Shown here: piece by piece, positions 1 to 54,428 of the stretch
Position numbering within the stretch: the stretch's first letter is position 1
How the letters are laid out: each line of letters begins with the position of its first letter
Source: a virus
Virus record (IMG/VR): IMGVR_UViG_3300047173_000017
Direction: 5' to 3' (one strand)
Length of the DNA stretch: 54,428 bases
Position numbers and translations under genes: made by a program
The notes under the pieces: model-generated
Told to the model about the DNA's origin: nothing
The model's database searches: none
Seen by the model: only the letters and a program-made list of their open reading frames with translations

Positions 1-127
1 GCGCGGGCCGCATCCAACCGCTGCAATAGCTGGCGCTTCTCTAGCTCGTGGTATTCGGCTTGGCGGTCCATTGCCGCGCTTAGCGACATGGCATTGGCTT
101 TCCAGTCCGGCTCGCCGGTCGGCGCCA
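1..127. repeat. Terminal direct repeat, copy 1 (identical to 54302..54428); circular-closure overlap
   Basis: Read by eye: bases 1-127 (gcgcgggccgcatccaacc...ggtcggcgcca) recur exactly at 54302-54428. A length of 127 equals a common maximal assembler k-mer. Confidence 0.9.
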
Positions 128-148
128 GCTCGTCTTGGGTCGTGTCTG

Positions 149-358
149 TCATCGTTCTACCTCACCTTCTGGGACGCACCGCATGTGCGCGTCGAGTTTG
201 CGAACCGGCTCACCTTCGGCCGGGTGATTGAAAACGTAGTCGAGATTTTCCTTCGCGCGCTGGCACAAGGCCAGGGTCGCGAAGCGTTTTTGATTCAGCA
301 CCCAGACGCCGCTGGGGTCGTGCCAGGCGATCAACAGGACGAAGATAAGAGTGGTCAT
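149..358 (-). CDS. Hypothetical small protein (69 aa) with hydrophobic N-terminus
   Basis: ORF track. ATG at 358 lies 1 nt after the stop of the upstream gene (360-362). N-terminus is MTTLIFVLLIAW. Member of the co-oriented leftward operon. Confidence 0.55.
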   Translation of the reverse strand: MTTLIFVLLIAWHDPSGVWVLNQKRFATLALCQRAKENLDYVFNHPAEGEPVRKLDAHMRCVPEGEVER

Positions 359-359
359 G

Positions 360-605
360 TCAGCCGCGGACGGTGGTCAGTTCGACCCGGCCGTGCCAGG
401 CGTGGAGAGTCTGGACGCCGCCAAGCTCGACGTGCAAAAAATCCGCAATCTCTTCGTGGTACATGCCGACGGCGGCGCACTGGTGCACCGCGTCCTCGAT
501 CTTCTCGGCCATTATGAAATTCTCTGATTCAATCTGAAGGTCGTACTCGATCGCCTTGCCGTTGTTGACGCAGCGCGCTGCAAACCAGGTCCGGTAAAGG
601 TTCAT
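360..605 (-). CDS. Hypothetical protein (81 aa)
   Basis: ORF track. Its ATG (605-603) overlaps the TGA (604-602) of the upstream gene as ATGA. Non-repetitive composition. Confidence 0.6.
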   Translation of the reverse strand: MNLYRTWFAARCVNNGKAIEYDLQIESENFIMAEKIEDAVHQCAAVGMYHEEIADFLHVELGGVQTLHAWHGRVELTTVRG

Positions 606-1279
606 AGATCAAGGCTCCGTTGTGTGGCGTGTGGGGTCCAGGTCGTCGGGTTCTGAATCGAGTCGAGTGCTTCCGCGTTGCACGCGGCGCAACCCGTGTT
701 GCGCTTCCAGTTCTGCGCGAGGTTCGTGCTGTCCGCAGACGCCAGTGGCCACCGCTCGCCGGCCTGGCCGAGCATCCGCAGGCCGTGAATCCAGGGAAGC
801 CTGGCGTGGCGCTTCGATAGCGCATTGAACGCCTCGTCCATGCGCCGGCACCAGTCGTCGTTGCCGACCTGCCAAAATTCCGCGCTCGAGCCAAAGCAAA
901 CGCGAGGGAATTGATCGGCCAGTTCGAGCAGATAGTCGATGGGCAGGGACAGATGCCAGACCGGAGCGCCGAGGTTTCCGTAAGGCCACCGACTGACCAT
1001 CTGCCGCTGCTCGAAGGCGGACCCGCCGATCACGTCGGGGATGATCGCCCAGTGCGGGTGATGCAGGATCGGGTCGAGCCACTTGATGTAACCGGCTTCG
1101 TCGAATGGCGTGTGCTGAGTGAAGGCGCTGAAGGCGCCGCTGTCGAACATGATCGACGAGGCAATCAGCAGGCAGGTCCGAAGGTCGTCCGGCCTGGCGT
1201 AGCTGACACAGAAGTTCCGGCCGGCGAGGCGAATCAGCTGCTCGCGCGGGGTCAGCGGGGTGCCGTGGTAATGGATCAC
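602..1279 (-). CDS. tRNA-guanine-transglycosylase superfamily / DpdA-like protein (225 aa); function tentative
   Basis: GTG start at 1279. Motif IMFDSGAFSAF resembles the catalytic DSGGFQ loop of TGT-family enzymes, and a later SADSTNLAQNW follows. Size fits short phage DpdA proteins. Assignment from motif memory only. Confidence 0.6.
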   Translation of the reverse strand: MIHYHGTPLTPREQLIRLAGRNFCVSYARPDDLRTCLLIASSIMFDSGAFSAFTQHTPFDEAGYIKWLDPILHHPHWAIIPDVIGGSAFEQRQMVSRWPYGNLGAPVWHLSLPIDYLLELADQFPRVCFGSSAEFWQVGNDDWCRRMDEAFNALSKRHARLPWIHGLRMLGQAGERWPLASADSTNLAQNWKRNTGCAACNAEALDSIQNPTTWTPHATQRSLDL

Positions 1280-1306
1280 AGTGTCAGTCGTAGCAGTGGT
1301 CGAGGA

Positions 1307-1534
1307 TCATCGCGCGAGCATGTCAGGATCGGGCAGCACGGTGACGTCCAGGCCCAGTTTCTCGGCGAGCTCGAGGTCGCGTTCGGTCAGCGTCTTTACC
1401 GCGATGCGGCCGTCGGCCAGGCGCCGCTCGCCGCCGCCGCGCGCAAGCTCGGCGATGATGCGAGCTGGTTCGTTGAGCGGGTAGATTTTCTTCTGGCCGA
1501 ACACGTTTCGGTAGCAGACTTGCATTGAGATCAT
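1307..1534 (-). CDS. Hypothetical protein (75 aa)
   Basis: Internal ATG of ORF 1307..1879. ATG (1534-1532) overlaps the TGA (1533-1531) of the upstream gene. The upstream part of the long ORF is Arg/Pro-rich shadow sequence. Confidence 0.6.
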   Translation of the reverse strand: MISMQVCYRNVFGQKKIYPLNEPARIIAELARGGGERRLADGRIAVKTLTERDLELAEKLGLDVTVLPDPDMLAR

Positions 1535-2133
1535 GCTGTCACCCTGTTGGTTTTTGACAGTCGAGCGACGGCAATCAGCCAGTCGCGAAAAGGTATCGGG
1601 GTCGCGGCGCGCTCCGGTCGCGTGACTTCCGGGCGCCAGCCAGGCTCCCCTTTCTTCAGCCGACCGCCGCCATTGCGCCGGCCGGAGTTCGTTATCAGGT
1701 GGGTCGACGGGCCGATGCTCAACGGAATCACCGGCAAGTCGTTCGGCTCGACGCCGACGATGTAGATCCATGTCGGTTTGCGCGCGCGGTGGCCGACCCA
1801 GTTCTGATCTATCGGCATCGTCCAGCCACCGAAGCGGTCGCGCCCCTCGCCAGGCCGAGGCATGTTGCACGCCTTCCATAGCTTAGAAAACGCGGGATGC
1901 TCGAGCGCGCCGCCGCAGATGCGGACGCACGCGACGGCGTGGATCGCCAGGTCCTTCTCGGATTCCGGCGCGGTCGATAGGTGCGACATCGCGCCCCACA
2001 AGCGGCACGGCGGGTGCGCGACGACCGGATACCGGCCGTGGTAGTTCCTGGCGTCGCGCACCGCGTCCCACGGGTCGACGTCGGGCAGGCCGAAGTAGCA
2101 CCCGCCCGTGTTGACGTAGAGCGCAGCGATCAT
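1531..2133 (-). CDS. Miniature DNA C5-methyltransferase-like protein (200 aa); function tentative
   Basis: ATG 2133 overlaps the upstream stop (ATGA). Ordered motifs: LYVNTGG (I-like), DPWDAVRDARNY (II-like), HPPCRLWGAMS (IV-like PC), ALEHPAFS (VI, ENV-like), GHRARKPTWIYIVG (VIII, RxR-like), TRPERAATPIPFRDW (IX-like). Confidence 0.6.
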   Translation of the reverse strand: MIAALYVNTGGCYFGLPDVDPWDAVRDARNYHGRYPVVAHPPCRLWGAMSHLSTAPESEKDLAIHAVACVRICGGALEHPAFSKLWKACNMPRPGEGRDRFGGWTMPIDQNWVGHRARKPTWIYIVGVEPNDLPVIPLSIGPSTHLITNSGRRNGGGRLKKGEPGWRPEVTRPERAATPIPFRDWLIAVARLSKTNRVTA

Positions 2134-2321
2134 CGCGGCTGCAGTTCGTCGGACGTCCCGAGCGCGTCGAGCAGCCGCGCGAAGCGGTCCGAGCGGCCGA
2201 GGTCCTTGTACGGGACCAGGCCTCGAGCGGACCGCCAGACAAGCCAGCGGTGGTTGTCGCACCACACGATGACCTGCCACTGGCCCATGTGGATCTCGGA
2301 CGCTGCGCCGATGCTTACCAT
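2130..2321 (-). CDS. Hypothetical protein (63 aa)
   Basis: Internal ATG of ORF 2130..2615, overlapping the stop of the upstream gene by 7 nt. An alternative ATG lies at 2288. Confidence 0.5.
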   Translation of the reverse strand: MVSIGAASEIHMGQWQVIVWCDNHRWLVWRSARGLVPYKDLGRSDRFARLLDALGTSDELQPR

Positions 2322-2527
2322 GCTGCTGCGTCGAGGATCGCTTGCGCGAGCCTGGCGGCGTCCTGGCGGCGAACGAAGATGACGGCGCGCTGGCGGTGCT
2401 CGTTCGGCTGAACCCGGCCGCGCGTGACTTCCAGCTGGATGCACTCGGCCGTCGCCGGCATGGTCCTGATGCGCGTCGAGTCCGCGCTGAGCGCCGCGAT
2501 CTCGCGGCCGATGGTCACGGTCTGCAT
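2315..2527 (-). CDS. Hypothetical protein (70 aa)
   Basis: Internal ATG of ORF 2315..2707. TAATG overlap with the upstream gene at 2527-2529. Confidence 0.55.
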   Translation of the reverse strand: MQTVTIGREIAALSADSTRIRTMPATAECIQLEVTRGRVQPNEHRQRAVIFVRRQDAARLAQAILDAAAW

Positions 2528-2661
2528 TACTTGCCTCCGATGTGGATGGTTGGTGGGACGCCGTCGTCGGGGTCGCCCTGGTCGACGGTGATGGCGCCGG
2601 TCTGCAGGCCGGCAAGGACGAACGCGGCGCCGATCAGGGCGCAGATGAGGTAGCGGATCAT
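2527..2661 (-). CDS. Small hydrophobic protein (44 aa, MIRYLICALIGAAFVLAGL...)
   Basis: AGGAG sits 7 nt upstream of ATG 2661. ATGA overlap with the upstream micro-ORF. One signal-peptide or TM-like segment. Confidence 0.5.
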   Translation of the reverse strand: MIRYLICALIGAAFVLAGLQTGAITVDQGDPDDGVPPTIHIGGK

Positions 2662-2837
2662 TTGCCGGCTCCTGGTGCGTTGTGGGGCGCGGTGTAGTGG
2701 GCCGCATTCAGTGGCGCCGAGGGCGCGTTGCGGTTGACGTAGATCAGCGCGGCGCAATAGGCCAGCGTCACGATGATCGCGATAGCGGTCGACCGGCGGC
2801 TTCCGGTTTTGGGTACGCCGTAGCGGTCCTCGTTCAT
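2658..2837 (-). CDS. Small single-pass membrane protein (59 aa), not in the supplied ORF track
   Basis: Hand translation: MNEDRYGVPKTGSRRSTAIAIIVTLAYCAALIYVNRNAPSAPLNAAHYTAPHNAPGAGK. ATGA overlaps at both ends (2834-2837 and 2658-2661). Confidence 0.5.
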   Translation of the reverse strand: MNEDRYGVPKTGSRRSTAIAIIVTLAYCAALIYVNRNAPSAPLNAAHYTAPHNAPGAGK

Positions 2838-3004
2838 GGCCGCACCAGCCGGATGCGGCTGCAGTGCTGGCAGACGAAGGTCGGGATCGCGTCGCGCAGG
2901 TTCTTGCCGTCATCCATCCTGCCGCCGGCAAGCGACTTCGGCTGCGCGCACCGCGCGCACCGCAGCAGCAGGCCGCGGATCGAGCAAAGCGTTGGGGTCA
3001 TCAT
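2834..3004 (-). CDS. Small zinc-ribbon-like protein (56 aa), first gene of the leftward operon
   Basis: ATG ATG at 3004/3001 with GAGG 5 nt upstream. Cys pairs CARC and CQHC. Confidence 0.6.
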   Translation of the reverse strand: MMTPTLCSIRGLLLRCARCAQPKSLAGGRMDDGKNLRDAIPTFVCQHCSRIRLVRP

Positions 3005-3044
3005 TGTTGCCTCACTGGTTGTACTACTGGTTGCACCAGGGGTA

Positions 3045-3073
3045 AATGTATGCCCGCTTGCGCCGTTTGTCAA
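3045..3073 (-). promoter_or_regulatory. Candidate sigma70-type leftward early promoter
   Basis: On the minus strand: TTGACA (3073-3068), a 17-nt spacer, then TACATT (3050-3045). It lies about 40 nt upstream of the first leftward gene, in the only AT-rich gap between the divergent blocks. Confidence 0.4.
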
Positions 3074-3086
3074 ATTAATCTACAGT
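3058..3086 (+). promoter_or_regulatory. Weak candidate rightward early promoter
   Basis: TTGCGC (3058-3063), 17-nt spacer, TACAGT (3081-3086). This would give a nearly leaderless transcript for the ATG at 3093. Poor -35 match. Confidence 0.2.
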
Positions 3087-3092
3087 ATTTTC

Positions 3093-3299
3093 ATGGATGA
3101 CCTGCCGACGCTTTCTCCGGACGACCTGGTGCGCCGCTGCGGTGGCCGGCGTCGCGACGTGATTGCCGTGTTTGCCAGTTTCGACGAGCCTCTGACGCGC
3201 GCGGCGCTGTCGCACTGGTTCCGTAAGACCGGCGCCGTGCCGGCGCAGCGGGTGCGGCAGCTGCGGCGCAACCGGCCGGACATCCTCGAGGGGCTGTAA
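3093..3299 (+). CDS. Cro/YdaS-like helix-turn-helix regulator (68 aa)
   Basis: Internal ATG of ORF 2682..3299 directly after the AT-rich gap. The segment TRAALSHWFRKTGAVPAQRVRQL resembles the YdaS/Cro HTH. First rightward gene. Confidence 0.6.
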   Translation: MDDLPTLSPDDLVRRCGGRRRDVIAVFASFDEPLTRAALSHWFRKTGAVPAQRVRQLRRNRPDILEGL

Positions 3300-3496
3300 T
3301 GGGCGACGTCGGCGAGCTATTCAACGCGGTGCGCGAGCACCGGCGCGACATGCGCGCCAAGCACGGCGTGCCGTGTCCGGACTGCCAGGCGAAGCTGCCG
3401 CGCGCCAACCCGTCGATCCTGCTGCCAGGCCAGCGGTGCCGGATTCACGGCTACCGGGACCCGCGGCCTTTCGTTCACCTGGGGGATCTCAAATGA
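3299..3496 (+). CDS. Hypothetical Cys-containing protein (65 aa)
   Basis: ORF track. TAATG overlap at the start, ATGA overlap at the end. CPDC motif. Confidence 0.55.
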   Translation: MGDVGELFNAVREHRRDMRAKHGVPCPDCQAKLPRANPSILLPGQRCRIHGYRDPRPFVHLGDLK

Positions 3497-3972
3497 GTTT
3501 CGAGGACCTGACGATCCGCGAGCAGCTGCAGGCCACCGGCCTGTCCGAGCTCAAGCTGGTGCCGACCTACCTGCACGACGACGAGGACCCGCCGCGCATC
3601 GACCTGGGGTTTTGGTCGTGCGTGTTCAAGTTCCCGAACGATCGAGCGATCCAGGTCCAGATGGAAGCCCCGGTTCACCCGATGTCGCCGCGCGACGTCA
3701 TGGATGCGGTCGGCCATATTCACCATTCAGTCGTCGAGCAGGTTCACCACGGCTGGATGGGCAAGGACGGCCGGTTCGAGCCTGCGATGCCCGACATGCT
3801 GTGGCACGTCAACAATGGGCGGGTGGTCGAGTGGCTAGATCGGCATATCCGGATCTGGCTGGTGGCGCGCATCGAGGGCGCTCGCGCGCTGGCCGAGCGG
3901 CGCAGCCTCGAGGACGCGCTGGCCGAGGCCGAGTGGCGTTCGGATACCGGCGTGAAGCCGACCCTGCAGTGA
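3493..3972 (+). CDS. Hypothetical protein (159 aa)
   Basis: Internal ATG (MSFEDLTIRE...) of ORF 3373..3972, coupled to the upstream stop by ATGA. Confidence 0.7.
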   Translation: MSFEDLTIREQLQATGLSELKLVPTYLHDDEDPPRIDLGFWSCVFKFPNDRAIQVQMEAPVHPMSPRDVMDAVGHIHHSVVEQVHHGWMGKDGRFEPAMPDMLWHVNNGRVVEWLDRHIRIWLVARIEGARALAERRSLEDALAEAEWRSDTGVKPTLQ

Positions 3973-4102
3973 CTACAATGCCGGCGGTCCAGCGCAATTG
4001 CGCGCGCCGACGTGGCGCTGGCCGCGGCCCATTCATCGTGGCCGTCCGAGCCTCACCGGATGGCGCGCGCCTGGCGCGCATCGGCGTAACCAGGCTCCAA
4101 TA

Positions 4103-4696
4103 ATGCCGCGCGCGTCCCGAGTCGACCCGCGTCGCGAGACGTTCTGCCGGCTGTACCTGAAGTATTTTGGTCTGCCGGGTGCGGGCAAGCGCGCTGCCCA
4201 AGAGGCGAAGTACAGCCTGAAGAACACGGGCATCGCCGGCTACCTGCTCGCTCAGCCCTGGATTCAGAACCGAATCAACCAGCTCATGCTCGAGGGGTTC
4301 GCGCGCGATGCGATGACCCCGCAGGAGATCGTCGCGCGCATCGCCAGGCTGGCCAGGCGTGACGTCCGGGCGCTGTTCACCGCGCAGGGCGACCATATCC
4401 TGCCGCACCAGCTGGACCCGGACATCGCCGGCGCGATCGTCGGCCTGGACACAGAGCTCAACTTCGGCGCCGACGGCGCGCCACCGACCGCGGTGCGGAA
4501 GTACCGGCTGGTCAATCCATTGCCTGCGCTTCGGGCGCTGGCCGAGATCCAGGGGATGCTCGAGCCGGCATACGAGGGGCGAGGACAAGGCCTGGGCGAT
4601 CGGCTGCAGCGCGCTCGCGCCAGGATCAGGGACGCGCAGCGCGATGCTGTCGCGATCGAGGGAACCTCCAAGGAAAAGCCAGATGGAAAGCATTGA
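4103..4696 (+). CDS. terS: Terminase small subunit (Terminase_2-like)
   Basis: Starts at MPRASRVD. Pattern RRETFCRLYL...AAQEAKYS...GYLLAQPWIQNRINQLM...TPQEIVARIARLARRDVRALF...LPALRALAEIQGML follows the conserved layout of PF03592-type small terminases. Confidence 0.75.
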   Translation: MPRASRVDPRRETFCRLYLKYFGLPGAGKRAAQEAKYSLKNTGIAGYLLAQPWIQNRINQLMLEGFARDAMTPQEIVARIARLARRDVRALFTAQGDHILPHQLDPDIAGAIVGLDTELNFGADGAPPTAVRKYRLVNPLPALRALAEIQGMLEPAYEGRGQGLGDRLQRARARIRDAQRDAVAIEGTSKEKPDGKH

Positions 4697-4973
4697 AGCG
4701 GTCCAGCCTGCCAACGCGCTCGACCACGAAGAGCGCGACCGCGCCTTCACCGCCAGGCTGCGCGAGCTCATCAAGGCGCATACCGGCCGCGACGACCATT
4801 TCGTTCTGCTCTACTGGCAACCGATGCGCCACGGTCATCGGTACGTGGCCAGCTGCGACCCGCGAGAGCTCAAGGCGCTGGCGACCTGGATCTACAGCGA
4901 TCTCGCGCCCGAGCTCGAGGCGAAGATCCGGATTGGCGGCGTGATGCTGGTGCCTGACGGGACGGTGCGATGA
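4683..4973 (+). CDS. Hypothetical protein (96 aa)
   Basis: Internal ATG (MESIEAV...) of ORF 4359..4973. 14-nt overlap with terS. Confidence 0.6.
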   Translation: MESIEAVQPANALDHEERDRAFTARLRELIKAHTGRDDHFVLLYWQPMRHGHRYVASCDPRELKALATWIYSDLAPELEAKIRIGGVMLVPDGTVR

Positions 4974-5059
4974 ACGCGCTGCTGTGGCTGGTGATGATCG
5001 TTGGCGTGTTCGGCTTCATTGCTTACATTCTCGACAAGATTCTGGGGCCACCGCGATGA
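4970..5059 (+). CDS. Micro-ORF, 29-aa hydrophobic peptide (MNALLWLVMIVGVFGFIAYILDKILGPPR), not in the ORF track
   Basis: Hand translation. ATGA overlaps with both neighbours (4970-4973 and 5056-5059). Confidence 0.4.
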   Translation: MNALLWLVMIVGVFGFIAYILDKILGPPR

Positions 5060-5346
5060 CCTACGAGGTCATTCGCACGCGCGACGGCGTGATGGGCCTG
5101 GTCGACACGACCGGCAAGAATTACCCCCGCTGCACCTGTGGCGGGTTATCGACGCATGGTTGCGACTGGAATGGGTGCGAGGCGCAGCTGTGCGATTTCT
5201 GCCGGGTGCCGTTCGGCCCGGACCTGGACCTGTGTCCGCGGCATGAGCGGATTCGGGTGGAGCTATCCAATGAAGGGCAAACCGAGGGAACCAACGATGG
5301 AACGAGGGATTCTGGGCGCGGTGCTGGGCCTGGGGATGCGGCCTAG
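5056..5346 (+). CDS. Cys-rich (zinc-binding-like) small protein (96 aa)
   Basis: Internal ATG (MTYEVIRTRDG...). Cys-rich segment: CTCGGLSTHGCDWNGCEAQLCDFC...CPRH. Confidence 0.6.
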   Translation: MTYEVIRTRDGVMGLVDTTGKNYPRCTCGGLSTHGCDWNGCEAQLCDFCRVPFGPDLDLCPRHERIRVELSNEGQTEGTNDGTRDSGRGAGPGDAA

Positions 5347-5743
5347 CCTGCTGAAGCTACCGCCAGGCAATGTCGGGACGCTGCTGTGGCAGCTGCAGTC
5401 GGACGAGGTCGGGGTGCGGATCGTCGACCAGCTGTGGGAGTTCAGTGGCCAGCTTGATGAGCTGGTGCTTGACGGGGTCGTCGCCGGGCCGAATCGGGTG
5501 GACGAGGTCTGGACGATGGACGGGAATTACAATCTCGTCGACCGCTCGTTCGTGGGCGCCGGCTTCACGGTGCGGCGGTACGGCAAGGATTTCGTGCCGC
5601 GGTTCAGCCCGGCCGATCCTAAGATCCTCATCCTGCCGGCCTGCACGCGCGCCTCGATCGTCGTCAACAGTGGCCGCGCGATCCGGTTCGACATCAATGT
5701 GCGCGGGATTCAGGAACACGACTTCAGGGGGATGCGCGCATGA
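5297..5743 (+). CDS. Hypothetical protein (148 aa); start ambiguous
   Basis: ORF 5138..5743. Candidate starts at 5270 (GGAG upstream), 5297 (GAGGGA upstream) and 5336. All overlap the previous gene. Confidence 0.55.
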   Translation: MERGILGAVLGLGMRPSLLKLPPGNVGTLLWQLQSDEVGVRIVDQLWEFSGQLDELVLDGVVAGPNRVDEVWTMDGNYNLVDRSFVGAGFTVRRYGKDFVPRFSPADPKILILPACTRASIVVNSGRAIRFDINVRGIQEHDFRGMRA

Positions 5744-5937
5744 TGCCGATTCCTCTGTCCGACCTGGTCTGCGGCATCTGCAACCGCCGGTTCGAGTTCG
5801 GGGAAGAGGCGATCGTGCGCCCGGTCCTGGTTCGCACCGGCCGTGAATCCCGCCCGTGGGTCACGGAATTGACCCCGCAAGCCGACATCGTGCACTCGGA
5901 CTGCATGGGGGTGCCTCTTGCCAACATCGGGCCGTAG
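5740..5937 (+). CDS. Hypothetical small protein (65 aa) with CGIC...HSDC
   Basis: ORF track. ATGA overlap at the start. Confidence 0.55.
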   Translation: MMPIPLSDLVCGICNRRFEFGEEAIVRPVLVRTGRESRPWVTELTPQADIVHSDCMGVPLANIGP

Positions 5938-6388
5938 TCGAATCCTGCTGTCCGACCTGCCGCTCGCCGCACGGGACCAGGCACTCAGCCGCGCCGGCGC
6001 CGTGCGCGAGGCCCGGAAAATCCCGCAGCCGGTCAACCGCACGCTCGAGACGAAGTTCCGGCTGGCCTGCGTCGCGCACGGTCTGCCGGCGCCGGCCGAG
6101 CAATTCCAGGTCCACGAAAGCCGGAAGTGGCAGTGGGATTTCGCCTGGCCGTGGTTGCGGATCTGCGTGGATCTGGACGGCGGCATCTACACCGGCGGGG
6201 CGCATAGCCGCGGTGCGCGAATCGAGAAGGACCACGAAAAGCGCAACGCGGCGGCTGCTGACGGCTGGACGGTTCTTCTGTTCGGCCCGAAAGCCGTTAC
6301 CAGCGCCTCGTTCGTCGAGGTCCTGCGCCTGGCAATGACCATGCGCCGCGAAGGCCGGTTCGCTACTGGTCCAGCCAGGGGTCCCTAA
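5918..6388 (+). CDS. Vsr/DUF559-like (restriction-endonuclease-fold) nuclease
   Basis: TTG start. WQWDFAWPWLRICVDLDGGIYTGGAHSRGARIEKDHEKRNAAAADGWTVLLF matches the D...D/E-x-K core layout of DUF559/Vsr-type endonucleases. Confidence 0.65.
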   Translation: MPTSGRSRILLSDLPLAARDQALSRAGAVREARKIPQPVNRTLETKFRLACVAHGLPAPAEQFQVHESRKWQWDFAWPWLRICVDLDGGIYTGGAHSRGARIEKDHEKRNAAAADGWTVLLFGPKAVTSASFVEVLRLAMTMRREGRFATGPARGP

Positions 6389-6642
6389 TGCACTGGTCTG
6401 ACCTTAAGCCGGGGATAGTCTGGATCGCAACGATCAACAATCGGCGTCGTATCCTGCACTTCGGCGGGGGCTGGCGCGGTCGCGTCTCATACGTGACCGA
6501 AGGCGGCGCCATCCGCTACTGCAACGGCCGAACGTTCGTTCGGTGGATTGCCGAATGGCAGGCGATTCCAGCCACGCCAGCGCCAGGCAGGAAGCCAGCG
6601 GCACCAGGTTCGCGACGTACCAAAGCACCTTCAGCCAAGTGA
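6388..6642 (+). CDS. Hypothetical protein (84 aa)
   Basis: ORF track. TAATG overlap with the upstream gene. Confidence 0.6.
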   Translation: MHWSDLKPGIVWIATINNRRRILHFGGGWRGRVSYVTEGGAIRYCNGRTFVRWIAEWQAIPATPAPGRKPAAPGSRRTKAPSAK

Positions 6643-6734
6643 CCATCCACGTCTCCCGTTTGCCGGGTATCGTGGGCCATATAACGCAATGACGCTATGA
6701 TCCTTCAGGACTAGCGCAACCGAGGATTCAGAGA

Positions 6735-7586
6735 ATGGGAGTTCCCTATTTCCCGCTGTACCCCACGGATTTCCTGGCCGACGTAGGCCACCTTGGCAAC
6801 ACCGAGCTCGGCATCTACTGGCGCCTTCTGCTCGTCTACTACCGCGACCAGCGCGCCCTGCCGGCCGAGCCTGATCGAATCCGCCGCATCGCGATGTGCT
6901 TCACGCCCGAGGAAAACAAGACCCTCGAGCACGTCTTGCTCGAGTTCTTCGTCCTTGCCACAGACGACGAGGGCCGGCGCAGCTGGCGCCACAAGCGGGC
7001 CGACATCGAGATCGAAAAGGCCAGGTCGAAGATCAAGGCAATGCAGGACTCGGCAGTGCGTACCAATGCGATGCGGTGGGGGTCGAAGGGCGAATCGGTT
7101 GCCGAATCGCTACCCGAATCGCTACCCGAATCGCCTAGCGATCGCTTAGCGAGTCGCTTAGCGGTCAATAACCAGAACCAGATACAGAATCAAAAGAAGA
7201 AAGAGTCTTTACCCGAGCAGCACCTATCTAAAGCCAGTAGTGATGTATCAACTATTGGGCGATCCAAAGCCGGATCGCCCGTGGTTTACCCGCCGGGGTT
7301 CACTGCGTTTTGGGAGGCATACCCTCGAAAGCGCGGCAAGGACGACGCGTTCAAGGCGTGGCGCGTGCTCAAGCCCACGCCGGCGCTGCTCGAGCAGATG
7401 GTCGCCGCCATTGCCGTGCAGCGCGCTGGACCCGAGTGGACGCGCGAGGGTGGTCAATTCATCCCTCACCCCGCGACCTGGTTGCGTGCTGGCCGATGGA
7501 AGGACGAGGTCGAGACGGTTGCCGATGATGGCGAGCGCCTGGCGGCTATGATTCAATCCGATCCACGCTTTTCAACCCCGACGTGA
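6735..7586 (+). CDS. DUF1376 (YdaU-like) replication initiation/primosome-recruiting protein
   Basis: N-terminus MGVPYFPLYPTDFLADVGHLGNTELGIYWRLLLVYY is the hallmark DUF1376 opening. GAGGA lies 8 nt upstream. The central linker is encoded by iterons plus AT-rich DNA. Confidence 0.75.
   Translation: MGVPYFPLYPTDFLADVGHLGNTELGIYWRLLLVYYRDQRALPAEPDRIRRIAMCFTPEENKTLEHVLLEFFVLATDDEGRRSWRHKRADIEIEKARSKIKAMQDSAVRTNAMRWGSKGESVAESLPESLPESPSDRLASRLAVNNQNQIQNQKKKESLPEQHLSKASSDVSTIGRSKAGSPVVYPPGFTAFWEAYPRKRGKDDAFKAWRVLKPTPALLEQMVAAIAVQRAGPEWTREGGQFIPHPATWLRAGRWKDEVETVADDGERLAAMIQSDPRFSTPT
7091..7162. repeat. Six tandem 12-bp iteron-like units inside the DUF1376 gene (candidate origin iterons)
   Basis: Units: cgaatcggttgc / cgaatcgctacc / cgaatcgctacc / cgaatcgcctag / cgatcgcttagc / gagtcgcttagc, read directly. 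12-bp phase. Confidence 0.6.
7163..7262. other. AT-rich stretch adjoining the iterons (candidate DNA-unwinding element)
   Basis: My hand count gives about 42 G+C in 100 nt (ggtcaataaccagaaccagatacagaatcaaaagaagaaagag...), against a visibly >60% G+C background. Confidence 0.5.
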
Positions 7587-7592
7587 GGCACC

Positions 7593-8060
7593 GTGAACCC
7601 TTCCGACCTATCCATTTTCAAGGCCAGGCTGACCGAGCTTGCCGAGGCGTTGCAGGCCAAGCCACCGACCGACATCGCCATGAAAGCCTGGTTCCTGGCG
7701 CTGCGCGACATTCCCCTCACGACGTGCGTCGATGCGCTCGACGAGTGGACCTGCACGAAGCCGCGCTACCCGTCGCCTTCGGACGTGCGCCAGCTCGCGT
7801 CGGCGAAGATCAGCGCCCGGATCGAGGAACAGGCCAAGGTCGATCGGTCCAGCGCCGGGACGCTTGAGTCGGTGATGCGCACGGCGCCGGCGCGGCTGCG
7901 CGATCTCAGCCCAGAGGACCAGGCGGTTTGCCGCAAGGCGATCGAGGCGTGCTGGCTGGCGCTCAAGCGAGCGCCGCTGGTCAAGCGCGTACCGCTTTCC
8001 GATGACGAGGTCGAGGCTCGGATGGAGCGCGAGGCGATCCAGGCCGAAGGTAGGGCATGA
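7593..8060 (+). CDS. Hypothetical replication-module protein (155 aa)
   Basis: GTG start with GAGG 4 nt upstream. Sits directly after the initiator gene. A helicase-loader-type role is only positional inference. Confidence 0.6.
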   Translation: MNPSDLSIFKARLTELAEALQAKPPTDIAMKAWFLALRDIPLTTCVDALDEWTCTKPRYPSPSDVRQLASAKISARIEEQAKVDRSSAGTLESVMRTAPARLRDLSPEDQAVCRKAIEACWLALKRAPLVKRVPLSDDEVEARMEREAIQAEGRA

Positions 8061-8108
8061 TGGCGCCTGACTCAGCCCTTCGGCTGAGCGCAACTGCGGG
8101 AGCACGAC

Positions 8109-8339
8109 ATGGGTTCAGGAATCCTCTCAACGATCATCTGGCTGCTGGTCATCTGCCTGGTGATCGGCCTGGCGTACATCATCATCAAAAACCTCATCAT
8201 GCCGGCGATACCCGCGCCGATGCAGGTCTGGGTCTGGGCGATCATCGGCATCCTGCTGCTGCTGGTGCTGGCCGGGGTCATCCTGCAGTGGGGGCCGATG
8301 CACCTGGCATCGAGCGGGCCGCTTCTGCGCTCACCTTGA
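8109..8339 (+). CDS. Small membrane protein (76 aa, two hydrophobic helices)
   Basis: GGGAG 6 nt upstream. Hydrophobic helices ILSTIIWLLVICLVIGLAYIII and VWVWAIIGILLLLVLAGVIL. Confidence 0.65.
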   Translation: MGSGILSTIIWLLVICLVIGLAYIIIKNLIMPAIPAPMQVWVWAIIGILLLLVLAGVILQWGPMHLASSGPLLRSP

Positions 8340-8346
8340 GGTCGTG

Positions 8347-8658
8347 ATGGACGAGGCCAATGGAGCGTTGCACGTGGAACATGCCGAGGTACTGCGCCTC
8401 GAGCCGGACGCCTTGTTCGCGCTGCGCCGGATGCTCCAATCCGTGCGCCTCGAGGCGACGCAGGACGACGTGGCGTTCGTCGCGGTGGTCGTGGGGTATA
8501 GAGACAAGCCATGCCAGCTGCAGATGACGTGCGTCCCGCACGCCAACGTGCTGAACATCGCCCGGCAGCTGGCCAACTCCGGCAAGGCGCTCGACATCCA
8601 GGCGCGAGCGAAGATGGCCGAGCTCGGTCAGGACGCGGCGCCGCCGCCGATCCAATGA
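8347..8658 (+). CDS. Hypothetical protein (103 aa)
   Basis: ORF 8344..8658. ATG 8347 lies 6 nt after GAGG. Confidence 0.6.
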   Translation: MDEANGALHVEHAEVLRLEPDALFALRRMLQSVRLEATQDDVAFVAVVVGYRDKPCQLQMTCVPHANVLNIARQLANSGKALDIQARAKMAELGQDAAPPPIQ

Positions 8659-8852
8659 CGCACTCGGCCGGCGAGGTCGTTTTGGCATCGACGATCGTCG
8701 GCCTGGTCATCGGCATCGGGGTGTACTGGCTGGCCAGGCAGGTCGCCGAGGTCGTCCGGGTCTGGCGCATCGCCTACCGGATCGCCGGGCGGCTGCGGGA
8801 CGTAGACGCGGATACCGCCAGGCGCTACAGTCGCGACGTTCAATCCCGCTAA
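8655..8852 (+). CDS. Small membrane protein (65 aa)
   Basis: Internal ATG with ATGA overlap. Hydrophobic VVLASTIVGLVIGIGVYWL. Confidence 0.55.
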   Translation: MTHSAGEVVLASTIVGLVIGIGVYWLARQVAEVVRVWRIAYRIAGRLRDVDADTARRYSRDVQSR

Positions 8853-8871
8853 ACCGTCACCTGGGGGCGCC

Positions 8872-9153
8872 ATGTCCGCTTTAGGCACGCTGGTCCATAC
8901 CGACCTGATCAAGATCGAGGCGAACGCGACGCACCTTCTGCGAACCTGGGAGACGGATCTTCAGACCGGGGTCACGAAGCTGCTGTCCGCGGTGCACGTC
9001 AACGCCGACGCGGCGCTGGCCAGTCTGGCATCGAAGGCCGAGGCGTTCGGCTACAAACTGGTGCAGATGAGCAGCGACGAGCTCGCGGCGCTCAAGCAAC
9101 GCGTGACCGCGGCGCAAGCCGCAGCGCAGACGGCGTCGCCGGCGGCGACCTGA
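8872..9153 (+). CDS. Hypothetical protein (93 aa)
   Basis: ORF track; co-oriented; non-shadow composition. Confidence 0.6.
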   Translation: MSALGTLVHTDLIKIEANATHLLRTWETDLQTGVTKLLSAVHVNADAALASLASKAEAFGYKLVQMSSDELAALKQRVTAAQAAAQTASPAAT

Positions 9154-9425
9154 TGCACTCGTTTGCCACGCTCGAGGTATCGCCAGTGGCGTACGACGAG
9201 GTCGCGCGGAAGCTACGAGCGGCCGGTTATCACGACGCCTTCTGCGACACGGCGCTGGGCAAGGTCATCGACATGCACGGCGTCGGCCTGGTGCGCGGCG
9301 CCGGTCCAGCGGTGGACCTGGAACGCGTGCGCCGGCTGCGCGAGCGCAGTGACCAGCAGCTAGCCGATCTGCATCGCATCTACGCCGACGATCGCCTCGA
9401 CGTGGACACGCCGCTGCGCCCATGA
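9153..9425 (+). CDS. Hypothetical protein (90 aa)
   Basis: ORF track. TGATG overlap at the start, ATGA at the end. Confidence 0.6.
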   Translation: MHSFATLEVSPVAYDEVARKLRAAGYHDAFCDTALGKVIDMHGVGLVRGAGPAVDLERVRRLRERSDQQLADLHRIYADDRLDVDTPLRP

Positions 9426-9988
9426 GTCGCGACCTGGTGCCTGCCACGCCGATGCTGCCGGACGCGCCGGCGAGCATCGTTGAAAAGACGCAGGTCGGCG
9501 GGGTGCACTGGCAGCGCGGTCAGCTGCAGCAGGCCGCGAAGCGCCTCGACGCGATCGCGATGCGAGCTGGTGCCCATCAGATCGCGAGGATGCGGAACCT
9601 GAAGGCATCGGACCCGGCCGAGTACGCGCGCCGGTTCGGCGACTTCCGCAGCGTCAAGCCAGAGGACCTACCGCCGTTCCCGGACGTCGAGACGCCGGAG
9701 GGTCGCGTGCGCGCGATCGACATGGCCGATGCGCCTGGCTGGCGGGACGCGCCGCGGCCGGCGGATGCTGTGATCAAGCCGCTGACGGCGCGCACGATCG
9801 ACGACGTGATGATCACCGCCAGGCCGAAGGTCGCCTACATCGAGGCCTACGGCGAGTCGCCGCAGGAGGCGCGGAACAAACTGGTCGAAGCACTGGTCGA
9901 GCAGGGCGGGCGCGTCGAGAATGGCGTGCTGACCATCACCCGCGCGCCGGACTGGCTGCAGTATCACGCGACATGGGTCGCTAACTAA
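9422..9988 (+). CDS. Hypothetical protein (188 aa)
   Basis: ORF track; ATGA-coupled. Confidence 0.65.
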   Translation: MSRDLVPATPMLPDAPASIVEKTQVGGVHWQRGQLQQAAKRLDAIAMRAGAHQIARMRNLKASDPAEYARRFGDFRSVKPEDLPPFPDVETPEGRVRAIDMADAPGWRDAPRPADAVIKPLTARTIDDVMITARPKVAYIEAYGESPQEARNKLVEALVEQGGRVENGVLTITRAPDWLQYHATWVAN

Positions 9989-10003
9989 CCGAGGGGAACG
10001 ACG

Positions 10004-10945
10004 ATGGAGAATTGGATTGGACCGGACATGCCGGCGACGATCACCGGACTCGGCGCGCCAGCACGCATCGGCAACACGGTCGCGCAGCAGATCCACGTCA
10101 CGATGCGCGCGCGCAAGTTCGCCACACTTCAAGCCGAGCGCGACGCGCTGAAGGCCGAGGTCGAGTACCTGCGCGGCGAGCTTCACAACGCCCACGCCAC
10201 GGTGCTCGCGCTGAAGGTCGAGGTCGAGTACCTGCACGGCGAGCTTCACAAGGTCGACGCGAAGCTCGAGCTGTCGACCGATGAGCGCAACGCGCTGCAA
10301 CAGGAAGTCGGGCGCCTCGAGGCCGAGCGCAAGCGGCTGGCCGGAGTCGCGCTGCGATTTGCCGCGGTGATTCCGGCGCCGTCAATGATGATCGCGGTCG
10401 ACCCGGCAGCGCCTGGCGCAGACCAGTCGGTCGTTGCCGAGCAATGCGCGTTTCCGCGCGACTACCAGGTCGCGTTTCCGCGCGACTACCAGGCGCCTCT
10501 CGGCGAGCGCAACCATCAGGTCGTGGTTCGCCATCCTCAGCCGCCGTGCGGCGGCGCCGTTGGATCGGCTGTCGTCGGCAAGCTCGACCGCTGGGGCGAG
10601 GACAAGAGCACGATGGACGTGCTGAAGCACGCGGTCGACCAGTTCCAGCGCCAGGTCCTCGAGCCGACGCAGCGCATGTTGTACGGCGCAATGCACGACA
10701 TCAGCCAGCAGCAAGCGCGCGGTCTGCCAGCTCCGGCCGCGTTCGACCCGACGCACGACTACGGGGAGGACGTGCACGTTCGCCACCGCATCGGCGACCA
10801 GGTTCAAACCACCTACCACGGCGCGCCGGTTCTGTGGACGAAGGTCTACAGCACGTCGCACGACCGCGTGCGCTGGCAGGCCGCGCACCCGACGCGGCCT
10901 AATGAGTTCCTGTTCTGCGACGCCGAAGAACCCTACACCGTGTAA
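10004..10945 (+). CDS. Coiled-coil protein (313 aa) with internal in-frame duplications
   Basis: ORF track. A 41-nt segment is repeated 63 nt apart (10148-10188 and 10211-10251). A 24-bp unit is tandemly doubled at 10447-10494 (AFPRDYQV/AFPRDYQA). Confidence 0.7.
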   Translation: MENWIGPDMPATITGLGAPARIGNTVAQQIHVTMRARKFATLQAERDALKAEVEYLRGELHNAHATVLALKVEVEYLHGELHKVDAKLELSTDERNALQQEVGRLEAERKRLAGVALRFAAVIPAPSMMIAVDPAAPGADQSVVAEQCAFPRDYQVAFPRDYQAPLGERNHQVVVRHPQPPCGGAVGSAVVGKLDRWGEDKSTMDVLKHAVDQFQRQVLEPTQRMLYGAMHDISQQQARGLPAPAAFDPTHDYGEDVHVRHRIGDQVQTTYHGAPVLWTKVYSTSHDRVRWQAAHPTRPNEFLFCDAEEPYTV

Positions 10946-10953
10946 GGAAAGCC

Positions 10954-11151
10954 ATGCCACAAGACATCGACCTGACCGACGCGAAGCCCGGCTACCTGCC
11001 GGCGCTCGCACCTGAGACGCGGGCGGACCTGAAGTCGCACGCCGGATCGACGTGGTACGCCACGCCGTACAGGCGCACCAGGCCGCTGCCGAAGCGCCGG
11101 CCTCTCATCCCCTATCACGTTGCCAAGGCGCGCGCCGCCAAGGGGGCGTGA
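10954..11151 (+). CDS. Hypothetical basic protein (65 aa)
   Basis: ORF track; stop overlaps the next start (TGATG). Confidence 0.5.
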   Translation: MPQDIDLTDAKPGYLPALAPETRADLKSHAGSTWYATPYRRTRPLPKRRPLIPYHVAKARAAKGA

Positions 11152-11447
11152 TGGGATCGCCGATCGCCCCAACCGTCGGCCGGGTCGTGTGGTTCACGCC
11201 GTCCGACCCTGGCCAGCAGAACGATGCGTCGCAGCCGCTCGCCGGCATGGTCGCGACGGTCAGGACGAACGACGTCGTCAATCTCGGCGTGCTGATGCAG
11301 GGAGGGTCACACTTCGCCGCGACCGACGTTCCTTACGCCGATCCGCCCGTGCCGTACTCCTGGCGCTGGATGCCGTACCAGCTTGGCCAGGCGCAGGTCA
11401 CGAGCACGCCGAACACGACGCCACCGACGAACAAGGCCGGGGGCTGA
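11151..11447 (+). CDS. Hypothetical protein (98 aa)
   Basis: Internal ATG (MGSPIAPTVGRVVWF...) of ORF 11052..11447. Confidence 0.65.
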   Translation: MGSPIAPTVGRVVWFTPSDPGQQNDASQPLAGMVATVRTNDVVNLGVLMQGGSHFAATDVPYADPPVPYSWRWMPYQLGQAQVTSTPNTTPPTNKAGG

Positions 11448-11448
11448 C

Positions 11449-11898
11449 ATGGACTACACGAAAAAGGACGGCGGCACGCGCATCCACGACCCGCTGGTGC
11501 ACCGCAGCCTGATGACCGGCGTTGGCCAGACGGTGCACTCGAACCGATCCAGCGGCTCGAAGCGCGCGATGGACGTGCTCGAGAAGGTGCCACCGGAGGC
11601 CAAGCACGCGATCAGCGACCCGGCGCTGGCCGAGGCGCACCGCCAGGGAACCGAGGAAGTGCATACGCCGTTCGGCACCGCCGGCGTGGCGCAAGCGTTC
11701 CCGCTGCGCGGGTCGGCGCCGCACGCCTCGAGCCAGTCGCACATGGCGCTGGCCAAGAACCCGCAGCCGCAGGCGCAGTCGCTCGACGACGCCGTATCGC
11801 CTTCGGCGCGCCAGCCAGGGCCGCGGCGCATCATGCGCGTGCCAGGCGCAGTGCAAGGTGGACCTGCCAGCATCCCGGCGAAGAACAGCGTGCGCTGA
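11449..11898 (+). CDS. Hypothetical protein (149 aa)
   Basis: Internal ATG (MDYTKKDGG...) 1 nt after the upstream stop. Confidence 0.6.
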   Translation: MDYTKKDGGTRIHDPLVHRSLMTGVGQTVHSNRSSGSKRAMDVLEKVPPEAKHAISDPALAEAHRQGTEEVHTPFGTAGVAQAFPLRGSAPHASSQSHMALAKNPQPQAQSLDDAVSPSARQPGPRRIMRVPGAVQGGPASIPAKNSVR

Positions 11899-12272
11899 TG
11901 GCGCGCCTCTTCCACTTCGTTACTGCTCACTCGGACGGATCGGAAGAGGGCTATAAGTTTTGGTGCCCGTCGTGCGACGAAATGCACCGCTTCAGGACGA
12001 AGGCGCCGAACGTCCTTCGCTCCGACAACAAGCCATGGCCGGTCTGGAAGTTCGACGGCAACATGGAGTTCCCGACCTTCACGCCGTCACTGCGCTCGTT
12101 CTACACCGAGCCGGATTCCGGCGTGATGGTCACGCTGTGCCACCTGACGCTGACCGCCGGCAAGATCACCTACCACGGCGACCAGCCGAAGGACCGCAAG
12201 GGCCTGGCGTGGGCCGGCCGCGTCGTCGACCTGCCGACTCCCACCGCTGAGCAGATCCTTTCCTGGCTATGA
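11898..12272 (+). CDS. Hypothetical CxxC protein (124 aa) immediately upstream of terL
   Basis: ORF track. YKFWCPSCDEMH...LCHLTLTAGKITYHGD. TGATG and ATGA coupling on both sides. Confidence 0.65.
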   Translation: MARLFHFVTAHSDGSEEGYKFWCPSCDEMHRFRTKAPNVLRSDNKPWPVWKFDGNMEFPTFTPSLRSFYTEPDSGVMVTLCHLTLTAGKITYHGDQPKDRKGLAWAGRVVDLPTPTAEQILSWL

Positions 12273-13801
12273 GCGCGGTCGTCGCACAGACGCAGGGCGA
12301 CGCGTTCGTCGATGAGCTGGCCTACCGGCTGGCCGCGTTCGAGAATGACCCGGAAGGGTTCGTCGACTGGGCGTTCCCGTGGGGCGAGGTCGACACGCAG
12401 CTCGAGCACGAAGAGGGGCCCGACGCCTGGCAGCGCGAGCTCCTGGGTCGGATCGGCAACCAACTACGCGCCGGCGGCGATAGCGGTGCGCTGATCCTCG
12501 AGGCGATCCGCTCCGGCCACGGGGTCGGCAAGAGCGCGATGACGTCGTGGCTGACCATCTGGGCGCTGACCACGCGCAAGTTCACCCGTGGTGTAGTCAC
12601 CGCCATGTCGGACACGCAGCTGCGGACCAAGACGTGGGCCGAGGTCGCGAAGTGGTATGCCTTGTTCATTGGCAAGGATTTCTTCGAGTTCCAGGCGACC
12701 GCGCTGCTGCCGGACGGCGTGGAACCGGAAGAGTCGCGCGGCTGGCGGATCGACTGTGTTCCGTGGTCGGTTCATAACACGTCGGCCTTCGCCGGGTTGC
12801 ACAACAAGGGCGTGCGCCTGCTCCTGTTGTTCGACGAGGCGAGCGAGATCCACGATCAAATCTGGGAGATCGCCCGCGGCGCGCTGACCGACGCGAACAC
12901 GCAGATCATGTGGATCGTGTTCGGCAACCCGACACAGACCACCGGCGAGTTCTTCCAGTGCTTCAGCACCCGCACGCGCGAGTGGCACGGCACGACGGTC
13001 GACTCGCGCAACTCCCGCTTCAGCAACAAGGCGCTCATTGCAACCTGGATCGAGACGTATGGCGAGGACTCGGATTTCGTTAGGGTACGCGTGCGCGGCC
13101 TTCCGCCACGCTCAGGCATCAGTAACTTCATTTCAGTCGATGCGGTACAGGCTGCACGACGGCGGAATCTGGCGGCGCGTGACTACCTGCAGTATCCGAA
13201 GCGCATGGCCGTCGACCCCGCCCGCTTCGGTGACGATCAATCCGTGGTTACAGTCCGCCAGGGCCCGAAGGTCTGGCCGCAGTGGAAGTACAGCGGGCTC
13301 GACGGGCCGGATCTCTCGTCGCGGATCGTCACCGAAATCTGGCCTCATCACATGGACATCACCGGGTGCGCCGTGGACGCAATCGGTATTGGCGCAAGCT
13401 GTGCTGATGCGCTGGCCCGAGTTAAGCGCAACGATGCGAAGTTCCCGGTCCTAGAGGTCAACGTCGCGATGCCGGCGTGGCTGGATGATGAGTACAGCAA
13501 CCTGCGGGCCGAGCTTTGGGGCCGGATGCGGACCGGACTCGACCAGGCGCAGCTGCCCGACGACGACGAGCTCGAACAGCACCTAACGTGCGTGAAGTAC
13601 GGGTTCGACGGCAAGTCGAGGGTCCAGCTGGAATCGAAGCAGGACATCAAGCGGCGCGGCGATCCGTCGCCGGACTGCGGCGACTCGCTCAGCATGACGT
13701 ACTACGAGGACACGATCGTCAAGGCGGTCGCGGTGCGCGCGCGCGTCATTCCACGCAAGGCGCCGCGGGTCGTGCTGTGGCGCGGACAGCAGGTTAGCTA
13801 A
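12269..13801 (+). CDS. terL: Terminase large subunit
   Basis: 510 aa. Walker A SGHGVGKSAM and Walker B LLLFDEASEI, followed by a C-terminal nuclease-sized domain. Directly precedes the portal gene. Confidence 0.9.
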   Translation: MSAVVAQTQGDAFVDELAYRLAAFENDPEGFVDWAFPWGEVDTQLEHEEGPDAWQRELLGRIGNQLRAGGDSGALILEAIRSGHGVGKSAMTSWLTIWALTTRKFTRGVVTAMSDTQLRTKTWAEVAKWYALFIGKDFFEFQATALLPDGVEPEESRGWRIDCVPWSVHNTSAFAGLHNKGVRLLLLFDEASEIHDQIWEIARGALTDANTQIMWIVFGNPTQTTGEFFQCFSTRTREWHGTTVDSRNSRFSNKALIATWIETYGEDSDFVRVRVRGLPPRSGISNFISVDAVQAARRRNLAARDYLQYPKRMAVDPARFGDDQSVVTVRQGPKVWPQWKYSGLDGPDLSSRIVTEIWPHHMDITGCAVDAIGIGASCADALARVKRNDAKFPVLEVNVAMPAWLDDEYSNLRAELWGRMRTGLDQAQLPDDDELEQHLTCVKYGFDGKSRVQLESKQDIKRRGDPSPDCGDSLSMTYYEDTIVKAVAVRARVIPRKAPRVVLWRGQQVS

Positions 13802-16077
13802 TGGCCAGCAAGACACCCGCGGTCGGCGGCAGGATCACCCTGAAGGGTGGAGCGGCCGGTATCAACATGCAGCCGTTCGTCACCTTCAGCGGGCCGACGC
13901 AAACCGATGCGATCGGCAGCGACGGCGAAGATACGCTGCAGGTCAACTACGGCACCGAGTCGGCGCTGGCCGGGCATATCCGGTATCACTGGCAGCGCAA
14001 CAAACTGTTCAAGGAAAAGATCCAGCTCGAGCTGCTGCGCGACCTGCGCGCCAGGCGCGGCGTGTATTCCGCCGCACAGATGCAGCAGATGCAGGCCAAC
14101 GGCAACCGCAATTACGTGTGGGTCGACATCACCGAGACGAAGTGCCGCGCTGGATCGGCGTGGGTGCGCGAGGTCCTGATGCCGGTGGGCGATCGAGCTT
14201 GGCAGCTCACACCTTCACCGCTGCCGGAGCTGCCGGCCGAGTTCACGAAGATGATTACCGAGAAGGCTGCTGCGAAGGCCAGGGACGTCATGCAGCAGTC
14301 CTACCAGGCCGGGGTCAAGCCGCCGAGCCTCGAAGAGTTCCATCAGATGACGTGGGAAATCGCCGGCCAGATCAAGGACGAGGTCATGGACCGCGCGAAG
14401 AACGCGGCATCCGACGCGGCCGAGCGGATGGAAAAGCAGATCGAAGAGGACATGGACCTGGGTTCGTGGGACGTGGCGCTCGACGGTTGCATCGAAGACT
14501 TCCTGACGTTCAAGGCTTGCTTCATGATCGGGCCGGTCTACAAGCAAGTCTCGACGATGAAATGGTTGCCCGGCTTCAAGGTCAGCGTCGAGAAAAAGCC
14601 GCGCAAGACGTGGGAGCGCCTGGACCCGTTCGACGCCTTCCCTGCGCCCTACGGTGAGACGTGCCAGGTTGGCGACTTCATCGCGCGCCGTCGGTTTCGC
14701 CGCGATCAGCTGTACGACCTGATCGGCGTCGAGGGCTACAACGAACCGGCGATCCGCCAGGTTCTCGAGCACTACAGCAACGGCCACCTTGAGGCGTGGC
14801 TATGGACCGAGGCCGAGCGGCAGCGGCTGCAGCAAGAGACGATGTACACGTTCCTCAGCCCGTGGGGGATCATCGACGCCCTGTGGTACTGGGGCTCGGT
14901 GCCGGGCTGGAAGCTGATGGAGTGGGGGATGCTCGACGTCGCCGACCCCGTGCGCGAGTACGAGGTCGAGGCGATGCTGGTGGGCAAGTACGTCATCATG
15001 TGCCGGCTGAATCCGGACCCGTTGAAGCGCCGGCCGTTCTGGAACGCGTCCTATGACAAGATACCCGGCGCACTGTGGGGCCGCTCGGTGCCGGAGCTCG
15101 CCGAGACATCGCAGCGCATGTGCAACGCCGCGGCGTGCGCGATGGCCGACAACCTGGGGTTCGCATCGGGAGTGATGCTTTGGGTCCACAACGATCGCCT
15201 GGCCGAAGGCGAGGACCCGACCGATATCTACCCGTGGCGCATGTTCCAGCTCAAGTCAGACTCGAGCCAGGGCGTGAACCCCGGCATCGGCGTGCTGCAA
15301 ATCCCGGACATGAGTGCCAACCTTCAAGCACTCGTCGAGAAGTGGGACCAGCGCAGCGACGACGTGACGGGCATCCCGCGCTACACCTACGGCAACGAGC
15401 AGGTCGGGGGTGCCGCTGACACCTACGCCGGCCTGTCGATGCTCATGAATAACGCAGCCAAGGGGTTGCGCCGCGCGATCGCATCGATCGACCTAGGGAT
15501 CATCCAGCCGTCGCTGCAGATGACCTACGAGTACGAAATGATCTACGGCGACAACCTGGCCGCGAAGGGCGACTGCTACATCGAGGCTCGAGGCGCTGCC
15601 GCGATCCTGGTCAAAGAGGCGATGCGCCAGGCCTATCAGCAGATCCTTCAGGCCAGCGCGAACCCGATGGATCAACCGATCTTCGGCGTGACCGGCCGGG
15701 CCGAGGTCTGGCGGCATGTGCTCAAGGGCTCGAACATCCCGACCGACAACATCATTCCGCCGGACGAGACGCTGCGGAAGGATCAGCAGGACCAGCAGCA
15801 GCAGATGCTGGCCGCGCAGCAAACCCAGTTTCAGAACATGGCGCAGCAGCACCAGGGCGATCAGCAGTTCCAGATGCAGCTGCAGCAACAGAAGCTCGAC
15901 GCCGAGGAACGGATGCACGGTGCCAAGATCGGTGCGGACGTGGAGAAGGAACGCATCAAGCACGCGCAACCCGACGGCATCGAGTTCGACCACGACGAGC
16001 AGGGCAACATCAAGTCTGCCAGGCCGGTCAAGGGCAAGAACACCCAGCCGACTGAGAAAACGGGGATTCAGACGTGA
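13801..16077 (+). CDS. Portal protein (758 aa)
   Basis: Large ORF immediately after terL (TAATG overlap). Size and Gln-rich C-terminal tail are typical of portals. Call is positional plus size-based. Confidence 0.8.
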   Translation: MASKTPAVGGRITLKGGAAGINMQPFVTFSGPTQTDAIGSDGEDTLQVNYGTESALAGHIRYHWQRNKLFKEKIQLELLRDLRARRGVYSAAQMQQMQANGNRNYVWVDITETKCRAGSAWVREVLMPVGDRAWQLTPSPLPELPAEFTKMITEKAAAKARDVMQQSYQAGVKPPSLEEFHQMTWEIAGQIKDEVMDRAKNAASDAAERMEKQIEEDMDLGSWDVALDGCIEDFLTFKACFMIGPVYKQVSTMKWLPGFKVSVEKKPRKTWERLDPFDAFPAPYGETCQVGDFIARRRFRRDQLYDLIGVEGYNEPAIRQVLEHYSNGHLEAWLWTEAERQRLQQETMYTFLSPWGIIDALWYWGSVPGWKLMEWGMLDVADPVREYEVEAMLVGKYVIMCRLNPDPLKRRPFWNASYDKIPGALWGRSVPELAETSQRMCNAAACAMADNLGFASGVMLWVHNDRLAEGEDPTDIYPWRMFQLKSDSSQGVNPGIGVLQIPDMSANLQALVEKWDQRSDDVTGIPRYTYGNEQVGGAADTYAGLSMLMNNAAKGLRRAIASIDLGIIQPSLQMTYEYEMIYGDNLAAKGDCYIEARGAAAILVKEAMRQAYQQILQASANPMDQPIFGVTGRAEVWRHVLKGSNIPTDNIIPPDETLRKDQQDQQQQMLAAQQTQFQNMAQQHQGDQQFQMQLQQQKLDAEERMHGAKIGADVEKERIKHAQPDGIEFDHDEQGNIKSARPVKGKNTQPTEKTGIQT

Positions 16078-16601
16078 CGAGACGCATGTCGCCGAACGGG
16101 GTGCAGCTGCTGTCCGCGTGGGAGGCCTCGAGGCCGCAGGCCTACCAGGACATCGCCGGGGTCTGGACGATCGGGTGCGGGCATGTGATGACGCCTTACG
16201 AGATCGCCAGCGGGGTCATCGTCATCGACGGGCGCGCGTGCAACTGGCACGACGGCCTGACGCAGCCGCAGATATGCGCCCTGCTGGCCGCTCAGCTGAT
16301 CGAGTATGAGGGTCCGGTCGACATGATGGTCACCGACGACGTGAACCAAAACCAGTTCGACGCGCTCGTCTCGTTCGCCTACAACGAGGGCGTGCGCGCG
16401 CTGCAGGGTTCCCATCTGCTGTCGGTCGTGAACGCGGCGCAGTGGGACCAGGTGGAAAACGCGTTCAATGAGTGGATCTACGTGCACCAGGGCAATCAGC
16501 TGGTGCGATCGCAGGGCCTGGTGAATCGCCGGGCCAATGAATACGCCTTGTTCTCCGCGCCGGTTGGCGCGCCGCCGGCCGCCGCGCCGGTCAACTACTG
16601 A
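16074..16601 (+). CDS. GH24 (T4-type) lysozyme/muramidase
   Basis: LLSAWEASRPQAYQDIAGVWTIGCGH...FDALVSFAYNEGVRAL...GLVNRRANE is the E/D/T lysozyme layout. GTG 16074 overlaps the portal stop; an alternative ATG lies at 16086. Confidence 0.85.
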   Translation: MTRRMSPNGVQLLSAWEASRPQAYQDIAGVWTIGCGHVMTPYEIASGVIVIDGRACNWHDGLTQPQICALLAAQLIEYEGPVDMMVTDDVNQNQFDALVSFAYNEGVRALQGSHLLSVVNAAQWDQVENAFNEWIYVHQGNQLVRSQGLVNRRANEYALFSAPVGAPPAAAPVNY

Positions 16602-16665
16602 GCACCGGGCTGCGCCAGCCCAGCGGTTAGACCAGGCGAACCCTACAACCATCCGGAGTTCAACC

Positions 16666-17166
16666 ATGATTATCTATGACTGCATCCGCGAAAACGCGGC
16701 GCTGTCGACGACGGTCGATTTCATCCAGATCATCAGCGGCGCAACCCGCTCCTGCCTGGTGCTCGAGCTCGACTTTGAAGGCGACGGCACCGCTTCAGCC
16801 TACGACGAGGTCGGCGTGTATCGCGTCACCACGCAAGGCACCGGCACCGCGCCGACGGCCACCACGCCGGCGACGCGTGATTCGCCGAACCTGACCGGCA
16901 CCACGCCGGCGCTCGCATTTTCCGGTCTGTTCTACGGCGGCACCGGCTACGGCACGACTCAGCCGACGCTGGCCACGCAGCCGATGCACAACATTCCGGT
17001 CAATGCCAACGGGCAGAGGTACTTCTGGCGCGCGAACCCGAACCTGAACAACGCCATCGTGATTCCCGGCGCTGTGACGGCAGGGGCCGCGGCCGGTTCG
17101 CTTTCCTTCCGCTCGCAGTCCGGCACTGGCAACACGTCGGGCCGCGTTCAAATCGCCGAGCTGTAA
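16666..17166 (+). CDS. Virion structural protein candidate (166 aa)
   Basis: Internal ATG with GGAG 8 nt upstream. Thr/Gly-rich. Role inferred from position only. Confidence 0.6.
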   Translation: MIIYDCIRENAALSTTVDFIQIISGATRSCLVLELDFEGDGTASAYDEVGVYRVTTQGTGTAPTATTPATRDSPNLTGTTPALAFSGLFYGGTGYGTTQPTLATQPMHNIPVNANGQRYFWRANPNLNNAIVIPGAVTAGAAAGSLSFRSQSGTGNTSGRVQIAEL

Positions 17167-17184
17167 TCAAACAGGAGCATTGCA

Positions 17185-18087
17185 ATGACGAACACTGCGG
17201 GTCAGAACGCGCCTGTCGTGATGTACTTCGACGACGCGGGTATTCCCCTGGGGGCGGTGGCAGGCGTTGGCCTGCTGGCCAGTGCGGCGCAAGCTGCGCT
17301 GCAGTCCTCGATTCCAACGGTCGGAACCTACGGCCAGACCCTGCCGAAGCAAGGTGCAGGGCCGGGCCTGAAGTTCAACCAGTTCTCGAGCGCCGTGCCT
17401 CACGGCATCGCACCGAGTGGGACGGTCGCAACCAACGGGACGTACACGTCGGGCACCGCGTTGCCGCAGATTTACGGCGCGGCGGCGCTGCCGGCGGCAT
17501 CGTTCTCGTCTCCGGTCAGTGGCAACGCCGGCGGCGGCGCGTACCTGTACTACCCGGCCACGGCGTTCGCGACGCTGCCGGCCGGGTTCTACTGGACGGT
17601 GTTCAGCTCGACCACGGTCGGGCAGGTCTACTCTGCCGGGCCTGGGTCGGGGCTGGTCACTGGGTCGAACGCGGGCTTCACGGGTGCGACAACGGCGGTG
17701 GCCGCGGTCACGCTCAACATGCCGGCGAACGGCATGGGTGGGCCGAACGGCACCGGACGCCTGAAGGTCAATGCCTCGACGAACAACTCGGCGGGCGCAA
17801 AGACGGTCAGCGCGACCTTCGGTGGGCAGACCCTGTTCAGCCAGGCCGTTACCACGTCGCTCGGATTCAAGGGCGAGGCCTATGTCAAGAACCGCGGCAC
17901 GACTGGCGCGCAGCTGGTCAGCCCGAACGTCGCGGGTCTTGCCAACGGCGCGCAGGCAACTGCCGATTCGCAGCTGAACATCGACACGACGGCGATCGTC
18001 GCAATCGTCATCAGCCTGCAGATCGCGGTGGCGACCGACGTGCTGATCCTTGACAGCTACGAGTGGGCTATCGAGCAAGCGTTGTAA
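17185..18087 (+). CDS. Virion structural protein candidate (300 aa)
   Basis: AGGAG upstream. Ala/Gly/Thr-rich beta-type composition. Positional inference. Confidence 0.65.
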   Translation: MTNTAGQNAPVVMYFDDAGIPLGAVAGVGLLASAAQAALQSSIPTVGTYGQTLPKQGAGPGLKFNQFSSAVPHGIAPSGTVATNGTYTSGTALPQIYGAAALPAASFSSPVSGNAGGGAYLYYPATAFATLPAGFYWTVFSSTTVGQVYSAGPGSGLVTGSNAGFTGATTAVAAVTLNMPANGMGGPNGTGRLKVNASTNNSAGAKTVSATFGGQTLFSQAVTTSLGFKGEAYVKNRGTTGAQLVSPNVAGLANGAQATADSQLNIDTTAIVAIVISLQIAVATDVLILDSYEWAIEQAL

Positions 18088-18094
18088 CGTGACC

Positions 18095-18116
18095 GGGCGG
18101 GCCTTCGGGTCCGCCC
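18095..18116 (+). terminator. Strong hairpin with UUCG tetraloop (no U-tract): attenuator or RNA-stability element
   Basis: gggcgggcc-ttcg-ggtccgccc, 9 bp including one G-U pair, 8 nt after the stop at 18087. Confidence 0.3.
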
Positions 18117-18131
18117 CACTGAGAGGCTGAC

Positions 18132-18464
18132 GTGGCCCTTCAATCTCCGGCTCTGCCGGTCGTGCAAGCGTTCGATGCAAACGGCAACCCGATCGGACAG
18201 TACGCCGGCACGCTGTCGCTCGGCGCTGGCAGCATCCAGATCACGGCGGCGCAGCTGGCATCGCCGCCAGCGTGGCTGTTTAACTTCTTGGCCGATGGAG
18301 GCGTCGCGCTTTACAACGGCTCTCGCTACGTCGTCAATGCGGCGGGAACGGGGCTGAATCAGATACTCGATTCCGGCGGTAGCTGGGCCGCCAACCTGCC
18401 GACAACCCTTCCCGCAACCTCCGGAGTTCTCTGGAACAACGGCGGCGTGCTCTCAATCTCGTAA
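18132..18464 (+). CDS. Tail-fibre-associated small protein (110 aa)
   Basis: GTG start with GAGAGG upstream. The C-terminal ...LPATSGVLWNNGGVLSIS motif is seen at ends of phage fibre proteins. Confidence 0.6.
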   Translation: MALQSPALPVVQAFDANGNPIGQYAGTLSLGAGSIQITAAQLASPPAWLFNFLADGGVALYNGSRYVVNAAGTGLNQILDSGGSWAANLPTTLPATSGVLWNNGGVLSIS

Positions 18465-18472
18465 GGCTCCCC

Positions 18473-19846
18473 ATGAAGCGCATCCTCGCACTACTCCTGC
18501 TCTTGCCGATGCTGGCGTGGGGGCAGAGCTATCCGTCGCCGCGCGTAAAGTCGTTGCTGGCAACGGATGGAACGACGCTGATTACTGCGCCCGCATCCGA
18601 CACCACGACGGTGGCGGCAGGCAATTTGTCACTGAATGCCTATACCAGCATCGGCTCGCCTCCAATCGGCACCGGCATGGCGATGGTGTCTATCGGCTAC
18701 GGAGCAATGCAGTACGTCACTACGCATTCATGCTCGTACTCGCTTTTTGATATTTACTCGGTGGCAATTGGAGAGTATTCACAACAATACGCCGCTGGGT
18801 GTGAGAATGTCTCAATTGGCATTAATACTTTAGAAAATGCGTCGTTTACTGGTTCATTCAATATTGCCCTTGGCAATGATGCTCTCGGCCAAGTAACGAG
18901 CGGAAACGAAAATATCGGAATCGGACACGGCGCGTGCGGTGGGGGAGTCAATACCCTTGCGGTGACGGGAAGTTTCAATGTCTGCGATGGTAGTGGCGCT
19001 GGGGACTATTTGAACGGCGCCGCCAATTACAATCTTTTTGAGGGCTATCTCGCGGGAGCGGGAGCGGCGGCCAATCCGAACAGCGGCTCACTCAATGTAG
19101 CTGAGGGGGCGTTTGCGCTTCAGAACATCAGTACGTCGAGCAGAAATGTCGCTATTGGTTATGGTGCGATGACAGGCTCTGCGTCTGCGCCATTGACCAG
19201 CGGATTTGCTTACAACACCGCGGTAGGATACGATGCCGGTTTAGTAATGCAGGGCGCCGCTAGCGCCAATACAGTAGTTGGTGCAGAAGCCGGCTATGCG
19301 ATTACAACCGCAAATGCTGATGTTATGGTCGGCGTTCAGGCCGGCGTGGCGGCCACGAGTTCAGGTAATACGCTAGTTGGTGCCTATGCCGGGAACAAAA
19401 TAGTTGGGGGTGGCAATAACACCGTGTTCGGTGCTGCTGTTGCGACTGCCACTCTTGTGAGCGGCAGCAACAATATTCTAATTGGCACATCTTCTGGCGT
19501 AGATACTGTTGCATCATCGACGTCGAACGAAATAAATATAGGCGGAGCACTGATTGGATTTTCAATTGCGCCGACGCTGACTAGCGGATGGGGAACAAGC
19601 CCGACGGCGCCGGCAGAAACGTCAACTTTCAGTTTCCATGCAACCGTTGGCGCAACCGGATCGCCAAGCACGACCGGCGTCATTGGCCTGCCGACCGCGC
19701 CGACGTCATGGAACTGCCGCGCCAATGACCTAACAAGCAACGTGACCGCGCGCATGACGGCACAGAGCGCGTCGAGTGTGACGTTCACATGGTCGAGCGC
19801 TCCGAGCAATTCGGACGTTATCTGGTTTGCCTGCAACGCGAACTAG
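18473..19846 (+). CDS. Adhesin/tail-fibre-like repeat protein (457 aa) with Sec-type signal peptide; low-GC gene
   Basis: N-terminus MKRILALLLLLPMLAWG/QSYP (n-h-c regions, AxG site). Repeats of the type NVSIGINTL, NIALGNDAL, NVAIGYGAM, NTAVGYDAG, NTVVGAEAG and NTLVGAYAG resemble YadA-head/fibre repeats. The DNA is visibly AT-richer than the flanks. Confidence 0.7.
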   Translation: MKRILALLLLLPMLAWGQSYPSPRVKSLLATDGTTLITAPASDTTTVAAGNLSLNAYTSIGSPPIGTGMAMVSIGYGAMQYVTTHSCSYSLFDIYSVAIGEYSQQYAAGCENVSIGINTLENASFTGSFNIALGNDALGQVTSGNENIGIGHGACGGGVNTLAVTGSFNVCDGSGAGDYLNGAANYNLFEGYLAGAGAAANPNSGSLNVAEGAFALQNISTSSRNVAIGYGAMTGSASAPLTSGFAYNTAVGYDAGLVMQGAASANTVVGAEAGYAITTANADVMVGVQAGVAATSSGNTLVGAYAGNKIVGGGNNTVFGAAVATATLVSGSNNILIGTSSGVDTVASSTSNEINIGGALIGFSIAPTLTSGWGTSPTAPAETSTFSFHATVGATGSPSTTGVIGLPTAPTSWNCRANDLTSNVTARMTAQSASSVTFTWSSAPSNSDVIWFACNAN

Positions 19847-19847
19847 C

Positions 19848-20066
19848 ATGAACGTCGCACATTTCTTGGTGGACGGCACCGGCTCCCCATCCTCCATGCG
19901 CCTTGTGATGATCGTATGGACGATTGGGCTGCTAGGAATTTGGGCGTCGCTGTGCGTCATCCGCAAGGAAATGGTCGATATCCCGAGCGGTGTCGTGACG
20001 GTTCACGGGCTGGTGATCGGAGGCAAGATGCTTCAGAGCTTTAGCCCTGGGGACCAGGCGAAGTAA
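19848..20066 (+). CDS. Small membrane protein (72 aa)
   Basis: ATG 2 nt after the upstream stop. Hydrophobic MRLVMIVWTIGLLGIWASLCVI and VVTVHGLVIGG. Confidence 0.55.
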   Translation: MNVAHFLVDGTGSPSSMRLVMIVWTIGLLGIWASLCVIRKEMVDIPSGVVTVHGLVIGGKMLQSFSPGDQAK

Positions 20067-20127
20067 TGCCCACGATGCCAACCCTAATCACCCAGTCGAA
20101 TGCGACGCTTGTGCTAGGACTCCGCTG

Positions 20128-20403
20128 ATGTTCTACGACGAGCTCGGTTACTGCGAAACGGCGCTGCCGCCGACGGCAGTGACCGCGCTCGCCACGCGCG
20201 ACGACTGGATCGAGCCGCCGCGCGTGATTCCTTCGGCGCGCTGCACGAAGCACCAGGTGCGCCCCACCGCGTTCCCTCTCTGTCTCCCCACTCCCGCGCG
20301 GTGGGTTTCGACCTGGTGGCAGCGCGCCCCTCCCGCTGACGTTGCCCATACCGTATTCCTTTCAGGAAGGGCGCCGCGTGCGCCCTTTTCGTTGAATGGC
20401 TGA
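20128..20403 (+). CDS. Doubtful ORF (91 aa) spanning a structured region
   Basis: AGGA 8 nt upstream. The first ~55 codons are GC3-rich, but the 3' half runs through a long hairpin and a terminator-like stem. Confidence 0.3.
   Translation: MFYDELGYCETALPPTAVTALATRDDWIEPPRVIPSARCTKHQVRPTAFPLCLPTPARWVSTWWQRAPPADVAHTVFLSGRAPRAPFSLNG
20251..20318 (+). other. Extended imperfect hairpin with a 25-nt pyrimidine-rich loop (possible structured RNA)
   Basis: Outer stem caccaggt (20251-20258) pairs with acctggtg (20311-20318). Inner stem cccaccgcg (20263-20271) pairs with cgcggtggg (20297-20305). Loop: ttccctctctgtctccccactcccg. Confidence 0.3.
20367..20394 (+). terminator. Rho-independent terminator candidate
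   Basis: aagggcgc-cgcgt-gcgccctt (8-bp stem, 5-nt loop) running into ttttcgtt. It ends 2 nt before ATG 20396. Confidence 0.5.
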
Positions 20404-22927
20404 TCCGATCCAGTCGAACAGCGGGCAGGCCAGCGGCACGGCGAACAACGTTCGCACGCTGTCGGGTGTTGCGGCCGGCGACACGCTGGTCGCCTGCTAC
20501 ATCAGCGATACCTCGACGACGCAGCCGTCGGTTCCGACCGACTCGTCCGGGCAGACCTGGACGCTGGGCCAGTTCATCGGCGGCAACAGCGTCGGCGTCA
20601 GCATCTGGTACTTGCTGAACGCGAACAGCGGGACGCACACGCTGACGTTTACCGCGCCAGCAAGCACCACCAGCAGCAGCGCGTGCCTGTCCGAGTTCGG
20701 TCCGGCGACCGCGACCGACGTCATCCCGGCCGGCTACAACGGCAACAGCCAGGCATCGCCATACGCCGGCCTGTCGATCACGCCGACGCAGGCCGGCGAC
20801 ATCGTCGTCTACGCGCTGGGCGGGTACGTGGGCGCCACGATCACCTGGACGCCGGCCACGGGGTACACGACCTGCGGCAGCTTCAGCACCGGCTCCAGCG
20901 ACCCGCCGTTCATCATGGCGGTGAAGGACGTCAGCGGCACCGCGGCCGAGACGCCGTCGACGAGCTGGACCGGCGGGTCGATCTCCGGCTTCGGCGCCGT
21001 GATGATGTCGTTCAAGACGGCCGCCGCCGCCGCACCGCAGCCGTGGACCGATCCGTGGGACTGGCACCCGGACGAGGTCGAGGACGACCTTTGGCAGCAG
21101 CAGCTTGATGCGCCGGTCGGCGCCGGCGTCATTCCGCCGCCGATCTACGACGACCCGTGGCCGTGGCGGGACGACGAAGGCGCACCCGACGATCAGCCGG
21201 AGTGGCAGGACGGCTCGGCGCCGGTCAGTACCTTTGTTGCGCTCGCACCGCCGGACGATCCGTGGCAGCACTGGGACGACGAGGCCAGCGACGACCAGGC
21301 GGTCGACGACGCGCCGATCGCCGCCGAGTCGGTGCTGGTCCAGCCCGCCGACGACTGGGCCTGGGACGAGGACGTCGGCGACGATCTCGCCGACCAGCTG
21401 CCGTCGGACGCCACCAGCTCAGACACGAACCCGATCGTCGCGCCGCTCGAGCTCGACTGGCCGTGGGACGAGGACCACGAAGATCGGTGGGAGGACTGGC
21501 AGGCCGATAGCACCGCGGTCGCCGAATCGCCGCTGACGCCGCCGGACGTCGACTGGGACTGGTCCGAGGACCAGGCCGACGAGGTCGAGGCCTGGCAGGC
21601 CGACTCGACGCCGGCCGCCGAGTCGCCCATCACGCCGGCCGACGTCGATTGGGATTGGAACGAGGACCAGGCCGACGAACAGGAGTCGTGGCAGTCCGAC
21701 GCGATGCCGGTCGGCGCCAACCTGCCAGTCACGACGCCTGGACCTGATGACCAGTGGGACCACGTCGACGAGGTCCCGGACGACTGGATCGAGTGGCCGG
21801 AACCCTCGAGCGCGCCGGTCGTGGCCGACGTCATCCCGCCGCCGGCAGACGTCGACTGGAATTGGGACGAGGACGTCGCCGACGAGGTCCCGGTCGACGA
21901 CCAGGCGATCGCCGCTGAATCGGTGCTCGAGGCGCCTACCGACGAGTGGGACTGGTATGGCGACGACGCAGCGCACGACGATGCACCCGAATGGCAGGAC
22001 GACGCGACGCCGGTTGGCACGTTCATTGCCGGCCCGGCGATTCCTGATGAGTGGCCGCACGACGACGACGATGCCGACGACTGGTGGCACCAGGGGGAGC
22101 CAACCTCTCAGCCGACCCCGCCGGATGTTGCCGGCTACCCGGTCGACGACGCCTGGCCGTGGCAGGACGACGAAGGGGCACCCGACGATCAGCCGGAGTG
22201 GCAGGACGATTCGCAGAGCATCCCGGCCAGCGTGCCGCCGAACCCGGCGCTCAACCTCGAGGACGCCTGGGACTGGTCGGACGCCGACAACCTCGTCGAC
22301 GATTGGGAGTCGTGGGAGGATCAGAGCGAGCCGGTAGGCCTGCCAGGGCCGACCCCGCCAGCGCCCGCTCCGGCTGGCCTGAACCCGCTCGACCCGCTGC
22401 TGGCCGCGCGCCGGCAGTGGGCGAACCTGGGCGTCAAGTGGGGCAGCAAGCCGGACCTGGTGCTGCAGGCCAAGACGAAGGCCGAGGTCCTTCGCCTGGC
22501 GCCGGTCGCGCGCGCGCTCAACGTTGCGCTCGAGCTCGGCCCGCTGCCGGGGCCGGTCGTGGCCAGGATCGCGCCGGACCCGTGGCGAATCTCGATCACC
22601 CTGCCGACGGTCGTCGCGCCCGCGAAGCCAGAGGAAAAACCGGAAGCGCCGCGCTGGACGCCGCCGCCGGAGCCGGAACCGCCGCCGCCACCGCCGCCAG
22701 AGGACCCGCAGGTCGCAGCACTGCGCCGGGAGATCGCCAGCCTCAAGCAGATGGTCGTGGAGGCGCAGCGGCGAGCCGCGATCAAGGCGGCGGAAGCCGA
22801 GCTCGCGCGGGACATCGCGCGGGCGGACGGCGACGCGGCGCTCGAGCGCGTGCAGGAAGAACGCCGAAAGCGCAACCAGCGCATCGCGGCCGAGCTAGCA
22901 GCAAGGCTTTATTTCCGCAAGCCGTGA
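20396..22927 (+). CDS. 843-aa protein: beta-rich N-domain, ~430-aa acidic Trp-rich repeat array, Pro-rich linker, C-terminal coiled coil
   Basis: ORF track. Repeats such as DVDWDWSEDQADEVEAWQADS. Linker PEEKPEAPRWTPPPEPEPPPPPPPEDP. The tail is rich in heptad-like A/E/R/K. Confidence 0.8.
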   Translation: MADPIQSNSGQASGTANNVRTLSGVAAGDTLVACYISDTSTTQPSVPTDSSGQTWTLGQFIGGNSVGVSIWYLLNANSGTHTLTFTAPASTTSSSACLSEFGPATATDVIPAGYNGNSQASPYAGLSITPTQAGDIVVYALGGYVGATITWTPATGYTTCGSFSTGSSDPPFIMAVKDVSGTAAETPSTSWTGGSISGFGAVMMSFKTAAAAAPQPWTDPWDWHPDEVEDDLWQQQLDAPVGAGVIPPPIYDDPWPWRDDEGAPDDQPEWQDGSAPVSTFVALAPPDDPWQHWDDEASDDQAVDDAPIAAESVLVQPADDWAWDEDVGDDLADQLPSDATSSDTNPIVAPLELDWPWDEDHEDRWEDWQADSTAVAESPLTPPDVDWDWSEDQADEVEAWQADSTPAAESPITPADVDWDWNEDQADEQESWQSDAMPVGANLPVTTPGPDDQWDHVDEVPDDWIEWPEPSSAPVVADVIPPPADVDWNWDEDVADEVPVDDQAIAAESVLEAPTDEWDWYGDDAAHDDAPEWQDDATPVGTFIAGPAIPDEWPHDDDDADDWWHQGEPTSQPTPPDVAGYPVDDAWPWQDDEGAPDDQPEWQDDSQSIPASVPPNPALNLEDAWDWSDADNLVDDWESWEDQSEPVGLPGPTPPAPAPAGLNPLDPLLAARRQWANLGVKWGSKPDLVLQAKTKAEVLRLAPVARALNVALELGPLPGPVVARIAPDPWRISITLPTVVAPAKPEEKPEAPRWTPPPEPEPPPPPPPEDPQVAALRREIASLKQMVVEAQRRAAIKAAEAELARDIARADGDAALERVQEERRKRNQRIAAELAARLYFRKP
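21443..21721 (+). repeat. Three consecutive in-frame repeat units (87/96/96 nt) within the acidic Trp-rich array
   Basis: PLELDWPWDEDHEDRWEDWQADSTAVAES / PLTPPDVDWDWSEDQADEVEAWQADSTPAAES / PITPADVDWDWNEDQADEQESWQSDAMPVGAN. Also a 54-nt copy pair at 21158-21211 and 22154-22207 with 2 mismatches. Confidence 0.85.
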
Positions 22928-22963
22928 TGCTATGGTGCGGCGTGTTTACGTGAGTGGAACGGC

Positions 22964-23245
22964 GTGAAGCAACTTGTGCTCGAACCGATCGAATTGCAGA
23001 CCCTTGCCGCCATTGCCGGCGGGCCCGTCGGGCAAACGATCATCGGCATGTTGCAACGCCACCAGGCATCACTGGAAGCCGAGGCGCGGACACTCGATGC
23101 CCCCGCGGTCTTTCGCAATCTAGGAGCGGTGACGGTCTTGGTCGAGATCGCCGCCGCCATCCGGAGCGCGCACGACACCCTCGAGGAAGTACGCCGGAAG
23201 CAGCAAGCCCATGCTATCCGCACCCGGTCCGCGACCCCGGTCTAA
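22964..23245 (+). CDS. Hypothetical protein (93 aa)
   Basis: GTG start; ORF track. Confidence 0.55.
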   Translation: MKQLVLEPIELQTLAAIAGGPVGQTIIGMLQRHQASLEAEARTLDAPAVFRNLGAVTVLVEIAAAIRSAHDTLEEVRRKQQAHAIRTRSATPV

Positions 23246-23299
23246 TGGTCGCCCCATGACGCCGTCCGTAAGCCTGACCCGCTGAAAGCGAATCCTGGT

Positions 23300-24325
23300 A
23301 TGTCATCCGTTCCGAGCGTTTCTCCCACCAGTTTGCGAATCCCGAAGCAGGTCGCAGCGCGAGCGGCGCGAGCCGATGCACTGCTGGCCGAACGGGCGCA
23401 GGCTGCAGATCCACCGCCGTCGGTCGATCCATCAGCCGCGGCAGCACCGAACCCAGCACCGCCAGCCCCAAGCATCGAATCCCTGTTGCAAGCACCGTCT
23501 CCCGAGAAGGATGCCGACATTGCCTACTGGCGCGCGCGAGCGAACGCGGTAGAAGGTATCCGGCGCGCGGAGGCGACGAAAGCTGCCGCACAGGTCCAGA
23601 CGCTACGGGCGGAAGTCCAGGCACTCGCATCGCAGATCGCCGAGCTGCAAACGAAGCCAGCGGCAGCAGCCGCACCGGCCGACCAGCTGCCGACGATCAA
23701 GGTCGCCGACCTGATCTCACCCGAACAGCTCGAGGATATTGGCGAGGATCGTGCAGTCGCGATCATCAACGCCACCATGAAGGCGCTCCTTCCTGCGGTT
23801 CAAGCGCAGGTCCAGGCGGCGACGAAACCTCTTGCCGACGATGTCGCGCGCCGCGCGAAAAAGGATCAGGAGGAAGCCGCAGATGCAGCGGCACGCAAGC
23901 AGACCGCGTTCATCGACGCACTGACTGCCGCACTGCCTAACTGGTTGAAGATCAACGAGGACCCGCAGTTCGTGGCCTACTGCCGCACCATCGACCCTAA
24001 TACCGGCACTGAACGGCAACAGGAGTTGGCGCGGTACGACGCAGCGAAGAACGCGACCGGCGCGATCAATTTCTTCCAGAATTTCCTGAAGGCATCGGGA
24101 GCACTCCCGACGCCGGCGGCACCGCCAACGACGCCGACATCGCAGCCGACGTCGAGCGGTTCAGCGCCACCAGCCCCACCAGGCCAGCGGATCTCGGACG
24201 CGGAAGTTCGCGAGGGATTTAAGGCGATCAACACGGGGATTTGGAAGCCCGGCCGGGACGACGCGAAAATCGCGGAGTTCCACCAGCGGGTCGCGCAGCG
24301 CATGGGACCAGGTCTGCCGAGGTAA
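23300..24325 (+). CDS. Scaffolding protein candidate (341 aa)
   Basis: Immediately upstream of the coat gene. Ala/Gln/Pro-rich with long helical/coiled-coil stretches. Positional inference. Confidence 0.55.
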   Translation: MSSVPSVSPTSLRIPKQVAARAARADALLAERAQAADPPPSVDPSAAAAPNPAPPAPSIESLLQAPSPEKDADIAYWRARANAVEGIRRAEATKAAAQVQTLRAEVQALASQIAELQTKPAAAAAPADQLPTIKVADLISPEQLEDIGEDRAVAIINATMKALLPAVQAQVQAATKPLADDVARRAKKDQEEAADAAARKQTAFIDALTAALPNWLKINEDPQFVAYCRTIDPNTGTERQQELARYDAAKNATGAINFFQNFLKASGALPTPAAPPTTPTSQPTSSGSAPPAPPGQRISDAEVREGFKAINTGIWKPGRDDAKIAEFHQRVAQRMGPGLPR

Positions 24326-24403
24326 CGAAGGACTCAACGACTCAGGAGGGAGGGAGCAACGCGCGGAGATTCCTATGACGCCTAATTCGATCAGGAGATC
24401 AGC

Positions 24404-25363
24404 ATGGCAGGCGTACCGCGCGCAGCAGGAGTTCCCGACTACACCCCGAGCGGTGTGGTCAATTTCGACCCGGAGATTTATTCGGGCAAGCTCGTCGAGA
24501 AGTTCTACAAGACGACCGTGTTCGGCGAGATCGCGACCACGGATTACGAAGGCGACATCGTCGGCTTCGGGGCACAGGTTCGCATCCGCACCGTGCCGGA
24601 CATCACCGTCTCGCCCTACATCATCGGCGCTGGGCTGACGGCGCAGTATCCCTCGAGCAACGCCGTGGTCCTGGCGATCAACCAGGCCTACTCGTTCAAC
24701 GTCGCACTGAGCATGGTCGACGCGCGCCAGTCGGATCTCGACCTGGCCGACGTGTTCGCCAACGACGGCTCGATTCAGCTGAAGATCCAGGCCGACCTGG
24801 ACATGCTGACCACCATCCCGACGCAGGTCGCCTCGTTCAACACCGGCGCCACTGCCGGCCAGGACAGCGGCAACCTGAACCTGGGATCGGTGGGCACGTC
24901 GGTGCAGCTGGTGCCGACGGGCGCGACGGGCGCGCAGGAAAACGTCGTCGATTTCATCACCTACTGCGGGCAGGCGCTGGACGAGACGAACGTCTCGGAC
25001 GAGGGCCGCTGGCTGGTCGCGACGCCGTGGTTCATCAACCTGGTGAAGCGTTCCAACCTGCAGATCGCCTCGTTGGCTGGTGATGGCGTCTCGATCCTGC
25101 GGAACGGGAAGGTCGGGATGATCGACCGCTTCAACCTGTTCCAGTCGCGCAACGTCCAGAAGAACGTGCCTGGCGGCGCGACCGCGACGAGCTGGTCCGT
25201 GATGTTCGGCCACCCGGCCGGTCTGGCGTTCGCAGCGCAGATCGTCGAGGCGCAGATGATCGACAACCCGAGCGACTTCGGCTGGCTGATCCGGGGGCTG
25301 ATGGTATTCGGCTTCCAGACGATCCAGTCGACGTACCTTGGCACGGGCTACGTTCACCCGTAA
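24404..25363 (+). CDS. Major capsid protein (P22-coat-like family)
   Basis: 319 aa. N-terminal FDPEIYSGKLVEKFYKTTVFGEIATTDYEGDIVGFGAQVRIRTVP matches the conserved opening of P22-type coat proteins. AGGAG upstream; a hairpin follows. Confidence 0.85.
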   Translation: MAGVPRAAGVPDYTPSGVVNFDPEIYSGKLVEKFYKTTVFGEIATTDYEGDIVGFGAQVRIRTVPDITVSPYIIGAGLTAQYPSSNAVVLAINQAYSFNVALSMVDARQSDLDLADVFANDGSIQLKIQADLDMLTTIPTQVASFNTGATAGQDSGNLNLGSVGTSVQLVPTGATGAQENVVDFITYCGQALDETNVSDEGRWLVATPWFINLVKRSNLQIASLAGDGVSILRNGKVGMIDRFNLFQSRNVQKNVPGGATATSWSVMFGHPAGLAFAAQIVEAQMIDNPSDFGWLIRGLMVFGFQTIQSTYLGTGYVHP

Positions 25364-25375
25364 CCTCTGAAGCAC

Positions 25376-25399
25376 CGCACCGGCCAGCTGGTCGGTGCG
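25376..25399 (+). terminator. Hairpin after the coat gene (attenuator/stabiliser candidate, no U-tract)
   Basis: ccgcaccggcc-agct-ggtcggtgcg, about a 10-bp stem with one G-U pair, 13 nt after the stop. Confidence 0.3.
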
Positions 25400-25423
25400 T
25401 CTCCCACCAGGAAGGAATCAACC

Positions 25424-25789
25424 ATGAAGCACAACGTAGCGGACGCTGGGGGCAAGCCCGGCATCCCCAAGGTCTACGACCAGGACGACCCGCAGCTTGG
25501 CGAAGGGGTGCTGCACCGGCCCGTGATGCCGCCCACCACGATCGAGCGCCAGATGAAGCTCGCGTCGGGCAAGGCGAAGATGCGGTTCATTTACCAGCCG
25601 CAGATGGCCGACAAGCACACCGCCGGCCCGGACTCCGGTCAGCCGGACCCGAAGGACGTCGGTTCGGACCGCGAGGGCGGCGCCGACCAGGCGCTGCACG
25701 CCAGCGGCGGCGGTGGCGGCAAGAAAGGCCGGATCAAGCACCGATCGACCGGCGGGTCCAGCATCACCGGGATTCCATCGGGCGCCTAA
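25424..25789 (+). CDS. Hypothetical head-region protein (121 aa)
   Basis: ORF track. GGAAGGA upstream. Gly-rich C-terminus. Confidence 0.6.
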   Translation: MKHNVADAGGKPGIPKVYDQDDPQLGEGVLHRPVMPPTTIERQMKLASGKAKMRFIYQPQMADKHTAGPDSGQPDPKDVGSDREGGADQALHASGGGGGKKGRIKHRSTGGSSITGIPSGA

Positions 25790-25813
25790 TTCTGGCGGGT
25801 GCGTTACAACCGA

Positions 25814-25840
25814 GGGGCGGCGGATTCCGCCCCACCTTTC
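25814..25840 (+). terminator. Terminator-like hairpin
   Basis: ggggcgg-cggatt-ccgcccc (7-bp GC stem) followed by acctttcc. Confidence 0.4.
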
Positions 25841-25855
25841 CAATGAGGCACCGCA

Positions 25856-26287
25856 ATGCAGCTATCAGGCCAACAACGCGACCCGCAGGGGTCGGGGAGG
25901 CAACGAGTGCAAATCCTCTGCATCAGAGACGACGGCTATGTTTGCATGGCCAACGACATCGGCATTCTCCAATCGCAGGGGAAGCTGCGGCCGTACCACG
26001 GCAAGATCGACGCGACGCTCGAGGAGCGCCTGGCCTACTTGCGCGGCGTGATGATTACGCCGAACGCGCCCGAGGCCACCTTCGACCTGTCGACCGCCGA
26101 CAAGGCCGCGGTCATTGAGTACATCAGCGACGAGTACGGCAAGACGATCGACAAGCGTCTGCCGGTCGAGCGGGTGCGCGAGGTCGCGCTGGGCATCATC
26201 GCTGAGCAGAAGGCGAACAGCATGGCCGCGCAGCAGCAGCAAACCAAGCAAGCCGCGGCCGGCCTGAACGTGAAGAAGGCCGCGTAA
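25856..26287 (+). CDS. Hypothetical head-region protein (143 aa)
   Basis: GAGG 7 nt upstream; ORF track. Confidence 0.6.
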   Translation: MQLSGQQRDPQGSGRQRVQILCIRDDGYVCMANDIGILQSQGKLRPYHGKIDATLEERLAYLRGVMITPNAPEATFDLSTADKAAVIEYISDEYGKTIDKRLPVERVREVALGIIAEQKANSMAAQQQQTKQAAAGLNVKKAA

Positions 26288-26950
26288 GTGTCGCTCACCG
26301 CCGGGACTGTGATCGGCGACGTGCGAAACACGTTGCTCGATCCTGAACCCGGCGTTGCCTGGTCCGACGCTGAGCTGTACGGCTATCTGACTTCCGGCCT
26401 GCTGGCTGCGGCGATGCTCAAGCGGGACATCAACCCGATCGTCGGGTCGATACCGCTGGTCGCCGGCACGATTCAAACCTTGCCGTCATCGAACCCGCAG
26501 GGCCTGCAGCTGCTCGACGTTTACTTCAACACGGCGTCCGGCTACGCCGTGACGAAGGGCGTGCTTCGCCTGCTCGATCAGATGGTCCCGACCTGGCGCG
26601 CAGCGACCGCAACCGTCGACGTCACCGAGGCAATGTTCGATCTTCGGTCGCCGCTGATCTTCCACGTTACGCCACCGAACACCGGGACCGGCGCTGTCAC
26701 CGCGCTCTTCGGTGCGGTGCCGAACGCGGTCGCCGGGTCGGGCGATCTATGCCAGGTTCCGGACGTGTACCGCGCCGCCTTGTGGGCATACGTCTGTGCC
26801 GAGGCTTACGCGAAAAATTCCAGGCGCCAGGATCTCGTCAAGTCGTCCCAGCTGTACTCAGCGTTCGAGCGGTGGGTTGGCATGGGTGGAACGAACCAGG
26901 CGCAGCTGGCCGCAATGCAGGAAGTCGCAACCGCGGCGAGCGAAAAGTAA
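26288..26950 (+). CDS. Head-tail adaptor-like structural protein (220 aa)
   Basis: GTG start abutting the upstream stop. The opening VIGDVRNTLLDPEPGVAWSDAELYGYL resembles phage adaptor/connector families. Tentative. Confidence 0.55.
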   Translation: MSLTAGTVIGDVRNTLLDPEPGVAWSDAELYGYLTSGLLAAAMLKRDINPIVGSIPLVAGTIQTLPSSNPQGLQLLDVYFNTASGYAVTKGVLRLLDQMVPTWRAATATVDVTEAMFDLRSPLIFHVTPPNTGTGAVTALFGAVPNAVAGSGDLCQVPDVYRAALWAYVCAEAYAKNSRRQDLVKSSQLYSAFERWVGMGGTNQAQLAAMQEVATAASEK

Positions 26951-27688
26951 ATGGCCAACTTTGCAATCTCATCCGCCGCGGTCGCGCCGCAACCGCCGAT
27001 CAGCCAGACGCTTGCGCCGATCGTCAACTACGTGCCGCACGTTTCTTCAATCCTGAAGTCGGTTCCGGACCTGGTACATGAGCAAGCGTTGCTGCGCGCC
27101 GCGATCGACTTTATGCGCCGCAGCAGGTGGTTTCGCGATCAGATCAATATGTCGACCGCGGTCATCACGCCGAGCCCGACGGTCAATGTCGGGATCTACA
27201 CCCTGACCGAGACGAACGCGCAGTTCGAGATCATCGACCTGAACGGCGCGGCGATCCAGCAGCCGAACAGCATCAGCGCATCGCAGCCACAGGGGGCATG
27301 GACTCCGATCGGCTACACGGCACCCGAGTACATCGACCAGAACCGCGCGCCGTCCATGCCGAGCAACGTGTTCTACGTGCCGGAAGGGCAGATCGGTTTT
27401 TACCCGATACCCGATAAGGTCTATGCGGTGCAGATCGGCGTGGTCCTCGAGCTCACGACGACGGCCACACAGCTGCCGGTCGCGCTGATGACGAAGTGGA
27501 AGAGGTTTATCGAATCGGGTGCGCTTGCCTATCTGTACGGCGCGAAGGAAGAGGACTGGTTCGACCCGCGGGAGCGCGACTGGCACGCGCAGATTTTCGA
27601 GGACGGCCTTGCCAACGCGCGCGCCGATGTTGCCCGCAGCAACCAGCGCGGCAGCGTGCGAGCGCGCGGGCGCGCGTTTGCCATCTGA
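26951..27688 (+). CDS. Structural protein (245 aa), adaptor/tubular-A-like
   Basis: Starts 1 nt after the upstream stop. Positional inference. Confidence 0.6.
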   Translation: MANFAISSAAVAPQPPISQTLAPIVNYVPHVSSILKSVPDLVHEQALLRAAIDFMRRSRWFRDQINMSTAVITPSPTVNVGIYTLTETNAQFEIIDLNGAAIQQPNSISASQPQGAWTPIGYTAPEYIDQNRAPSMPSNVFYVPEGQIGFYPIPDKVYAVQIGVVLELTTTATQLPVALMTKWKRFIESGALAYLYGAKEEDWFDPRERDWHAQIFEDGLANARADVARSNQRGSVRARGRAFAI

Positions 27689-27694
27689 GGTCAT

Positions 27695-30600
27695 GTGGCA
27701 ATCAACATCATGGAGTTCAAGGGTGAGGCGCCACGCCTTACCCCGGATCAACTGCCTGACGGCATGTCGCAGTCCGCGGTCAACGCGCGGCTGCTGTCAG
27801 GGGCGCTCGAGGCCTGGCAGGATTTCGTCGCGACGCATAGCGGCGACACGTCGGCACCCGTCTCGATCTACCTGCTCGCCGAGTCCTACTGGCTAGAGTG
27901 GGCTGCGTCGGCGCTCGGTGCGTATGCCACCGAGGTCGACGTCGCGCAGTGCGCGGTCGCCGGCGATACCAGCAACCGGGTCATCTTCTGCGGCACCGAC
28001 GCGCCGCGGTTCACCGACATCGGCCTGGCGACTGGCCTGGTCGACGGCAGCGGCAATCCAATCACCGGAAGCTCGACGCCTGGTCCAGCGACGACCGGCC
28101 TGCCGGTCTACTCACGCAAGCTCGGCGTTCCTAATCCCGGCAGCAACGATCCGATCGTTCTCGCGACCACCAGTTCCGAGACGACGATCGAGGCGCAGCT
28201 GGGCTACTACCAGCCGACCACGTTCGTGTCTGTGGATACCAACGCGGCCGGAAGCCCAGTGTCGATCACCGACACGTTCGACGGTGGAGCGAACAACGGC
28301 TGGACGCTGAGCACGAACACGGGCACGCCGTTTACCAACTTCTCCGAGGCGCAAATCATCGCGACCGGCGGCGATGCCGGGACCGGCAACGGTTGCCTGG
28401 ACCTGCAATCGAACAATGCCAACGCGTCGGCGATGCGGCAGTTCGGGGTCGAGACAAGTGCGGCGATCACCTTTCAGGTCGATTTCAACGTTATCTCACT
28501 TCCAAACTACGACTACGCTTTTGGCTTCCACTGCGGCCGCGACGCGGCGGACCTTGAGGGCGTCCTGTTTTACTGGGATTTCCAGTCGCCGGGTTACTCC
28601 TGGTGGAAAGCAAACTACAGTTCCTCCCTGGTGTTGAGTTCCGGCAACTTCGGCGGAAGCATTGAGTTCCCACTTAATACCTGGCTTACCTTCAAGTGCA
28701 CGATCACGCCTAGCGGCTCGGCTGTCGCCGATTACTCATTCCAGGTGTTCAACGGCGCAACACTGCTGGCCAGCTTCACGCTGAGCGGGTATCCCATCGT
28801 CGGGAACAATTTTGGCTTCAACGCCTACGGCGGCGGCAACAACGGCAATTCGGGCGTGCTGCATGTCCAGTATGACAACGTGCAGATCAATGCGTCGTCG
28901 ACCGGGTCGACCGAGAATCCGCCGGTTGCAGTGTCCTACGTCTACACGCTGTCGAACGATCTCGGCCAGGAGTCGGGGCCGAGCTCGCCGAGCTACCCGC
29001 CGATCACCAGGTCCGACGGCACCGCGGTGACGGTCGGCCTGCCGACGACGCTCGACTGGGGCCAGTTCACCGGCGGCTTGCACGTCGAACCGACGGCCGC
29101 GAATCCAGCGATCGGCCCGACGACGGCGACCGGCGGCGGCGGCGGGTATGCCGGGGTGGACCCGACCTACTTCGAGATCGGCACCTACACGCCGATCGCG
29201 CTGCTGAAGATCAACCTGTACCGGACCGTCACGACCGACAACGGCACGTCGTTCCTGTTCGTCACCAGCCAGCCATTCGGCACCGCGTTCTACGTCGATT
29301 CCCTCGAGGACGCGGCACTGTCCAATGCGCTGAACACGTCGGACTGGGCGCCACCGCCAACGAACATGCAGGGCATCCTGGCGCTGCCGAACGGGATCTA
29401 TGCCGGGTTCTTCGGCAACCAGCTCGCGCTGAGCGCACAAGGGGTGCAGCACAGTTACCCGGTTTCCTACCGGCTCACCTTCGATACCGCGGTCGTGGCG
29501 ATCGGCAACGTCGACACGATGGTCGTGGTCGCGACGAAGAGCTTTCCTTACATCGCCTACGGCACGACGCCGGACAGCTACAGCGAGTCGAAGATCGAGG
29601 CGCCGCATCCGTGCCAGAGCAAGCGCAGCCTGGCCTACTTGCGCGGGGTCGGCGTGGCGTACTCGACCGCCGATGGCCTGGTCGCGATCGCCGGGCCTGG
29701 TCGCGCGAACCTCGTCACGCAGGGGCTATTCACAGACCGCGAGTGGAAGGCGCTGAACCCGTCGTCGCATATCAGCGCGGTGAAGGATGATCGGTACTTC
29801 TGCTGGTATCAGACATCGAACGCCAGCGGCGGCACTACGACGCCGACGGTGCTGCAGAGCACCGACCAGGTGGTCAACCAGACCTACGGTGGCGTGTACA
29901 CCGCGCAGCTGATCCTGAATGGCGTGCAGTCCGGCAGCACGATCGTCGTCGGGTTCGCGGGTGCGAGCCTGGTCCAATCGGTTGCGGACGGCCAGGGGAC
30001 CTACCAAGCGGCGGCACTCGACGGCGCGCTCGGCGTCAGCGCGGACGTCGGCATCTTCGTGCTGACCGGAGCGGTTGCCGGCACTCACACGATCACGCTG
30101 ACGAGCCAACCTGCAGACGGTCCGACGATCGCCGCAGTGGCCTATGAGGTAACGGCCAGCACCGTGCAGGACGTGGGCACGTCGGTCCAGCTGCAGAGTG
30201 TCGCAGCTAACGCCGTGTTCGACGGCGCGATCACCACGACCGGCAACAATCGGCTGGTCATCGGGTTTGTCGCGTCGGAAATCAATTTCACTCAGCCGCT
30301 CGCCCTGGCGCCGCTCACACTCGCTCCGAACCCGAGCAGCGAGGTATACCCTTCTGTCGCGATGGCCTGGGTTGCCGAGGCATCGGCGGGCGCGGTGACG
30401 CTGCCGTTCCAGAACAATTCACTGGTGGCCGTGGACGATTTCTCGTTCGTCGCGATTTCCCTGGGTTCCGGCGGCGTGACGAAGGGCGGCTTCGTTCTCG
30501 ACTTGCGCGAGGCGGGTGCTGGCAAGATGAGTCTCGCGTTCCACGCGACCGCGCGCTATGACGATCCGCAGGCCGACAAACTCTACGTCGTCATGGACTA

Positions 30601-30958
30601 CAACACGCCGCCGTTCTCGCCGGCGGGCTACACGCCGGTCGCCGCGGACAATCAGACGATCTACCAGTTCGACGCGAACGCATCGCAGCGTCTGCCCTAC
30701 GCCTGGACGTCGAAGGAATTTCAGGGCCGGCCGGTTGCCTACCTGCTCGCGCAGGTCCGCGCCTACGACTACTCTGCCTGCCAGCTGCAGGTCTATGCCG
30801 ACGGCGTGCTGTACTCGACCACCACGGTGACGGGTCCGGAGTTCACGCTTCCGCAGCCGGTCAGCGGGGTCGCGCAACGCTACGCTCACCTGACGCTGTC
30901 GGGCACCAGCAAGGTGTCGCAGGTCATCCTGGCCGAAGGCGCGGATGAGCTGCAATGA
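27695..30958 (+). CDS. Large tail (nozzle/tubular-B-like) protein, 1,087 aa, with inserted lectin-like domain and a C-terminal domain paralogous to the 843-aa protein N-domain
   Basis: GTG start. VSYVYTLSNDLGQESGPSSPS-type blade motif. The insertion FDGGANNGWTLSTN...NTWLTFKCTITPSG looks ConA/LamG-like. Confidence 0.75.
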   Translation: MAINIMEFKGEAPRLTPDQLPDGMSQSAVNARLLSGALEAWQDFVATHSGDTSAPVSIYLLAESYWLEWAASALGAYATEVDVAQCAVAGDTSNRVIFCGTDAPRFTDIGLATGLVDGSGNPITGSSTPGPATTGLPVYSRKLGVPNPGSNDPIVLATTSSETTIEAQLGYYQPTTFVSVDTNAAGSPVSITDTFDGGANNGWTLSTNTGTPFTNFSEAQIIATGGDAGTGNGCLDLQSNNANASAMRQFGVETSAAITFQVDFNVISLPNYDYAFGFHCGRDAADLEGVLFYWDFQSPGYSWWKANYSSSLVLSSGNFGGSIEFPLNTWLTFKCTITPSGSAVADYSFQVFNGATLLASFTLSGYPIVGNNFGFNAYGGGNNGNSGVLHVQYDNVQINASSTGSTENPPVAVSYVYTLSNDLGQESGPSSPSYPPITRSDGTAVTVGLPTTLDWGQFTGGLHVEPTAANPAIGPTTATGGGGGYAGVDPTYFEIGTYTPIALLKINLYRTVTTDNGTSFLFVTSQPFGTAFYVDSLEDAALSNALNTSDWAPPPTNMQGILALPNGIYAGFFGNQLALSAQGVQHSYPVSYRLTFDTAVVAIGNVDTMVVVATKSFPYIAYGTTPDSYSESKIEAPHPCQSKRSLAYLRGVGVAYSTADGLVAIAGPGRANLVTQGLFTDREWKALNPSSHISAVKDDRYFCWYQTSNASGGTTTPTVLQSTDQVVNQTYGGVYTAQLILNGVQSGSTIVVGFAGASLVQSVADGQGTYQAAALDGALGVSADVGIFVLTGAVAGTHTITLTSQPADGPTIAAVAYEVTASTVQDVGTSVQLQSVAANAVFDGAITTTGNNRLVIGFVASEINFTQPLALAPLTLAPNPSSEVYPSVAMAWVAEASAGAVTLPFQNNSLVAVDDFSFVAISLGSGGVTKGGFVLDLREAGAGKMSLAFHATARYDDPQADKLYVVMDYNTPPFSPAGYTPVAADNQTIYQFDANASQRLPYAWTSKEFQGRPVAYLLAQVRAYDYSACQLQVYADGVLYSTTTVTGPEFTLPQPVSGVAQRYAHLTLSGTSKVSQVILAEGADELQ

Positions 30959-32145
30959 GTCTTTCCGGCAAGCCGCCGATCGCTCAGCCTCGAGGCGTTG
31001 CCAATGACCTGACGCTGGCAATCGGCAACATCCGCCAGCGGCTCGAGGCGATCGAGACTGCGGTCAACACCGCAGCCGCGACGACCCCGACGAACACCAG
31101 CATCACCGCGCAGGTCAAGCTGCTGCAGACGCAGCTGAACACCCTGGCCGCTGATGTCGCCGCGCTGAGCTCGACCAGTACCACCGGCACGACGGTCGTC
31201 GCCGTCTCGAACAGCGTTTCCCTTGCCGCTGCCGAGACGCTGACCGGATTCCAGGCGGTCTATCAATCGCAGCCTGGCGGGGTTAGCTTCGTCGACCCGA
31301 GCGTTCCGGCGCGCGCGCGGCGCCCGCTCGGCGTGACGACGACCGCGGCCGGCGCCGGCGTGAACGTGCCGGTCCAGATCAGCGGCGCGCTGTCGGTGGG
31401 CGCGTCGATCTTCACGCCTGGTGGCCTGGTGTACGCCGGCGCCGGCGGCGCGCTGACGCAGACCGCGCCGGCCGCTGGCACCGCGATTGTGGTCGGCCTG
31501 GCCGTCACCGCGACGACGCTGGTCGTTGCGCCGCAGGACCCCGTGCTCATCACTGCAGGCGCTTTCAACCCGGCAACCGATGGGCTGATGGCCGCGTCGC
31601 GCGCTGCGGTCGCCGCCGCTGCTGCGGTCATCTGGCAGGTCCGCGGGGTGCAGATCGGCCAGCAGTCGACGGTCGACTTCGAGGCGGGATCAGGCCTCTA
31701 CTGGACGGCCTATAACGACGCGGGCAGCAACCGCGTTGTTCTGACGATCAACCTAGGCACGCCGCCGGCGCCGGCGACGATCATCACGCAAGAGGACCCG
31801 TGGCCGCACGACGACTGGCCCGAGGATTCGTGGCCCGAATGGCAGGACGACGCGGTGCCGCGCGGCGCGAACAATCCGGTCCCGCCGCCGTTCGACCCGA
31901 GCGTTCTGTTCGAGGACGATCATCCCGACCAGTGGGAGCTGTGGCAGGAGGACTCGAGGGCGAATCCCGGCTTCGTCGGGGCGCCACCGACCGACCCGAC
32001 GCCGTGGTTCGAGGACGACCACGGGGATCAGTGGGAGGCGGATCTTCCGGCGCAGGTATCGAAGGATCAGCCGAACCCGCCGCCGGCGGACCAGCCGTTC
32101 CCGGACGACGAAGTGGGCGACCCGTGGGAGGATTCGTGGCAGTAA
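30955..32145 (+). CDS. Tail-fibre-like protein (396 aa) ending in an acidic Trp-rich module
   Basis: ATGA-coupled. N-terminal coiled coil, then an Ala/Gly/Thr beta region. C-terminus: EDPWPHDDWPEDSWPEWQDD...DPWEDSWQ. Confidence 0.75.
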   Translation: MSLSGKPPIAQPRGVANDLTLAIGNIRQRLEAIETAVNTAAATTPTNTSITAQVKLLQTQLNTLAADVAALSSTSTTGTTVVAVSNSVSLAAAETLTGFQAVYQSQPGGVSFVDPSVPARARRPLGVTTTAAGAGVNVPVQISGALSVGASIFTPGGLVYAGAGGALTQTAPAAGTAIVVGLAVTATTLVVAPQDPVLITAGAFNPATDGLMAASRAAVAAAAAVIWQVRGVQIGQQSTVDFEAGSGLYWTAYNDAGSNRVVLTINLGTPPAPATIITQEDPWPHDDWPEDSWPEWQDDAVPRGANNPVPPPFDPSVLFEDDHPDQWELWQEDSRANPGFVGAPPTDPTPWFEDDHGDQWEADLPAQVSKDQPNPPPADQPFPDDEVGDPWEDSWQ

Positions 32146-32540
32146 TGTGGCCTGCGGATCTCGACTTCCTGTGGCCGTCGATCCGCACGCGCGCCGAGCG
32201 GTGGATGAGGGACGAGCCCGGCGGGGCGGAAGCACTATTCGACGAGTGCCGCGAGCGCAAGGCTTTTGCCTTCTGTTCCCATGATGGCGCTATGGTGCTA
32301 TCTTTGGTTCCGTCTCCGGGTGGCTGGACTCTGTTCGTGCGGCTCGCGGTGTCCTTCGATGGGCAAGCGATCGACCAGGCCCGCTATGAGGGCTTCCTTG
32401 ACAAGATAGCCCGCGATCTCGGCGCGACGCGGATAGCATTCAGGACCCGGCGCCGCGGCTGGGCGCGGAACCTCTCACCGGCCTGGCGTATGCAACACGT
32501 CGGCAATCGCGTCGAACACTTCCGCGATGTCCAGCCCTAG
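32145..32540 (+). CDS. Hypothetical protein (131 aa)
   Basis: Internal ATG (MWPADLDFLW...) with TAATG overlap. The upstream part of ORF 31800.. is Arg/Gly shadow. Confidence 0.6.
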   Translation: MWPADLDFLWPSIRTRAERWMRDEPGGAEALFDECRERKAFAFCSHDGAMVLSLVPSPGGWTLFVRLAVSFDGQAIDQARYEGFLDKIARDLGATRIAFRTRRRGWARNLSPAWRMQHVGNRVEHFRDVQP

Positions 32541-33294
32541 CTCCGGGACCATCCCCCCGACGCCTGCCGAGACGGCGCTGGCGCAGATCGGCGCGAACAG
32601 GTTTCAGGATTACGTCGAGCGGTGGGAACCCCTGCAGATGCACCTGGCCAGCCAGGTCGAAAGCATGGGCGGGGCGGACTCCTGGCAACGCCAGGAAGCC
32701 GAGGGCAAGGCGAAGGCCGAGGTCGGCCAGCAATTCAGCACTGCCGAGAATCAGACCGCGTCCAAGCAGCTGTCGGCCGGGGTCAACGCGGGGTCCGAGA
32801 AGTTCGGGCTGGCGCAGGCGGAAATGACCAGCGACCAGGCGCGCTCCGGCGGCGAGCGCACCAACGAAGCGAACGAAGCTGTCACCAGCCAGTACCTGTC
32901 CGGCCTCACCGCGCTGACCGCGATCGGCCGCGGGCAGTCGAGCACCGCGTCGCAGGGCATGGGCATCGCGACCGACATCGGCACGCGCACCGCGATCAGC
33001 GACGCGGCGGCGAGCTCGGCGGCGCGGTCCGGCAACGAACAGATGCTCGGCTACGGCATCGGGATGGCCGGCGCTGCGGGGGCGTCTTACGCGTCGTCAC
33101 TGGGCGGCGGCTACACGAACCTTGGCAATTACGAGGGCGTCGGGCTGACTGGCTACTCCGGCAGCAGTCCGACGGTTGGAGACAGTTCGGGCTATACGCC
33201 TGGCGCAAGTCTCGGCGCGGGCTACGGCATCAGCAACTTCAGCTCCGTGCCGATGGGTCCACCGAACGCGGGTTCCGGCCTGTCGTACCGCTGA
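32527..33294 (+). CDS. Internal-virion/ejection-type protein candidate (255 aa, Gly/Ser/Ala-rich)
   Basis: ORF track. Composition and position just upstream of the giant gene. Confidence 0.6.
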   Translation: MSSPSSGTIPPTPAETALAQIGANRFQDYVERWEPLQMHLASQVESMGGADSWQRQEAEGKAKAEVGQQFSTAENQTASKQLSAGVNAGSEKFGLAQAEMTSDQARSGGERTNEANEAVTSQYLSGLTALTAIGRGQSSTASQGMGIATDIGTRTAISDAAASSAARSGNEQMLGYGIGMAGAAGASYASSLGGGYTNLGNYEGVGLTGYSGSSPTVGDSSGYTPGASLGAGYGISNFSSVPMGPPNAGSGLSYR

Positions 33295-33295
33295 C

Positions 33296-33751
33296 ATGGC
33301 CGACGCGACCACTGCTGGTCTGACGTCGCCGGCGGGCATCGGCTCGAGCGCGGCGCAGGGTGTCAGCTACGGCACTGGCGGCGCTTTCAGCGGCGATGCG
33401 AACAGCCTGTACCAGCAGGTCACGCAAAGCGAGTGGCAAAACTACATGCAAAATTTCGTGCCGATCGAGAATCAGCTAATCAAGTTCGCGAGCGACACGA
33501 CGCAGCCGGCACAAGCAATGGCGACCGCGCAGACGAACATGAATGCCGCCGAGGCGCAGCAACCGCAGATCCAGCAGAACCGGCTTGACCAGTACGGCAT
33601 CAAGCTCGACCAGGCCGGCAAGCAAGCGGCCGGGATGGATCAGAACCTCAACGCCGCGCTCGGCAGCGTTGACGCGCAGAACCAAGCCAAGGACACGACG
33701 ATCCAGCAGCAGGAGTCGATCCTTGGCGCACCGATGACGGGGCTGACGTAA
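33296..33751 (+). CDS. Internal-virion-type protein candidate (151 aa, Gln-rich)
   Basis: Internal ATG (MADATTAGL...) 1 nt after the upstream stop. Confidence 0.6.
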   Translation: MADATTAGLTSPAGIGSSAAQGVSYGTGGAFSGDANSLYQQVTQSEWQNYMQNFVPIENQLIKFASDTTQPAQAMATAQTNMNAAEAQQPQIQQNRLDQYGIKLDQAGKQAAGMDQNLNAALGSVDAQNQAKDTTIQQQESILGAPMTGLT

Positions 33752-34083
33752 TGCCACTTCCCTACAGCGTTGGCGCAAGGCAGACCGGCGCGGCCGATCC
33801 GTCACTCGACACTGGCGGTGGCCTGGCGAACATGGGCACGTCGGTGCAGAGCGAGGCGAACACCGACCTGCAATTCGCCGCCGCGTCCGAGTCGAACCGC
33901 AACTACGAGAATCAGCAGATCGAGATCAAGAACAAGCAGGGCAACGAGCAGCTGGGCGGCGCGGTCGGCGGCGCTGCGGGCGGCGCTGCGGCCGCCGCCG
34001 AGTGGGGTTCGGCTGCTGGCCCATACGGCGCGGCGGTGGGCGGCATCCTTGGCCTGCTGGCTGGTGGCCTGTTCAACAAGTGA
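33751..34083 (+). CDS. Gly-rich protein with C-terminal hydrophobic segment (110 aa)
   Basis: ORF track. The C-terminal stretch ...GGAVGGAAGGAAAAAEWGSAAGPYGAAVGGILGLLAGGLF is Gly/Ala-rich and ends in a hydrophobic segment. Confidence 0.6.
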   Translation: MPLPYSVGARQTGAADPSLDTGGGLANMGTSVQSEANTDLQFAAASESNRNYENQQIEIKNKQGNEQLGGAVGGAAGGAAAAAEWGSAAGPYGAAVGGILGLLAGGLFNK

Positions 34084-34090
34084 GTGCCTG

Positions 34091-35869
34091 ATGCCTTACG
34101 GGATGATGGGCGGTCTTGGAGGTTCGGGCTATCAATCGCCTGGTGCGTCTGTGCTCAGCGGCATGGAAGCCGGAGCGAATTTCATCTGGCAAGCGCAGGA
34201 CCGGCTTCAGCGCGCGCAGGATATCCAGTACGAACACGATCGCCAGAATCGGCTCGACGCGATGCGGCAGTCAGAGTTCGACATGCAGCAGCAAGCGATG
34301 CAGGACAAGCAGCAGCAAGCGCACGCGGAAATGGCGCTGCAAGCAGTCCATTCGCAGCAGGACGAGCTGAGCAAGAACATGGTTGCCGATACCGCCAACT
34401 GGGGCGGCGATGGCGTCAGCGCGTCGTCGATCGCCGATCCGATCCAGCAACAGGCGTGGGTGAAAAAGTGGGCGCCGCAGGTCGGCGACATCAACCAGCA
34501 GCTGCAGGGGATTCGGCAGGCCGCGTTCGCGCCGTACATGCGAGATCAACAGAAGTGGGCCGCGGAGTACGGGAACAAGACGCTGAACAGCGGCAACCTG
34601 GATCTGTCGCAGCCTGGCGCCGCGCAGGATTTCAACAGGTACGTCGGGCTGACTACGCACCTGGACCCGCACCTATTCTTGCGCGAAGCAGACGGAACCT
34701 CCGAGGTCGGCCGCGCCATTGACGATGTCACCTACGCGATCAAGAACCCGAACGAGCCCGACGCAAAATCCAGGTACGCGAGCGGCTGGCAGACCCTTGC
34801 CGGCCCGCAAGCGAACACCGGCCTGGGACAGACGACGGCGGGCGGCGCGATAAAGACCGGCCAGGCAATCGACCAGGACAAGCCCGTGGTCCCGACGGCC
34901 GACGGGCAGGCCGCGCACCCGGTCGTCACCGTCAACGCGATGGACCCGAACACGGGCGAAGAGCATGTGCACGGCGCGCAGCCGATGCTTCAGGACGGGT
35001 TCCTGCACCCGGACAACCAGGGCCTGGTGGCGGTAACTCCCGACAAGCAGGCCGACACGCTGCAGCGGTTGAAAGCACTTGAGCTGGCGGCGAACGCAAA
35101 CCCGCAGGTTCGCAAGGCGCTGGCTGACGCAGCGCAGACGCAGGACCCGGCGCTGTGGAATTATCAGGCGATGGTCGGGTATCTCGGCGTGCCCAAGCGC
35201 GACGACCAGGATCAGACCGTGTTCAAGGAACTCGCCGATCCGGCCAACCCTGGCAAGAACGTCGTCAAGATGTTCACGTACAACCGGCAGGGCGTGCTGG
35301 TGCGAGAGCCTGTTCCGGTCGGGGCGCCGGCGACGAAGCGCACTGCGCTGCAGGAAGAGCTCGACGACATCAATACCAACGTATCGGCCGGCCTTTACAC
35401 GCCAGAGCAGGGCAAGGCAATGACGGCCGTGGCGATCTCGAAGGGGTGGAAGAACGCCGCCTACGGGCTGAGCGGCGGCGCCGCACCGGCCGGCGGTGCT
35501 GGCGGCAAGGTCAAAGAGGCAAGTGAAGCGGAGATTAAGGCGGCGCAGGCCGCGGCGGTGGAAGAAGCCGAAGTGCAGGCCGGCATCGGCCACCGCAAGG
35601 TCACGTCGACCGACGCCGATGGCAACCAGGTCATTCAGGACCAGCCCTATCACAAGAGCACCGGGATCGCGCTGACCGGCGACGAGCAGGTCGAGCAGGA
35701 CCGGGCGAACCTGGCGGCGAAGAAATCCGTCGTCGAGCAGGCGCGGCCGGCCGGTATCGCGCCGCACGCGGCTGGTGCTGGCGCGAAGCCGGCGCCGAAG
35801 CTCGGCGCGCCGCCAGCCGCACCGGCCGCTGGACAGCCGCCGCCTCCTGCCGGCTACAAGCCGCTGTAA
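34091..35869 (+). CDS. Internal-virion/ejection-type protein candidate (592 aa)
   Basis: Internal ATG (MPYGMMGGLGG...) of ORF 33770..35869. Gln-rich coiled coil near the N-terminus. Confidence 0.7.
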   Translation: MPYGMMGGLGGSGYQSPGASVLSGMEAGANFIWQAQDRLQRAQDIQYEHDRQNRLDAMRQSEFDMQQQAMQDKQQQAHAEMALQAVHSQQDELSKNMVADTANWGGDGVSASSIADPIQQQAWVKKWAPQVGDINQQLQGIRQAAFAPYMRDQQKWAAEYGNKTLNSGNLDLSQPGAAQDFNRYVGLTTHLDPHLFLREADGTSEVGRAIDDVTYAIKNPNEPDAKSRYASGWQTLAGPQANTGLGQTTAGGAIKTGQAIDQDKPVVPTADGQAAHPVVTVNAMDPNTGEEHVHGAQPMLQDGFLHPDNQGLVAVTPDKQADTLQRLKALELAANANPQVRKALADAAQTQDPALWNYQAMVGYLGVPKRDDQDQTVFKELADPANPGKNVVKMFTYNRQGVLVREPVPVGAPATKRTALQEELDDINTNVSAGLYTPEQGKAMTAVAISKGWKNAAYGLSGGAAPAGGAGGKVKEASEAEIKAAQAAAVEEAEVQAGIGHRKVTSTDADGNQVIQDQPYHKSTGIALTGDEQVEQDRANLAAKKSVVEQARPAGIAPHAAGAGAKPAPKLGAPPAAPAAGQPPPPAGYKPL

Positions 35870-35872
35870 GCC

Positions 35873-38800
35873 GTGGCCGACTGGCAGCGCGTCGACCAGG
35901 TCGCGAAGAACGACGCCGGTCAATACATGGCGCTGGTCGGCGGGCAGTGGCAGCCGGCCGAGGGTGGAGCGAAGAACGACGCCGGGCAGTACATGGCGCT
36001 GCTGTCCGGCGGCGGGATCGACCAGTCCGTGCAGGACCCGCGCGACGCGCAGGCGCAGGGCAAGGCGGGCATCCAGCTGCCGCCGGAGCAGCAGGGCCCC
36101 ACCGAGCAGCCGCAGGGCGCGGTGGGCCTGCAGAACACGCAGCCTGGCTACTTCATGGGCGAGGGCAGCAAGGCGCTTGCCCGCGGCCTGCTCGACGTGA
36201 AGCAGATGCCGCAGGCGATCAAGGTGTTTGCCTCGTCCGAAAACGTTAAGATCGCGCGCGACAAACTGGCCGCGTGGAACCAAATCGACGACGGCACCAC
36301 GCCGCCGCCGGCGCAGCCGCAGCCTGGCGACCCGGAGATCCAAGGAACCGAGGGCCGCACGCAGTCCTGGGAATACGCGCAGGCCACGCCGCAGCAGCGC
36401 ATCGACATGCGCGCGAAGGTCCTCAAGTCCATTTCTGATAACCAGGACGACCAGCGCGCGGCGATCAAGGTCTGGCAGGAGTTCGCCGCCCAGAAGCAGA
36501 AGCTCACCGGCCGGGTTCCGAGCCTGACCGACGTCCACGACGCAACCGACTTTCGGGACTACCTGACGTCGAGCTTGGGCGAAGGTGCGCTGCCGCTGGC
36601 CGCGATGGTCACGGCGTCCGCTATCCCACGGGTGGGGTTCGGCCTGGTGTCGGCGATCATGGCCGGGACGTCTGTTGCCGGCGGCACGGGTGCCGCGCTC
36701 GAGTCGGCACAGACGCCGGCGATGGGTGGGCAGCACGTCGAGGGGCGGTGGGTTCCAGGCCAGGCGGCGACCATCCAGCCGAACGACGCGCAGGCCGTGA
36801 TGGATCAGCGCCGGGCCGGCATCGGCCTTGCCGCCGGCGCCGAGACGGCGATGGGCGCCCTAAGCCCGACGCAGGCCGTGGGGCGCGACGCGCTGGGCGC
36901 GGCGGTGCAGGGCATCAAAAGCACCGTCGGGCGCGTGGCCGCGAAGGCGGGCCTGGGCGCTGCCGACATGGGCGTGCAGAACGTGGCGCAGTACGGGATG
37001 GACACGGCGGCGCAGGGCGAAACTCCGACCCTTGGCGGCGCTGCTGACGCGCTGACGACCGGCATCATCACGGGCGCTGCGATCGCCGGAGCGCACGGCG
37101 CGATGCACGCGCGCAAGGAAAACGCCGCCAGGGTCGCGGCGGACCAGGACGCGCAGATCCGCGCCGCGGCGCAGACCGTCGCCGACCAGGGCGCGGCGCC
37201 GGCGGATCAGATGCGCGCCGCGGCGGGGATGCAGCCAGGGGAAATGCCGGGTGGTCCCGGCGAGCCTCCGGCGCCAGCCGCGCCTGGCGCGCCCGAGGTC
37301 GTCGGTTCCGGCGGGGCGCCTACTGACAAAACCGCCGAAAGCCCTTCCGGCAGTTCTGGCAGTACCCCTCCCGCCCATGTTGACCCTGCGGTGGCGCAGC
37401 TGGAACAGGCGCGCGACCTGGCCAAGAACAGTCCGAGCGAGACGGTGCGCGCCGCGGCGCAGAAGATCATCGACGCGGACGAGCAGCGCAAGGCGGCGTC
37501 GACCGAGGCCGAGCGCCTGGCCGGCGAGGTCGGCCACACGATCGACGCGCTGCGGGACGCGCGCGACGCCGGCAACGAACCGCTGGCCACCGAGCTCGAG
37601 ACGGCGCTGGCCAAGCTGCAGAAGCAGGCCGCGAAGGCGCGCGAGGCGGCGGGCGAGGCGCCACCGAAGGGCGGCATCGAGGTCAAGGAAGGGACGGTCG
37701 AGCATATCGAGGTCCCGCCGGTCGACGAGGAAAAGGTCGGCAACGAGCGCGCCGCAGCGGCGGCGGCAGAGGACAAGGACGAGCGCGAGACGTACTACGG
37801 CACCGACCAGCCGAAGGACGCGCTGACCGGGTCGGACGCCGACCGAGCGGCGTCGCGCGGCCGGTCGCCGCTGCTCAAGGGGTTGCGGGACGCCGGCGGC
37901 ATCCGGACAGACCAGCTCAGCGAGATCGGCCTGGACCGCAAGCGGGCCGACGGCAAGCGGCAGTCCTGGTCGATCGGCCAGGGTCAACCCCTGTTCCACA
38001 AGCAGGGCGCGCTGGCCGACGATTCCCTGGCCGAGCACCTTCACCAGCACGGGTATCTGGCCGACGAGTCGGACGTCGACGGCGCGCATGAAATGGTCCG
38101 GCAGGAGTGGGAGAATCCCGGATCGGTCAAGCCGCTGCGCGAGCGCGACCGCCAGGCCGAGGACGCGCTGGCCGCGCGCTACGACCGGGAGCGCGACCAG
38201 GAGCTTGCCGAAGAGGCTCGAGCCATCGGCATCGACCCGACTGGCCGAACGTCCGAGGATTTGCAGAACGCCGTCATCGCGGCGCATCATGCGGACTGGA
38301 CTCACCTGGCGCAGCACGGTCTGACGCCAGACCACGCTGCCGATTGGGCTGAGGTTCACCGGGCCGCGCACCGCGACCTGGCGGCGACCGAAGAGGCAGG
38401 ACGCCAGTACCCCGCGCATGGCGACGACTTCATGCGGGCAATCAGGGAGATCAACGGTGGGCTGGACTCCGAGCGCGAATCTAATCAGGGCGGCGATCAA
38501 CACCAGTCCGGACCAGGCGGCGAGGCTGGCAAACCAGCAGTACGTGGCGAGTCTGCGGAAGCCGCCGGCGCAGATCGCGGCACCGGGCAAGAGCCAGCAG
38601 ATCGGGCCGGCAATGGTCAACAAGGCCGTGATGCCGGCGAACCCGGCGGCAACGCTCAGGCCGGACCCGAGGTTCCTGACGGGGGGGCTGAACGCCGAAC
38701 AGCGACCGCAGCCCAAGGGCGAGGACCTTTAGACGAAGCGGGCATCCGGCGCTTCGCGCGCGCCGCGCAGGCCGCAGCACAGAAGGCCGGCTTCGATCTC

Positions 38801-41800
38801 AAAGAGTTGTTCCGGAAGGGTTACGTCCGGATCGTCGATTCAAGCAACGCGTCACACCCGCTCGCGTCACACCCTGGGGTGTCGGCGCTTTACGTTCCTC
38901 CGATCCGCGGCGCCGACGGCAAGATGGAGCGCCGCGGCTACGTCGAGATTTACGCCGACCGCGCGGACCCGCAGCGCATCCCTGAATTGATCTTGCATGA
39001 GGTCGGCGACCACCTTGGCCTGCTGGGCCTGGGCCGGGACGGCTACGACAAACTGCTCAACGAGATCCTGGACAACCGCAACGCGCCGGACGTTCAACGA
39101 ACCTGGCGCGAGGTCGCGCAGAATTACCCGGATCTACCCGAGGGCGGCCGCGCGTTCTTGCGCGAGGTATCGGCGCACCTGGCCGAGACGGGCGCGGACC
39201 GCGGCACCACCAGGAAGCTGCTCGACCACGCGCAGGCGATGGCCTACAAGACGCTCGGCATCCGGCTCGGCCGCACCGGCGACCTGGTGCGAGGCCTGGC
39301 CGCGGCGATGGCACGCTCGATCCAGAACAGCCGGTTCGACATCGCGAAGGAACGCATGGCCATTCCCGAGAGGGAAGGCGAGAGCATTCGGATCGCGCGC
39401 GAGGCGAGCGCTGCCGGCCGGGCGGCGTGGGCAGCGGCGAACGGCGGCGCGGCGGCGAAGCAGACCGAAGCCAAGCTGCGCGGCCCGCTGTCGGCCGACC
39501 AGGCTCGAGCGCACCCGAGCATCGGACCCGTGATGGCCGCTGCCGATTCGCTCGGCCTGTCGGCGCTGCACGAAGCGACCGACTTCAACGTGCAAGAGGC
39601 GCACCACGGCGACGATGCGGCGACGGTCCATATCGGCACCGACGGCCGCGTGAAGATCACTCTTTGGGGCGCGCATAACGAGCTGGTGGATTCCGGCGAC
39701 CCGCGCGACCTGTCGCAAGCGCAACGCCTGGTCTATCACGAACTAATGCACGTCATGGATGCGGCGAACCGCGGCGGCATCTACTCGGCGCACCCGGATC
39801 TGTGGATTGATCACAACCGCGCCGGCGACATCGTCGGGATCGGCGACGCGGCGCGCGAGCTCATCCAGCTGTACCGCAACAACGACCTGCTGAACAAGAT
39901 GCTGCACTACCCGCTGCACACCGACTACTCCGGCATGGGACCGACCGAGCTGCCGAAGGAATTGTTCGCTCAAGCACAGACCGCGTATCTCGCGAAAACC
40001 GCCAGGGAGATTATCGAACGTGAAGCACCGAACGCAGCAAGGTATCTCAGGATTGCCCTCGAGCAAGCGCGTGGCGCCAAAGCCCCGCTTACAGAATCCG
40101 ACCGCCAGATTGCCAGGACCGCCTTCGCAGCCGCAACCCGACGCGGAACAGATGAGCGATCCGCAACAGCTGCCGATTCTGGCCGACCCGGCGGCGGCGG
40201 GGATGCCGGGGGTCGACCTGGGTTTGACGGAATAGCAGCGTCGCAGCGCACCGAGCGCGAGCGCGATCCGATCCTCGACGTGCGGCCGGCGCCAATCTGG
40301 AAGTCCGCGCTGCACGACGCTGTCGCGTCGATGCCGGACAAGAAAATGCCGGGCTCGTCCTGGCTGGCCGAGATCAAGGGCCTGGTCAACAAGGGCAAGG
40401 TCAAGGCCGAAGAGCTGCGCTGGGTCGGACTGGACGACGCGTTGAAGGCTGCGCCTGGGAAGCTGTCGCGCGACGACGTGGCGAAGTGGATCGCCGACAA
40501 CGGCGTGAGGCTCGACGAGGTTCGGTACGGCGACACTAGAAGAGAGCAGCGCGATGCCCTCAAGGCTGCTCGCAACCGCGTGCTGGATGTTTTGAAGGAA
40601 GCGCGCGGCTTCATGGAATCCGGCGGCGTCGACCCCGACGAAATGGCGTCCGCGATCGACGCATTGCAGAACCATAAGCCGCAGTCCGGCGTCGACGATC
40701 CGCAGCTGACGAAAGCATACGAGCTTCTTCGCGAGCACGCGCCGCCCGGCTACGACTTCAACACGATCAACGACGCGCACGACGCTCACGCGCGGGCAAT
40801 CGAGGATTGGGACGCCGCGAGGATCGCCGACAGCTCGCAATCGGCCACGCGACACGCTAAGTACACGCTACCAGGCGGCGAGAATTACCGCGAGACGGTG
40901 CTGACGCTGCCGTCGAGAAATGGAGAGGCCATCGCGCGGTTAACACAACAACGTCGCGCTGAGTCGGAAAAAATCCGGGAGGCGCTTATTGCGGTTCGTA
41001 GAAGCAACATCACTCCCAACGAATATGCGGAGATCAAGTTGGCCGCTACCGGCCGGATAGACGAGATTGACCGCAATCTGATCGAGCTCGCGAAGGAATC
41101 GGTCCGTCGTGCAGAACCACACTTCGAGCACAACGGTCACTGGCCGGGCGTCGAGAATCCTGTTGCCCACCTTCGCACGACCGACCGCGTCGACGCCGAA
41201 GGCAAGCGCAACCTGCACGTCGAGGAATTTCAATCTGACTGGGGCGAGCAGGGTCGCAGCAAGGGATTCTCTGACAAGAGCAAGGTCGCCGACGCCGAGC
41301 GCCGCCTTGAAGCGTTTGATGCCGAGACAGAATCCTTGAGGGGCGCGATCCTCGATCAAATGAAAGAGCTTGCGAAGAACGGCCAGCGCGATATCCTTAC
41401 AATGTCTGAGGAAGATAGTCAGCGGTGGCATGACCTGGACAGACAGCAAGCGCACATCACTGACGAGCGGTGGGCGCAGCGCGCACCATTGAATGATGAG
41501 TTGAGTCGCGCCAGAAGCGGCCTTCCGCTCGCCCCGTTCGTCGGGAACACTCAGCACTGGGTCGCGCTGCTGATAAAGCGGGCGATCCGGATGGCCGCAG
41601 AAGGTGGCTACGACCGCGTCACCTGGTCGCGCGGCGATCAGATCAACAACGTCCTTTCTATTTCGAGAGTCGTCAGGAAAATCTCCTGGGACGCTGAACC
41701 GAAGCGCAATCTGCGGCGCGTCGTCATGGACCTGACCCAGTACCGCGATCCGATGGAGCTCGTCGTCGACAACAGGAACGGCGAGATTGCACAGGTCAGC

Positions 41801-44800
41801 GACGATTCTCAAAGTGCCTGGGTCGGCAAAAATCTCAGCGAGGTCGTCGGCAAGGAAATGGCCGACAAGATCATGAGCGACAAGGTCGAATACGGCTCGC
41901 TCGAGGGCGACGGTCTGAAGGTCGGCGGCGAGGGCAACCGCAAGTTCTACGACCAGGTCGTGCCGAACGTCGCGAACGACGTTCTAAAAAAATTCGGCGG
42001 CGGCCGGGTCCGCGATGTCGACTATGGCAACGGGCCGGCGTCGGTCGAGCGGTACAGGGTGTTCTTCGACGATGACGCAGTGAACAACGGCGAGCGCGGC
42101 GGCTGGTATATCGAGGACGAAAACGGACCGCGGGAAAGTAGATTCGTTACCCGCGAAGAGGCGCAGGCACAAGCGAACGAGTACAACGCGGACGAGGACC
42201 AGTCGACGGCGATCGGTCGGCAGCAAGGCTTCGACATCACGCCGGAAATGCGCGCGCAGGCCAGCGAGGCAATGCCGATGTTCTCGAAGCGCGAAGCCCC
42301 TCGAGCGCGCGATCCGATTCTCGACACGCGGCCCGGCACCGACGAGCGAGATCAGAATTTCCGCCGCTGGTCGAACGACGCGCCGATGGTTCGTTCTGCT
42401 GACGCAGACAACTACCCGTTCAAGTCTGGGCAGAAGTTCGTCGCCGAGGCGTTCCACGGAACCAAGCGGCCCGACCGCGTCGGGTCCCGGTTTCGCAAGT
42501 CCCGCGCAACATCCGGGCCGATGTCGTTCTTCACCAGCGACCCGCAGCTCGCGTCCGGCTACGCGGCGAGCAAGAACGACACGTCGTTGCAGCGCGAGGA
42601 CCAGGGTTACGAGACATGGTTTCGCTACAAGCCGAAGGGCGCGCGCACCGCTGTCAACATCGACCGGGCCTGGTATCACCTGGACCGCGAGACGCAGGAC
42701 AAGATCGCGCGGATCGCGCCGACGCTGCATGAGGACGACGACGGCAACCTCGTCTCGACGCCTGGCAAAACGTCGGGCAACGGCGGCTACGACCAGGCGC
42801 TTGCCGAGACGCAACGCGGCTGGGACAAGCGCGGCAACCCGCTGAAGGCGCTGGTCGAGGCGTGGCTAAATTCCGGTTCGATGTTCGACCGCGAGGAAGA
42901 TTTCGGCAAGCTGCTCGAGGCTGCGGGGATGCCGAAGGGCAGCGTGGAAATGCACGACCCGCACGCTCAGTACCCCGCGGTCTACAAGACGTTCGTTCAC
43001 ATGGACCGGCCGCTGGTCACGACCGACATTCCGCCCGAGGTCCGCGATGCGCTGAACACTGCGGCGAAGCGCGACCGATCCAGTCCAGTGCAGGGTGCGA
43101 CCGGGTGGGACAAGGACTCGCAGACCCTGCGCGACTGGGTCCGAGACTTCAACAGCGGCGACGACGCGGCGCGCTACCTCTGGACGTTGATACCGGAAAA
43201 GGTGACGAAGGTCCTGCGCTCGCTCGGCTACGATGGCATCGTCGACCGCAGCGGCAAGGGCGGCGGACCGGAGCATCCGGTCTATATCCCGTTCGACGAG
43301 AATCAGGTCAAGTCCGCGCTCGGCAACAAGGGTACGTTCGACCGCGACTCGTCTGACATCGCAGCGTCGCAGCGCACGCCGAAGGACGACATCGGGCTGA
43401 CCTACCCCGGCGCGAAGATGCCTGGCGGCGGTGGCACGCCACCGCGCCGGCCTGGCGCGCCAGGTCCAGCTGCGACGCCGCCGGGTGGCACGCCACCGCT
43501 CGCGCAGCGCAACCCGTTCTACCGGCGCATCTGGGATTCGCCTTTCTTGCAGAAGGCGCGCGACCTTGCCGGCAATATCTTCCGCGACATCCAATCGAAA
43601 ACTTCGCCGATGACCGCCACGTCGACGAAGGAATTTCAGGCGATGGCCAAGGACTACGCCAACGCGATGCGCCAGGGCCGGCAGAAGTTCGCCGAGTGGT
43701 TCGACATCCTCAACCGGAATTACAACGCCGACCAGCTCAGGAGAATGTGGGAAGCCGGCGACGAAGAAAACGACATGCGCCGCGAGCAGCGGCTGAACGG
43801 CACGCCACTCGATCCGAGCAAGGGCCTGGCGTCGTTGCCGAAGGACCAGCGCGACGTGATGGATTTCATGTCGGCCTACGGCACGAAGCTGCTGGCCGAG
43901 GCGAAAGCACTCGGCATGTACGAAGGCGAGGGCGTCGACTACTGGGTCCCGCGCACCGCGGCGCGCATCGGCGCTGACGGCGACTACGAACCTCTGCTGC
44001 CCGGAGCTCGAGGCGAGGGTGGCGGATCGCCGCGCACGAAGTCCAAGAACCTGACCGGCCGCAATTGGGACACGACGGCCGAGGCGGAAGCCGCGCTGCA
44101 GGGACGCGAGGGCACGGGGGCGAAGTTCATTCGGGACATCCGCACGATGCCGCTGGCCATGCGCCGCCTCGAGGAAGCAATCGCCGGCCGGCGCCTGGTC
44201 GATAGGGTGCTCGAGGAATCGCAGAAGATGGCGCTTGACCCTGCCGCGTTCGTGCCGGCGAGCGACCATCCGGCGTTCAAGGTCTACCAGGCGGACATCA
44301 ACGACCCGACCGCGCCGTGGAAGGTCACGACGATGCGGATTCCCAAGGAAGCGAAGGGCCCGCTCGACGCCGTGCTGTCGAAGGCGCCAGGGGATGCCTA
44401 CAAGGGGCTGCTGGCCCTGAAGAATTGGGGCGTGGGCAACATCATGTTCAGCCCATTCATCCACTTGGGCGTCGAGCTGGGTCGTGCTGCGCCGGTCATG
44501 CGCGGCAAGATGCTGACGCTCGGTTTCTGGAAGGACGGTGCCGCGATGCTGCGGAACCCGGACCTGCTGCGCCAGGCGATCGGCGAGGGGTACGTGAAGA
44601 TCGGCCGGCAGAACCTGTCCGAAGATATGTCCTCGATGGAGCGCGAACCGGAGCTGCATCCAGGCCGAGGTCTGACGGCGCAAGTCGCCGGCCTGGCCGC
44701 TCGGCCGTTCGGCAAGAACGCGCGCCAGGCCGCGATGCGCGGGGTCGACCGGATCGGCGACTTCGTGCACGGCACGTTGCTGTGGGACCGGATCGCCCAG

Positions 44801-46189
44801 CTGCAGGCCGGCATTTACCTGACGACCCGCAAGGCGGCGATCGCGAAGGGGATGCAGCCTCGAGTCGCCGGGATCGTCGCGGCGCATATCGCCAACCGCT
44901 ACGCGGGCGCGCTGCCGCCGGAGTCGATCAGCAGCGCCGGCCGCAAGGTGGCGAACCTGCTGCTCTTCTCGAGGTCGTTCACTTTGGGCAACCTGGGCGT
45001 CATGAAGGACGCGCTGACCGGCTTGCCGCAGGACGTGCGCGCGCAGATCGAGACAGAGTTCGGCCAGGCGCAGCTGGTGAAAGCGACGTCCTACTCCCGT
45101 CGCAAGGCGTTCGCCGGGGTGATCGCGGACGTGGGGATGATGGCCGCGCTCAACGCGGTGGCGCAGTCCGGAATCAGCGCGCTGAACAAGCAGCAACAAG
45201 ATCCGGAGTGGGACAAGCAGCTGCTGTCGAAGCTCAAGTTCTTGGGCGCCGAGGGCGTGGGTGGCGTCGTCGGCATGGGAGCGCTCGGCGTGCCTGGCAT
45301 GGTCGCCGGCGCGCTCGGCGCTGGATGGCTGGCCGACCAAAAAGCTGCCGTCGCGCAGTCGCACGACCTGGTGGACTCGATGGTCCGGGGCATGAAGTCC
45401 GCCGCGATGGACCCGGTCCACGCGGTGCTGCATCCGTTCGACACGCTCGAGTCGATGTCGCCGACCTACCGCAACGAGCCTGGCAAGGGCGACCGCATCC
45501 TGGTCGGCCACGAGCCGGACGGTACGGCAATCTACGTGCGGTTGCCGTTCGGCAAGGTGGCCGAGGAAATCAAGGGATGGGCCACGCGCCCGGCGTGGCG
45601 GGGGCCGGATGGAACGCCGTCGATGCTCGAGCAGAAGAGCTCGACGCTGGTGCACCCGCTGCAGTACGCCTACACGAACGACACGGGGTTCGGCCGCAAG
45701 CTCTACAAGGACAACGACGACGTACTGGTCAAGGGCGGGAAGATTGCCGGCGAATTGATGAAGGAACAGGTGCCGGCCGATTCGATCGCTTCCGCCTATC
45801 GGATGCTACAAGGCAAGGGGCAACCGATGGACCCCGAAAAATTCCTGGGGCCGCTCCTGGGGTTGACGTTCTCGAAGGGGGCGCCTGGCGGGGAAGCGTC
45901 CGGCGAGCTCTTCCGCGAGGAAAGCCGGCACAAGGCCGACGTCGCCGACGCGGCGCCGGACATCAAGCAGGCGATCAAGGACGGCGACCAGGCCACCGCC
46001 AAGCGGCTGATGGACGCGGCAGGCATGACGGCCGAGGAACGCCGGTCGATGATTAAGCACACGCTGCACCCGGAGACATACGTCAGCGCGAGGGCGCTGC
46101 GGCAGTTCCAGCAAACGGCTACACCCGAAGAAAAGGCCAGGATGGCCAGCGCGCGCGCGGCGCGCCAGCCCGCGCAACCGGAGCAATAA
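35873..46189 (+). CDS. Giant 3,438-aa multidomain (polyvalent-type) virion protein candidate
   Basis: Uninterrupted ORF from a GTG start. HELMH at 39737-39751. ART-like FHGT...FFTSD...YIPFDENQVKSALGN module. HVEEFQSDWGEQGR module. Repeated RDPILD-x-RP and IAASQRT linkers. Hydrophobic Gly-rich C-terminal third. Confidence 0.9.
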   Translation: MADWQRVDQVAKNDAGQYMALVGGQWQPAEGGAKNDAGQYMALLSGGGIDQSVQDPRDAQAQGKAGIQLPPEQQGPTEQPQGAVGLQNTQPGYFMGEGSKALARGLLDVKQMPQAIKVFASSENVKIARDKLAAWNQIDDGTTPPPAQPQPGDPEIQGTEGRTQSWEYAQATPQQRIDMRAKVLKSISDNQDDQRAAIKVWQEFAAQKQKLTGRVPSLTDVHDATDFRDYLTSSLGEGALPLAAMVTASAIPRVGFGLVSAIMAGTSVAGGTGAALESAQTPAMGGQHVEGRWVPGQAATIQPNDAQAVMDQRRAGIGLAAGAETAMGALSPTQAVGRDALGAAVQGIKSTVGRVAAKAGLGAADMGVQNVAQYGMDTAAQGETPTLGGAADALTTGIITGAAIAGAHGAMHARKENAARVAADQDAQIRAAAQTVADQGAAPADQMRAAAGMQPGEMPGGPGEPPAPAAPGAPEVVGSGGAPTDKTAESPSGSSGSTPPAHVDPAVAQLEQARDLAKNSPSETVRAAAQKIIDADEQRKAASTEAERLAGEVGHTIDALRDARDAGNEPLATELETALAKLQKQAAKAREAAGEAPPKGGIEVKEGTVEHIEVPPVDEEKVGNERAAAAAAEDKDERETYYGTDQPKDALTGSDADRAASRGRSPLLKGLRDAGGIRTDQLSEIGLDRKRADGKRQSWSIGQGQPLFHKQGALADDSLAEHLHQHGYLADESDVDGAHEMVRQEWENPGSVKPLRERDRQAEDALAARYDRERDQELAEEARAIGIDPTGRTSEDLQNAVIAAHHADWTHLAQHGLTPDHAADWAEVHRAAHRDLAATEEAGRQYPAHGDDFMRAIREINGGLDSERESNQGGDQHQSGPGGEAGKPAVRGESAEAAGADRGTGQEPADRAGNGQQGRDAGEPGGNAQAGPEVPDGGAERRTATAAQGRGPLDEAGIRRFARAAQAAAQKAGFDLKELFRKGYVRIVDSSNASHPLASHPGVSALYVPPIRGADGKMERRGYVEIYADRADPQRIPELILHEVGDHLGLLGLGRDGYDKLLNEILDNRNAPDVQRTWREVAQNYPDLPEGGRAFLREVSAHLAETGADRGTTRKLLDHAQAMAYKTLGIRLGRTGDLVRGLAAAMARSIQNSRFDIAKERMAIPEREGESIRIAREASAAGRAAWAAANGGAAAKQTEAKLRGPLSADQARAHPSIGPVMAAADSLGLSALHEATDFNVQEAHHGDDAATVHIGTDGRVKITLWGAHNELVDSGDPRDLSQAQRLVYHELMHVMDAANRGGIYSAHPDLWIDHNRAGDIVGIGDAARELIQLYRNNDLLNKMLHYPLHTDYSGMGPTELPKELFAQAQTAYLAKTAREIIEREAPNAARYLRIALEQARGAKAPLTESDRQIARTAFAAATRRGTDERSATAADSGRPGGGGDAGGRPGFDGIAASQRTERERDPILDVRPAPIWKSALHDAVASMPDKKMPGSSWLAEIKGLVNKGKVKAEELRWVGLDDALKAAPGKLSRDDVAKWIADNGVRLDEVRYGDTRREQRDALKAARNRVLDVLKEARGFMESGGVDPDEMASAIDALQNHKPQSGVDDPQLTKAYELLREHAPPGYDFNTINDAHDAHARAIEDWDAARIADSSQSATRHAKYTLPGGENYRETVLTLPSRNGEAIARLTQQRRAESEKIREALIAVRRSNITPNEYAEIKLAATGRIDEIDRNLIELAKESVRRAEPHFEHNGHWPGVENPVAHLRTTDRVDAEGKRNLHVEEFQSDWGEQGRSKGFSDKSKVADAERRLEAFDAETESLRGAILDQMKELAKNGQRDILTMSEEDSQRWHDLDRQQAHITDERWAQRAPLNDELSRARSGLPLAPFVGNTQHWVALLIKRAIRMAAEGGYDRVTWSRGDQINNVLSISRVVRKISWDAEPKRNLRRVVMDLTQYRDPMELVVDNRNGEIAQVSDDSQSAWVGKNLSEVVGKEMADKIMSDKVEYGSLEGDGLKVGGEGNRKFYDQVVPNVANDVLKKFGGGRVRDVDYGNGPASVERYRVFFDDDAVNNGERGGWYIEDENGPRESRFVTREEAQAQANEYNADEDQSTAIGRQQGFDITPEMRAQASEAMPMFSKREAPRARDPILDTRPGTDERDQNFRRWSNDAPMVRSADADNYPFKSGQKFVAEAFHGTKRPDRVGSRFRKSRATSGPMSFFTSDPQLASGYAASKNDTSLQREDQGYETWFRYKPKGARTAVNIDRAWYHLDRETQDKIARIAPTLHEDDDGNLVSTPGKTSGNGGYDQALAETQRGWDKRGNPLKALVEAWLNSGSMFDREEDFGKLLEAAGMPKGSVEMHDPHAQYPAVYKTFVHMDRPLVTTDIPPEVRDALNTAAKRDRSSPVQGATGWDKDSQTLRDWVRDFNSGDDAARYLWTLIPEKVTKVLRSLGYDGIVDRSGKGGGPEHPVYIPFDENQVKSALGNKGTFDRDSSDIAASQRTPKDDIGLTYPGAKMPGGGGTPPRRPGAPGPAATPPGGTPPLAQRNPFYRRIWDSPFLQKARDLAGNIFRDIQSKTSPMTATSTKEFQAMAKDYANAMRQGRQKFAEWFDILNRNYNADQLRRMWEAGDEENDMRREQRLNGTPLDPSKGLASLPKDQRDVMDFMSAYGTKLLAEAKALGMYEGEGVDYWVPRTAARIGADGDYEPLLPGARGEGGGSPRTKSKNLTGRNWDTTAEAEAALQGREGTGAKFIRDIRTMPLAMRRLEEAIAGRRLVDRVLEESQKMALDPAAFVPASDHPAFKVYQADINDPTAPWKVTTMRIPKEAKGPLDAVLSKAPGDAYKGLLALKNWGVGNIMFSPFIHLGVELGRAAPVMRGKMLTLGFWKDGAAMLRNPDLLRQAIGEGYVKIGRQNLSEDMSSMEREPELHPGRGLTAQVAGLAARPFGKNARQAAMRGVDRIGDFVHGTLLWDRIAQLQAGIYLTTRKAAIAKGMQPRVAGIVAAHIANRYAGALPPESISSAGRKVANLLLFSRSFTLGNLGVMKDALTGLPQDVRAQIETEFGQAQLVKATSYSRRKAFAGVIADVGMMAALNAVAQSGISALNKQQQDPEWDKQLLSKLKFLGAEGVGGVVGMGALGVPGMVAGALGAGWLADQKAAVAQSHDLVDSMVRGMKSAAMDPVHAVLHPFDTLESMSPTYRNEPGKGDRILVGHEPDGTAIYVRLPFGKVAEEIKGWATRPAWRGPDGTPSMLEQKSSTLVHPLQYAYTNDTGFGRKLYKDNDDVLVKGGKIAGELMKEQVPADSIASAYRMLQGKGQPMDPEKFLGPLLGLTFSKGAPGGEASGELFREESRHKADVADAAPDIKQAIKDGDQATAKRLMDAAGMTAEERRSMIKHTLHPETYVSARALRQFQQTATPEEKARMASARAARQPAQPEQ

Positions 46190-46190
46190 G

Positions 46191-46538
46191 ATGACCGACG
46201 ACAAGTGGCAGGCGCTCAAGCAAGCCGAGATCGGCACCGGCATTGGCCTGGTTGCTGCCGTATTCAGGCTAGTGATCTTCGGCCAGGCAGGCGGGTTTCT
46301 GGCGTGGCTGTCGATCGCCAGTGCGGCTATCCTGGTCGGCATCGTCTGCAGCCTGGCGCTGGCGCATACCACGATCAACGGGGTGACGCTGTCGACCGGG
46401 GTGCAGTGGGCGACGAGCCTGGTCGTTACCTTCATCGCACGGGACCTGCTGACCGGCCTGCGCGGTGTCGGCGACCAGTTTGCCAGCGACCCGCTCGCGA
46501 TCGCGATGCGGGTCTGGAACGCGATTCGAGGACGTTGA
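46191..46538 (+). CDS. Holin candidate (115 aa, three hydrophobic helices)
   Basis: Starts 1 nt after the giant gene. Helices IGLVAAVFRLVIF, FLAWLSIASAAILVGIVCSLALA and WATSLVVTFIA. First gene of the lysis cassette. Confidence 0.7.
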   Translation: MTDDKWQALKQAEIGTGIGLVAAVFRLVIFGQAGGFLAWLSIASAAILVGIVCSLALAHTTINGVTLSTGVQWATSLVVTFIARDLLTGLRGVGDQFASDPLAIAMRVWNAIRGR

Positions 46539-46539
46539 A

Positions 46540-46863
46540 ATGAACCCCGTAGAAATCTTCCAGTTTTTCGTCATTGCCGTGTGCTTGATTGCCGCGATCA
46601 TTTCCTTTGCCGCGTACCGCAGCTCGAGCGTTGGCGGTCCGGAGTCGATCAACGCCGGCCGGCTGGTCAAGGCAGTGGTCTACCTGGTGATTGCCGGCTG
46701 GGTCATCGACCTGATCTCGCGGGCCGACCCGCAACAGCACGCGCTGCTCATCCCGATCTTTCTGCTGGCGCTGGTGGATCTCGGCCAGGGGCTGTCGCGG
46801 ATCGCGGACTCGGTCGGTGTCGGCCCGTGGCTGACTGCCAGGCACGCGCGACACGATAGCTAG
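46540..46863 (+). CDS. Second holin/antiholin-like membrane protein (107 aa, three hydrophobic helices)
   Basis: Internal ATG 1 nt after the upstream stop. Helices FFVIAVCLIAAIISFAAY, AVVYLVIAGWVIDLI and LLIPIFLLALVDL. Confidence 0.65.
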   Translation: MNPVEIFQFFVIAVCLIAAIISFAAYRSSSVGGPESINAGRLVKAVVYLVIAGWVIDLISRADPQQHALLIPIFLLALVDLGQGLSRIADSVGVGPWLTARHARHDS

Positions 46864-46872
46864 ACGACCGGA

Positions 46873-47151
46873 TTGGCGGTACGATCCTTCCTGCAACGGG
46901 AGGGATCGGTGGAACCGAAGGTCAGCCAGGTCGTCGACCCGACGATCGACATCAATCTCGACGAGCCCATCAGCCCGCTCGCCGCCCCTGTCAAGGTCAC
47001 GCCGCCGCCGCCGCGCAAGCCCGCGCCGCCGCCGCCCCGATCGGTGCGCGGCGCGATCTACGCCTTCCTGCTGATCGTCCTGGCTGTCGCGATGATCCTG
47101 AACAACAGGGGTCTGCTCATCCCGGTGCTCACGCGAGCGCATCTGCTTTGA
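46873..47151 (+). CDS. Pro-rich, C-terminally anchored membrane protein (up to 92 aa); start uncertain
   Basis: TTG at 46873, or GTG at 46909 after GGGAGGGA. Contains PPPPRKPAPPPPR followed by the TM segment AIYAFLLIVLAVAMIL. Confidence 0.5.
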   Translation: MAVRSFLQREGSVEPKVSQVVDPTIDINLDEPISPLAAPVKVTPPPPRKPAPPPPRSVRGAIYAFLLIVLAVAMILNNRGLLIPVLTRAHLL

Positions 47152-47654
47152 ATCCGCTCTCGATCATTGAGCTGGTGGTCATGGTCGGGATCGTCGCCGG
47201 CGCGGCGTGGCTGGGTGGCGACGTGGAAAAGGCGCACCTGAACGCGGAGTTCGACAAGGAACGTGCGGCGATCCGTGCCGAGGTCGACGCGCAGCGCGGC
47301 CGTGCGGACCGCGCCGAGGCGCTTGCAAACGGCAAAGACCAGGAGGTTCTAAATGCTCAGAGCACTGCTGCGAAACAGCGCGCGACTGACGCTGCTGCTA
47401 TGGCTGATTCTCTTGCCCGCTTGCACCAGCGTCTGTCCGATCTCACCGCCAGCGTCGGGACTGGTGCTGCCGCCGTTCCCGTATCAAAGGGCGAATCCTG
47501 CGCCGCCGCAGTCACCCGACTCGCCGACGGCGTCGGCAAGCTGGCGGGTGCTGGTGGACTCCTTGCAGCAACCTACGACGCCTGCTCCGACCAGCGCCGC
47601 GCCTGCGAGCGGTGGGCCGACATCGTCGAAGAGCAAGTGAAGGCGTCGCGTTAG
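47148..47654 (+). CDS. Rz: i-spanin (Rz-like)
   Basis: TTG start overlapping the upstream stop. N-terminal TM IIELVVMVGIVAGAAWL, then a charged coiled coil. Contains an embedded lipoprotein ORF. Confidence 0.75.
   Translation: MNPLSIIELVVMVGIVAGAAWLGGDVEKAHLNAEFDKERAAIRAEVDAQRGRADRAEALANGKDQEVLNAQSTAAKQRATDAAAMADSLARLHQRLSDLTASVGTGAAAVPVSKGESCAAAVTRLADGVGKLAGAGGLLAATYDACSDQRRACERWADIVEEQVKASR
47353..47640 (+). CDS. Rz1: o-spanin (Rz1-like lipoprotein) embedded in the +1 frame of Rz
   Basis: Signal peptide plus lipobox LLLWLILLPAC, with a Pro-rich mature part. Lies entirely inside 47148..47654. Confidence 0.75.
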   Translation: MLRALLRNSARLTLLLWLILLPACTSVCPISPPASGLVLPPFPYQRANPAPPQSPDSPTASASWRVLVDSLQQPTTPAPTSAAPASGGPTSSKSK

Positions 47655-47863
47655 CTGATCTTGCGGTGCTGGAATTGGCCGCGGACGTGCGTGCCGAAGT
47701 GCTTGCCGACTGACGGCGCGCTGATGAGCGCCTGGTGCTGCGCCGGCTCGACGCCGGCGTATTCGTACAGACCGCCGTTCGTAAATTCAACGTGCATCGT
47801 CTTGCTGTCGGGGTCGTAACCGACCGACTTGATGTTGCTGCTGATGACCGGCTTTCGTTCCAT
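47651..47863 (-). CDS. KTSC-domain protein (70 aa), last gene of the leftward block
   Basis: ISSNIKSVGYDPDSKTMHVEFTNGGLYEYAGVEPAQHQALISAPSVGKHF matches the KTSC-domain pattern. Its stop (47651-47653) overlaps the Rz stop (47652-47654). Confidence 0.7.
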   Translation of the reverse strand: MERKPVISSNIKSVGYDPDSKTMHVEFTNGGLYEYAGVEPAQHQALISAPSVGKHFGTHVRGQFQHRKIS

Positions 47864-47865
47864 CC

Positions 47866-48060
47866 TTACCCCGCGAAGTGTTTGTTGTAGATCCGCTCGA
47901 TGATGGCGACCTGCTTCTCGCTCATCCAGCTGGTGCTGCCGCCGCGGCCCTGCACCTTCTCCTGAAGTCCGGCAAGGAACCCTCGTTCCCATTCGGTCAG
48001 GTCCTTGTCTGGCAAGCCGCATACCCGCTCGATCTGTCCTTGCAAGCTGACTACTGCCAT
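47866..48060 (-). CDS. Hypothetical protein (64 aa)
   Basis: Internal ATG (MAVVSLQGQ...). LTEWERGFLAGL...SEKQVAIIERI is a recurrent small phage-protein pattern of unknown function. Confidence 0.6.
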   Translation of the reverse strand: MAVVSLQGQIERVCGLPDKDLTEWERGFLAGLQEKVQGRGGSTSWMSEKQVAIIERIYNKHFAG

Positions 48061-48524
48061 TGCTTCACCCTCAGTGGCGTGTTCTTCAGAAGTGAGTCTG
48101 CCGCCAGGCCGACGTTGTACACGATGTGCTGCAGCAGGTAGCACCCGACTTCGTTCTTGAACCCGCCGTCCTCGCCGATAAACTCGGCGATCATTTCGCA
48201 CGCGTGCTGGGATTCGTGGGCCATCACGCCGGCCGCGGCATACCAGTTGCACCCGGCAAGGTGCTCGCGCTCGAACGTGATAACCACGGTCTTAGCCGGA
48301 CGGAAGCCCCAGCAGTAACCGCCGTTCGGGTTTGCCCATCGGTCGTTCTCGGAGTACGCGGGTCCAGCTGCTTCGGCGAAGGCTTCGCGGCTGAAGGCGA
48401 CGCCGAGGCGCACCGATGTGAGGAACCCCAGTTCGATCCAGACCGGGTGTTTGATCCAAGCCTGCTCAGGCTTTTTTCTTGCCACCGTGGTTCCACTTTC
48501 TCGCGTTCTCGGCGAACACGGCAC
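48051..48524 (-). CDS. HExxH-motif protein (putative metallopeptidase-like); start uncertain
   Basis: MAHESQHACEMIAEF. ATG 48524 or GTG 48485; both overlap the upstream gene. Confidence 0.5.
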   Translation of the reverse strand: MPCSPRTRESGTTVARKKPEQAWIKHPVWIELGFLTSVRLGVAFSREAFAEAAGPAYSENDRWANPNGGYCWGFRPAKTVVITFEREHLAGCNWYAAAGVMAHESQHACEMIAEFIGEDGGFKNEVGCYLLQHIVYNVGLAADSLLKNTPLRVKQWQ

Positions 48525-48651
48525 GCTTCGCCTGGACGCCGCCCTTCGCCTTTTCCTTCGCGATGTCGGCCTGGGTGATCGGGGCGCCGGGTTTCTTCCC
48601 GAGATCCTTGTGCATCGCCCCTTTTTTGATGGGTCCGATTTTATTTGCCAC
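48466..48651 (-). CDS. Small Lys-rich protein (61 aa)
   Basis: ORF track. The Lys-rich sequence reads MANKIGPIKKGAMHKDLGKKPGAP...GGKKKA. Confidence 0.55.
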   Translation of the reverse strand: MANKIGPIKKGAMHKDLGKKPGAPITQADIAKEKAKGGVQAKRAVFAENARKWNHGGKKKA

Positions 48652-49117
48652 GCGATCCTCCCTTTGGAAGTGTCACGGCATCTTCCGGAGCCATGCCGCG
48701 GGCGATCCTGTTGTTGATCGCCGATTGTTTGATGCCGAGCCTCAGCGCCCAGTCAGACGCCAGCAGCGTCTCGTTGTTCGCCGTGATCCATCTGTTGTCT
48801 GTGCGGTTGCGCTGCTGATCTTTCGCAGACAACCATCGGCAATTTTCAGGACAGTAATTGCCGCGAGGGTCGATACGGTCTATCTGAAGTTGGCCGGGAC
48901 GCTCGCCCATGTCGGCGAGAAAATTCGCGTAGTCGTGCCACCGCTCGCAAACCGAAATGCCCTTGCCGCCGTACTTGTGGAAGCATGGGTGGTTCGGATT
49001 GGAGCAGCGTGCCTTCATGCCGGCCCAAATCCGATATGTCGGACTCTGGACGCAACGGTTGCCATCGCGCAGATAGCCACCGTGTTTGAAAGCGTGGTGC
49101 ATCGCCGCCCCGGCCAC
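48641..49117 (-). CDS. HNH/AP2-type (homing-endonuclease-like) DNA-binding protein
   Basis: YRIWAGMKARCSNPNHPCFHKYGGKGISVCERWHDYANFLADMGERP...IDRIDPRGNYCPENCRWLSAKDQQRN is a widespread phage HNH/AP2-like pattern. The C-terminus is HTH-like. Lower-GC patch. Confidence 0.7.
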   Translation of the reverse strand: MAGAAMHHAFKHGGYLRDGNRCVQSPTYRIWAGMKARCSNPNHPCFHKYGGKGISVCERWHDYANFLADMGERPGQLQIDRIDPRGNYCPENCRWLSAKDQQRNRTDNRWITANNETLLASDWALRLGIKQSAINNRIARGMAPEDAVTLPKGGSRGK

Positions 49118-49119
49118 GG

Positions 49120-49227
49120 CTACTTCTTTTCGTGGCGCTTCGACTTCTTCTCCATTTCCTCCTTCTTTTTCTTCTCGGACATTTTCCCCTTCTTCTCGTC
49201 CTTCTTCATCATTTCCTTGCGTGCCAT
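49120..49227 (-). CDS. Micro-ORF, 35 aa, extreme Lys/Glu content (MARKEMMKKDEKKGKMSEKKKKEEMEKKSKRHEKK), not in the ORF track
   Basis: Hand translation, checked codon by codon. GGGAG 6 nt upstream. Stop lies 2 nt before the HNH gene start. Confidence 0.4.
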   Translation of the reverse strand: MARKEMMKKDEKKGKMSEKKKKEEMEKKSKRHEKK

Positions 49228-49290
49228 GATCGACTCCCGGTAGGTGGATAGGTGCTGCGATCCGGACTGTGCGGTGCGCGCGCAGTCACG

Positions 49291-49485
49291 TCAAGCGCGG
49301 TTGCGCTCGAGCTTGGCCAGCCGGCGACGTTCCTCGCGGCTGAGGGTTGCGGAGTGCGGCGGGTGTTCGATCGTCAGGTCGATCTGCAACCAGCCTGGCG
49401 GCGACTCGTCGACCAGGTGCGTGTACACGCGGCCTGGCTGGTCCGGCACGGTGATCGGTCCGAAGTACCACGCGGGCCAGACCAT
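49291..49485 (-). CDS. Hypothetical protein (64 aa)
   Basis: Internal ATG (MVWPAWYFGPITV...) overlapping the upstream stop by 1 nt. Confidence 0.5.
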   Translation of the reverse strand: MVWPAWYFGPITVPDQPGRVYTHLVDESPPGWLQIDLTIEHPPHSATLSREERRRLAKLERNRA

Positions 49486-49907
49486 CACAGTTCCAGGCTG
49501 CGCTGCGAGCTCTCGACCTTGGTCGCGTCGCCGGGGTCGAGATACCGCTGGCCGTCCTCGATGACCATGAGGACTGACCGGCCGGCGACCGAGGCGAGCG
49601 CGTGCGCCTCTTCGCTCACCGGCATTTCCAGGGCGATCTTCACGCCGTCCGCTTTGAACGTGGCCTGGGCGACCTGGACCTGGAAGCTGACGCGGTAGTC
49701 CGAGGCGATCGTCGTCACCGCGCGCGTCACCGCGGCGCGCACGTCGGATTCGACTTCGGTCAGCAGCGTCTTTTGCGACGCCTCCGACATCAGCTGCCAC
49801 GGCATCGCGGCCGACTTCAGCTGCTTGGTCGCGGCCTTGATGACGTCTCCGAGCAGGAACAGGTGGGCGGCGTCGGTGCCGGTATAGAAGCGGTCAGGCT
49901 TGTTCAT
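49485..49907 (-). CDS. Hypothetical recombination-module protein (140 aa)
   Basis: Internal ATG (MNKPDRFYTG...) with ATGA overlap. Confidence 0.65.
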   Translation of the reverse strand: MNKPDRFYTGTDAAHLFLLGDVIKAATKQLKSAAMPWQLMSEASQKTLLTEVESDVRAAVTRAVTTIASDYRVSFQVQVAQATFKADGVKIALEMPVSEEAHALASVAGRSVLMVIEDGQRYLDPGDATKVESSQRSLEL

Positions 49908-50704
49908 CGAATGGCCCTCGTTGCGTTCGACTCGTCTTCCCATGCCAGCAGGCCGGGGAACAGGATCTCGGTGCGGTCTTTCAGCATCCCGGCCAGGCGC
50001 TTCAGGCCGGCCGGCTTGACGTCGACCAGCTCAGCCGGGTCGATCATGTCCTGGGCGGCGAGCGCGGCGAGGAACGTCTTGAGGTTCTTCGGCGACGGTC
50101 CGACCTTGGCCGTCCAGGTCTTGCGGGTGCTGCTGCCGGCGAGCTTGGTTGGCGCGACCAGCGGGGCGACGACGGTCGAGGCGATCGCTTCCTTGGCGCT
50201 GGCAAGGCGCTCAGCGTTTGCCAGAACGGCCGCTGCGCGCTCGACGTTGCCGGCCGCCTCGAGTGCCGCGGCTTTCTCGGCGGCGGCTTCCCGCGCCTTC
50301 CTGGCCTGTTCCTCGAGGCGCGCGCGCTCGAGCGCCGCGACGCGGTTCGCCTCTGCCTGCTCGGCCTCGATCCGCAGCCGCTCCGATTGCTTGAACAGGA
50401 GGATCGCCTTGTTCAAGGTCGACTCGGCCTGCTCCATGATCGCGACCGCCGGCTTCCAGCGTTCGGTGATCGCCGCAAGCGCCGCGTTCAGCGGGTCGCG
50501 CTCGGCCTTCACCGCAGCCTTCAGGTCCTGCGCCAGCCCTTTGACGCGCGCCAGCTGGTCGTTCGCCCACCGCGCCTCTTCCGGCCCGGCGACCTTGTAG
50601 TCCGGCACGATCTTCAGTTCGCCGACGCGCCTCTTGAATACCTCTACCGCATCCGGCGGTGCTTCGGGTGGCACTCCATCGTCCATCGTTTCCTCCGTTG
50701 TCAT
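49904..50704 (-). CDS. Coiled-coil protein (266 aa) in the recombination module
   Basis: ATG 50704 overlaps the exonuclease stop (ATGA). A second ATG 18 nt downstream has a strong GGAGGA. Long Ala/Glu/Arg helices. Confidence 0.65.
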   Translation of the reverse strand: MTTEETMDDGVPPEAPPDAVEVFKRRVGELKIVPDYKVAGPEEARWANDQLARVKGLAQDLKAAVKAERDPLNAALAAITERWKPAVAIMEQAESTLNKAILLFKQSERLRIEAEQAEANRVAALERARLEEQARKAREAAAEKAAALEAAGNVERAAAVLANAERLASAKEAIASTVVAPLVAPTKLAGSSTRKTWTAKVGPSPKNLKTFLAALAAQDMIDPAELVDVKPAGLKRLAGMLKDRTEILFPGLLAWEDESNATRAIR

Positions 50705-51321
50705 AGGTCGTTGCGCTGCTTGAATCGGTACACCGCGAGTGTCGAGGCGAACCGGGAAAAGTCGTCGGTATCTTCGTGCGCCGTCAAATAAAAGCGGCCG
50801 GTCGGTTTCAGGTAGCAGCACAGTCGCCGGCTGGACGCCGGCTTGCCGGTCATTTCGATGCGCGCCTGCTCGTAGGCGGCGGTCTGCATCCCGTGGGTCG
50901 GCCTGGTGGTGCCGGATTTGATGTCGACCTGGACGCTGAGGCTGCGCCCGTGCCGGCCCATCTTCATGATTCCCCACCGATCCGCCGTGCCCACGTAGTC
51001 GAACCGCTTGCTGTAAACCCGTTCCTCGATCGCGGTCGGCTCGAAGTCGTGGGTCTGCCTGAACAGAATCCAGGCGTCGAGGTACGGCTTGACGATCGGG
51101 TCGACTGTGGTCCAGTCCAGCGTGCCGCGGTCGAACAGTTCGCACGCCAGGTGCACGTCGGTGCCGAGCTCGCCTGCGGCTTTCAGGACCACGGGGTCGA
51201 CCGACCAGGGGTAGACGGCGTCGAGGACGGTCGTGACGCTGGGCGGGTGCCGCACCAGGTCGCCGATCCGCACCGTGTAGCGGTGCGTCGGGACGTCGAG
51301 CTCAATGACCGGATCGGTCAT
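50701..51321 (-). CDS. PD-(D/E)xK exonuclease (YqaJ/RecB-like partner of RecT)
   Basis: GTDVH...YVGTADRWG...LSVQVDIKSG...Y gives the D...D/E-x-K layout. Adjacent to recT. Confidence 0.75.
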   Translation of the reverse strand: MTDPVIELDVPTHRYTVRIGDLVRHPPSVTTVLDAVYPWSVDPVVLKAAGELGTDVHLACELFDRGTLDWTTVDPIVKPYLDAWILFRQTHDFEPTAIEERVYSKRFDYVGTADRWGIMKMGRHGRSLSVQVDIKSGTTRPTHGMQTAAYEQARIEMTGKPASSRRLCCYLKPTGRFYLTAHEDTDDFSRFASTLAVYRFKQRNDL

Positions 51322-51454
51322 GCAGCTGCTCCCGTGCGTGGCGGATGATGGCGCGCAGCCGCAGCGCGTGCGAGATCCGCCAGCGGCGCAGCTGCTCGCG
51401 GATCTCGGCCTGGTGGCGCGCCACCGCGTAGTCGATCAAGGCCTCGAGGCTCAC
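51302..51454 (-). CDS. Doubtful small ORF (50 aa) between recT and the exonuclease gene
   Basis: GTG start overlapping the recT stop (GTGA). 20-nt overlap with the exonuclease gene. Confidence 0.35.
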   Translation of the reverse strand: MSLEALIDYAVARHQAEIREQLRRWRISHALRLRAIIRHAREQLHDRSGH

Positions 51455-52389
51455 GCCTTGGCCTGCAGTTCGATGATCTTCTCGCGCAGCGCCGTGAATT
51501 GGTCGACGCTCAGTTTGTCGATCGCCGGCGCCACCGAGAATCCGGCTTCCTTGGCGACAGCCTCGAGGGTCATCTTCAGGCCGGCCAGTTTCGACTCGAT
51601 CCACTTGCGCTCGCCGGCGCCGACGATCTCTTCGGTCGCGACGGTTTCCGGCCGCGGCGCGGGGGCGGGCGCGGCGGCGGCGGGCGCGGAGGCGGGCGCG
51701 GCGACGCGCGGCGCCGGCGTGCGGCGCAGCGACTCGGCGTGTTCGACCGCGTCGTCGATGCCGATGGTCTTGCCCTCGAGCTCTTCAGCGGTCTGGGCGG
51801 CGCCGACTTCGGGAAAAGCCCGGCGCAGTGCTTGCGCTTCGGCGCACTTGCTCAGCTGGCCGTAGGCTCGCTTGCGCCACATGGTATTCGGCACGGTGCT
51901 GTCGCGGCTGACGGTGGCATAGTTCTCCGTCCAGCGTTCGATCGCGGAGAATTGCGCCATGGTTCCGTCGGCCAGGCGCCGGATGACGGTCACGCGGCAC
52001 CATTCCGGGTAGACCAGCTCGTTGTCGTCGCCCCACCGCATCACCTTGTCGGGCCCGTACTCCGGCTCCGACGTCCCGGCGTGCTGCTTCGTGCGCGCGG
52101 CCGTGGTCCGGTAAGACGAGACGCCAGGCATGATGACGTCGCGGTACTCATATTTGTCCTTGCCGTTCTGATCCTTCTGGCCGGCGACCTTCACCGACAT
52201 CGGGACGATATGCACCGGCTTCTGAAGCGGGTCCAGGTTCTGCGCGCGGCAGTAACCGACGACCAGGGCGATCGAGTCTCGCTTCGCTCCGGGGTAGACC
52301 GACGATTCAAGGACGCGGTACAGCTGCTCTTCGTCCATCGCCAGCGCGGGAATGCCGTGCGGCGACGGTGCTGCCAGGTCATTTGCCAT
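51451..52389 (-). CDS. recT: RecT/Bet-family single-strand annealing recombinase
   Basis: LVVGYCRAQNLDPLQKPVHIVPM...WRKRAYGQLSKCAEAQALRRAFPE is the conserved RecT-family core. Strong AGGAGGA RBS. Confidence 0.85.
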   Translation of the reverse strand: MANDLAAPSPHGIPALAMDEEQLYRVLESSVYPGAKRDSIALVVGYCRAQNLDPLQKPVHIVPMSVKVAGQKDQNGKDKYEYRDVIMPGVSSYRTTAARTKQHAGTSEPEYGPDKVMRWGDDNELVYPEWCRVTVIRRLADGTMAQFSAIERWTENYATVSRDSTVPNTMWRKRAYGQLSKCAEAQALRRAFPEVGAAQTAEELEGKTIGIDDAVEHAESLRRTPAPRVAAPASAPAAAAPAPAPRPETVATEEIVGAGERKWIESKLAGLKMTLEAVAKEAGFSVAPAIDKLSVDQFTALREKIIELQAKA

Positions 52390-52416
52390 TGGTTCCTCCT
52401 GTGGGGTATGTAAAAT
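52389..52416 (+). promoter_or_regulatory. Candidate promoter for the opposite-strand gene in a 66-bp AT-rich gap
   Basis: TTGGTT (52389-52394), 16-nt spacer, TAAAAT (52411-52416). On the other strand TTGACT-N17-TAATCT could serve recT. Confidence 0.3.
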
Positions 52417-52455
52417 AGATTACCAAATCCAGGTCAAACAGTCAAAAAGGTAAAC

Positions 52456-52782
52456 ATGCCGGCCTATCCCAAATCGCCGCACTACGAAAGCCGGCCGCTG
52501 CGCCAGCTGATCGCGACCCTCGAGTGCGTGCGCTGCGGGATCGAGGGGTACACGCAGTGCGCGCACATGGGTGGTGTGGCGCAAGGTAAGGGGCTGGGCT
52601 ACAAAGTCAGCGACTCGCGTTGTGCCGCGCTGTGCGGGCCGCACCCGAACGCCGAGGGGGAGATCGTCGTCGGGTGCCACGCCGAGGTCGGGGAGGGGCA
52701 CGGCGACCACGGGCTCGAGTGGATCGCCCGCACCTTCATCCTGCTGGTCGAGCGCGGGTTGCTGGTGGTCAAGCGGCGCTAG
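52456..52782 (+). CDS. YbcO/DUF1364-like zinc nuclease-type protein (108 aa), opposite strand to its neighbours
   Basis: LECVRCGIEGYTQCAHMGGV...GKGLGYKVSDSRCAALCGPH...GCH parallels the Cys/His pattern of lambdoid YbcO. GC3-rich codons. The long minus-strand ORF here is Arg/Gly shadow. Confidence 0.65.
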   Translation: MPAYPKSPHYESRPLRQLIATLECVRCGIEGYTQCAHMGGVAQGKGLGYKVSDSRCAALCGPHPNAEGEIVVGCHAEVGEGHGDHGLEWIARTFILLVERGLLVVKRR

Positions 52783-53234
52783 CCGACCCAGCGCCATTTC
52801 CCACCGACCAGGTCGTCGCCCACCGGCAGCACCATCCGGTCCGGCCGGCTGTGCCACCAGCGCGCCGGCCCACCGCTGTCCTGCTTGTCGAGCGTGAAGC
52901 CGGCCGCACGCAAGCTGGCGCCGCCTTCCTCCGGCAGCGTGTAGGTGTAGACCGGCCCGTGGCCAAGCGCCATCGCCGCGCGCCTGGCCGCGCCGTAGAG
53001 CATTGAGCACGCATTGCGCGTGCCGTCGGTGCAGAGGCGGGTGATCTCGACGGCGCGGCCGTCGTCCAGGTGCGGGGCGACCGGCCGGCCGACGATTGCC
53101 ACGCCGACCAGGCGCCCGTCAAGCTCGACGCCGACGCTGAATTTATGCCCGGCCGGCACGCGGTTGTGGCGGTGGTGCTGCCGGACAAAATCGCGGGCCT
53201 GCGCCAGCGTGACGGGTGCTAGCTTCAGGCTCAA
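52779..53234 (-). CDS. GNAT-fold acyltransferase-like protein (151 aa)
   Basis: TTG start in a TTGA overlap. ARDFVRQHHRHNRVPAGHKFSVGVELDGRLVGVAIVGRPVAPHLDDGRAVEITRLCTDGTRNACSMLYGAARRAA is a recurrent phage GNAT-like pattern. Confidence 0.7.
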   Translation of the reverse strand: MSLKLAPVTLAQARDFVRQHHRHNRVPAGHKFSVGVELDGRLVGVAIVGRPVAPHLDDGRAVEITRLCTDGTRNACSMLYGAARRAAMALGHGPVYTYTLPEEGGASLRAAGFTLDKQDSGGPARWWHSRPDRMVLPVGDDLVGGKWRWVG

Positions 53235-53908
53235 GCGTCGATCGTCCAGTTGAGCTCGAGCCTGGATTCCGGGTTCGTCCGATGCAGGTAGGCCAGCTGC
53301 GCGACGATGTTCGCGCGGTGGTGGCCGACGGCGTCGGCGTAGGCCGGACTGCGGCTGTAATTGCCGGCGTGCGACGTCCACTCGTATCCAACGAACGGTA
53401 GCTTCACCGCGCCGCCGCGCAGCGCCGCCGCGGCTTTGAGGAACCAATCCGCCCCCCACGGCAGAGACTTCGCGAACATGGCGTCATCGTCCAGCAGCGC
53501 GTCGGCCCGGATCAGCGCGAAGTGGTGGATCGCGCCGCGGTTGTAGACGCACTCGATCAGCTGTGAAGGTCCTTCGTGGCGGGTAAGGAACCCTCGCCTC
53601 TCGTCGACGTGCTCTTCGTGCGTGAACGCGACCGCGGCTGTCGTCGCCTCGAGCGCGCGGATGCAGCGCGCCACGGTGTTGTCGAGGGTCAGCATGTCGT
53701 CGTCGTCGACGAACCCGAAACAGTCGCCCCAATGAACATGCTCGAGGCAGCGTTGCGTCGCCTCCCCTTCGGTCGCGCCGTAGACGATCGTGTGCGCGAG
53801 CTGGTATCCCGGCGGCATCTTCTGCCGGCCGACCGAGTTGCAAGCGTTTACGAAAGCGGAGGCGCGGGTCAGGTGCGCTGGATTGTGGCGCGTAAAAATT
53901 CGGATCAT
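53231..53908 (-). CDS. GT-A (family-2-like) glycosyltransferase (225 aa)
   Basis: ATGA-coupled start (MIRIFTRHNP...). FGFVDDDDML provides the DxD motif in the usual position after an N-terminal Rossmann-like strand. Confidence 0.65.
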   Translation of the reverse strand: MIRIFTRHNPAHLTRASAFVNACNSVGRQKMPPGYQLAHTIVYGATEGEATQRCLEHVHWGDCFGFVDDDDMLTLDNTVARCIRALEATTAAVAFTHEEHVDERRGFLTRHEGPSQLIECVYNRGAIHHFALIRADALLDDDAMFAKSLPWGADWFLKAAAALRGGAVKLPFVGYEWTSHAGNYSRSPAYADAVGHHRANIVAQLAYLHRTNPESRLELNWTIDA

Positions 53909-54390
53909 CTGGATTGCTCCTTGAGGTAGGCGTCTACGCAGTGGTTCCATCCGTCAACGAACATGCGCTGCTCTATCGAGTCCAGGGGGTATGTCCGCAT
54001 CTTTGCCGGCACCTCGACGGGGCTGCCCCCCGAATGCGGGTGAAACCACCTGAACTTCCGCCCGCAACCACAACGCCCGTGATATTCAACCGCATCGATG
54101 CTGCGGCCCGATCCGCGGCAGGTTGGGCAAGCGTCTACGCCACCAGGCACTGCTGGTGCGGCGTAGATCAGATCGAGGCATTTCAAGTAGTCGGCATATT
54201 CTGAGTCGGCAAGCGTGTTGCGAAGATAGTTGTCGACTGCGTCATAAGCCGCACTACGCGCAGGATCATCCTTCGGCTCCGGCGCTCCCTTGGCGAGCAG
54301 GGCGCGGGCCGCATCCAACCGCTGCAATAGCTGGCGCTTCTCTAGCTCGTGGTATTCGGCTTGGCGGTCCATTGCCGCGCTTAGCGACAT
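53905..54390 (-). CDS. Hypothetical zinc-ribbon protein (161 aa)
   Basis: ORF track. CPTCRGSG...CGCGRKF. Its 5' end lies inside the 127-bp terminal repeat. Confidence 0.65.
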   Translation of the reverse strand: MSLSAAMDRQAEYHELEKRQLLQRLDAARALLAKGAPEPKDDPARSAAYDAVDNYLRNTLADSEYADYLKCLDLIYAAPAVPGGVDACPTCRGSGRSIDAVEYHGRCGCGRKFRWFHPHSGGSPVEVPAKMRTYPLDSIEQRMFVDGWNHCVDAYLKEQSR

Positions 54391-54428
54391 GGCATTGGCT
54401 TTCCAGTCCGGCTCGCCGGTCGGCGCCA
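54302..54428. repeat. Terminal direct repeat, copy 2 (identical to 1..127)
   Basis: See copy 1. Confidence 0.9.

Follow-up and report, generated by a model that had tools for sequence, protein, structure and literature searches.

A leftward phage operon that probably represents a mosaic of independent, mostly DNA-modifying cassettes

The window analysed here is the whole 54,428-nt IMG/VR record IMGVR_UViG_3300047173_000017, which contains a circular phage genome with a true length of 54,301 bp plus a 127-bp assembly overlap. A biological junction or repeat at the ends of the record was rejected; bases 1-127 are identical to bases 54302-54428 as an overlap of the circular assembly. Thirteen genes on the minus strand, here called g1 to g13, form a leftward operon of 4.5 kb that extends from a promoter across the junction to position 52779, where it meets a convergent gene on the plus strand. 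The features are as follows.

3045..3073, minus strand: sigma-70-like promoter, TTGACA-N17-TACATT, 10 of 12 positions matching
2835..3004, minus strand: g1, 56 amino acids, two CxxC pairs, zinc-ribbon-like, no family match
2658..2837, minus strand: g2, 59 amino acids, a hydrophobic stretch in the sequence suggests one membrane helix, ATGA-coupled to g1
2527..2661, minus strand: g3, 44 amino acids, a hydrophobic stretch likewise suggests a membrane helix, ATGA-coupled to g2
2315..2527, minus strand: g4, 70 amino acids, no family match, TAATG overlap with g3
2130..2321, minus strand: g5, 63 amino acids, no family match
1531..2133, minus strand: g6, 200 amino acids, miniature C5-DNA-methyltransferase fold, PHROG 12600 of unknown function (phrog_12600, E 4.6e-73)
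1307..1534, minus strand: g7, 75 amino acids, no family match, DpdA cassette bounded on the left by its stop codon
602..1279, minus strand: g8, 225 amino acids, GTG start, singleton phage DpdA (7-deazaguanine DNA transglycosylase family; phrog_887, E 1.1e-39)
360..605, minus strand: g9, 81 amino acids, PHROG 37496 of unknown function, inside the swapped segment
149..358, minus strand: g10, 69 amino acids, DpdA cassette bounded on the right by its start codon
1..152 (5' part) and 53905..54301 (3' part), minus strand: g11, 182 amino acids, orphan with a CxxC...CxC motif, no family match
53231..53908, minus strand: g12, 225 amino acids, GT2-family GT-A glycosyltransferase, invariant Asp run D68-D71 (DxD motif)
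52779..53234, minus strand: g13, 151 amino acids, TTG start, XF1762-family GNAT related to Mu Mom (NF045478, 174 bits, cut-off 50)
52456..52782, plus strand: convergent gene, 108 amino acids, Cys/His-rich (phrog_18962, E 1.6e-13; weak HNH-like match to phrog_131, E 3e-6)
54302..54428, no strand: assembly overlap, exact copy of bases 1-127 (k-mer overlap)

The promoter candidate of the original prediction was confirmed as a 10/12 match, and 2 promoter-like sites were observed against 0.4 expected from shuffled sequences. It is divergent from a Cro-like gene on the plus strand at 3096-3299, and no terminator-like sites were found within positions 1-3600. Nearly all operon genes are joined by overlapping stop and start codons, with ATGA overlaps at g1/g2, g2/g3, g5/g6, g6/g7, g8/g9, g10/g11, and g11/g12, and TAATG, ATGGTAA, and TTGA overlaps at g3/g4, g4/g5, and g12/g13, respectively; the sole gap in the chain, 27 nt, precedes the GTG start codon of g8. 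The coupled chain had been placed from 3004 down to 149 and then from 54390 to 52779. The chain is present, but position 54390 is an internal ATG, and the junction gene g11 starts at 152, overlaps g10 by ATGA and runs across the junction to 53905. At least eight small proteins, several with zinc ribbons, had also been proposed; eight proteins are indeed shorter than 100 amino acids, but paired cysteine motifs occur only in g1 and g11. All four enzyme-like reading frames lie exactly where they had been placed and have real homologues, and the family calls made for them were upheld in each case, as described below.

The DpdA-like protein g8 belongs to PHROG 887 and is 40% identical to the DpdA protein of Pantoea phage MED16 and 56% identical to a Rhizobium phage protein, with D46, D82, H165, and D183 invariant in the family alignment. 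It did not match the Pfam TGT domain, and its profile reached no TGT or DpdA structures by sequence, so that its membership in the DpdA family relies on PHROG 887, transitive homology and gene neighbors. Among 80 relatives of g8, an adjacent gene for a DUF165/YhhQ-like protein was identified in 56 and for QueD in 3; the window has neither. The g9 gene travels with DpdA: a homolog was found in the same locus in 5 DpdA relatives, and it adjoins dpdA wherever coordinates were checked. Homologs of the convergent gene at 52456-52782 were also located near dpdA in 33 of the 80 loci. [quoted passage not shown] The g8 protein would exchange guanine in the phage DNA for a 7-deazaguanine, probably preQ0 that the host synthesizes, since the phage contains no folE/queD/queE/queC and no YhhQ-type transporter. 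The level of modification is probably low, as in other phages with a singleton DpdA; the DNA of one of these, MED16, carries dADG (PMC8306585).

The C5-methyltransferase-like protein g6 was modeled with AF2 at a pLDDT of 91.8, and the best Foldseek matches were nearly all C5 methyltransferases, including DNA C5-methyltransferases for all of the 50 best PDB matches. Invariant in the family alignment are Pro41-Pro42-Cys43, which contains the catalytic Pro-Cys, and Glu78-His79-Pro80, whereas the Gly-rich motif I (SAM loop) and the target-recognition domain are absent. The family comprises 4256 homologs, with a Pfam domain in none of the 120 listed, and 0 of 41 members matched Pfam DNA_methylase (PF00145). 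No conserved neighbor gene was found. Microviruses also carry family members, as does a Xanthomonas phage with an 11-kb genome, and the only published mention that we found is the "putative methylase" Gp8 of microvirus Ebor (PMC11980548). The protein retains the half of a C5-cytosine methyltransferase that would carry out catalysis, with a nucleophilic Cys and a protonating Glu, and its most likely point of attack is C5 of cytosine in DNA, methyl transfer being the default guess. Lacking both the Gly-rich loop and a target-recognition domain, it would have an unusual cofactor site and an unusual way of choosing targets, and given the missing SAM loop the protein may not methylate at all. This uncharacterized family is the most interesting one left by the analysis.

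The GT-A glycosyltransferase g12 represents a rare and so far phage-borne family, with 157 distant cluster representatives out of 1.8 billion. Pfam Glycos_transf_2 was matched by 49 of 66 homologs, a match to chondroitin synthase was obtained (E 6.7e-9), and the model (pLDDT 90) yielded a Foldseek E-value of 8e-10 and a TM-score of 0.70, with polysaccharide and teichoic-acid transferases as the top structural matches. Homologs with annotatable neighbors adjoin virion structural genes in related SU10-type podoviruses, and no enzyme forming hydroxymethyl-pyrimidines, which would supply a DNA acceptor, was listed by the genome annotation scans. The protein is predicted to depend on nucleotide sugars, with an acceptor that is more likely a component of the virion or cell envelope than DNA.

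The GNAT call for g13 could be sharpened to a Mom-related protein, best classified in the uncharacterized NCBIfam family XF1762, with an additional match to phrog_1384 (E 5e-37) and a score of 29.8 bits against Pfam Mom, just above the threshold of 27.1. Residues H21, R66, and S77 align with H58, R111, and S124 of Mom and are invariant in the family. A direct repeat, CGCTTGA, borders the gene on either side. The gene encodes a compact Mom-type GNAT, not a canonical Mom, whose probable activity is acylation or aminoacylation of an amine substrate, either a nucleic acid or another molecule.

Sister contigs from other samples, L225/L227 (54,042 bp), L226, and L228, are 97% to 99% identical to this phage on both sides of the cassettes. 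In L225 and L226, a gene for a 763-amino-acid protein with Helicase_C and N6_N4_Mtase domains takes the place of DpdA and g9, and the swapped interval extends exactly from the g7 stop codon to the g10 start codon. The presence of a DNA methyltransferase fusion in this slot identifies the region as a locus for DNA modification. The g13 gene is an insertion absent from L226, L227, and L228, where the glycosyltransferase stop codon is joined directly to the equivalent of position 52778 at the CGCTTGA repeat. The same three genomes retained g12, while L225 and L226 retained g6 with an identical protein sequence.

The original prediction had proposed a survey of co-occurrence of the four families across phages, and in 213 related IMG/VR loci (median flank about 10-14 kb) they were almost never found together. 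Of the 80 DpdA loci, 2 contained a Mom-like gene and none a member of the other two families; of the 80 mini-methyltransferase loci, 1 contained a DpdA gene, 2 a Mom-like gene and 0 a glycosyltransferase gene; and 1 of the 30 Mom-like loci contained a mini-methyltransferase gene. None of the other three families was present in the 23 glycosyltransferase loci. Half or more of the 213 loci are short, and partner genes beyond a few kb could go unseen, so that the absence of partners is established only within that distance. Pairs of families were occasionally located 1 to 2.5 kb apart (L134, L164/165, L191, L024/L070), and they may thus occasionally act together.

We consider it probable that the operon is a mosaic island of independent cassettes, mostly DNA-modifying and probably directed against restriction, each acting alone and probably on different bases, such that C, G, and A would be targeted separately. 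A mosaic stack rather than a pathway is indicated because near-identical sisters swap or lack two of the genes and because the families do not travel together elsewhere; the stack of independent anti-defense genes, which had been offered as the alternative, is thereby the better supported. The analysis demonstrates the gene structure, the folds and families, the conserved catalytic residues, the lack of co-occurrence and the exchange of cassettes between near-identical genomes, whereas the chemical activities of all four proteins, early expression of the operon and the anti-restriction role are what we infer. The leading hypothesis had instead been a multi-step hypermodification by base exchange followed by glycosylation and/or acylation. 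In such a pathway, DpdA would insert a deazaguanine, the glycosyltransferase and/or the GNAT would decorate it, and the mini-methyltransferase would take part or would act on a second base. Translational coupling links all four genes within one operon, and 7-deazaguanine side chains can be acylated chemically, the aminomethyl group of preQ1 being one example. We know of no described system that combines these four families, so that such a pathway is unprecedented rather than contradicted by precedent. Nevertheless, the glycosyltransferase and mini-methyltransferase persist in sisters that lack DpdA or the Mom-like gene, annotated glycosyltransferase relatives lie beside structural genes, and no QueF or preQ0-synthesis gene that could provide an amine-bearing base was listed by the annotation scans. 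Mom-type enzymes, moreover, act on N6 of adenine and not on guanine (PMC13219725). The hypothesis is not supported, as the families almost never co-occur in relatives, an outcome that the original prediction had itself named as counting against it, and with the sister genomes already bringing it close to refutation we regard it as highly improbable.

It is less improbable, but still unlikely, that the operon is of a general host-takeover or moron type, with DNA modified by DpdA alone or by none of the four proteins. The glycosyltransferase would then act on envelope or virion glycans, the XF1762 GNAT would acetylate a protein, tRNA or small molecule, and the mini-methyltransferase would be non-catalytic or act on something other than DNA. 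The polysaccharide and teichoic-acid transferase matches of g12 and the structural genes next to its annotated homologs are consistent with this, as are the missing HTH-like insertion, R151, and Y159 in g13 and the missing motif I, target-recognition domain and DNA_methylase matches (0/41) in the g6 family. On the other hand, the Pro-Pro-Cys and Glu of g6 are invariant and every one of its 50 best PDB matches is a DNA C5-methyltransferase, the g13 equivalents of R111 and S124, which are essential in Mom, are invariant, and a DNA methyltransferase fusion occupies the DpdA slot in the sister phages.

Compared with known systems, g12 shares the GT-A fold, a DxD-type Asp run and family-level Glycos_transf_2 matches with GT2 enzymes such as the E. 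coli K4 chondroitin polymerase domain, SpsA, WrtF, RmlT, and AvpGT, but is a small, single-domain protein. The DNA glucosyltransferases of phage T4, in contrast, have a GT-B fold. By Foldseek, g6 has the same fold as M.HaeIII, M.HhaI, and the DNMT3 catalytic domains, and it shares the invariant Pro-Cys (motif IV) and Glu (motif VI position) with C5-cytosine DNA methyltransferases; judging from the alignment, its conserved C-terminal helix would occupy the motif X position. Unlike these enzymes, it contains only 200 amino acids in total, lacks the FxGxG SAM loop and the target-recognition domain, and is missed by PF00145. The Mom protein of bacteriophage Mu is a Gly-tRNA-dependent GNAT that hypermodifies N6 of adenine (PMC13219725). 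The g13 protein shares the GNAT-type core and the equivalents of H58, R111, and S124, but is shorter (151 versus 241 amino acids), has no equivalents of R151 and Y159, no Com-like regulator gene upstream, and no counterpart to the HTH-like insertion at Mom residues 175-209, which is essential for Mom activity and predicted to bind DNA.

The closest known parallel to g8 is provided by the 76 described DpdA-only phages (Hutinet et al. 2019; PMC6884629), which include Pantoea phage MED16 and Salmonella phages SEN1, SW9, and 7-11. The g8 protein shares PHROG 887 and the same invariant Asp/Asp/His/Asp residues with these singleton proteins, although it is shorter (225 versus about 240-260 amino acids) with a different C-terminus, and both this phage and the singleton-DpdA phages lack preQ0 synthesis genes of their own. 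Its own clade (53% to 72% identity) usually contains an adjacent DUF165/YhhQ-like precursor transporter (56/80), unlike this phage. As for other singleton DpdAs, the gene lies in a non-structural (early-type) region together with further genes for DNA modification. Such stacking is also seen in isolated phages, in which a singleton DpdA shares a gene block with other DNA methyltransferases: Dam is located six genes upstream of DpdA in MED16, and a C5 methylase directly downstream of DpdA in Epa33.

The operon that had been described as running leftward from a candidate promoter was recovered with corrections. It consists of a promoter-like site followed by 13 tightly coupled minus-strand genes, here numbered g1 to g13, which extend from position 3004 across the ends of the contig to position 52779, where the last gene meets a convergent plus-strand gene. 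The features discussed here are the following.

3073-3045, minus strand: promoter-like site (TTGACA-17 nt-TACATT, matching at 10 of 12 positions)
1531-2133, minus strand: g6, miniature C5-methyltransferase-like protein (mini-MT)
602-1279, minus strand: g8, DpdA
360-605, minus strand: g9, the 81-amino-acid protein encoded after g8
53231-53908, minus strand: g12, glycosyltransferase (GT)
52779-53234, minus strand: g13, Mom-like GNAT protein
52456-52782, plus strand: convergent gene for a 108-amino-acid Cys/His-rich protein

The promoter-like site is divergent from a plus-strand gene for a Cro-like protein. Two such sites were observed, compared with 0.4 in shuffled sequences, and no terminator-like site was identified in positions 1-3600 of the window. 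The stop and start codons overlapped or abutted at 11 of the 12 gene junctions (ATGA, TAATG, ATGGTAA, TTGA, or a 1-nt gap), the sole exception being a gap of 27 nt ahead of the GTG start codon of g8. The gene that spans the contig ends, g11, had been predicted to start at 54390, but was found to start at 152 and to encode a protein of 182 amino acids. Eight of the encoded proteins are shorter than 100 amino acids, in agreement with the original prediction; it had also ascribed zinc ribbons to several of the small proteins, but paired cysteines of this type are present only in g1 and g11. It was also noted that g9 contains another promoter-like site, which is weaker (TTCAGA N16 CATAAT, 9 of 12 positions, at 511-538 on the minus strand) and could independently drive the distal genes g10 to g13.

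The window is 54,428 bp long with a G + C content of 65.7%, and positions 1-127 are identical to positions 54302-54428. An exact terminal duplication of 127 bp is typical of circular contigs produced by an assembler with a k-mer size of 127, which gives a real genome size of 54,301 bp and makes the junction inside the operon a linearization artifact. The contig is a complete genome of this size, circular or circularly permuted. Family scans of its open reading frames identified an SU10-type portal protein and adaptors, the small and large terminase subunits, a lysozyme, RecT and an exonuclease, replication and primosomal proteins, and HNH endonucleases. The best match of the large terminase was 45% identical and came from a Pseudomonas podovirus. 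A near-identity search of both operon halves against the 50,697 phage records in INPHARED gave no DNA-level relatives, so no annotated close relative is present in that collection. The contig is of metagenomic origin, with a few near-identical contigs in other samples. The late region contained a single open reading frame for 3438 amino acids (35873-46189, plus strand), which at 10.3 kb covers 19% of the genome; at the same position, the compared contig L229 encodes a protein of more than 2317 amino acids with RadC and LPD38 domains. One of the HNH endonucleases (158 amino acids, 48641-49117, minus strand, phrog_3377, E 1e-51) was encoded in a second leftward block near RecT and the exonuclease.

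The strongest evidence on whether the 4 enzyme-like genes form a single system is provided by the sister genomes. Contigs L225 and L227 (one genome of 54,042 bp), L226 and L228, all from other samples, shared 97% to 99% identity with the window to the left and right of the operon. The g6 protein sequence in L225 and L226 was identical to that in the window. Between the stop codon of g7 and the start codon of g10, where the window contains DpdA and g9, these 2 contigs instead contained a gene for a 763-amino-acid protein with Helicase_C and N6_N4_Mtase domains.

L225, 10824-13115: Helicase_C and N6_N4_Mtase fusion gene
L226, 6112-8403: Helicase_C and N6_N4_Mtase fusion gene

The GT gene was present in L226 (98.6% DNA identity), L227 and L228, whereas the Mom-like gene was exactly absent from all 3, such that the stop codon of the GT gene was joined to the position corresponding to 52778 in the window. 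The Mom-like insert in the window is bounded by a direct repeat, CGCTTGA. The gene content of the sister genomes thus shows that DpdA and the Mom-like gene can be missing where the GT and g6 genes are present, and that the slot of DpdA can equally be taken by a DNA methyltransferase fusion of an ordinary kind. The presence of either cassette in one slot of genomes that are 97% to 99% identical represents a natural experiment, and suggests that different DNA-modification genes can occupy the same position. We also noted a sequence of 10 nt, GACTGACACT, located directly before the start of g8 in the window (1283-1292, minus strand) and before the start of g10 in the sister genome (L225, approximately 13421-13430), while g10 in the window is preceded by the related sequence CTGACA. 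This sequence may be a short linker where cassettes recombine.

Co-occurrence of the 4 families was examined in 213 loci from IMG/VR, whose flanking sequence had a median length of 10 to 14 kb.

Co-occurrence of the 4 enzyme families. Each line gives the number of loci of one family that also contain the others.
80 DpdA loci: mini-MT 0, GT 0, Mom-like 2
80 mini-MT loci: DpdA 1, GT 0, Mom-like 2
30 Mom-like loci: mini-MT 1, DpdA 0, GT 0
23 GT loci: mini-MT 0, DpdA 0, Mom-like 0

The co-occurrence across phages that was looked for was not found, as the families were almost never together. The rare pairs (in L134, L164/L165, L191 and L024/L070) were located within 1 to 2.5 kb of each other on one strand, which is as expected from shuffling inside a common island type. 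In 2 of the 80 mini-MT loci (L164, 9968-11078, and L165, 9968-11072), the mini-MT gene was followed immediately by a Mom-like gene of the XF1762 type; this pair is not adjacent in the window. A two-step pathway of the mini-MT and the GT, both of which are kept in the sister genomes, was also considered and was rejected because the 2 families never co-occurred elsewhere in the 213 loci.

The original prediction had proposed, as one hypothesis, a multi-step hypermodification of a base in which base exchange is followed by glycosylation and/or acylation, with a stack of independent anti-defense genes as the alternative. A joint pathway of the 4 enzymes is in our view highly improbable, since the GT and g6 are kept without DpdA or the Mom-like gene in the sister genomes and the families rarely share loci. 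The cassette swaps and the lack of co-occurrence instead favor the independent genes, and we conclude that the operon is probably a mosaic island of independent cassettes. The tests thereby dispose of a tempting but unsupported idea, that of a new DpdA-glycosyl-acyl pathway of hypermodification.

The predicted nature of the individual enzymes withstood closer scrutiny: DpdA by its family membership, its homology to a phage DpdA, its invariant Asp and His residues and the gene context in its relatives, g13 as a GNAT-fold protein of the Mom-like XF1762 family, g12 as a GT-A enzyme by fold match and DxD motif, and g6 as far as its fold and catalytic motifs are concerned. Single-sequence searches of the PDB with g6, g8, g12 and g13 gave no meaningful match, and nor did profile searches with the mini-MT, Mom-like and DpdA families. 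Alignments with hhalign of the family alignments to E. coli TGT, Mu Mom and the Epa33 C5 methylase were weak or uninformative, and only that to Mom was biologically sensible.

The g8 protein was assigned to PHROG 887, "queuine tRNA-ribosyltransferase" (E 1.1e-39), and matched 103 phage records in a tblastn search, including the DpdA of Pantoea phage MED16 (40% identity, E 9e-33). Phage MED16 has no preQ0 genes, yet contains dADG in its DNA, and its DpdA matches the TGT structure 2ASH by HHpred (PMC8306585). The relationship of g8 to TGT was not detected with Pfam TGT, with PDB sequence and profile searches, or with hhalign against E. coli TGT. An alignment of g8, its clade and the DpdAs of MED16, Eeyore and Epa33 showed that D46, D82, H165-G166 and D183 are invariant. 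In the crystal structure of S. Montevideo DpdA, the functional residues are the general acid/base Asp95 (with Phe99), Asp130, His181-Gly182 and the nucleophile Asp256 (PMC10164549); judged from motif order and spacing, the invariant residues of g8 would correspond to these 4 positions, and D46 lies within DSGAF, with F50 located 4 residues on, as in D95/F99.

Among IMG/VR relatives of g8 with 53% to 66% identity, a DUF165/YhhQ-like gene was present in 56 of 80 loci and QueD in 3 of 80, and one of these genes adjoined dpdA in every locus for which coordinates were inspected (the relatives are L001-L080, with L062, 10555-11151, and L079, 10678-11247, as examples; a further entry is L082, 5985-6515). 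YhhQ is a family of queuosine-precursor transporters, and the neighboring precursor genes in the relatives back the DpdA assignment. The usual pairing of this clade of short DpdAs with a YhhQ-like transporter points to salvage of the 7-deazaguanine precursor rather than its synthesis, and no description of such a module was found in the DpdA literature consulted. The window itself contained no homolog of QueC, QueD, QueE or DUF165/YhhQ, and these and FolE were not among the families listed in whole-genome Pfam and PHROG scans. Precursor genes are not obligatory in the recognized group of singleton "DpdA only" phages (PMC6884629), into which g8 falls by the lack of YhhQ and QueD, with dependence on a host precursor. 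The g8 enzyme probably gives a low level of 7-deazaguanine modification from host preQ0.

Within the swapped DpdA segment, g9 was assigned to phrog_37496. A homolog was present in the same locus of 5 DpdA relatives and adjoined dpdA in the 4 for which coordinates were checked, and g9 may be a DpdA accessory protein. The 108-amino-acid Cys/His-rich protein that is convergent with the operon (phrog_18962, with a weak match to HNH endonucleases) had homologs in 33 of the 80 DpdA loci. These were located on the same strand as dpdA where checked, sometimes in the order dpdA, g9, 108-amino-acid gene; the gene is also kept in the sister phages without DpdA.

The g13 protein scored 174.1 bits against NCBIfam NF045478, "XF1762 family" (curated equivalog cut-off 50, E 1.4e-51), and was assigned to PHROG 1384, "Mom-like" (E 5e-37). 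Against Pfam Mom it scored 29.8 bits (gathering cut-off 27.1), covering only positions 2 to 126 of the 202 in the profile, which is the N-terminal two-thirds. Mom of phage Mu moves glycine from Gly-tRNA(Gly) onto adenine N6, and requires R111, S124 and R151 as well as an HTH-like insertion that spans residues 175 to 209 and whose deletion abolishes activity (2026 study, PMC13219725). In a weak alignment (hhalign, E 0.023), residues H21, R66 and S77, which are invariant in g13 and 21 relatives, were placed opposite H58, R111 and S124 of Mu Mom. The g13 protein ends at residue 151 with no counterpart of the HTH-like insertion and nothing that matches Mom residues 184 to 241, and in the pairwise alignment R151 falls in a gap and Y159 is opposite Leu108. 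The lack of the insertion, R151 and Y159 makes g13 a compact relative of Mom rather than a demonstrated Mom. It is best read as a compact Mom-type GNAT of uncertain substrate; no mention of the XF1762 family was found in the literature searched.

The g6 protein belongs to PHROG 12600 (E 4.6e-73), where its function is given as unknown. It had 4256 detectable homologs of about 200 amino acids, with no Pfam domain in the best 120 of these, and no match to NCBIfam. The family was identified in tailed phages of Pseudomonas, Ralstonia and Caulobacter, in an 11-kb Xanthomonas phage genome and in microviruses. An alignment of 41 sequences contained 40 invariant residues, including V-x-A-H-P-P-C-R, G-G-x-x-E-H-P, Q...G-H and a C-terminal E-x-x-x-T-P; P41-P42-C43 and E78, the latter followed by H79-P80, are part of this set. 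From motif order and the fold match, we infer that P-P-C represents motif IV and E78 motif VI. The AlphaFold (AF2) model had a pLDDT of 91.8 and its 50 best PDB matches were all C5 DNA methyltransferases (M.HaeIII, DNMT3, DNMT1, M.HhaI), the best with E 1.7e-3, a probability of 0.98-1.0 and a TM score of 0.40 normalized to the short query. The same picture was obtained with a viral structure library.

The g6 family differs from canonical C5 methyltransferases by the lack of 3 features: the glycine-rich motif I, room for a target-recognition domain, and a match to PF00145. In the 41-sequence alignment there is no FxGxG SAM-binding loop, the consensus after strand 1 being LFARADSxYK with no conserved Gly pair. 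At 200 amino acids there is no target-recognition domain (motifs VIII-IX), and in the model strand 7 is connected to the C-terminal helices by loop only. Pfam DNA_methylase (PF00145) matched none of the 41 family members even at E <= 1. Clustering of the neighbors of 80 mini-MT loci gave no consistently present partner gene, for example one for a specificity subunit; the largest neighbor clusters were apparent alternative-frame ORFs over the gene itself, and the real neighbors were heterogeneous. A single mention was found in the literature, that of Gp8 from the microvirus Ebor, which HHpred identified as a "putative DNA methylase"; the authors were unable to assign the observed methylation to Gp8 versus the host methylases (PMC11980548). 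The g6 protein is probably a minimal enzyme of the C5-methyltransferase fold that acts on cytosine. It is a good deal less likely, indeed doubtful, that the family represents a new minimal class of C5-pyrimidine-modifying enzymes in which the covalent Cys/Glu chemistry is kept, the cofactor site is different and a target-recognition domain is missing. Such a class might install an adduct that is not a SAM-derived methyl group, or it might lack sequence specificity, possibly on single-stranded DNA, and the phage could then carry 3 separately modified bases (C, G and A).

A word-indexed homolog search with g12 returned only itself, while an exhaustive search gave 157 distant cluster representatives, mostly of 170 to 240 amino acids. 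Pfam Glycos_transf_2 did not match g12 itself and matched 49 of 66 aligned homologs at E <= 0.01. The family profile matched the GT domain of E. coli K4 chondroitin polymerase (E 6.7e-9), and the g12 model (pLDDT 90) matched 2z86 in Foldseek (E 8.2e-10, TM 0.68-0.70), a GT-A fold. In the DxD motif, D68 and D70 showed no variation among the 66 sequences, and D69 and D71 hardly any. The GT homolog followed directly after an SU10 adaptor-like gene in one syntenic group of viral loci and after a tail-repeat protein in another, and was located between adaptor genes and a 926-amino-acid protein in a contig of 48.7 kb, which belongs to the same SU10-adaptor, giant-protein type of podovirus. Loci with the homolog in or beside the virion structural module include L229 (8001-8645), L086-L089, L092 and L104, and L093 and L098-L101; homologs P0122, P0123, P0127 and P0124 were present on contigs of 1 to 2 kb only. 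A search for the family pattern in 185,579 bacterial and archaeal genomes gave none among the matches listed, which is not evidence of absence. In the lineage of the window, the GT gene has been relocated to the putatively early operon. The companion enzymes that would supply a hydroxyl-bearing base for DNA glycosylation, a thymidylate-synthase-like hydroxymethylase and TET, were not among the families listed in the whole-genome Pfam and PHROG scans. The fold cannot tell the acceptor, but the structural-gene neighbors of the homologs, which where annotated place the gene between those for adaptors and tail proteins, argue against DNA, and g12 is probably a GT2 enzyme that does not act on DNA. 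That most of the 4 enzyme-like genes do not touch DNA at all is unlikely.

The mini-MT family, with more than 4000 metagenomic members, and the XF1762 Mom-like GNATs represent 2 abundant, compact and uncharacterized families that are cheap to test for new DNA chemistry, and they are worth pursuing together with the DpdA-transporter pairing of the relatives. The locus as a whole is of an already known kind. Isolated phages likewise group a singleton DpdA with other methyltransferases: in MED16, Dam is encoded 6 genes upstream of DpdA in the same gene block, and in Epa33, a C5 methylase is encoded directly downstream.

Follow-up and report, generated by a model that had tools for sequence, protein, structure and literature searches.

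The phage contig analysed here (IMG/VR record IMGVR_UViG_3300047173_000017, 54,428 nucleotides, the whole of which is referred to below as the window) encodes a divergent member of the phage DpdA family, constantly paired in its lineage with a tiny neighbour, an 81-aa protein (p81) that resembles a cut-down QueF. A phage carrying DpdA and no pathway for 7-deazaguanine precursors is a situation already described, to which the gene of the window adds a divergent member; the pairing is new and less expected than the missing pathway. We regard it as fairly probable that this compact DpdA exchanges guanine in the phage DNA for a 7-deazaguanine derived from the host. The coordinates of the features discussed are collected in Table 1.

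Table 1. Features of the window related to dpdA and its surroundings (positions are those of the window).
Feature	Position	Strand	Remarks
Terminal overlap	1..127	.	identical to 54302-54428, marks circular contig
p81 (phrog_37496)	360..605	-	81 aa; 4-nt overlap of its start with the dpdA stop; small QueF-like T-fold candidate
dpdA-like gene	602..1279	-	225 aa, GTG start; predicted compact DNA guanine transglycosylase, 'singleton' phage DpdA subgroup
Segment SADSTNLAQNW (aa 181-191)	707..739	-	S181-A-D183-S184 on CAjan S204-C-D206-S207; D183 codon, nt 731-733
D82 (in IPDVI)	1034..1036	-	predicted base-recognition Asp; predicted partner H109, nt 953-955
Loop IMFDSGAFSAF (aa 43-53)	1121..1153	-	exact alignment with CAjan D63-S-G-A-F67 loop; D46 codon, nt 1142-1144
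Mom-like / XF1762-family ORF	52779..53459	-	NCBIfam NF045478, E 4e-51; phrog_1384 'Mom-like DNA modification protein', E 1.5e-36

The first and the last 127 nt of the contig match exactly, and because its ends are identical the assembly is considered circular and complete, with a unique length of 54,301 bp; the original prediction had also taken the genome to be complete. The phage is new, high-GC and podovirus-like: the identity of its TerL does not exceed 45%, megablast of nt 1-8000 against phages gave no match, and the nearest genomic relatives of the contig reside in Noviherbaspirillum and Ideonella. Neither a preQ1 riboswitch nor other Rfam families nor tRNA genes were found on the contig. 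The stretch 18465-19826 holds a low-GC tail-spike-like ORF and is not a non-coding gap.

The dpdA-like ORF is a real gene, found on the minus strand exactly as predicted and with both of the motifs quoted at that time in place. Its GC3 of 0.82 contrasts with a GC2 of 0.49, and 7221 homologues of its product were retrieved at E ≤ 1e-5 from a set of 5.8 billion proteins, besides 608 representative clusters at 50% identity; identity to any deposited phage protein does not exceed 56%. The GTG start is supported by the homologues, which begin with the same N-terminus, MIHYHGTP, at the same position.

Judging by its sequence, the product is a member of the phage DpdA family. It matches PHROG 887 (E 1.1e-39) and, in tblastn, the DpdA proteins of Pantoea phage vB_PagS_MED16 (gp38; 40% identity, E 9e-33) and Salmonella phage 7-11 (31%, E 1e-19), and 78 diverse family members (30-54% identity) were aligned by hhalign with the family of the experimentally validated CAjan DpdA1 over 174 columns (98.7%, E 2e-16). 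One of the relatives is a QueD-DpdA fusion. The DpdA/TGT-like identity, originally proposed on the grounds of the two motifs, is thus supported on the same grounds, as the DSGAF and SADS loops align with those of CAjan DpdA1, and by the comparison with a DpdA profile that had been suggested along with it. As for PF01702, also suggested for comparison, no match was obtained even at E ≤ 10, nor did the rest of Pfam, NCBIfam or the PADLOC DpdA models give one at this threshold; a Pfam scan of the 78 diverse relatives revealed no PF01702 (0/78), and when the PDB sequences were searched, neither the single protein nor two family profiles gave anything above noise. These misses of curated models say little either way, since the validated CAjan DpdA1 itself lacks a Pfam or PDB-search match and reaches the PADLOC DpdA model only at E 1.3e-3. 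The hhalign comparison of the 78-member family with the single E. coli Tgt sequence yielded nothing; the link to TGT rests on a chain leading from E. coli Tgt, which matches the PADLOC DpdA model at 2e-8, through that model and CAjan DpdA1 to this family, as well as on published HHpred results, in which the MED16 protein matched the TGT structure 2ASH at 99.2% (PMC8306585).

D46, H109, H165 and D183/S184 are placed by hhalign exactly on invariant residues of CAjan DpdA1. The DSGAF loop aligns column by column with FLDSGAFSA of CAjan DpdA1, with D46 and F50 exactly on D63 and F67, and H109 aligns with H132. D82 falls three alignment columns from CAjan D105, and owing to this offset the equivalence of the two positions is one that we infer. 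D82 and H109 form the sole invariant columns in the 78 relatives; D46, D183 and S184 are kept in at least 90% of them, and SADS is invariant in the close clade. By analogy with Asp95 and Phe99 of bacterial DpdA, D46 is predicted to be the general acid/base and F50 a base-stacking gate, while D183 would correspond to Asp256 (Asp280 of Z. mobilis TGT) and be the covalent nucleophile; the base-recognition residues of bacterial DpdA are Asp130/His181 (PMC10164549). The structural Zn2+ site of TGT (C-x-C-x2-C...H after the last barrel strand) is not conserved in the protein of the window, in which only C197-x2-C200 occurs downstream of D183. This pair is kept in the close clade, not in the 78-member diverse set, and is located in a region of low pLDDT outside the hhalign match.

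The AF2 model of the protein (pLDDT 85.5, pTM 0.84) is confident and, with its alternating strands and helices, has the form of a TGT-like (beta/alpha) barrel. BFVD gave twenty matches with E ≤ 1e-3, and of those that bear a name almost all are phage queuine tRNA-ribosyltransferases; for phage DpdAs the E-values lie between 2e-7 and 6e-4. As for the comparison of a structural model with TGT and DpdA, envisaged in the original prediction, the best Foldseek match in the PDB, although a modest one, is the TGT-family Cap10 (9NTN; prob 0.99, E 2.4e-3, TMq 0.52), but canonical TGT and bacterial DpdA structures (7UI4) are absent from the top 50 PDB matches. Most of the Foldseek PDB matches are unrelated TIM barrels (epimerases, transaldolases, DHDPS).

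As to the precursor pathway, no ORF resembling FolE, QueD, QueE or QueC had been noticed originally, and this was confirmed: these enzymes, as well as QueF (which that list did not include), QueA and YhhQ, were found on the complete contig neither by Pfam on the called genes nor by six-frame phmmer. The latter search (phmmer --max; queries: E. coli and CAjan FolE, QueD, QueE, QueC, QueF, QueA and three YhhQ), which covered all stop-to-stop frames and the circular junction, produced nothing but noise, all at E > 0.06. By its gene content the phage belongs to the 'DpdA-only' class (group 3), possessing DpdA without FolE, QueD, QueE, QueC, ArcS, Gat-QueC and QueF, with the provisos that ArcS had no query of its own and that p81 is perhaps a remote QueF relative. 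Such phages are not unusual: the DpdA-only group is the largest one, comprising 76 of the 182 phages in Hutinet et al. (2019). The conclusion of the original prediction, namely use of host preQ0 or insertion of another base, has already been drawn for this class (PMC6884629; PMC8306585). Phages 7-11 and MED16, with DpdA only, carry dADG at about 0.02% (PMC6884629) and 0.13% of G, respectively, and the mark of MED16 provides little restriction protection in vitro (PMC8306585). Mycobacteriophage Orion encodes DpdA and has no 7-deazaguanine in its DNA, its host being devoid of preQ0 (PMC6884629).

The gene was initially described as an orphan. This is correct with regard to the precursor pathway and not strictly so with regard to the neighbourhood, as the gene overlaps a conserved partner with QueF-like motifs and belongs to a run of minus-strand genes that continues over the circular junction and includes a Mom-like ORF. 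The latter matches Pfam Mom at E 1.3e-5, under the curated cut-off; its conserved part is aa 77-205, and its true start is probably internal. Among 82 loci of relatives, 11 have a homologue of this ORF no more than 10 kb away from DpdA. A 200-aa protein encoded upstream (phrog_12600) was considered as a C5-methyltransferase core (HPPC and Q..R.R-like motifs), a candidate backed by no tool. A new result concerning the 82 loci is that none of them contains FolE, QueE, QueC or QueF within 10 kb, and that in 30 of them a precursor transporter of the YhhQ/Vut_1 type abuts dpdA; QueD adjoins it in two. Beside dpdA in this lineage one repeatedly meets either an importer of the YhhQ type or p81, and such linkage to a transporter, QueD or a QueF-like gene is hard to explain without the use of a 7-deazaguanine substrate.

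The p81 and dpdA genes are translationally coupled, and for this lineage of DpdA p81 is a conserved and obligate companion. It adjoins DpdA in 17 plus 4 of the 82 loci, and all the 80 IMG/VR viral contigs retrieved by p81 alone contain DpdA, abutting in 79 of them. The two genes stay adjacent in either order: p81 is downstream of DpdA in the window and in locus L003 and upstream of it in RHph_X2_30 and the Pseudomonas-type loci.

The likeness of p81 to QueF suggests that it probably binds or processes a 7-deazaguanine nitrile. The similarity is moderate (hhalign E 2.2e-4, 45%; with a richer profile E 2e-5, 77%), and none of 400 shuffled decoys reached the real score. C12 of p81 aligns with the catalytic, thioimide-forming Cys of QueF, and H50-E51, in (Y/F)HE, with the FHE motif; C12 and E51 are invariant among the relatives. 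In terms of the QueF motif F-x-S-x-C-P-x-T-G-Q-P-D, the p81 of the window has CV for CP and lacks the Asp of QPD, which is missing in most members and present in divergent ones; a divergent member keeps CPxDDRPD and matches a QueF HMM. The NADPH-binding 'QueF motif', E(S/L)K(S/L)hK(L/Y)(Y/F/W), is not found in p81. At the aligned segment the consensus has VEHIKTATAL and the protein of the window AEKIEDAVHQ, with the lysines missing, and the absence of the motif argues against reduction by p81. The protein is half the length of QueF/QueF-L or less, shorter than any characterised one, and has no match in a Pfam scan. A protein search of a large database returned only p81 itself and an IMG/VR scan with the single protein gave nothing useful, although IMG/VR contains at least 187 relatives of p81; the single-sequence AF2 model (pLDDT 50.7) was unusable and its Foldseek matches meaningless.

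MED16 and 7-11 belong to the same family at the BLAST level and to the same PHROG, and, like the window, have DpdA without FolE, QueD, QueE, QueC or an amidotransferase, the substrate being presumably made by the host. Unlike these enterobacterial proteins, the DpdA of the window has an extra C-terminal 35 aa (with C197/C200), to which they do not align, and is paired with p81. Since no p81 homologue was detected beside the dpdA genes of MED16 and 7-11, p81 cannot explain their dADG, and this explanation was rejected. In DpdA1 of Escherichia phages CAjan/9g, a validated preQ0 DNA transglycosylase, the D-S-G-A-F loop recurs together with the His and the S-x-D-S nucleophile motif; however, the CAjan protein is 306 aa long, modifies about 32% of G (PMC6884629) and is clustered with FolE, QueD, QueE, QueC and a YhhQ-like gene, whereas the 225-aa protein of the window has no such cluster. 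Like bacterial DpdA (Salmonella Montevideo, 7UI4), it is predicted to employ double-displacement chemistry with three aspartates, a gate Phe and a His (PMC10164549). The bacterial enzyme, in contrast, needs the DpdB ATPase, has a zinc site and four insertions, including the 128-residue Ins8, and acts with DpdC to produce dADG, while the window contains no DpdB, no DpdC and none of these insertions, and its protein finds no counterpart in the PADLOC DpdA model. As for TGT (PF01702), the predicted beta/alpha-barrel superfamily and the catalytic logic are common to both, but the protein of the window is about 150 residues shorter, lacks the zinc subdomain and is expected to act on DNA. Cap10 of type IV CBASS, its best structural match in the PDB (11% identity), is a host defence protein, which together with the QueC-like Cap9 conjugates 7-deazaguanine to a protein N-terminus (10.1101/2025.04.06.647259).

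Homology, conserved active-site residues, the fold, the missing pathway and the pairing of the genes are shown by the results above; what follows on the DNA guanine-exchange activity, the base involved, the extent of modification and the protection that it would give is inferred. After replication, the DpdA of the window would flip out particular guanines and cleave the glycosidic bond, with Asp183 as the covalent nucleophile and Asp46 as the general acid/base; Asp82 and His109 would read the edge of the base, Phe50 would stack on it, and the bond would then be re-formed with a 7-deazaguanine base. Since the genome lacks FolE, QueD, QueE, QueC and a YhhQ importer, this base, most probably preQ0, would have to come from the queuosine pathway of the host. 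By analogy with 7-11 and MED16, one would expect a dPreQ0- or dADG-type mark of low stoichiometry, specific for a sequence motif and directed against host nucleases. We also propose, tentatively, that DpdA and p81, the latter as a QueF-like T-fold protein reduced to about 80 aa, may constitute an undescribed two-gene module, in which the invariant Cys would capture the nitrile of host preQ0, with subsequent hand-over to DpdA or conversion, free or in DNA, to an amide, amidine or amine.

An active DNA transglycosylase whose final base is not preQ0 seems to us rather unlikely. According to this explanation the QueF-like p81 converts host preQ0, either free or in DNA, so that DpdA and p81 form a two-gene pathway; this pathway could yield preQ1 (by reduction), G+, an amidine (as with archaeal QueF-L), or the amide ADG (by hydrolysis of a thioimide). 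The order-independent tie of p81 to DpdA and the placing of Cys12 on the thioimide-forming Cys, at a profile score unattained by the shuffles, are in its favour, and so is the match of the divergent CPxDDRPD member to a QueF HMM; the similarity to QueF is, however, moderate and leaves no trace in Pfam, and the p81 of the window itself has neither the QPD Asp nor the CP. Reduction is disfavoured by the missing NADPH-binding motif, as is the explanation in general by a length below that of any characterised QueF/QueF-L and by the unusable AF2 model. The occurrence of dADG rather than dPreQ0 in the DpdA-only phages 7-11 and MED16 would agree with a final base other than preQ0, yet it is precisely beside the DpdA genes of these phages that no p81 was detected.

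Less probable still is that the homologue does not modify phage DNA in nature, whether because the host has no precursor, as in the case of Orion, or because it acts on another substrate (host DNA, tRNA) or is a plain glycosylase. Besides Orion, whose DNA is unmodified in spite of its DpdA, one could refer to the very low modification in 7-11 and MED16 (0.02-0.13% of G), to the protein of the window having neither a zinc subdomain nor the large insertions seen in bacterial DpdA, and to the host hint being confined to the nearest genomic relatives in Noviherbaspirillum and Ideonella. Against this, most Proteobacteria make preQ0, the predicted catalytic residues are strongly conserved across the 608 clusters, and the linkage to a precursor transporter, QueD or a QueF-like gene is repeated. 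Finally, an enzyme with an ordinary TIM barrel and no relation to TGT/DpdA, its DSGAF likeness having arisen by chance, could account for the failure of the Pfam, NCBIfam, PADLOC and PDB profile searches and for the many unrelated TIM barrels among the Foldseek PDB matches, but it is effectively refuted by the hhalign comparison, in which the catalytic motifs fall on those of validated DpdA1, and also disagrees with the PHROG 887 assignment, the phage DpdAs in BFVD, the QueD fusion, the YhhQ neighbours and the HHpred match of the MED16 protein to 2ASH; we give it practically no credence. Exchange of guanine for a host-derived 7-deazaguanine is the reading that we retain as the most probable.

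Phages use 7-deazaguanine marks in their DNA to withstand restriction enzymes and, in vitro, also Cas9. The source and the identity of the base in DpdA-only phages are a question posed by Hutinet et al. (2019) and Šimoliūnas et al. (2021), to which the window contributes a divergent DpdA from a new phage and a lineage with the four-gene pathway in none of 82 loci. If the two-gene module proposed above is true, phages without the pathway could still control the chemistry of their modification by means of some 900 nt, and the module would be a candidate for the dADG-type step in phages devoid of DpdC.

The gene put forward in the original prediction, an orphan relative of DNA (DpdA) and tRNA (TGT) guanine transglycosylases, is present on the minus strand and encodes a protein of 225 aa from a GTG start; both motifs quoted for it occur, IMFDSGAFSAF at aa 43-53 and SADSTNLAQNW at aa 181-191. 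Its codon-position GC (GC3 0.82 vs GC2 0.49) follows the pattern of the window's real genes, and the start codon is supported by the N-terminus MIHYHGTP, which the homologues share. A collection of 5.8 billion proteins contains 7221 homologues at E<=1e-5, forming 608 clusters at 50% identity. The window (65.7% GC) carries an exact terminal duplication of 127 nt, typical of an assembly overlap of the k-mer type; since its ends are identical, the contig is circular and complete, as had been claimed. Megablast with nt 1-8000 found no close deposited phage, and with terminases of Pseudomonas podoviruses the large terminase shares no more than 45% identity.

The DpdA/TGT-like nature of the protein is supported by its placement in phrog_887, annotated as 'queuine tRNA-ribosyltransferase' (E 1.1e-39), and by a family-against-family comparison of its relatives with a profile built for the experimentally validated DpdA1 of Escherichia phage CAjan (98.7% probability, E 2e-16, 174 columns). 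By tblastn it matched 103 phage records, including Rhizobium phage RHph_X2_30 (56%), Pantoea phage MED16 (40%, E 9e-33), Salmonella phages 7-11 (31%, E 1e-19), SEN1 and SW9, and phage SfI. Pfam, the source of the TGT profile PF01702, and NCBIfam gave no match even at E<=10, and neither did the PADLOC DpdA models. These negatives are not evidence against DpdA membership, because the validated CAjan enzyme scores poorly as well: it has neither a Pfam domain nor a PDB profile match, and the PADLOC bacterial DpdA model recognizes it only at E 1.3e-3, as compared with 2e-8 for E. coli Tgt. The curated models show, rather, that the family studied here is more distant from TGT than DpdA1 is. As conservation of the TGT zinc site was not found in the family, the protein is classed as a phage DpdA and not as a member of PF01702.

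Across 78 aligned relatives of diverse sequence (30-54% identity), D82 and H109 are the only invariant columns; 90% or more of the sequences keep D46, D183, S184, H5, G6, H165 and R168. D46-S-G-A-F50 is aligned on D63-S-G-A-F67 of CAjan DpdA1, H109 on H132, H165 on H187, and S181-A-D183-S184 on S204-C-D206-S207; D82 is offset by three columns from D105 in the profile alignment and is probably its equivalent. The structural study of a bacterial DpdA (PMC10164549) assigns roles to these positions, with Asp95 as general acid/base, Phe99 as gate, Asp130 and His181 as readers of the base, and Asp256 as nucleophile. The model obtained from AlphaFold2 with 57 homologues is confident and alternates beta and alpha elements (pLDDT 85.5, pTM 0.84). 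In the PDB it is matched best by type IV CBASS Cap10 (E 2.4e-3, prob 0.99, TMq 0.52), an enzyme of the tRNA-transglycosylase family according to its depositors; the other PDB matches are generic TIM barrels. Among predicted viral structures there were 20 matches at E<=1e-3, the named ones being nearly all phage queuine tRNA-ribosyltransferases.

Pfam analysis of all gene calls revealed the small terminase, DUF1376, lysozyme, SU10-type portal and adaptor, ART-PolyVal, KTSC, RecT and a weak Mom match, and no domains of the queuosine or folate pathways. Because gene calls could overlook ORFs (the low-GC ORF of 457 aa escaped the GC3-based calling), all 990 stop-to-stop segments of the window, including the circular junction, were searched with all filters off, the queries being E. 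coli and CAjan FolE, QueD, QueE, QueC, QueF, QueA and Tgt and three YhhQ proteins; every match had E > 0.06. Both searches uphold the claim that no ORF for FolE, QueD, QueE or QueC is present. In PHROG scans, the early genes yielded nothing beyond replication proteins and others without a known function, and no tRNA or Rfam family, hence no preQ1 riboswitch, was found in the window.

An orphan dpdA of this kind is not unusual and belongs to a known category. Of the 182 viruses sorted by Hutinet et al. (2019; PMC6884629), the largest group comprises 76 phages in which DpdA is encoded without any homologue of the proteins for G+ or preQ0 biosynthesis, and dependence on host preQ0 or on uptake was proposed for them. 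In the same work, the DpdA-only phage 7-11 had dADG at ~0.02% of G, and Orion had none, which fits a host without the pathway. MED16, which encodes dpdA alone, has dADG at ~0.13% of G, and this hardly affected the restriction enzymes tried (PMC8306585). The DpdA proteins of both 7-11 and MED16 are related to the window protein at the BLAST level.

We also searched, with the same query panel, up to 10 kb on each side of dpdA relatives at 82 loci, 75 of them in bacterial genomes, mostly prophages (Noviherbaspirillum, Ideonella, Rhizobiales, Methylobacterium, Solirubrobacterales, Pseudomonas, Cupriavidus), and seven from phages or metagenomes. FolE, QueE, QueC and QueF were found at none of the 82 within these limits, and QueD adjoins the dpdA relative at two. 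The YhhQ/Vut_1 (DUF165) transporter of 7-deazaguanine precursors, absent from the window, directly abuts it at 30. Hutinet et al. (2019) found YhhQ to be correlated with none of the phage groups; in this lineage such adjacency is frequent. The representative search also retrieved two fusions to a DpdA-like domain, one with QueD (protein P0163, 335 aa; PTPS, E 1e-24) and one with a Dam-type N6-adenine methyltransferase (P0208, 421 aa; E 9e-62). Independently of the fold, the subfamily is connected with 7-deazaguanine chemistry through the transporter, through QueD and through the fusions; these links also indicate a salvage lifestyle. Within this lineage, DpdA tends to be located in DNA-modification gene clusters. 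In Pseudomonas phage Epa33, the pair of DpdA and a homologue of p81, its 81-aa partner in the window, is directly followed by a 696-aa C-5 cytosine DNA methylase, and an N6_N4 methyltransferase is located immediately upstream at two of the transporter-bearing loci (L005 and L014).

Homologues of p81 directly adjoin the dpdA relative at 17 of the 82 loci, and an HMM adds four. A linkage test independent of DpdA, in which IMG/VR was searched with peptide patterns from p81 alone, yielded 187 contigs encoding a p81 relative; all 80 retained loci, which are fairly close relatives and hence not independent events, contain a DpdA-family gene, abutting in 79 (gap -9 to +6 nt). The adjacency persists despite altered gene order: p81 is downstream of dpdA in the window and at locus L003, and upstream in RHph_X2_30, Epa33 and Pseudomonas-type loci. 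No homologue adjoins dpdA in MED16, 7-11, SEN1, SfI or Vibrio phage D105, so p81 does not account for the dADG of the phages examined.

The p81 family has invariant residues (N2, Y4, C12, E34, E51, H71, V74) and a pattern, F-x3-C-P ... (Y/F/W)-H-E ... H-x-G-V-x-I-E-T, reminiscent of QueF. Comparison by hhalign with nine aligned QueF modules from phages and E. coli gave E 2.2e-4 (45%), placing Cys12 on the thioimide-forming Cys and YHE on FHE; none of 400 column-shuffled decoys reached the real score (28.7 vs a decoy maximum of 22.2). Addition of five divergent members raised the match up to 77% (E 2e-5), and one divergent member keeps CPVDDRPD and matches a QueF HMM at 14.5 bits. Against the relationship count the lack of any Pfam match, the absent NADPH-binding motif, the missing QPD aspartate in the window p81 and its very short length, and the unusable structure model lends no fold support. 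On balance, we somewhat favor a QueF-like T-fold for p81; a nitrile-processing function is less likely than not.

Coordinates of the features discussed
Feature	Record	Position	Strand	Remarks
dpdA	window	602-1279	-	225 aa
p81	window	360-605	-	phrog_37496; start overlaps dpdA stop by 4 nt
75-aa protein	window	1307-1534	-	upstream of dpdA; no function from any tool
200-aa protein	window	1531-2133	-	upstream of dpdA; phrog_12600, E 6e-73, unknown function
Mom-like/XF1762-family ORF	window	52779-53459	-	NCBIfam E 4e-51; phrog_1384
457-aa ORF	window	18473-19846	+	phrog_4636, E 2e-14
843-aa protein	window	20396-22927	+	acidic, Trp-rich repeats
396-aa protein	window	30955-32145	+	acidic, Trp-rich repeats in C-terminal part
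3438-aa ORF	window	35873-46189	+	ART-PolyVal, Pfam E 1.6e-8, aa 2366-2489
Terminal duplication	window	1-127 = 54302-54428		exact
YhhQ/Vut_1 transporter	L005	10678-11196
YhhQ/Vut_1 transporter	L014	11333-11848
YhhQ/Vut_1 transporter	L001	4985-5515
p81 homologue, DpdA, C-5 methylase	L095 (Epa33)	2756-5830

The minus-strand gene run of dpdA, which spans the circular junction, also carries recombination genes (RecT and an exonuclease) and the Mom-like gene, whose Arg-rich N-terminal extension is probably not translated; the presence of a Mom-like gene at 11 of the 82 loci suggests a second DNA-modification activity. Neither the 200-aa nor the 75-aa gene turned up at other DpdA loci that were examined. 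The HPPC and Q..G.RAR motifs of the 200-aa protein are somewhat suggestive of a C5-methyltransferase core, which no tool supported. Elsewhere in the window, a low-GC island (50-55%) holds the 457-aa ORF, which is tail-spike-like and was probably acquired horizontally; it has repeats rich in Gly/Ala/Ser, and its N-terminus looks like a signal peptide. The single 3438-aa ORF, with its ADP-ribosyltransferase domain, is reminiscent of the very large 'polyvalent' proteins that some phages inject. Long acidic, Trp-rich runs, e.g., DVDWDWSEDQADE and DDPWPWRDDEGAPDDQPEWQD, recur in two proteins (843 and 396 aa) without a family match.

We consider it probable that the dpdA protein is a post-replicative DNA guanine transglycosylase, in which D183 would serve as the nucleophile and D46 as the acid/base, and which would place preQ0 made by the host, or a base closely derived from it, at specific sites with low stoichiometry. 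The analysis shows the homology, the conservation of the residues, the fold, the lack of the pathway and the pairing of the genes; the enzymatic activity, which base is inserted and a protective role, if any, are inferred. The finding of an orphan dpdA is correct, but of modest interest, since the category is already known; the parts that deserve experiment are the conserved pair of DpdA and a mini-QueF-like protein and the frequent pairing with YhhQ.

Follow-up and report, generated by a model that had tools for sequence, protein, structure and literature searches.

A compact phage protein family with the predicted fold and motif order of C5-cytosine methyltransferases: a candidate stand-alone DNA cytosine modifier

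Introduction

Canonical C5-cytosine methyltransferases can catalyze other reactions when AdoMet is missing: deamination, aldehyde addition, dehydroxymethylation, and decarboxylation. Two proteins with the same fold have other roles, namely DNMT3L, a non-catalytic regulator that has lost the catalytic residues, and Dnmt2, which acts on tRNA and has kept all ten motifs. We know of no natural AdoMet-independent member of this fold.

In phages, the DNA cytosine C5-carboxymethyltransferase CmoX uses carboxy-AdoMet, which is selected by a single Arg at the motif X position; its Phe25 and Phe48 correspond to the aromatic pair that sandwiches the cofactor adenine in canonical enzymes (PMC12783734). 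Some filamentous Pf prophages carry a canonical dcm as an accessory gene in their early region (PMC7549136). In the Rhodobacter microvirus Ebor, the protein Gp8 was independently called a ‘putative DNA methylase’ by HHpred (E=2.3e-8), and nanopore sequencing of Ebor DNA gave 1.58% 5mC, although the authors did not attribute these calls to Gp8 (PMC11980548). In the literature searched, this HHpred-based label is the sole mention of the family described here; no paper characterizing the family and no biochemical work on any of its members were found.

The Locus and Its Neighboring Genes

The gene studied here lies in the virus record IMGVR_UViG_3300047173_000017, of which the whole stretch analyzed (54,428 nucleotides) is called the window. 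According to the ORF call and translation, it extends on the minus strand from an ATG at 2133 to a stop codon at 1531–1533 and encodes a protein of 200 amino acids (aa) that runs MIAALYVNTGG...NRVTA. It is flanked by the following genes:

2130..2321, minus strand: upstream 63-aa gene, whose stop overlaps the target ATG (ATGA)
1531..2133, minus strand: target coding sequence, a 200-aa C5-methyltransferase-like protein of the PHROG 12600 family (from ORF and translation, homologues, and an AF2 model)
1307..1534, minus strand: downstream 75-aa gene, whose start overlaps the target stop
602..1279, minus strand: DpdA/TGT-like gene, 225 aa, matching PHROG 887 ‘queuine tRNA-ribosyltransferase’ (E=1.1e-39)

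The order downstream is target, 75-aa gene, and DpdA/TGT-like gene, so that, as the preliminary description had it, the target is one small gene away from a DpdA-like gene. Neither the 63-aa nor the 75-aa gene had a family match in profile searches; the former is not kept beside family members elsewhere, and the latter is also present at two other loci (L001 and L002). PADLOC gave no match for the target or its neighboring genes. In the phage lineage of the window, a Mom-like gene is also found near the target.

In the window, the target and the DpdA-like gene share an apparent operon, an arrangement that would fit a component of the 7-deazaguanine (DpdA) DNA modification pathway next door. 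The wider distribution of the family argues otherwise. When all ORFs of the window and of the first 92 loci fetched were searched, DpdA-like neighbors were limited to the window and one other locus (L042). Moreover, phage contigs that are 95–99% identical keep the target but carry, in the place of DpdA, a 763-aa gene with Helicase_C and N6_N4_Mtase domains. The window ORFs tested included no Que or Fol gene. The family also occurs in ssDNA phage genomes of 4.8–11 kb, and the annotations of two of these phages, Ebor and fSU1, list no Dpd or Que gene. Finally, the known accessory enzymes DpdL, DpdM, and DpdN come from other families, DpdM being a DUF3109 protein and DpdL a QueD paralogue (PMC10516641). 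The adjacency to DpdA is incidental and the DpdA-like gene lies in a swappable cassette; the neighborhood does not amount to a functional link, and a role in the 7-deazaguanine pathway, effectively refuted by the family distribution, is the least probable of the explanations considered here.

A Large Family with a C5-Methyltransferase-Like Predicted Fold

The target is a full-length member of PHROG 12600, a family without assigned function (E=4.6e-73; residues 1–197 on profile positions 3–198 of 203). The gene is real, its family is very large, and the protein needs no conserved partner gene. Homologues of the target number more than 4,256, and clustering at 50% identity leaves 2,234 or more family clusters; the family is invisible to Pfam and NCBIfam and its members are named ‘hypothetical protein’ in public records. 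Pfam searches with the window protein and 68 members gave no match, including to PF00145, at E<=10, and for the target itself there was likewise no match in NCBIfam or in PDB sequence and profile searches. The median pI of the family is 9.4.

AF2 modeled both the window protein and P0009, a typical member, with confidence (pLDDT 93.1 and 94.4, respectively). For each of the two models, all of the top 50 PDB matches in Foldseek were C5-cytosine methyltransferases (M.HaeIII, M.HhaI, DNMT1/3, ZMET2, and DIM2 among them), with probabilities up to 0.99–1.00, and other class I methyltransferases were absent from both sets of 50. The scores of these matches are weak (E ~2e-3, TM 0.26–0.51). The best viral fold matches reached TM 0.5–0.57; these are small proteins, some of them annotated as cytosine or SAM-dependent methyltransferases. 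The models are predicted to have six strands, versus seven in canonical enzymes. The predicted fold is C5-methyltransferase-like, which bears out the kinship in fold and motif order with C5-cytosine DNA methyltransferases, and the drastic shortening, that had been proposed from the sequence. Neither an unrelated fold nor a confident assignment to another family, looked for through predicted structure and Foldseek, came to light.

With hhalign, the family was compared with single M.HhaI, single M.HaeIII, the M.HaeIII family, and 82 diverse phage C5-methyltransferases; the alignments are sensible but statistically weak (best probability 17.5%, best P=0.0014). HMMER matches to C5-methyltransferases were marginal and confined to members with PPCQ. 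In hhalign and HMMER alignments, the PPC and the helix that follows it, as well as motifs VIII and IX, are collinear with the 82 canonical enzymes.

Such scores (TM mostly <0.5, Foldseek E ~1e-3, hhalign probability <=17.5%) could also be expected of a generic alpha/beta sandwich whose resemblance to methyltransferases is coincidental, for example a Cys/His hydrolase or another enzyme, and the invariant His40, His79, and His115 by Cys43 could make up a Cys-His catalytic set. However, the top PDB matches of the two models were C5-cytosine methyltransferases in 100 cases out of 100, despite the far greater abundance of other Rossmann and methyltransferase folds. In addition, the family matches canonical enzymes in the order of five motifs, a canonical PPCQxWS is present in intermediate members, and the HHpred assignment of the Ebor member to a DNA methylase (E=2.3e-8; PMC11980548) was made independently. 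A complete lack of kinship with methyltransferases is improbable in light of these results.

Conserved Motifs

The translation of 1531..2133 contains, in the order given in the preliminary description, all six of the motif strings quoted there: LYVNTGG (residues 5–11), DPWDAVRDARNY (20–31), HPPCRLWGAMS (40–50), ALEHPAFSKLW (76–86), GHRARKPTWIYIVG (114–127), and TRPERAATPIPFRDW (171–185). Conservation was scored in an alignment of 250 family sequences, in which the following segments of the window protein were compared:

2092..2121, minus strand: residues 5–14, LYVNTGGCYF, loop after beta1 at the motif I position, an atypical Gly-containing variant
2050..2076, minus strand: residues 20–28, DPWDAVRDA, motif II-like, end of beta2 (from alignment conservation)
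2005..2016, minus strand: residues 40–43, HPPC, motif IV with the putative nucleophilic Cys43 (from conservation and alignment)
1894..1902, minus strand: residues 78–80, EHP, motif VI equivalent (canonical ENV), with Glu78 as the putative N3-protonating residue
1753..1794, minus strand: residues 114–127, GHRARKPTWIYIVG, motif VIII-like strand, beta7 (from conservation and alignment)
1612..1752, minus strand: residues 128–174, short basic segment of lower confidence at the place of the target-recognition domain (TRD; pLDDT 77–89)
1597..1611, minus strand: residues 175–179, RAATP, motif IX-like (R-x-x-T-P), followed by the C-terminal helix 180–192

Family conservation backs motifs IV (HPPC) and IX and, less clearly, the counterparts of VI (Glu78) and VIII. 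In motif IV, C43 is present in 249 of the 250 sequences and P41 in all of them, and both hhalign and HMMER align HPPC with the PPCQ of M.HaeIII and of phage C5-methyltransferases. The motif VI equivalent is similarly constant (E78 249/250, H79 247/250, P80 250/250). Glu78 is at the end of a strand (residues 75–80) in the AF2 model; in hhalign, EHP falls a few residues off register from canonical motif VI, and Asn-Val is replaced by an invariant His-Pro. The motif VIII-like strand, GH.A.K.TwLYIvG, aligns with GVPQxRxRvfiiG; its Q/R/R are not conserved and K119 and T121 are invariant instead, with G114, H115, K119, T121, Y124, and G127 each conserved in at least 95% of sequences. One member has PRKR at this site. 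The motif IX-like segment (R175 240/250, T178 247/250, P179 244/250) aligns with the ‘RrLTprE’ of C5-methyltransferases. Residues H40, P42, S83, and Q110 are also at least 95% conserved each. His40, His79, and His115, which are invariant, have no counterpart in canonical enzymes.

The pattern of motifs in the target is more than chance, given this 95% conservation, the two sets of 50/50 C5-methyltransferase fold matches, and the existence of members with canonical motifs, some of which carry HPPCQxWS and IPRKRTWLYIVG.

The reading of LYVNTGG as motif I fared less well. At this position the family consensus is LF(A/V)RxDSxYK rather than FxGxGG, and the glycine-rich form is peculiar to the window protein and a small sub-lineage: YVxTGG of the window type is confined to the window protein and P0240 among the 250 sequences, with related forms containing Gly in a few more. 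The only conserved features of this segment are Y13 (99%), a small residue at position 11 (S in 95%, or G), and an aromatic residue or Cys at position 6. Consensus positions D10 and K14 covary, which suggests that they may form a structural pair. In the AF2 models, helix A after this loop is either not predicted or reduced to a remnant of four residues.

Other parts of the canonical architecture are missing. Between beta2 and the PC strand, no secondary-structure element corresponding to beta3/motif III was present in either AF2 model. The GN of motif X, which had already been reported as not visible, is absent from both the window protein and the family consensus; the window protein stops after helix 180–192, 21 residues past P179. 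In the TRD-position segment, GWRPE and basic residues are conserved, and the gap between the invariant alignment columns G127 and R175 is only ~47 residues, versus 117 for R155–R273 in M.HaeIII.

A small and basic protein with a degenerate cofactor pocket and varied genomic contexts could be an inert DNA- or protein-binding factor built on a methyltransferase scaffold, such as a decoy, a regulator, or an anti-defense binder comparable to DNMT3L. However, Cys43, Glu78, His79, Lys119, and some 25 other polar or Gly/Pro positions are conserved in at least 95% of the 250 sequences, which is the signature of an active site and argues against a dead binder. The pattern in DNMT3L is the opposite, the catalytic motifs being those that were lost. 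We therefore give an inert binder little credence, about as little as a coincidental resemblance.

The Cofactor Site

The canonical AdoMet pocket is largely gone, as judged by the hydrophobic residue at the position of the ribose-binding Glu and by the loss of motif X and beta3/motif III. In the motif II-like segment, position 22 is W, Y, or F in 250/250 sequences, D23 is found in 241/250 and R26 in 247/250, and A28 is near-invariant; position 21, which is the ribose-binding Glu in canonical enzymes, is hydrophobic (V/C/A/P), with acidic residues at -2 and +1 of the conserved aromatic. The family has nevertheless kept counterparts of the adenine sandwich: among the 250 sequences, position 6 is F or Y in 94% and position 22 is W, Y, or F in 100%. 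The idea of a minimal methyltransferase put forward in the preliminary description thus stands as regards shortening and fold kinship, whereas methyltransferase activity becomes a hypothesis with the loss of parts of the AdoMet site. SAM-dependent methylation is a plausible, if putative, activity of the protein.

These losses raise the question of whether the same fold and covalent Cys chemistry might act on a DNA pyrimidine by a route other than AdoMet-dependent methylation, with a different donor or none. The pocket would then be formed by Y13, D23, R26, H40, H79, H115, and K119, and the reactions envisaged include deamination, loss of a C5 substituent, hydroxymethylation with aldehyde or folate, and group transfer from an analogue of AdoMet such as carboxy-AdoMet. 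The loss of canonical motifs I, III, and X, the hydrophobic ribose-Glu position, and several new invariant polar residues around the Cys and the Glu all fit such a reading, as do the side reactions of canonical enzymes without AdoMet. A precedent exists in CmoX, which combines the C5-methyltransferase fold with carboxy-AdoMet (PMC12783734).

However, no cofactor-synthesis gene is associated with the family, whose gene stands alone in ssDNA phage genomes of 4.8–11 kb, so that whatever donor it used would have to be a metabolite commonly available in the host. The aromatic pair that sandwiches the adenine is kept, and the window variant has Gly-Gly exactly at the place of motif I, which suggests that this loop is still in the motif I role. 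The absence of any known AdoMet-independent member of the fold also counts against a different donor. Overall, we consider chemistry of this kind unlikely, although clearly less so than the other alternatives, and regard in the same way the more specific proposal that this family descends from C5-methyltransferases as a natural enzyme of 160–200 residues that works without AdoMet or with an alternative donor and would have kept only the base-flipping and Cys-addition machinery.

Distribution, Neighbors, and Fusions

Microviruses, inoviruses, P2/P4-like elements, and Mu-like phages carry the family as an accessory gene, as does the nin region of lambdoid phages, and members are found in prophages of Xanthomonas, Stenotrophomonas maltophilia, and Burkholderia pseudomallei. 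An example of a consensus member is gp28 of Pseudomonas phage Doze. Its commonest neighbors are replication initiators (P2 gpA-like, inovirus Rep_trans), integrases, and NinB/NinG. No neighbor cluster was present in more than 22 of 152 non-identical loci, as might be sought for an obligate partner or a split enzyme like M.AquI, and the small ORFs upstream of the family gene are unrelated between elements; on these two observations, both ideas were rejected.

Several members are linked to DNA methyltransferases. Fusions to D12-class N6-adenine methyltransferase domains occur in P0130 and P0168, a DPPH-type amino-methyltransferase gene lies ~1 kb downstream in 11/152 loci, and in the phage lineage of the window a helicase/N6-N4 methyltransferase or DpdA gene adjoins the family gene. 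Another fusion protein, P0158, has a weak, sub-threshold match to ParB_N. An apparent 548-aa fusion at one further locus (L029) was rejected as a probable frameshift, the C-terminal helix of the domain being replaced by sequence that looks out of frame; this ORF ends in a Cys-rich (CxxxC-type) C-terminal region.

These associations bear on whether the substrate might be RNA, with the family acting as a Dnmt2-like cytosine-5 methyltransferase that alters host RNAs such as tRNAs rather than phage DNA. Dnmt2 shows that the fold is able to act on tRNA, the TRD of the family is very small, and a TGT-like gene is near the target in the window. However, the fusions and neighbors are DNA methyltransferases, the TGT-like neighbor is sporadic and belongs to a swappable cassette, and no tRNA or RNA-modification genes turned up alongside the family. 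An RNA substrate is accordingly very improbable, slightly more so than an inert binder, if less so than a part in the 7-deazaguanine pathway.

Proposed Function and Significance

The explanation that we tentatively favor, at somewhat less than an even chance, is that the target is a stand-alone, minimal DNA cytosine modifier derived from C5-methyltransferases, which helps the phage to evade restriction. We infer that it acts on DNA, uses AdoMet, yields 5-methylcytosine, and counters restriction. The protein would bind DNA via its basic surface and flip out the cytosine; Cys43 (HPPC, motif IV) would then attack C6 while Glu78 (EHP, motif VI) protonates N3. This would activate C5 to accept a one-carbon group, most probably methyl, donated by AdoMet. 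The cofactor may sit in a remodeled pocket made up of the beta1 loop (S/G11, Y13), the aromatics at positions 6 and 22, and the acidic D20 and D23. As an orphan modification enzyme of phages and satellites, the protein could shield double-stranded or replicative-form DNA from host restriction.

Several observations are counted against a C5-methyltransferase reading: the lack of a PF00145 match, the weak hhalign and Foldseek scores, the mostly missing AdoMet site, EHP in place of ENV and HRAxKxT in place of QxRxR, the new invariant His residues (40, 79, and 115), the TRD segment of ~47 residues, and the low 5mC level of Ebor DNA in nanopore sequencing, only 1.58% (PMC11980548). The three possibilities raised in the preliminary description, a minimal methyltransferase, a C5 enzyme of different chemistry, and a dead binder, are the right set of hypotheses.

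If active, the family would represent a very small enzyme on the cytosine-5 methyltransferase scaffold (160–200 residues, without a separate recognition domain) and would tell which elements of the ten-motif architecture an enzyme can do without. Its presence in prophages of several hosts and in the tiny genomes of microviruses and inoviruses, which have almost no room for accessory genes, suggests that selection favors it strongly and generally, most likely because it helps to escape restriction. Such a compact cytosine modifier might be used as a fusion module for targeted DNA modification. Should the cofactor not be AdoMet, the family would reveal a new DNA modification chemistry, and with a different donor it would count as a new class of DNA-modifying enzymes, present even in the smallest ssDNA phages.

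Comparison with Known Systems

The PF00145 enzymes (M.HaeIII, M.HhaI, and Dcm) represent the only kind of fold match among the top 50 PDB matches of each model. They share with the family the collinear motifs IV (P-C) and IX and, less clearly, VI (Glu) and a VIII-like strand, as well as aromatics at both adenine-stacking positions and a basic protein. The catalytic Cys and Glu are Cys71 and Glu109 in M.HaeIII and Cys81 and Glu119 in M.HhaI. With phage orphan methyltransferases, the family has its genomic niche in common. However, its members have ~200 aa versus the 320–330 aa of M.HaeIII and M.HhaI, and a TRD of ~47 residues versus ~120. Motif I is RxDS (YVNTGG in the window protein) instead of FxGxGG, alphaA is down to a 4-residue remnant, beta3/motif III and motif X are missing, and ENV, PCQ, and QxRxR are replaced by EHP, PCR, and HRAxKxT, respectively.

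The non-catalytic DNMT3L has lost the catalytic residues that are invariant in the family, whereas Dnmt2 keeps the ten motifs, of which I, III, and X have been lost or rebuilt in the family.

CmoX is an example of a phage C5-methyltransferase scaffold that works with an altered cofactor, and its Cys-at-C6 mechanism and anti-restriction role match those proposed for the family (PMC12783734). However, the canonical AdoMet site is complete in CmoX, with the aromatic pair, Glu, and Asp; the main change of CmoX is Asn to Arg at residue 350, and it is typically encoded with the cofactor synthase CmoA, whereas the family has neither motif X nor an associated cofactor gene (PMC12783734).

Finally, Gp8 of Rhodobacter microvirus Ebor belongs to the same family (tblastn E=3e-17). 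Although it has only 163 aa and is without the DxFGGWT insert and most of the TRD-like segment, it shares the HPPCR, LEHP, GHRAEK, and ERERTP motifs, and its gene is also directly upstream of a replication initiator.

A large family of hypothetical proteins

The 200-aa protein belongs over its full length to PHROG 12600, a family of 'unknown function' (E=4.6e-73). Grouped at 90% identity, the family has over 4,256 clusters (E<=1e-3); at 50% identity, an HMMER scan that went exhaustively through 1.84 billion representatives gave 2,234. Searches of Pfam, NCBIfam, PADLOC and PDB sequences up to E=10 gave no match for the protein; similarly, none of 68 family members matched the relevant Pfam models, and the profile built from these 68 sequences found nothing in the PDB. 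The public names examined, for example in Xanthomonas, Stenotrophomonas maltophilia and Burkholderia pseudomallei, are all 'hypothetical protein', with one exception: Gp8 of the microvirus Ebor was named 'putative DNA methylase' solely for its HHpred match to a viral methylase (E=2.3e-8; PMC11980548). This passing mention is the only trace of the family found in the literature, where no characterisation was found.

Predicted fold

AlphaFold2 produced confident models of both the window protein (pLDDT 93.1, pTM 0.89) and a typical family member, P0009 (pLDDT 94.4). With each model, the best 50 Foldseek matches in the PDB were all C5-cytosine DNA methyltransferases (50/50), including M.HaeIII, M.HhaI, DNMT1/3A/3B/3C, ZMET2, DIM2 and MET1, with probabilities up to 0.99-1.00. 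Other Rossmann-type methyltransferases, although far more numerous, were absent from the best 50 of either model, which indicates that the likeness is specific to C5-methyltransferases and not generic. The relationship, proposed in the preliminary description from motifs, is supported by the predicted fold, and it is distant (E ~2e-3, query-normalised TM 0.26-0.51). Among predicted viral structures, the best matches (TM 0.5-0.57) were small proteins of 210-250 aa, some of them annotated as cytosine or SAM-dependent methyltransferases, and N-terminal domains within large helicase fusions.

Conservation of the catalytic motifs

Translation confirmed that the ORF carries, in the claimed order, the six strings that had been likened to C5-methyltransferase motifs. 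Conservation was counted in a 250-sequence alignment of homologues and representatives, and the positions of the catalytic motifs proved nearly invariant:

Motif IV: H40 P41 P42 C43 (C43 in 249/250, P41 in 250/250)
Motif VI: E78 H79 P80, preceded by G74 G75 and followed by S83, L85 and W86 (E78 in 249/250)
Motif VIII-like strand: Q110, G114, H115, K119, T121, Y124 and G127 (each at least 95%)
Motif IX: R175, T178 and P179 (each at least 95%)

A set of 82 canonical enzymes, assembled for comparison, was aligned to the family by hhalign and HMMER: PPC fell against PPCQ, and the next helix and motifs VIII and IX followed in order, with weak statistics (best P=0.0014, probability 17.5%). In motif IX, the family 'RexTP' falls against the canonical 'RrLTprE'. 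Some members even display the canonical 'HPPCQxWS' and 'IPRKRTWLYIVG'. Conservation in the family supports motif IV, with its cysteine, and motif IX. At motif VI the glutamate is kept, within EHP instead of ENV, and the motif VIII-like strand is conserved and aligned but does not read QxRxR.

Gp8 of the Rhodobacter phage Ebor (L010, 4191..4682) is shortened further, to 163 aa: the DxFGGWT insert is gone, as is the greater part of the segment resembling a target-recognition domain. It retains HPPCR, LEHP, GHRAEK and ERERTP, which defines a smaller conserved core. In two microvirus matches (H12, H14), the tblastn alignment spans only 62-71% of the query.

Changes at the cofactor-site motifs

The canonical AdoMet site, exemplified by M.HhaI and CmoX, is built from a pair of aromatics that stack on the adenine, Glu of motif II, Asp of motif III and Asn/Arg of motif X (PMC12783734). 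In the family, most of these parts are lost or remade. The glycine-rich motif I reported for the window protein is not a family trait: the consensus is LF(A/V)RxDSxYK, with only S/G11 and Y13 conserved in the loop and D10 and K14 covarying, which suggests a structural pair, while 'YVNTGG' recurs in a single other representative (P0240) and related Gly-containing forms occur in a few others. The position of the ribose-binding Glu, before position 22, is hydrophobic, with acids at 20 and 23; the models of the window protein and P0009 show no secondary structure equivalent to beta3/motif III; and motif X, already noted as not visible, is wholly absent from the family. The adenine-sandwiching aromatic positions are retained (position 6 F/Y in 94%, position 22 W/Y/F in 100%).

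This aromatic pair, the acids near the ribose position and the Gly-Gly at motif I positions of the window variant make AdoMet the default donor, and AdoMet-dependent methylation is given slightly less than an even chance. The heavily remodelled pocket and new invariant His and Lys residues nevertheless leave appreciable scope for another Cys-dependent chemistry, with a different donor or reaction; the same aromatics and glycines speak against it, and it is judged less than half as likely. What likelihood remains is divided between an inert binder, action on RNA, a hydrolase unrelated to methyltransferases and participation in the Dpd pathway.

Genomic niches

The family has no obligate partner gene: of 152 non-identical loci, taken from viral and bacterial collections, no more than 22 share any one neighbour cluster. 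The niches are diverse:

Microviruses: the gene immediately precedes the VP4 replication initiator
Inoviruses: it immediately precedes Rep_trans
P2/P4-like elements: upstream of gpA
Mu-like Pseudomonas phages: between terminase genes
Lambdoid nin region: flanked by genes resembling NinB and NinG (judged by inspecting the sequences)

Associations with DNA modification recur but are not obligatory. In two representatives (P0130, P0168), a D12-class N6-adenine methyltransferase is fused N-terminal to the family domain, and a small DPPH-type amino-methyltransferase lies ~1 kb downstream in 11/152 loci. In P0158 (742 aa), the N-terminal family domain is followed by a weak, sub-threshold ParB_N match. 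Family proteins are basic (median pI 9.4; 97% above 8).

At one locus (L029, 4509..6155), the family domain seems to be fused, in a 548-aa ORF, to a C-terminal region rich in Cys (CxxxC-type). The probable cause is a frameshift or an error of assembly, since the last domain helix is swapped for out-of-frame-looking sequence at the junction.

Neighbouring genes in the window

The ATG of the gene overlaps the stop of a 63-aa gene upstream (ATGA), and, as first described, one small gene separates it from the DpdA-like gene:

1531..2133, minus strand: 200-aa protein (ATG at 2133, stop 1531-1533)
1307..1534, minus strand: 75-aa gene downstream, its start overlapped by the preceding stop
602..1279, minus strand: DpdA/TGT-like gene, 225 aa (PHROG 887, E=1.1e-39)
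358..1303, minus strand: swappable cassette (counterparts L001 10824..13381, L002 6112..8403)
52779..53459, minus strand: Mom-like DNA modification protein (PF25680, E=1.7e-6; phrog_1384, E=1.5e-36)
35873..46189, plus strand: ORF of 3,438 aa; residues 2366-2489 match the ART-PolyVal ADP-ribosyltransferase domain (PF18760, E=1.6e-8)
51451..52389, minus strand: RecT-family annealing protein (PF03837, E=7e-19)
47651..48022, minus strand: KTSC-domain protein (PF13619, E=2e-22)
3998..4696, plus strand: small terminase subunit (PF03592)

Two genes downstream of the target, the slot is swappable in this phage lineage: in JGI contigs 95-99% identical to the window, a 763-aa Helicase_C+N6_N4_Mtase gene replaces the DpdA-like gene, one DNA-modification gene being exchanged for another. 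The window cassette also holds an 81-aa ORF (360..605), and that of L001 an extra 89-aa ORF. Beyond the window, a search of all ORFs in the first 92 family loci showed a DpdA-like neighbour at a single one (L042). A partnership in the Dpd pathway was rejected on these grounds, and the adjacency is read as a shared 'modification island'. The deazaguanine accessory enzymes DpdL, DpdM and DpdN were identified via other families (PMC10516641). The short DpdA-like protein matches PHROG 887 only, with nothing in Pfam or PDB sequences. No preQ0-synthesis gene (FolE, QueC, QueD, QueE) appeared among the scanned ORFs, a part of all those in the window, so the enzyme would need host 7-deazaguanine precursors.

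Counting the Mom-like gene, the DpdA-like gene and the target, the putative DNA-modification genes of this phage number at least three. The 3,438-aa ORF is similar to the 'polyvalent proteins' known from phages and conjugative elements, and the RecT, KTSC and small terminase genes fit a complete tailed-phage genome of ~54 kb.

Proposed mechanism and comparison with canonical enzymes

The evidence best fits a stand-alone enzyme descended from the C5-methyltransferase catalytic domain. The protein would flip out a DNA cytosine, Cys43 would add to C6 with Glu78 helping at N3, and a one-carbon group, by default from AdoMet, would be transferred to C5; phage double-stranded or replicative-form DNA could thereby be shielded from restriction. 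For specialists, the interest lies in its small size, in how common it is in the smallest phages, and in the question of the cofactor.

Compared with the C5-methyltransferases of PF00145, the protein scores below the family threshold, departs from motifs I, III and X, and does not carry ENV and QxRxR as written. With several defining features missing, it is not filed as a canonical C5-methyltransferase; it is best described as a minimal variant that probably descends from these enzymes and would work like them.

Follow-up and report, generated by a model that had tools for sequence, protein, structure and literature searches.

The 843-aa protein encoded by the acidic-repeat gene of the window (the complete 54,428-nt stretch of viral DNA that was analyzed, record IMGVR_UViG_3300047173_000017) is best explained as a fibre or adhesin of modular build on the virion surface of a short-tailed phage, with a polyanionic stalk built of acidic W-x-W (WxW) units (probability of roughly 0.55). 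The array of acidic tryptophan (Trp) repeats is rare and undescribed, and it probably constitutes a new fibre building block rather than a new kind of system.

Table 1. Features of the acidic-repeat gene and its surroundings (positions refer to the window).
Feature	Position	Strand	Basis or remark
2,040-nt segment, missing from sister contig L002	18088..20127	+	blastn
91-aa upstream ORF, overlaps start codon of acidic-repeat gene	20128..20403	+	predicted gene in L002
Acidic-repeat CDS, 843 aa + stop, ATG start	20396..22927	+	ORF list; identical protein on record = P0001
N-terminal beta-sandwich, aa 1-210, putative host-contact module	20396..21025	+	AlphaFold2
13 tandem acidic W-x-W units, aa 211-649, net charge -127	21026..22342	+	unit profile
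Units 1-5	21026-21127, 21128-21232, 21233-21325, 21326-21427, 21428-21523	+	
Units 6-10	21524-21619, 21620-21724, 21725-21826, 21827-21916, 21917-22021	+	
Units 11-13	22022-22123, 22124-22237, 22238-22342	+	
Junction of in-frame 1083-nt (361-aa) indel vs L002/L021	21135..21166	+	blastn overlap
54-nt segment, unit 2	21158..21211	+	52/54 identical to 22154-22207
54-nt segment, unit 12	22154..22207	+	partner of 21158-21211
Conserved non-acidic segment, aa 650-743, possible small docking domain	22343..22624	+	L160 alignment
Pro-rich linker, aa 744-770, 52% Pro	22625..22705	+	composition
Charged Ala-rich helix-type segment, aa 771-843	22706..22924	+	ends in conserved L-[YF]-[FI]-R-K-P
93-aa gene, possible partner of the fibre's C-terminus	22964..23245	+	conserved downstream

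In each unit of the array an acidic aromatic core of 13-16 residues, [ED]-D-x-W-x-[W/H]-x-[ED]-[DE]-x-x-[DE]-[DE]...W, precedes a neutral spacer of Pro, Ala and Val. The units are 30-38 aa long, and all 13 were retrieved by a local hmmsearch with the unit profile. The W-x-W of the core motif ([ED]-D-x-W-x-[WH]-x-[ED]-[DE]) is present in 10 of them and degenerate (W-x-x-W or W-x-H) in the other three. The first-pass annotation had described about 430 central residues as consisting almost entirely of D, E, W, P, A and Q. Their acidic and Trp-rich character holds, but this wording was too strong, as the six residues together make up about 70%. The composition of aa 213-645 is D 21.5%, P 13.4%, A 11.8%, W 9.0%, E 8.3%, V 7.2%, Q 6.0% and S 5.5%, with 129 acidic (D+E) versus 2 basic (K+R) residues and 39 Trp. 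The pattern W.W occurs 10 times, against 3.4 +/- 1.7 expected from 10,000 shuffles of the region (p = 4e-4), and the autocorrelation of Trp has its maxima at lags 32-36 and 64-69. The three consecutive 29/32/32-aa units delimited earlier correspond to units 5-7 (21428-21724), in agreement with the 96-nt period found by Tandem Repeats Finder at 21441-21710.

The near-identical 54-nt copies in units 2 and 12 were likewise recovered, and 64 of 70 positions match when the comparison is extended. That they reflect recombination among units is borne out by the sister contig L002 (97.5% identical), whose version of the protein is 361 aa longer and in-frame. Window 20128-21166 aligns with L002 9733-10771 and window 21135-32927 with L002 11823-23615, and the junction of the indel falls within 32 nt of shared repeat sequence. 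Another sample (L021) contains the long form as well.

Compared with L002, the dN/dS is 0.03 for aa 272-649 (8 synonymous changes and 1 non-synonymous) and 0.04 for aa 650-843, with synonymous to non-synonymous ratios of 8:1 and 9:1. Against the more diverged homologue in contig L160 the dN/dS is 0.12-0.41. Identity to L160 declines from 82% in the last two units (dN/dS 0.12 at dS about 1.3) to 74.5% in aa 650-743, 58% in the Pro-rich linker and 42.5% in the C-terminal helix. It was shown in this way that the reading frame is under purifying selection. The reverse assumption, that the region is untranslated and the repeat a DNA-level artefact of a GC-rich tandem repeat, could draw on the long ORFs in several frames, which at this locus result from the high-GC DNA, and on a hairpin just 5' of the ATG with no clear Shine-Dalgarno sequence adjacent. 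It is effectively refuted by the ratios above, by the low dN/dS at high dS against L160, by the in-frame indel and by the identical peptide motif in phages whose repeat-carrying contigs range from 53% to 67% GC.

As had been supposed from the sequence, the repeat belongs to no described family. The whole protein matched 0 families in Pfam-A, PHROGs v4, NCBIfam 20 and PADLOC 2.0, and its three parts, searched separately at E up to 5, also matched 0 families. Among PDB sequences there was no significant match (best E 0.08, C-terminal helix only). A di-unit profile retrieved 34 protein clusters among 1.84 billion representatives, 15 of the 34 at E<=1e-10. The uncurated acidic WxW set (P0001, P0002 and P0007-P0038) is defined by at least 4 tandem units of 28-37 aa with the core [ED]-D-x-W-x-[WHF]-x-[ED]-[DE]; the target belongs to it with its 13 units and a profile E of 3.8e-74, a value obtained with the target among the profile-building sequences. 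Across the family the anchors are spaced 28-37 aa apart (median 32, 277 spacings), and the number of repeats ranges from 4 to 27. W0 is conserved in 97% and D-2 in 71% of units (357 units, 33 proteins), and the second aromatic position of the core is occupied only by W, H, F or Y. In a cultured-phage collection (50,697 records; queries target, P0007 and P0010) the family was not found.

Phage head or neck gene modules are the context of all 11 members whose contigs were examined. In L003, L017 and L022 the acidic-repeat gene is situated just upstream of the portal, and Mu F-type minor head protein genes adjoin some relatives, and glycosidase-like genes are also neighbours of relatives. Other domains in family members comprise Laminin_G_3, Gly_rich_2 and an arabinofuranosidase-type domain; in P0007, P0012, P0013 and P0019 lectin-like domains are interleaved with the repeats. 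The next gene in L015, L018 and L024 encodes Pfam Gp77, the fibre-tail adaptor of phage GP4 (E 3e-8 and 2e-26, and one precomputed match). These three relatives all belong to lineages other than that of the window.

In the window itself, the terminase (12269-13801) and portal (13801-16077) genes are followed by an endolysin gene, a tail-spike-like gene (18473-19846) and the acidic-repeat gene, and then by the 93-aa gene, a putative scaffold (23300-24325), the major capsid gene (24404-25363) and two SU10-type adaptors. The portal is also of the SU10 type, and the capsid protein is 40% identical to its counterpart in Rhizobium phage RHph_TM3_14A. The acidic-repeat gene is thus placed in the head-gene region, between the portal and scaffold genes and outside the recognised tail genes, a position that speaks against the fibre reading. 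A recognised internal virion protein gene is located elsewhere (27695-30958, phrog_511). The segment missing from L002 contains an ORF of 110 aa (18132-18464) and the tail-spike-like one of 457 aa, which matches phrog_4636 'tail spike protein' (E 1.7e-14). This context fits the role among tail or virion proteins that had been suggested. The 93-aa gene is also found in L002, L021 and L160, and its product shows 38% identity (E 2e-14) to that of a 98-aa gene at the equivalent position in L014. It gave no match to Pfam Gp77 (PF23148) and no BLASTP similarity to Gp77-like proteins. Since this product is helical and not Gp77, the link to the adaptor is limited to 3 of the 11 contexts.

For the N-terminal domain, AlphaFold2 returned an all-beta model (pLDDT 90.6, pTM 0.89), in line with the beta-rich domain expected at first pass. 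In BFVD, Foldseek matched the model to uncharacterised phage proteins as well as to actinophage 'minor tail proteins' (nine entries so named), with TMq 0.7-0.84 and probability 1.0; given a confident model and a TM-score of at least 0.5, these count as the same fold. A structure search of the PDB yielded weak generic beta-sandwich matches only. The domain is 79% identical in L005, L008 and L009, where the portal is 21% identical, and these values show that it is exchanged horizontally between phages. It is also a divergence hot spot relative to L002 (dS 0.16, dN 0.045), and a paralogous copy is present inside P0002. Behind the domain (75-79% identical), P0003 and P0004 carry a Gly/Ala/Ser/Thr/Val repeat, and L011-L013 have different repeats again; judging from these sequences, the stalk is interchangeable.

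Six units of the array were modelled by AlphaFold2, with a pLDDT of 54.5, a pTM of 0.14 and no secondary structure (monomer, 19-row in-register alignment, no ions), and in the charge-hydropathy plot the array is far into the disordered side. The rod or solenoid that had been envisaged therefore did not emerge from the predictions. Nevertheless, units of such uniform length with an almost invariant WxW speak against a merely disordered array. As the prediction concerned the monomer only, with a 19-row alignment, a fold that requires oligomerisation or metal ions stays compatible with it. The shafts of phage fibres are mostly trimers, and monomer predictions of them are often poor.

Behind the array, aa 650-743 fall on the folded side of the charge-hydropathy plot and share the conserved blocks LNPLDPLLAARRQWANLGVKWG and LELGPLPGPVVARI with L160. 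The Pro-rich linker varies in sequence, while its Pro-rich character is retained in L160 and P0019. The label 'TonB-like' given to this part at first pass describes a resemblance in composition only, as both a TonB_C domain and an N-terminal membrane anchor are lacking. Membership in TonB was rejected: the N-terminus is a beta-sandwich, TonB_C gave no match and the likeness comes down to the Pro-rich stretch. The last 73 aa are poor in Pro and Gly and form a plausible candidate coiled coil with a weak heptad signal (a/d positions of the best register: 67% hydrophobic counting Ala, 24% Leu/Ile/Val/Met/Phe). With composition correction switched off, and only then, this segment aligns co-linearly (32%) with the C-terminus of P0019. 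The C-terminal part and the downstream 93-aa gene remain with the phage lineage.

From these observations we infer the virion location, the polarity, the oligomeric state and the ligand of the WxW cores. The beta-sandwich would be the head that touches the host surface, because it is swapped between unrelated phages and evolves fast. The array would serve as a long tether, stiffened by its charges and tens of nanometres in length, which keeps this head off the particle; with so many acidic and so few basic residues, the chain is unable to collapse by itself. Recombination between units would reset the length of the tether. Since the conservation of the WxW cores exceeds what a passive spacer would need, they would make specific contacts, either from chain to chain within an oligomer, possibly with divalent cations as bridges, or with glycans of the host surface. 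The end formed by aa 650-843 would accomplish oligomerisation and docking on the particle, possibly together with the 93-aa protein. An outward N-domain and a docked C-terminus are suggested by the passage of the N-domain between phages with such different portals, while the C-terminal part is lineage-bound. The polarity may also be reversed: Mycobacterium phage Tourach gp24 has its best, non-significant match to the beta-sandwich profile at its N-terminus (hhalign E 0.05), and classical fibres are attached to the virion by their N-terminus.

Within the fibre reading, the WxW unit could be a fibre module of a new type, although this is a speculative step: either a cation-dependent, self-associating shaft with an unseen fold or a multivalent glycan or cation 'Velcro' by which the particle would first, and reversibly, attach to the cell. 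As an ion-sensitive spring, the polyanionic array might then shorten at the cation-rich cell surface and pull the particle in. Two rival explanations concern the function of the array. It appears unlikely that the array itself is the adhesin, with 13 weak acidic WxW sites giving a multivalent, reversible first contact, either to sugars (Trp stacking and hydrogen bonds of Asp/Glu) or to lipopolysaccharide or exopolysaccharide via Ca2+/Mg2+ bridges. The conservation of W0 and D-2, the stronger purifying selection on the cores than on the C-terminal helix, the variable copy number and the interleaved lectin-like domains all speak for it, and carbohydrate-binding sites are enriched above all in Trp and Asp. 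However, no known carbohydrate-binding family matches, no pocket-capable fold is predicted, and the charge of the array would repel the mostly anionic Gram-negative surfaces unless bridged by cations. Equally doubtful is a regular shaft of a new type, whose units need oligomerisation or metal ions to fold, the Trp pairs lying in its core and the carboxylates binding cations. The unit length kept across diverged proteins, the restricted second aromatic position, a C-terminal helical segment that could set the register and the usual behaviour of trimeric shafts in monomer prediction agree with such a shaft; the missing secondary structure, the composition (13% Pro, 30% Asp+Glu) and the charge-hydropathy result do not.

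Other explanations concern the location of the protein. A head fibre or decoration attached to the capsid, instead of a neck or tail fibre, is rather improbable, even though the gene is found between the portal and the scaffold and capsid genes in the window's lineage and just before the portal in three relatives, and although T4 Hoc is likewise anchored by its C-terminus and displays its N-terminus. The Gp77 genes next to three relatives, the N-domain fold in annotated minor tail proteins and the adjoining tail-spike-like gene argue for the neck or tail. Very unlikely is a packaged protein that is internal or ejected, or an anti-defence polyanion (DNA mimic) delivered with the genome. Its extreme negative charge, the head-assembly gene region and the Mu F-type proteins beside some relatives would suit such a role. 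Anti-defence and DNA-mimic families gave no match, however; the protein has its horizontally exchanged, fast-evolving beta-sandwich in common with tail proteins, the lectin-like domains of relatives have no obvious use within a capsid, and recognised internal virion protein genes such as the phrog_511 one lie elsewhere. The DNA mimicry considered at first pass thus gained no positive evidence, and it is hard to reconcile with the fibre-adaptor genes and with the domains resembling lectins and tail proteins that occur with the repeat in relatives. Ocr and ArdA are small folded DNA mimics; a mimic of their type, recognisable by its family or by a compact fold whose carboxylates are spaced as in DNA, was rejected, with no family match and an acidic part predicted to be non-globular.

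Phage fibres and adhesins determine host range, and their stalks are normally drawn from a small set of known folds. The stalk described here is distinct in being extremely acidic, Trp-rich and predicted non-globular, yet strongly constrained in sequence, and it is missing from the curated families and cultured phages of the collections searched. If it binds sugars or cations, or folds on assembly, it would be a new element in the repertoire of phage-host contacts, and the array would also offer a compact, length-tunable spacer for engineering. Furthermore, through this family an N-terminal beta-sandwich found widely among uncharacterised phage proteins becomes linked to fibre-adaptor genes, an aid to the annotation of this domain.

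Among known systems, T4 Hoc resembles the proposed fibre in its C-terminal attachment and N-terminal display. Hoc has its N-terminal domains outward, fulfils a dispensable, modular adhesin-like role and consists of Ig-like domains, but it lacks an acidic repeat; homology to the target was not detected. The Ser-Asp region of the staphylococcal Clf/Sdr proteins and the Pro-rich spacer of TonB are comparable as charged, low-complexity, extended spacers between a binding domain and an anchor, a function that is only proposed here. SD repeats are dipeptides and TonB contains (EP)n/(KP)n and a TonB_C domain, whereas the array, which has no sequence relation to either, has a unit of ~33 aa, a conserved WxW core and strong selection. 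The minor tail proteins of actinophages (Mycobacterium phages Gaia, Tweety, Tourach gp24 and others) share the predicted fold of the N-domain (TMq 0.70-0.75, probability 1.0), and Tourach gp24 is encoded two genes downstream of a Gp77-like gene in the minor-tail cluster. They differ in sequence (11-18% identity) and belong to siphophages of Gram-positive hosts; the searches of the cultured-phage collection with the target, P0007 and P0010 gave no match in actinophage genomes. Also close is the layout of the side fibres of podophages. In Ralstonia phage GP4, the adaptor (gp77) is a 93-aa Ig-like protein, of which fifteen copies encircle the head-to-tail adaptor and hold the fibres, and Pseudomonas phage DEV anchors its fibre through an N-terminal beta-sandwich (PMC11445570). 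An acidic WxW array is not mentioned in that account (PMC11445570). The window differs from GP4 in its helical downstream gene, and from DEV gp53 in that the lineage-specific end is C-terminal instead of an N-terminal anchor. Like GP4 and DEV gp53, however, the target belongs to a podophage with SU10-type adaptors; it is long and modular, with one end globular and the stalk repetitive, and three of its relatives are directly followed by the Gp77 gene.

The acidic, tryptophan-rich protein of the window, a phage contig of 54,428 nt and 65.7% GC, can be divided into five parts (table). Its acidic part is built from 13 tandem units of 30-38 aa each. The first half of a unit is the core (e.g., P-P-D-V-D-W-D-W-S-E-D-Q-A-D-E-V-E-A-W-Q) and the second half is a neutral Pro/Ala/Val spacer. 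The array recognized in the first-pass annotation is thereby confirmed and resolved into units, which are also visible in the DNA (Tandem Repeats Finder and a repeat finder), and the W.W pair occurs 10 times in it, with 3.4 expected (p = 4e-4). The two near-identical 54-nt segments reported there agree at 52 of 54 positions and belong to units 2 and 12, which are almost identical. The resemblance of the linker to TonB, on the other hand, is one of composition alone.

Coordinates of the target gene, its parts and related features, with divergence from the homologue L160
Feature	Coordinates	Content	Identity to L160	dN/dS against L160
Target ORF	window 20396-22927 (+)	843 aa		
Part 1, N-domain	aa 1-210	Thr/Ser/Gly/Ala-rich, net charge -7		
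Part 2, array	aa 211-649	Asp+Glu 129, Lys+Arg 2; Trp 39; Pro 13%		
Last two repeat units	aa 577-649		82%	0.12 (dS ~1.3)
Part 3	aa 650-743	non-acidic	74.5%	0.35
Part 4, Pro linker	aa 744-770	Pro 52%	58%	0.41
Part 5, helix	aa 771-843	Ala-rich, charged	42.5%	0.32
p93	window 22964-23245 (+)	downstream gene, 93 aa		
Indel junction	window 21135-21166	32-nt stretch common to the units flanking the indel		
Segment absent from L002	window 18088-20127	2,040 nt; 110-aa ORF and 457-aa ORF matching phrog_4636 'tail spike protein' (E 1.7e-14)		
Hairpin	window 20369-20389	GGGCGC-CGCGT-GCGCCC, then TTTT		
Giant ORF	window 35873-46189 (+)	3,438 aa		
N-domain gene	L013 5794-8559	second acidic aromatic repeat (..PEDEDFGF..FLVGTE..)		
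N-domain gene	L012 5619-7583	GSGSAAIxEPxDTV repeats, end PDDRRIV x3		
N-domain gene	L011 5992-8361	Ala/Gly/Ser repeats		
ORF of L010	L010 3512-5950	812 aa; by eye, glycoside hydrolase-like N-terminal part and N-domain motif-like C-terminal part (..WYRANVAAGSYTINMAP..)		

The repeat proved to be rare. A search of 1.84 billion representative proteins with a 65-position di-unit profile gave 34 matches at E<=1e-3, of which 15 reach E<=1e-10; in a local hmmsearch the target scored at E ~1e-97. Across the family, whose contigs range from 53% to 67% GC, the core carries W (97%), D at -2 (71%), W/H/F/Y at +2 and acidic residues at +3 to +5 and +8 to +9. Each protein contains 4 to 27 copies with a period of 28-37 aa (median 32, 277 spacings), as measured by a simple anchor rule, the iterative unit-HMM having drifted to an 80-column model. 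No family in the curated libraries covers the whole target or any part of it, and a literature search on acidic tryptophan-rich repeats in phages returned nothing relevant, which bears out the initial impression of a repeat outside the described families. Among 50,697 deposited phage genomes, no match was found by tblastn with the target and its family members P0007 and P0010, nor by megablast with 20 kb of the window. Overall, the repeat is real, rare and undescribed, and the protein that carries it is of a familiar kind.

A DNA pattern for the motif DW[DN]WDED was found at 15 loci in IMG/VR, where the only family member was a known relative. The IMG/VR loci L026-L039 without L036 have ORFs of 127-173 aa with one motif apiece, nine of them from sample 3300045988; these ORFs do not belong to the repeat family. 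In bacterial genomes the same pattern gave at least 120 singleton chance matches; none of those listed had a regular array, and no host or prophage information was gained.

Comparison with related contigs bears on whether the repeat region is translated. The sister contig L002 is ~97.5% identical to the window in DNA. Between the two, eight synonymous and one non-synonymous differences fall in aa 272-649, and nine and one in aa 650-843; the target's ratios lie at or below the values for the genes of the terminase (0.06), the portal (0.10) and the capsid (0.19). From the identities and dN/dS values against the diverged homologue L160 (table), it follows that the repeats are the most constrained among the comparable parts of the protein. 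The first-pass annotation named frame disruptions in close relatives as an example of evidence against translation; the selection measured in comparison with both relatives shows that the reading frame is real, and the array is more than filler.

For the array structure, six units were modeled from a 19-row in-register alignment of 12 family members. As a monomer, AlphaFold2 returned a pLDDT of 54.5, a pTM of 0.14 and zero secondary structure. The charge-hydropathy values (H 0.39, boundary 0.52) lie well within the disordered side. Because of these two results, the array as a monomer is best described as a predicted extended, proline-rich, polyanionic chain. The monomer model gives no support to the solenoid considered earlier. 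Given the tight period and the invariant aromatic pair, the array may still fold within an oligomer or in the presence of cations. The repeat is strongly conserved despite the predicted disorder.

The N-domain was modeled as all-beta (AlphaFold2, 12-row alignment, pLDDT 90.6, pTM 0.89). A fold search of the PDB gave weak, generic beta-sandwich matches only (TM ~0.25), and a search of predicted viral structures gave many strong ones (TMq 0.7-0.84). The latter include nine actinophage 'minor tail proteins' as well as proteins of Rhizobium, Sinorhizobium, Roseobacter and Synechococcus phages. Tourach, a Mycobacterium phage, has its matching protein gp24 in the minor-tail cluster, two genes downstream of a gene resembling Gp77, the Pfam family of GP4-type fiber-tail adaptors.

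The N-domain moves between phages and evolves fast. Between window and L002 no other part of the gene is as diverged (dS 0.16, dN 0.045), and the domain is joined to further repeat types at other loci (table). In the phage of L005, L008 and L009 a domain 79% identical to that of the window (20396-21025) precedes a repeat of quite another kind (Gly/Ala/Ser/Thr/Val), and the only sharing detectable outside it is the portal, at 21% identity. Sample 3300048790 (JGI) is the source of both L008 and L002. Such an N-domain in a phage with so distant a portal, together with the shared sample, suggests that co-occurring phages have exchanged this module recently. Behind the 812-aa ORF of L010 come two ORFs (229 and 244 aa) that each resemble an N-domain standing alone.

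The locus itself is plastic. Sister contigs L002 and L021, from two samples, encode a 1204-aa form, from which the window lacks 1083 nt, corresponding to six units and a second beta-sandwich. The segment absent from L002 (table) is a presence/absence cassette adjoining the repeat gene. The indel and this segment therefore make the interval from portal to scaffold a variable cassette, with host-interaction and lysis genes. The GC-rich hairpin ends 6 nt 5' of the ATG at 20396, and the start codon has no clear Shine-Dalgarno sequence adjacent to it; placed between a 91-aa upstream ORF and the target gene, the hairpin is a possible terminator or attenuator. Elsewhere in the window, the giant ORF has no PHROG match and carries Pfam ART-PolyVal (ADP-ribosyltransferase of 'polyvalent proteins') at aa 2366-2489 (E 1.6e-8). 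Its product has the look of a giant polyvalent protein, which may be injected, and not of an N4-type virion RNA polymerase.

The domains that accompany the repeat bear on the reading of the protein. The array of some family members encloses an extra lectin-type domain, for example Laminin_G_3 (P0007), an arabinofuranosidase-type domain (P0013), Gly_rich_2 (two members) or another copy of the N-domain (P0002 and P0019). In one alignment (A6) the N-termini of P0009, P0010, P0012, P0015, P0022 and P0024 fall on the beta-rich pattern of the target, but the N-domain profile detects P0012, P0019 (internal copy) and, weakly, P0024 only. The DNA mimic suggested in the first-pass annotation, or an internal cargo, finds no positive support and conflicts with these domains. 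The most economical reading, to which we give a probability of roughly 0.55, is a virion fiber or adhesin in three parts. The beta-sandwich would form an exchangeable head and the array a long, negatively charged stalk of WxW units with adjustable length, while the lineage-specific C-terminal end would serve oligomerization and docking, and may work with the conserved p93 neighbor. The localization of this fiber or adhesin (neck or tail versus capsid) and its polarity on the particle are inferred, and so is what the WxW core does, be it contacts between chains or with cations, or else ligand binding.

Two kinds of C-termini are found across the family. The target, P0002, P0019, P0009, P0014, P0020 and P0037 end in a Pro-rich stretch and a charged helix. 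The C-terminal end of the target is conserved blockwise and also in the final residues L-[YF]-[FI]-R-K-P; homology of this end to that of P0019, significant only without composition correction, is suggestive. P0012, P0013, P0022, P0027 and P0028 end instead in a series of short basic beta-type peptides, three to six per protein. Such ends (e.g., GRTFTVYLRQRSFTVALPARPFTVKW) also occur in P0035 and at L012 and L013, three being the commonest copy number. The gene after these members is small (90-130 aa) and belongs to Gp77 at three loci.

Each of the 11 gene contexts examined is a head or neck module of a phage. The order is portal, fiber, a gene of 93-98 aa, then scaffold and capsid in the window, L002 and L014, and terminase, fiber, a gene of ~100 aa, then portal and Mu F in L003, L017 and L022. 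A Gp77 member directly follows the fiber gene in L015, L018 and L024 (E 3e-8 and 2e-26). The small downstream genes of L016 (P0009) and L023 (P0008) match neither p93 nor Gp77, and profile-profile comparison found those of L003, L017, L022 and L023 unrelated to Gp77. According to PMC11445570, Gp77 is the GP4 fiber-tail adaptor, an Ig-like protein of 93 aa, and 15 copies of it ring the head-to-tail adaptor and hold the fibers. The basic C-terminal peptides suggest a strand-type docking of the fiber C-terminus on such Ig-like adaptors.
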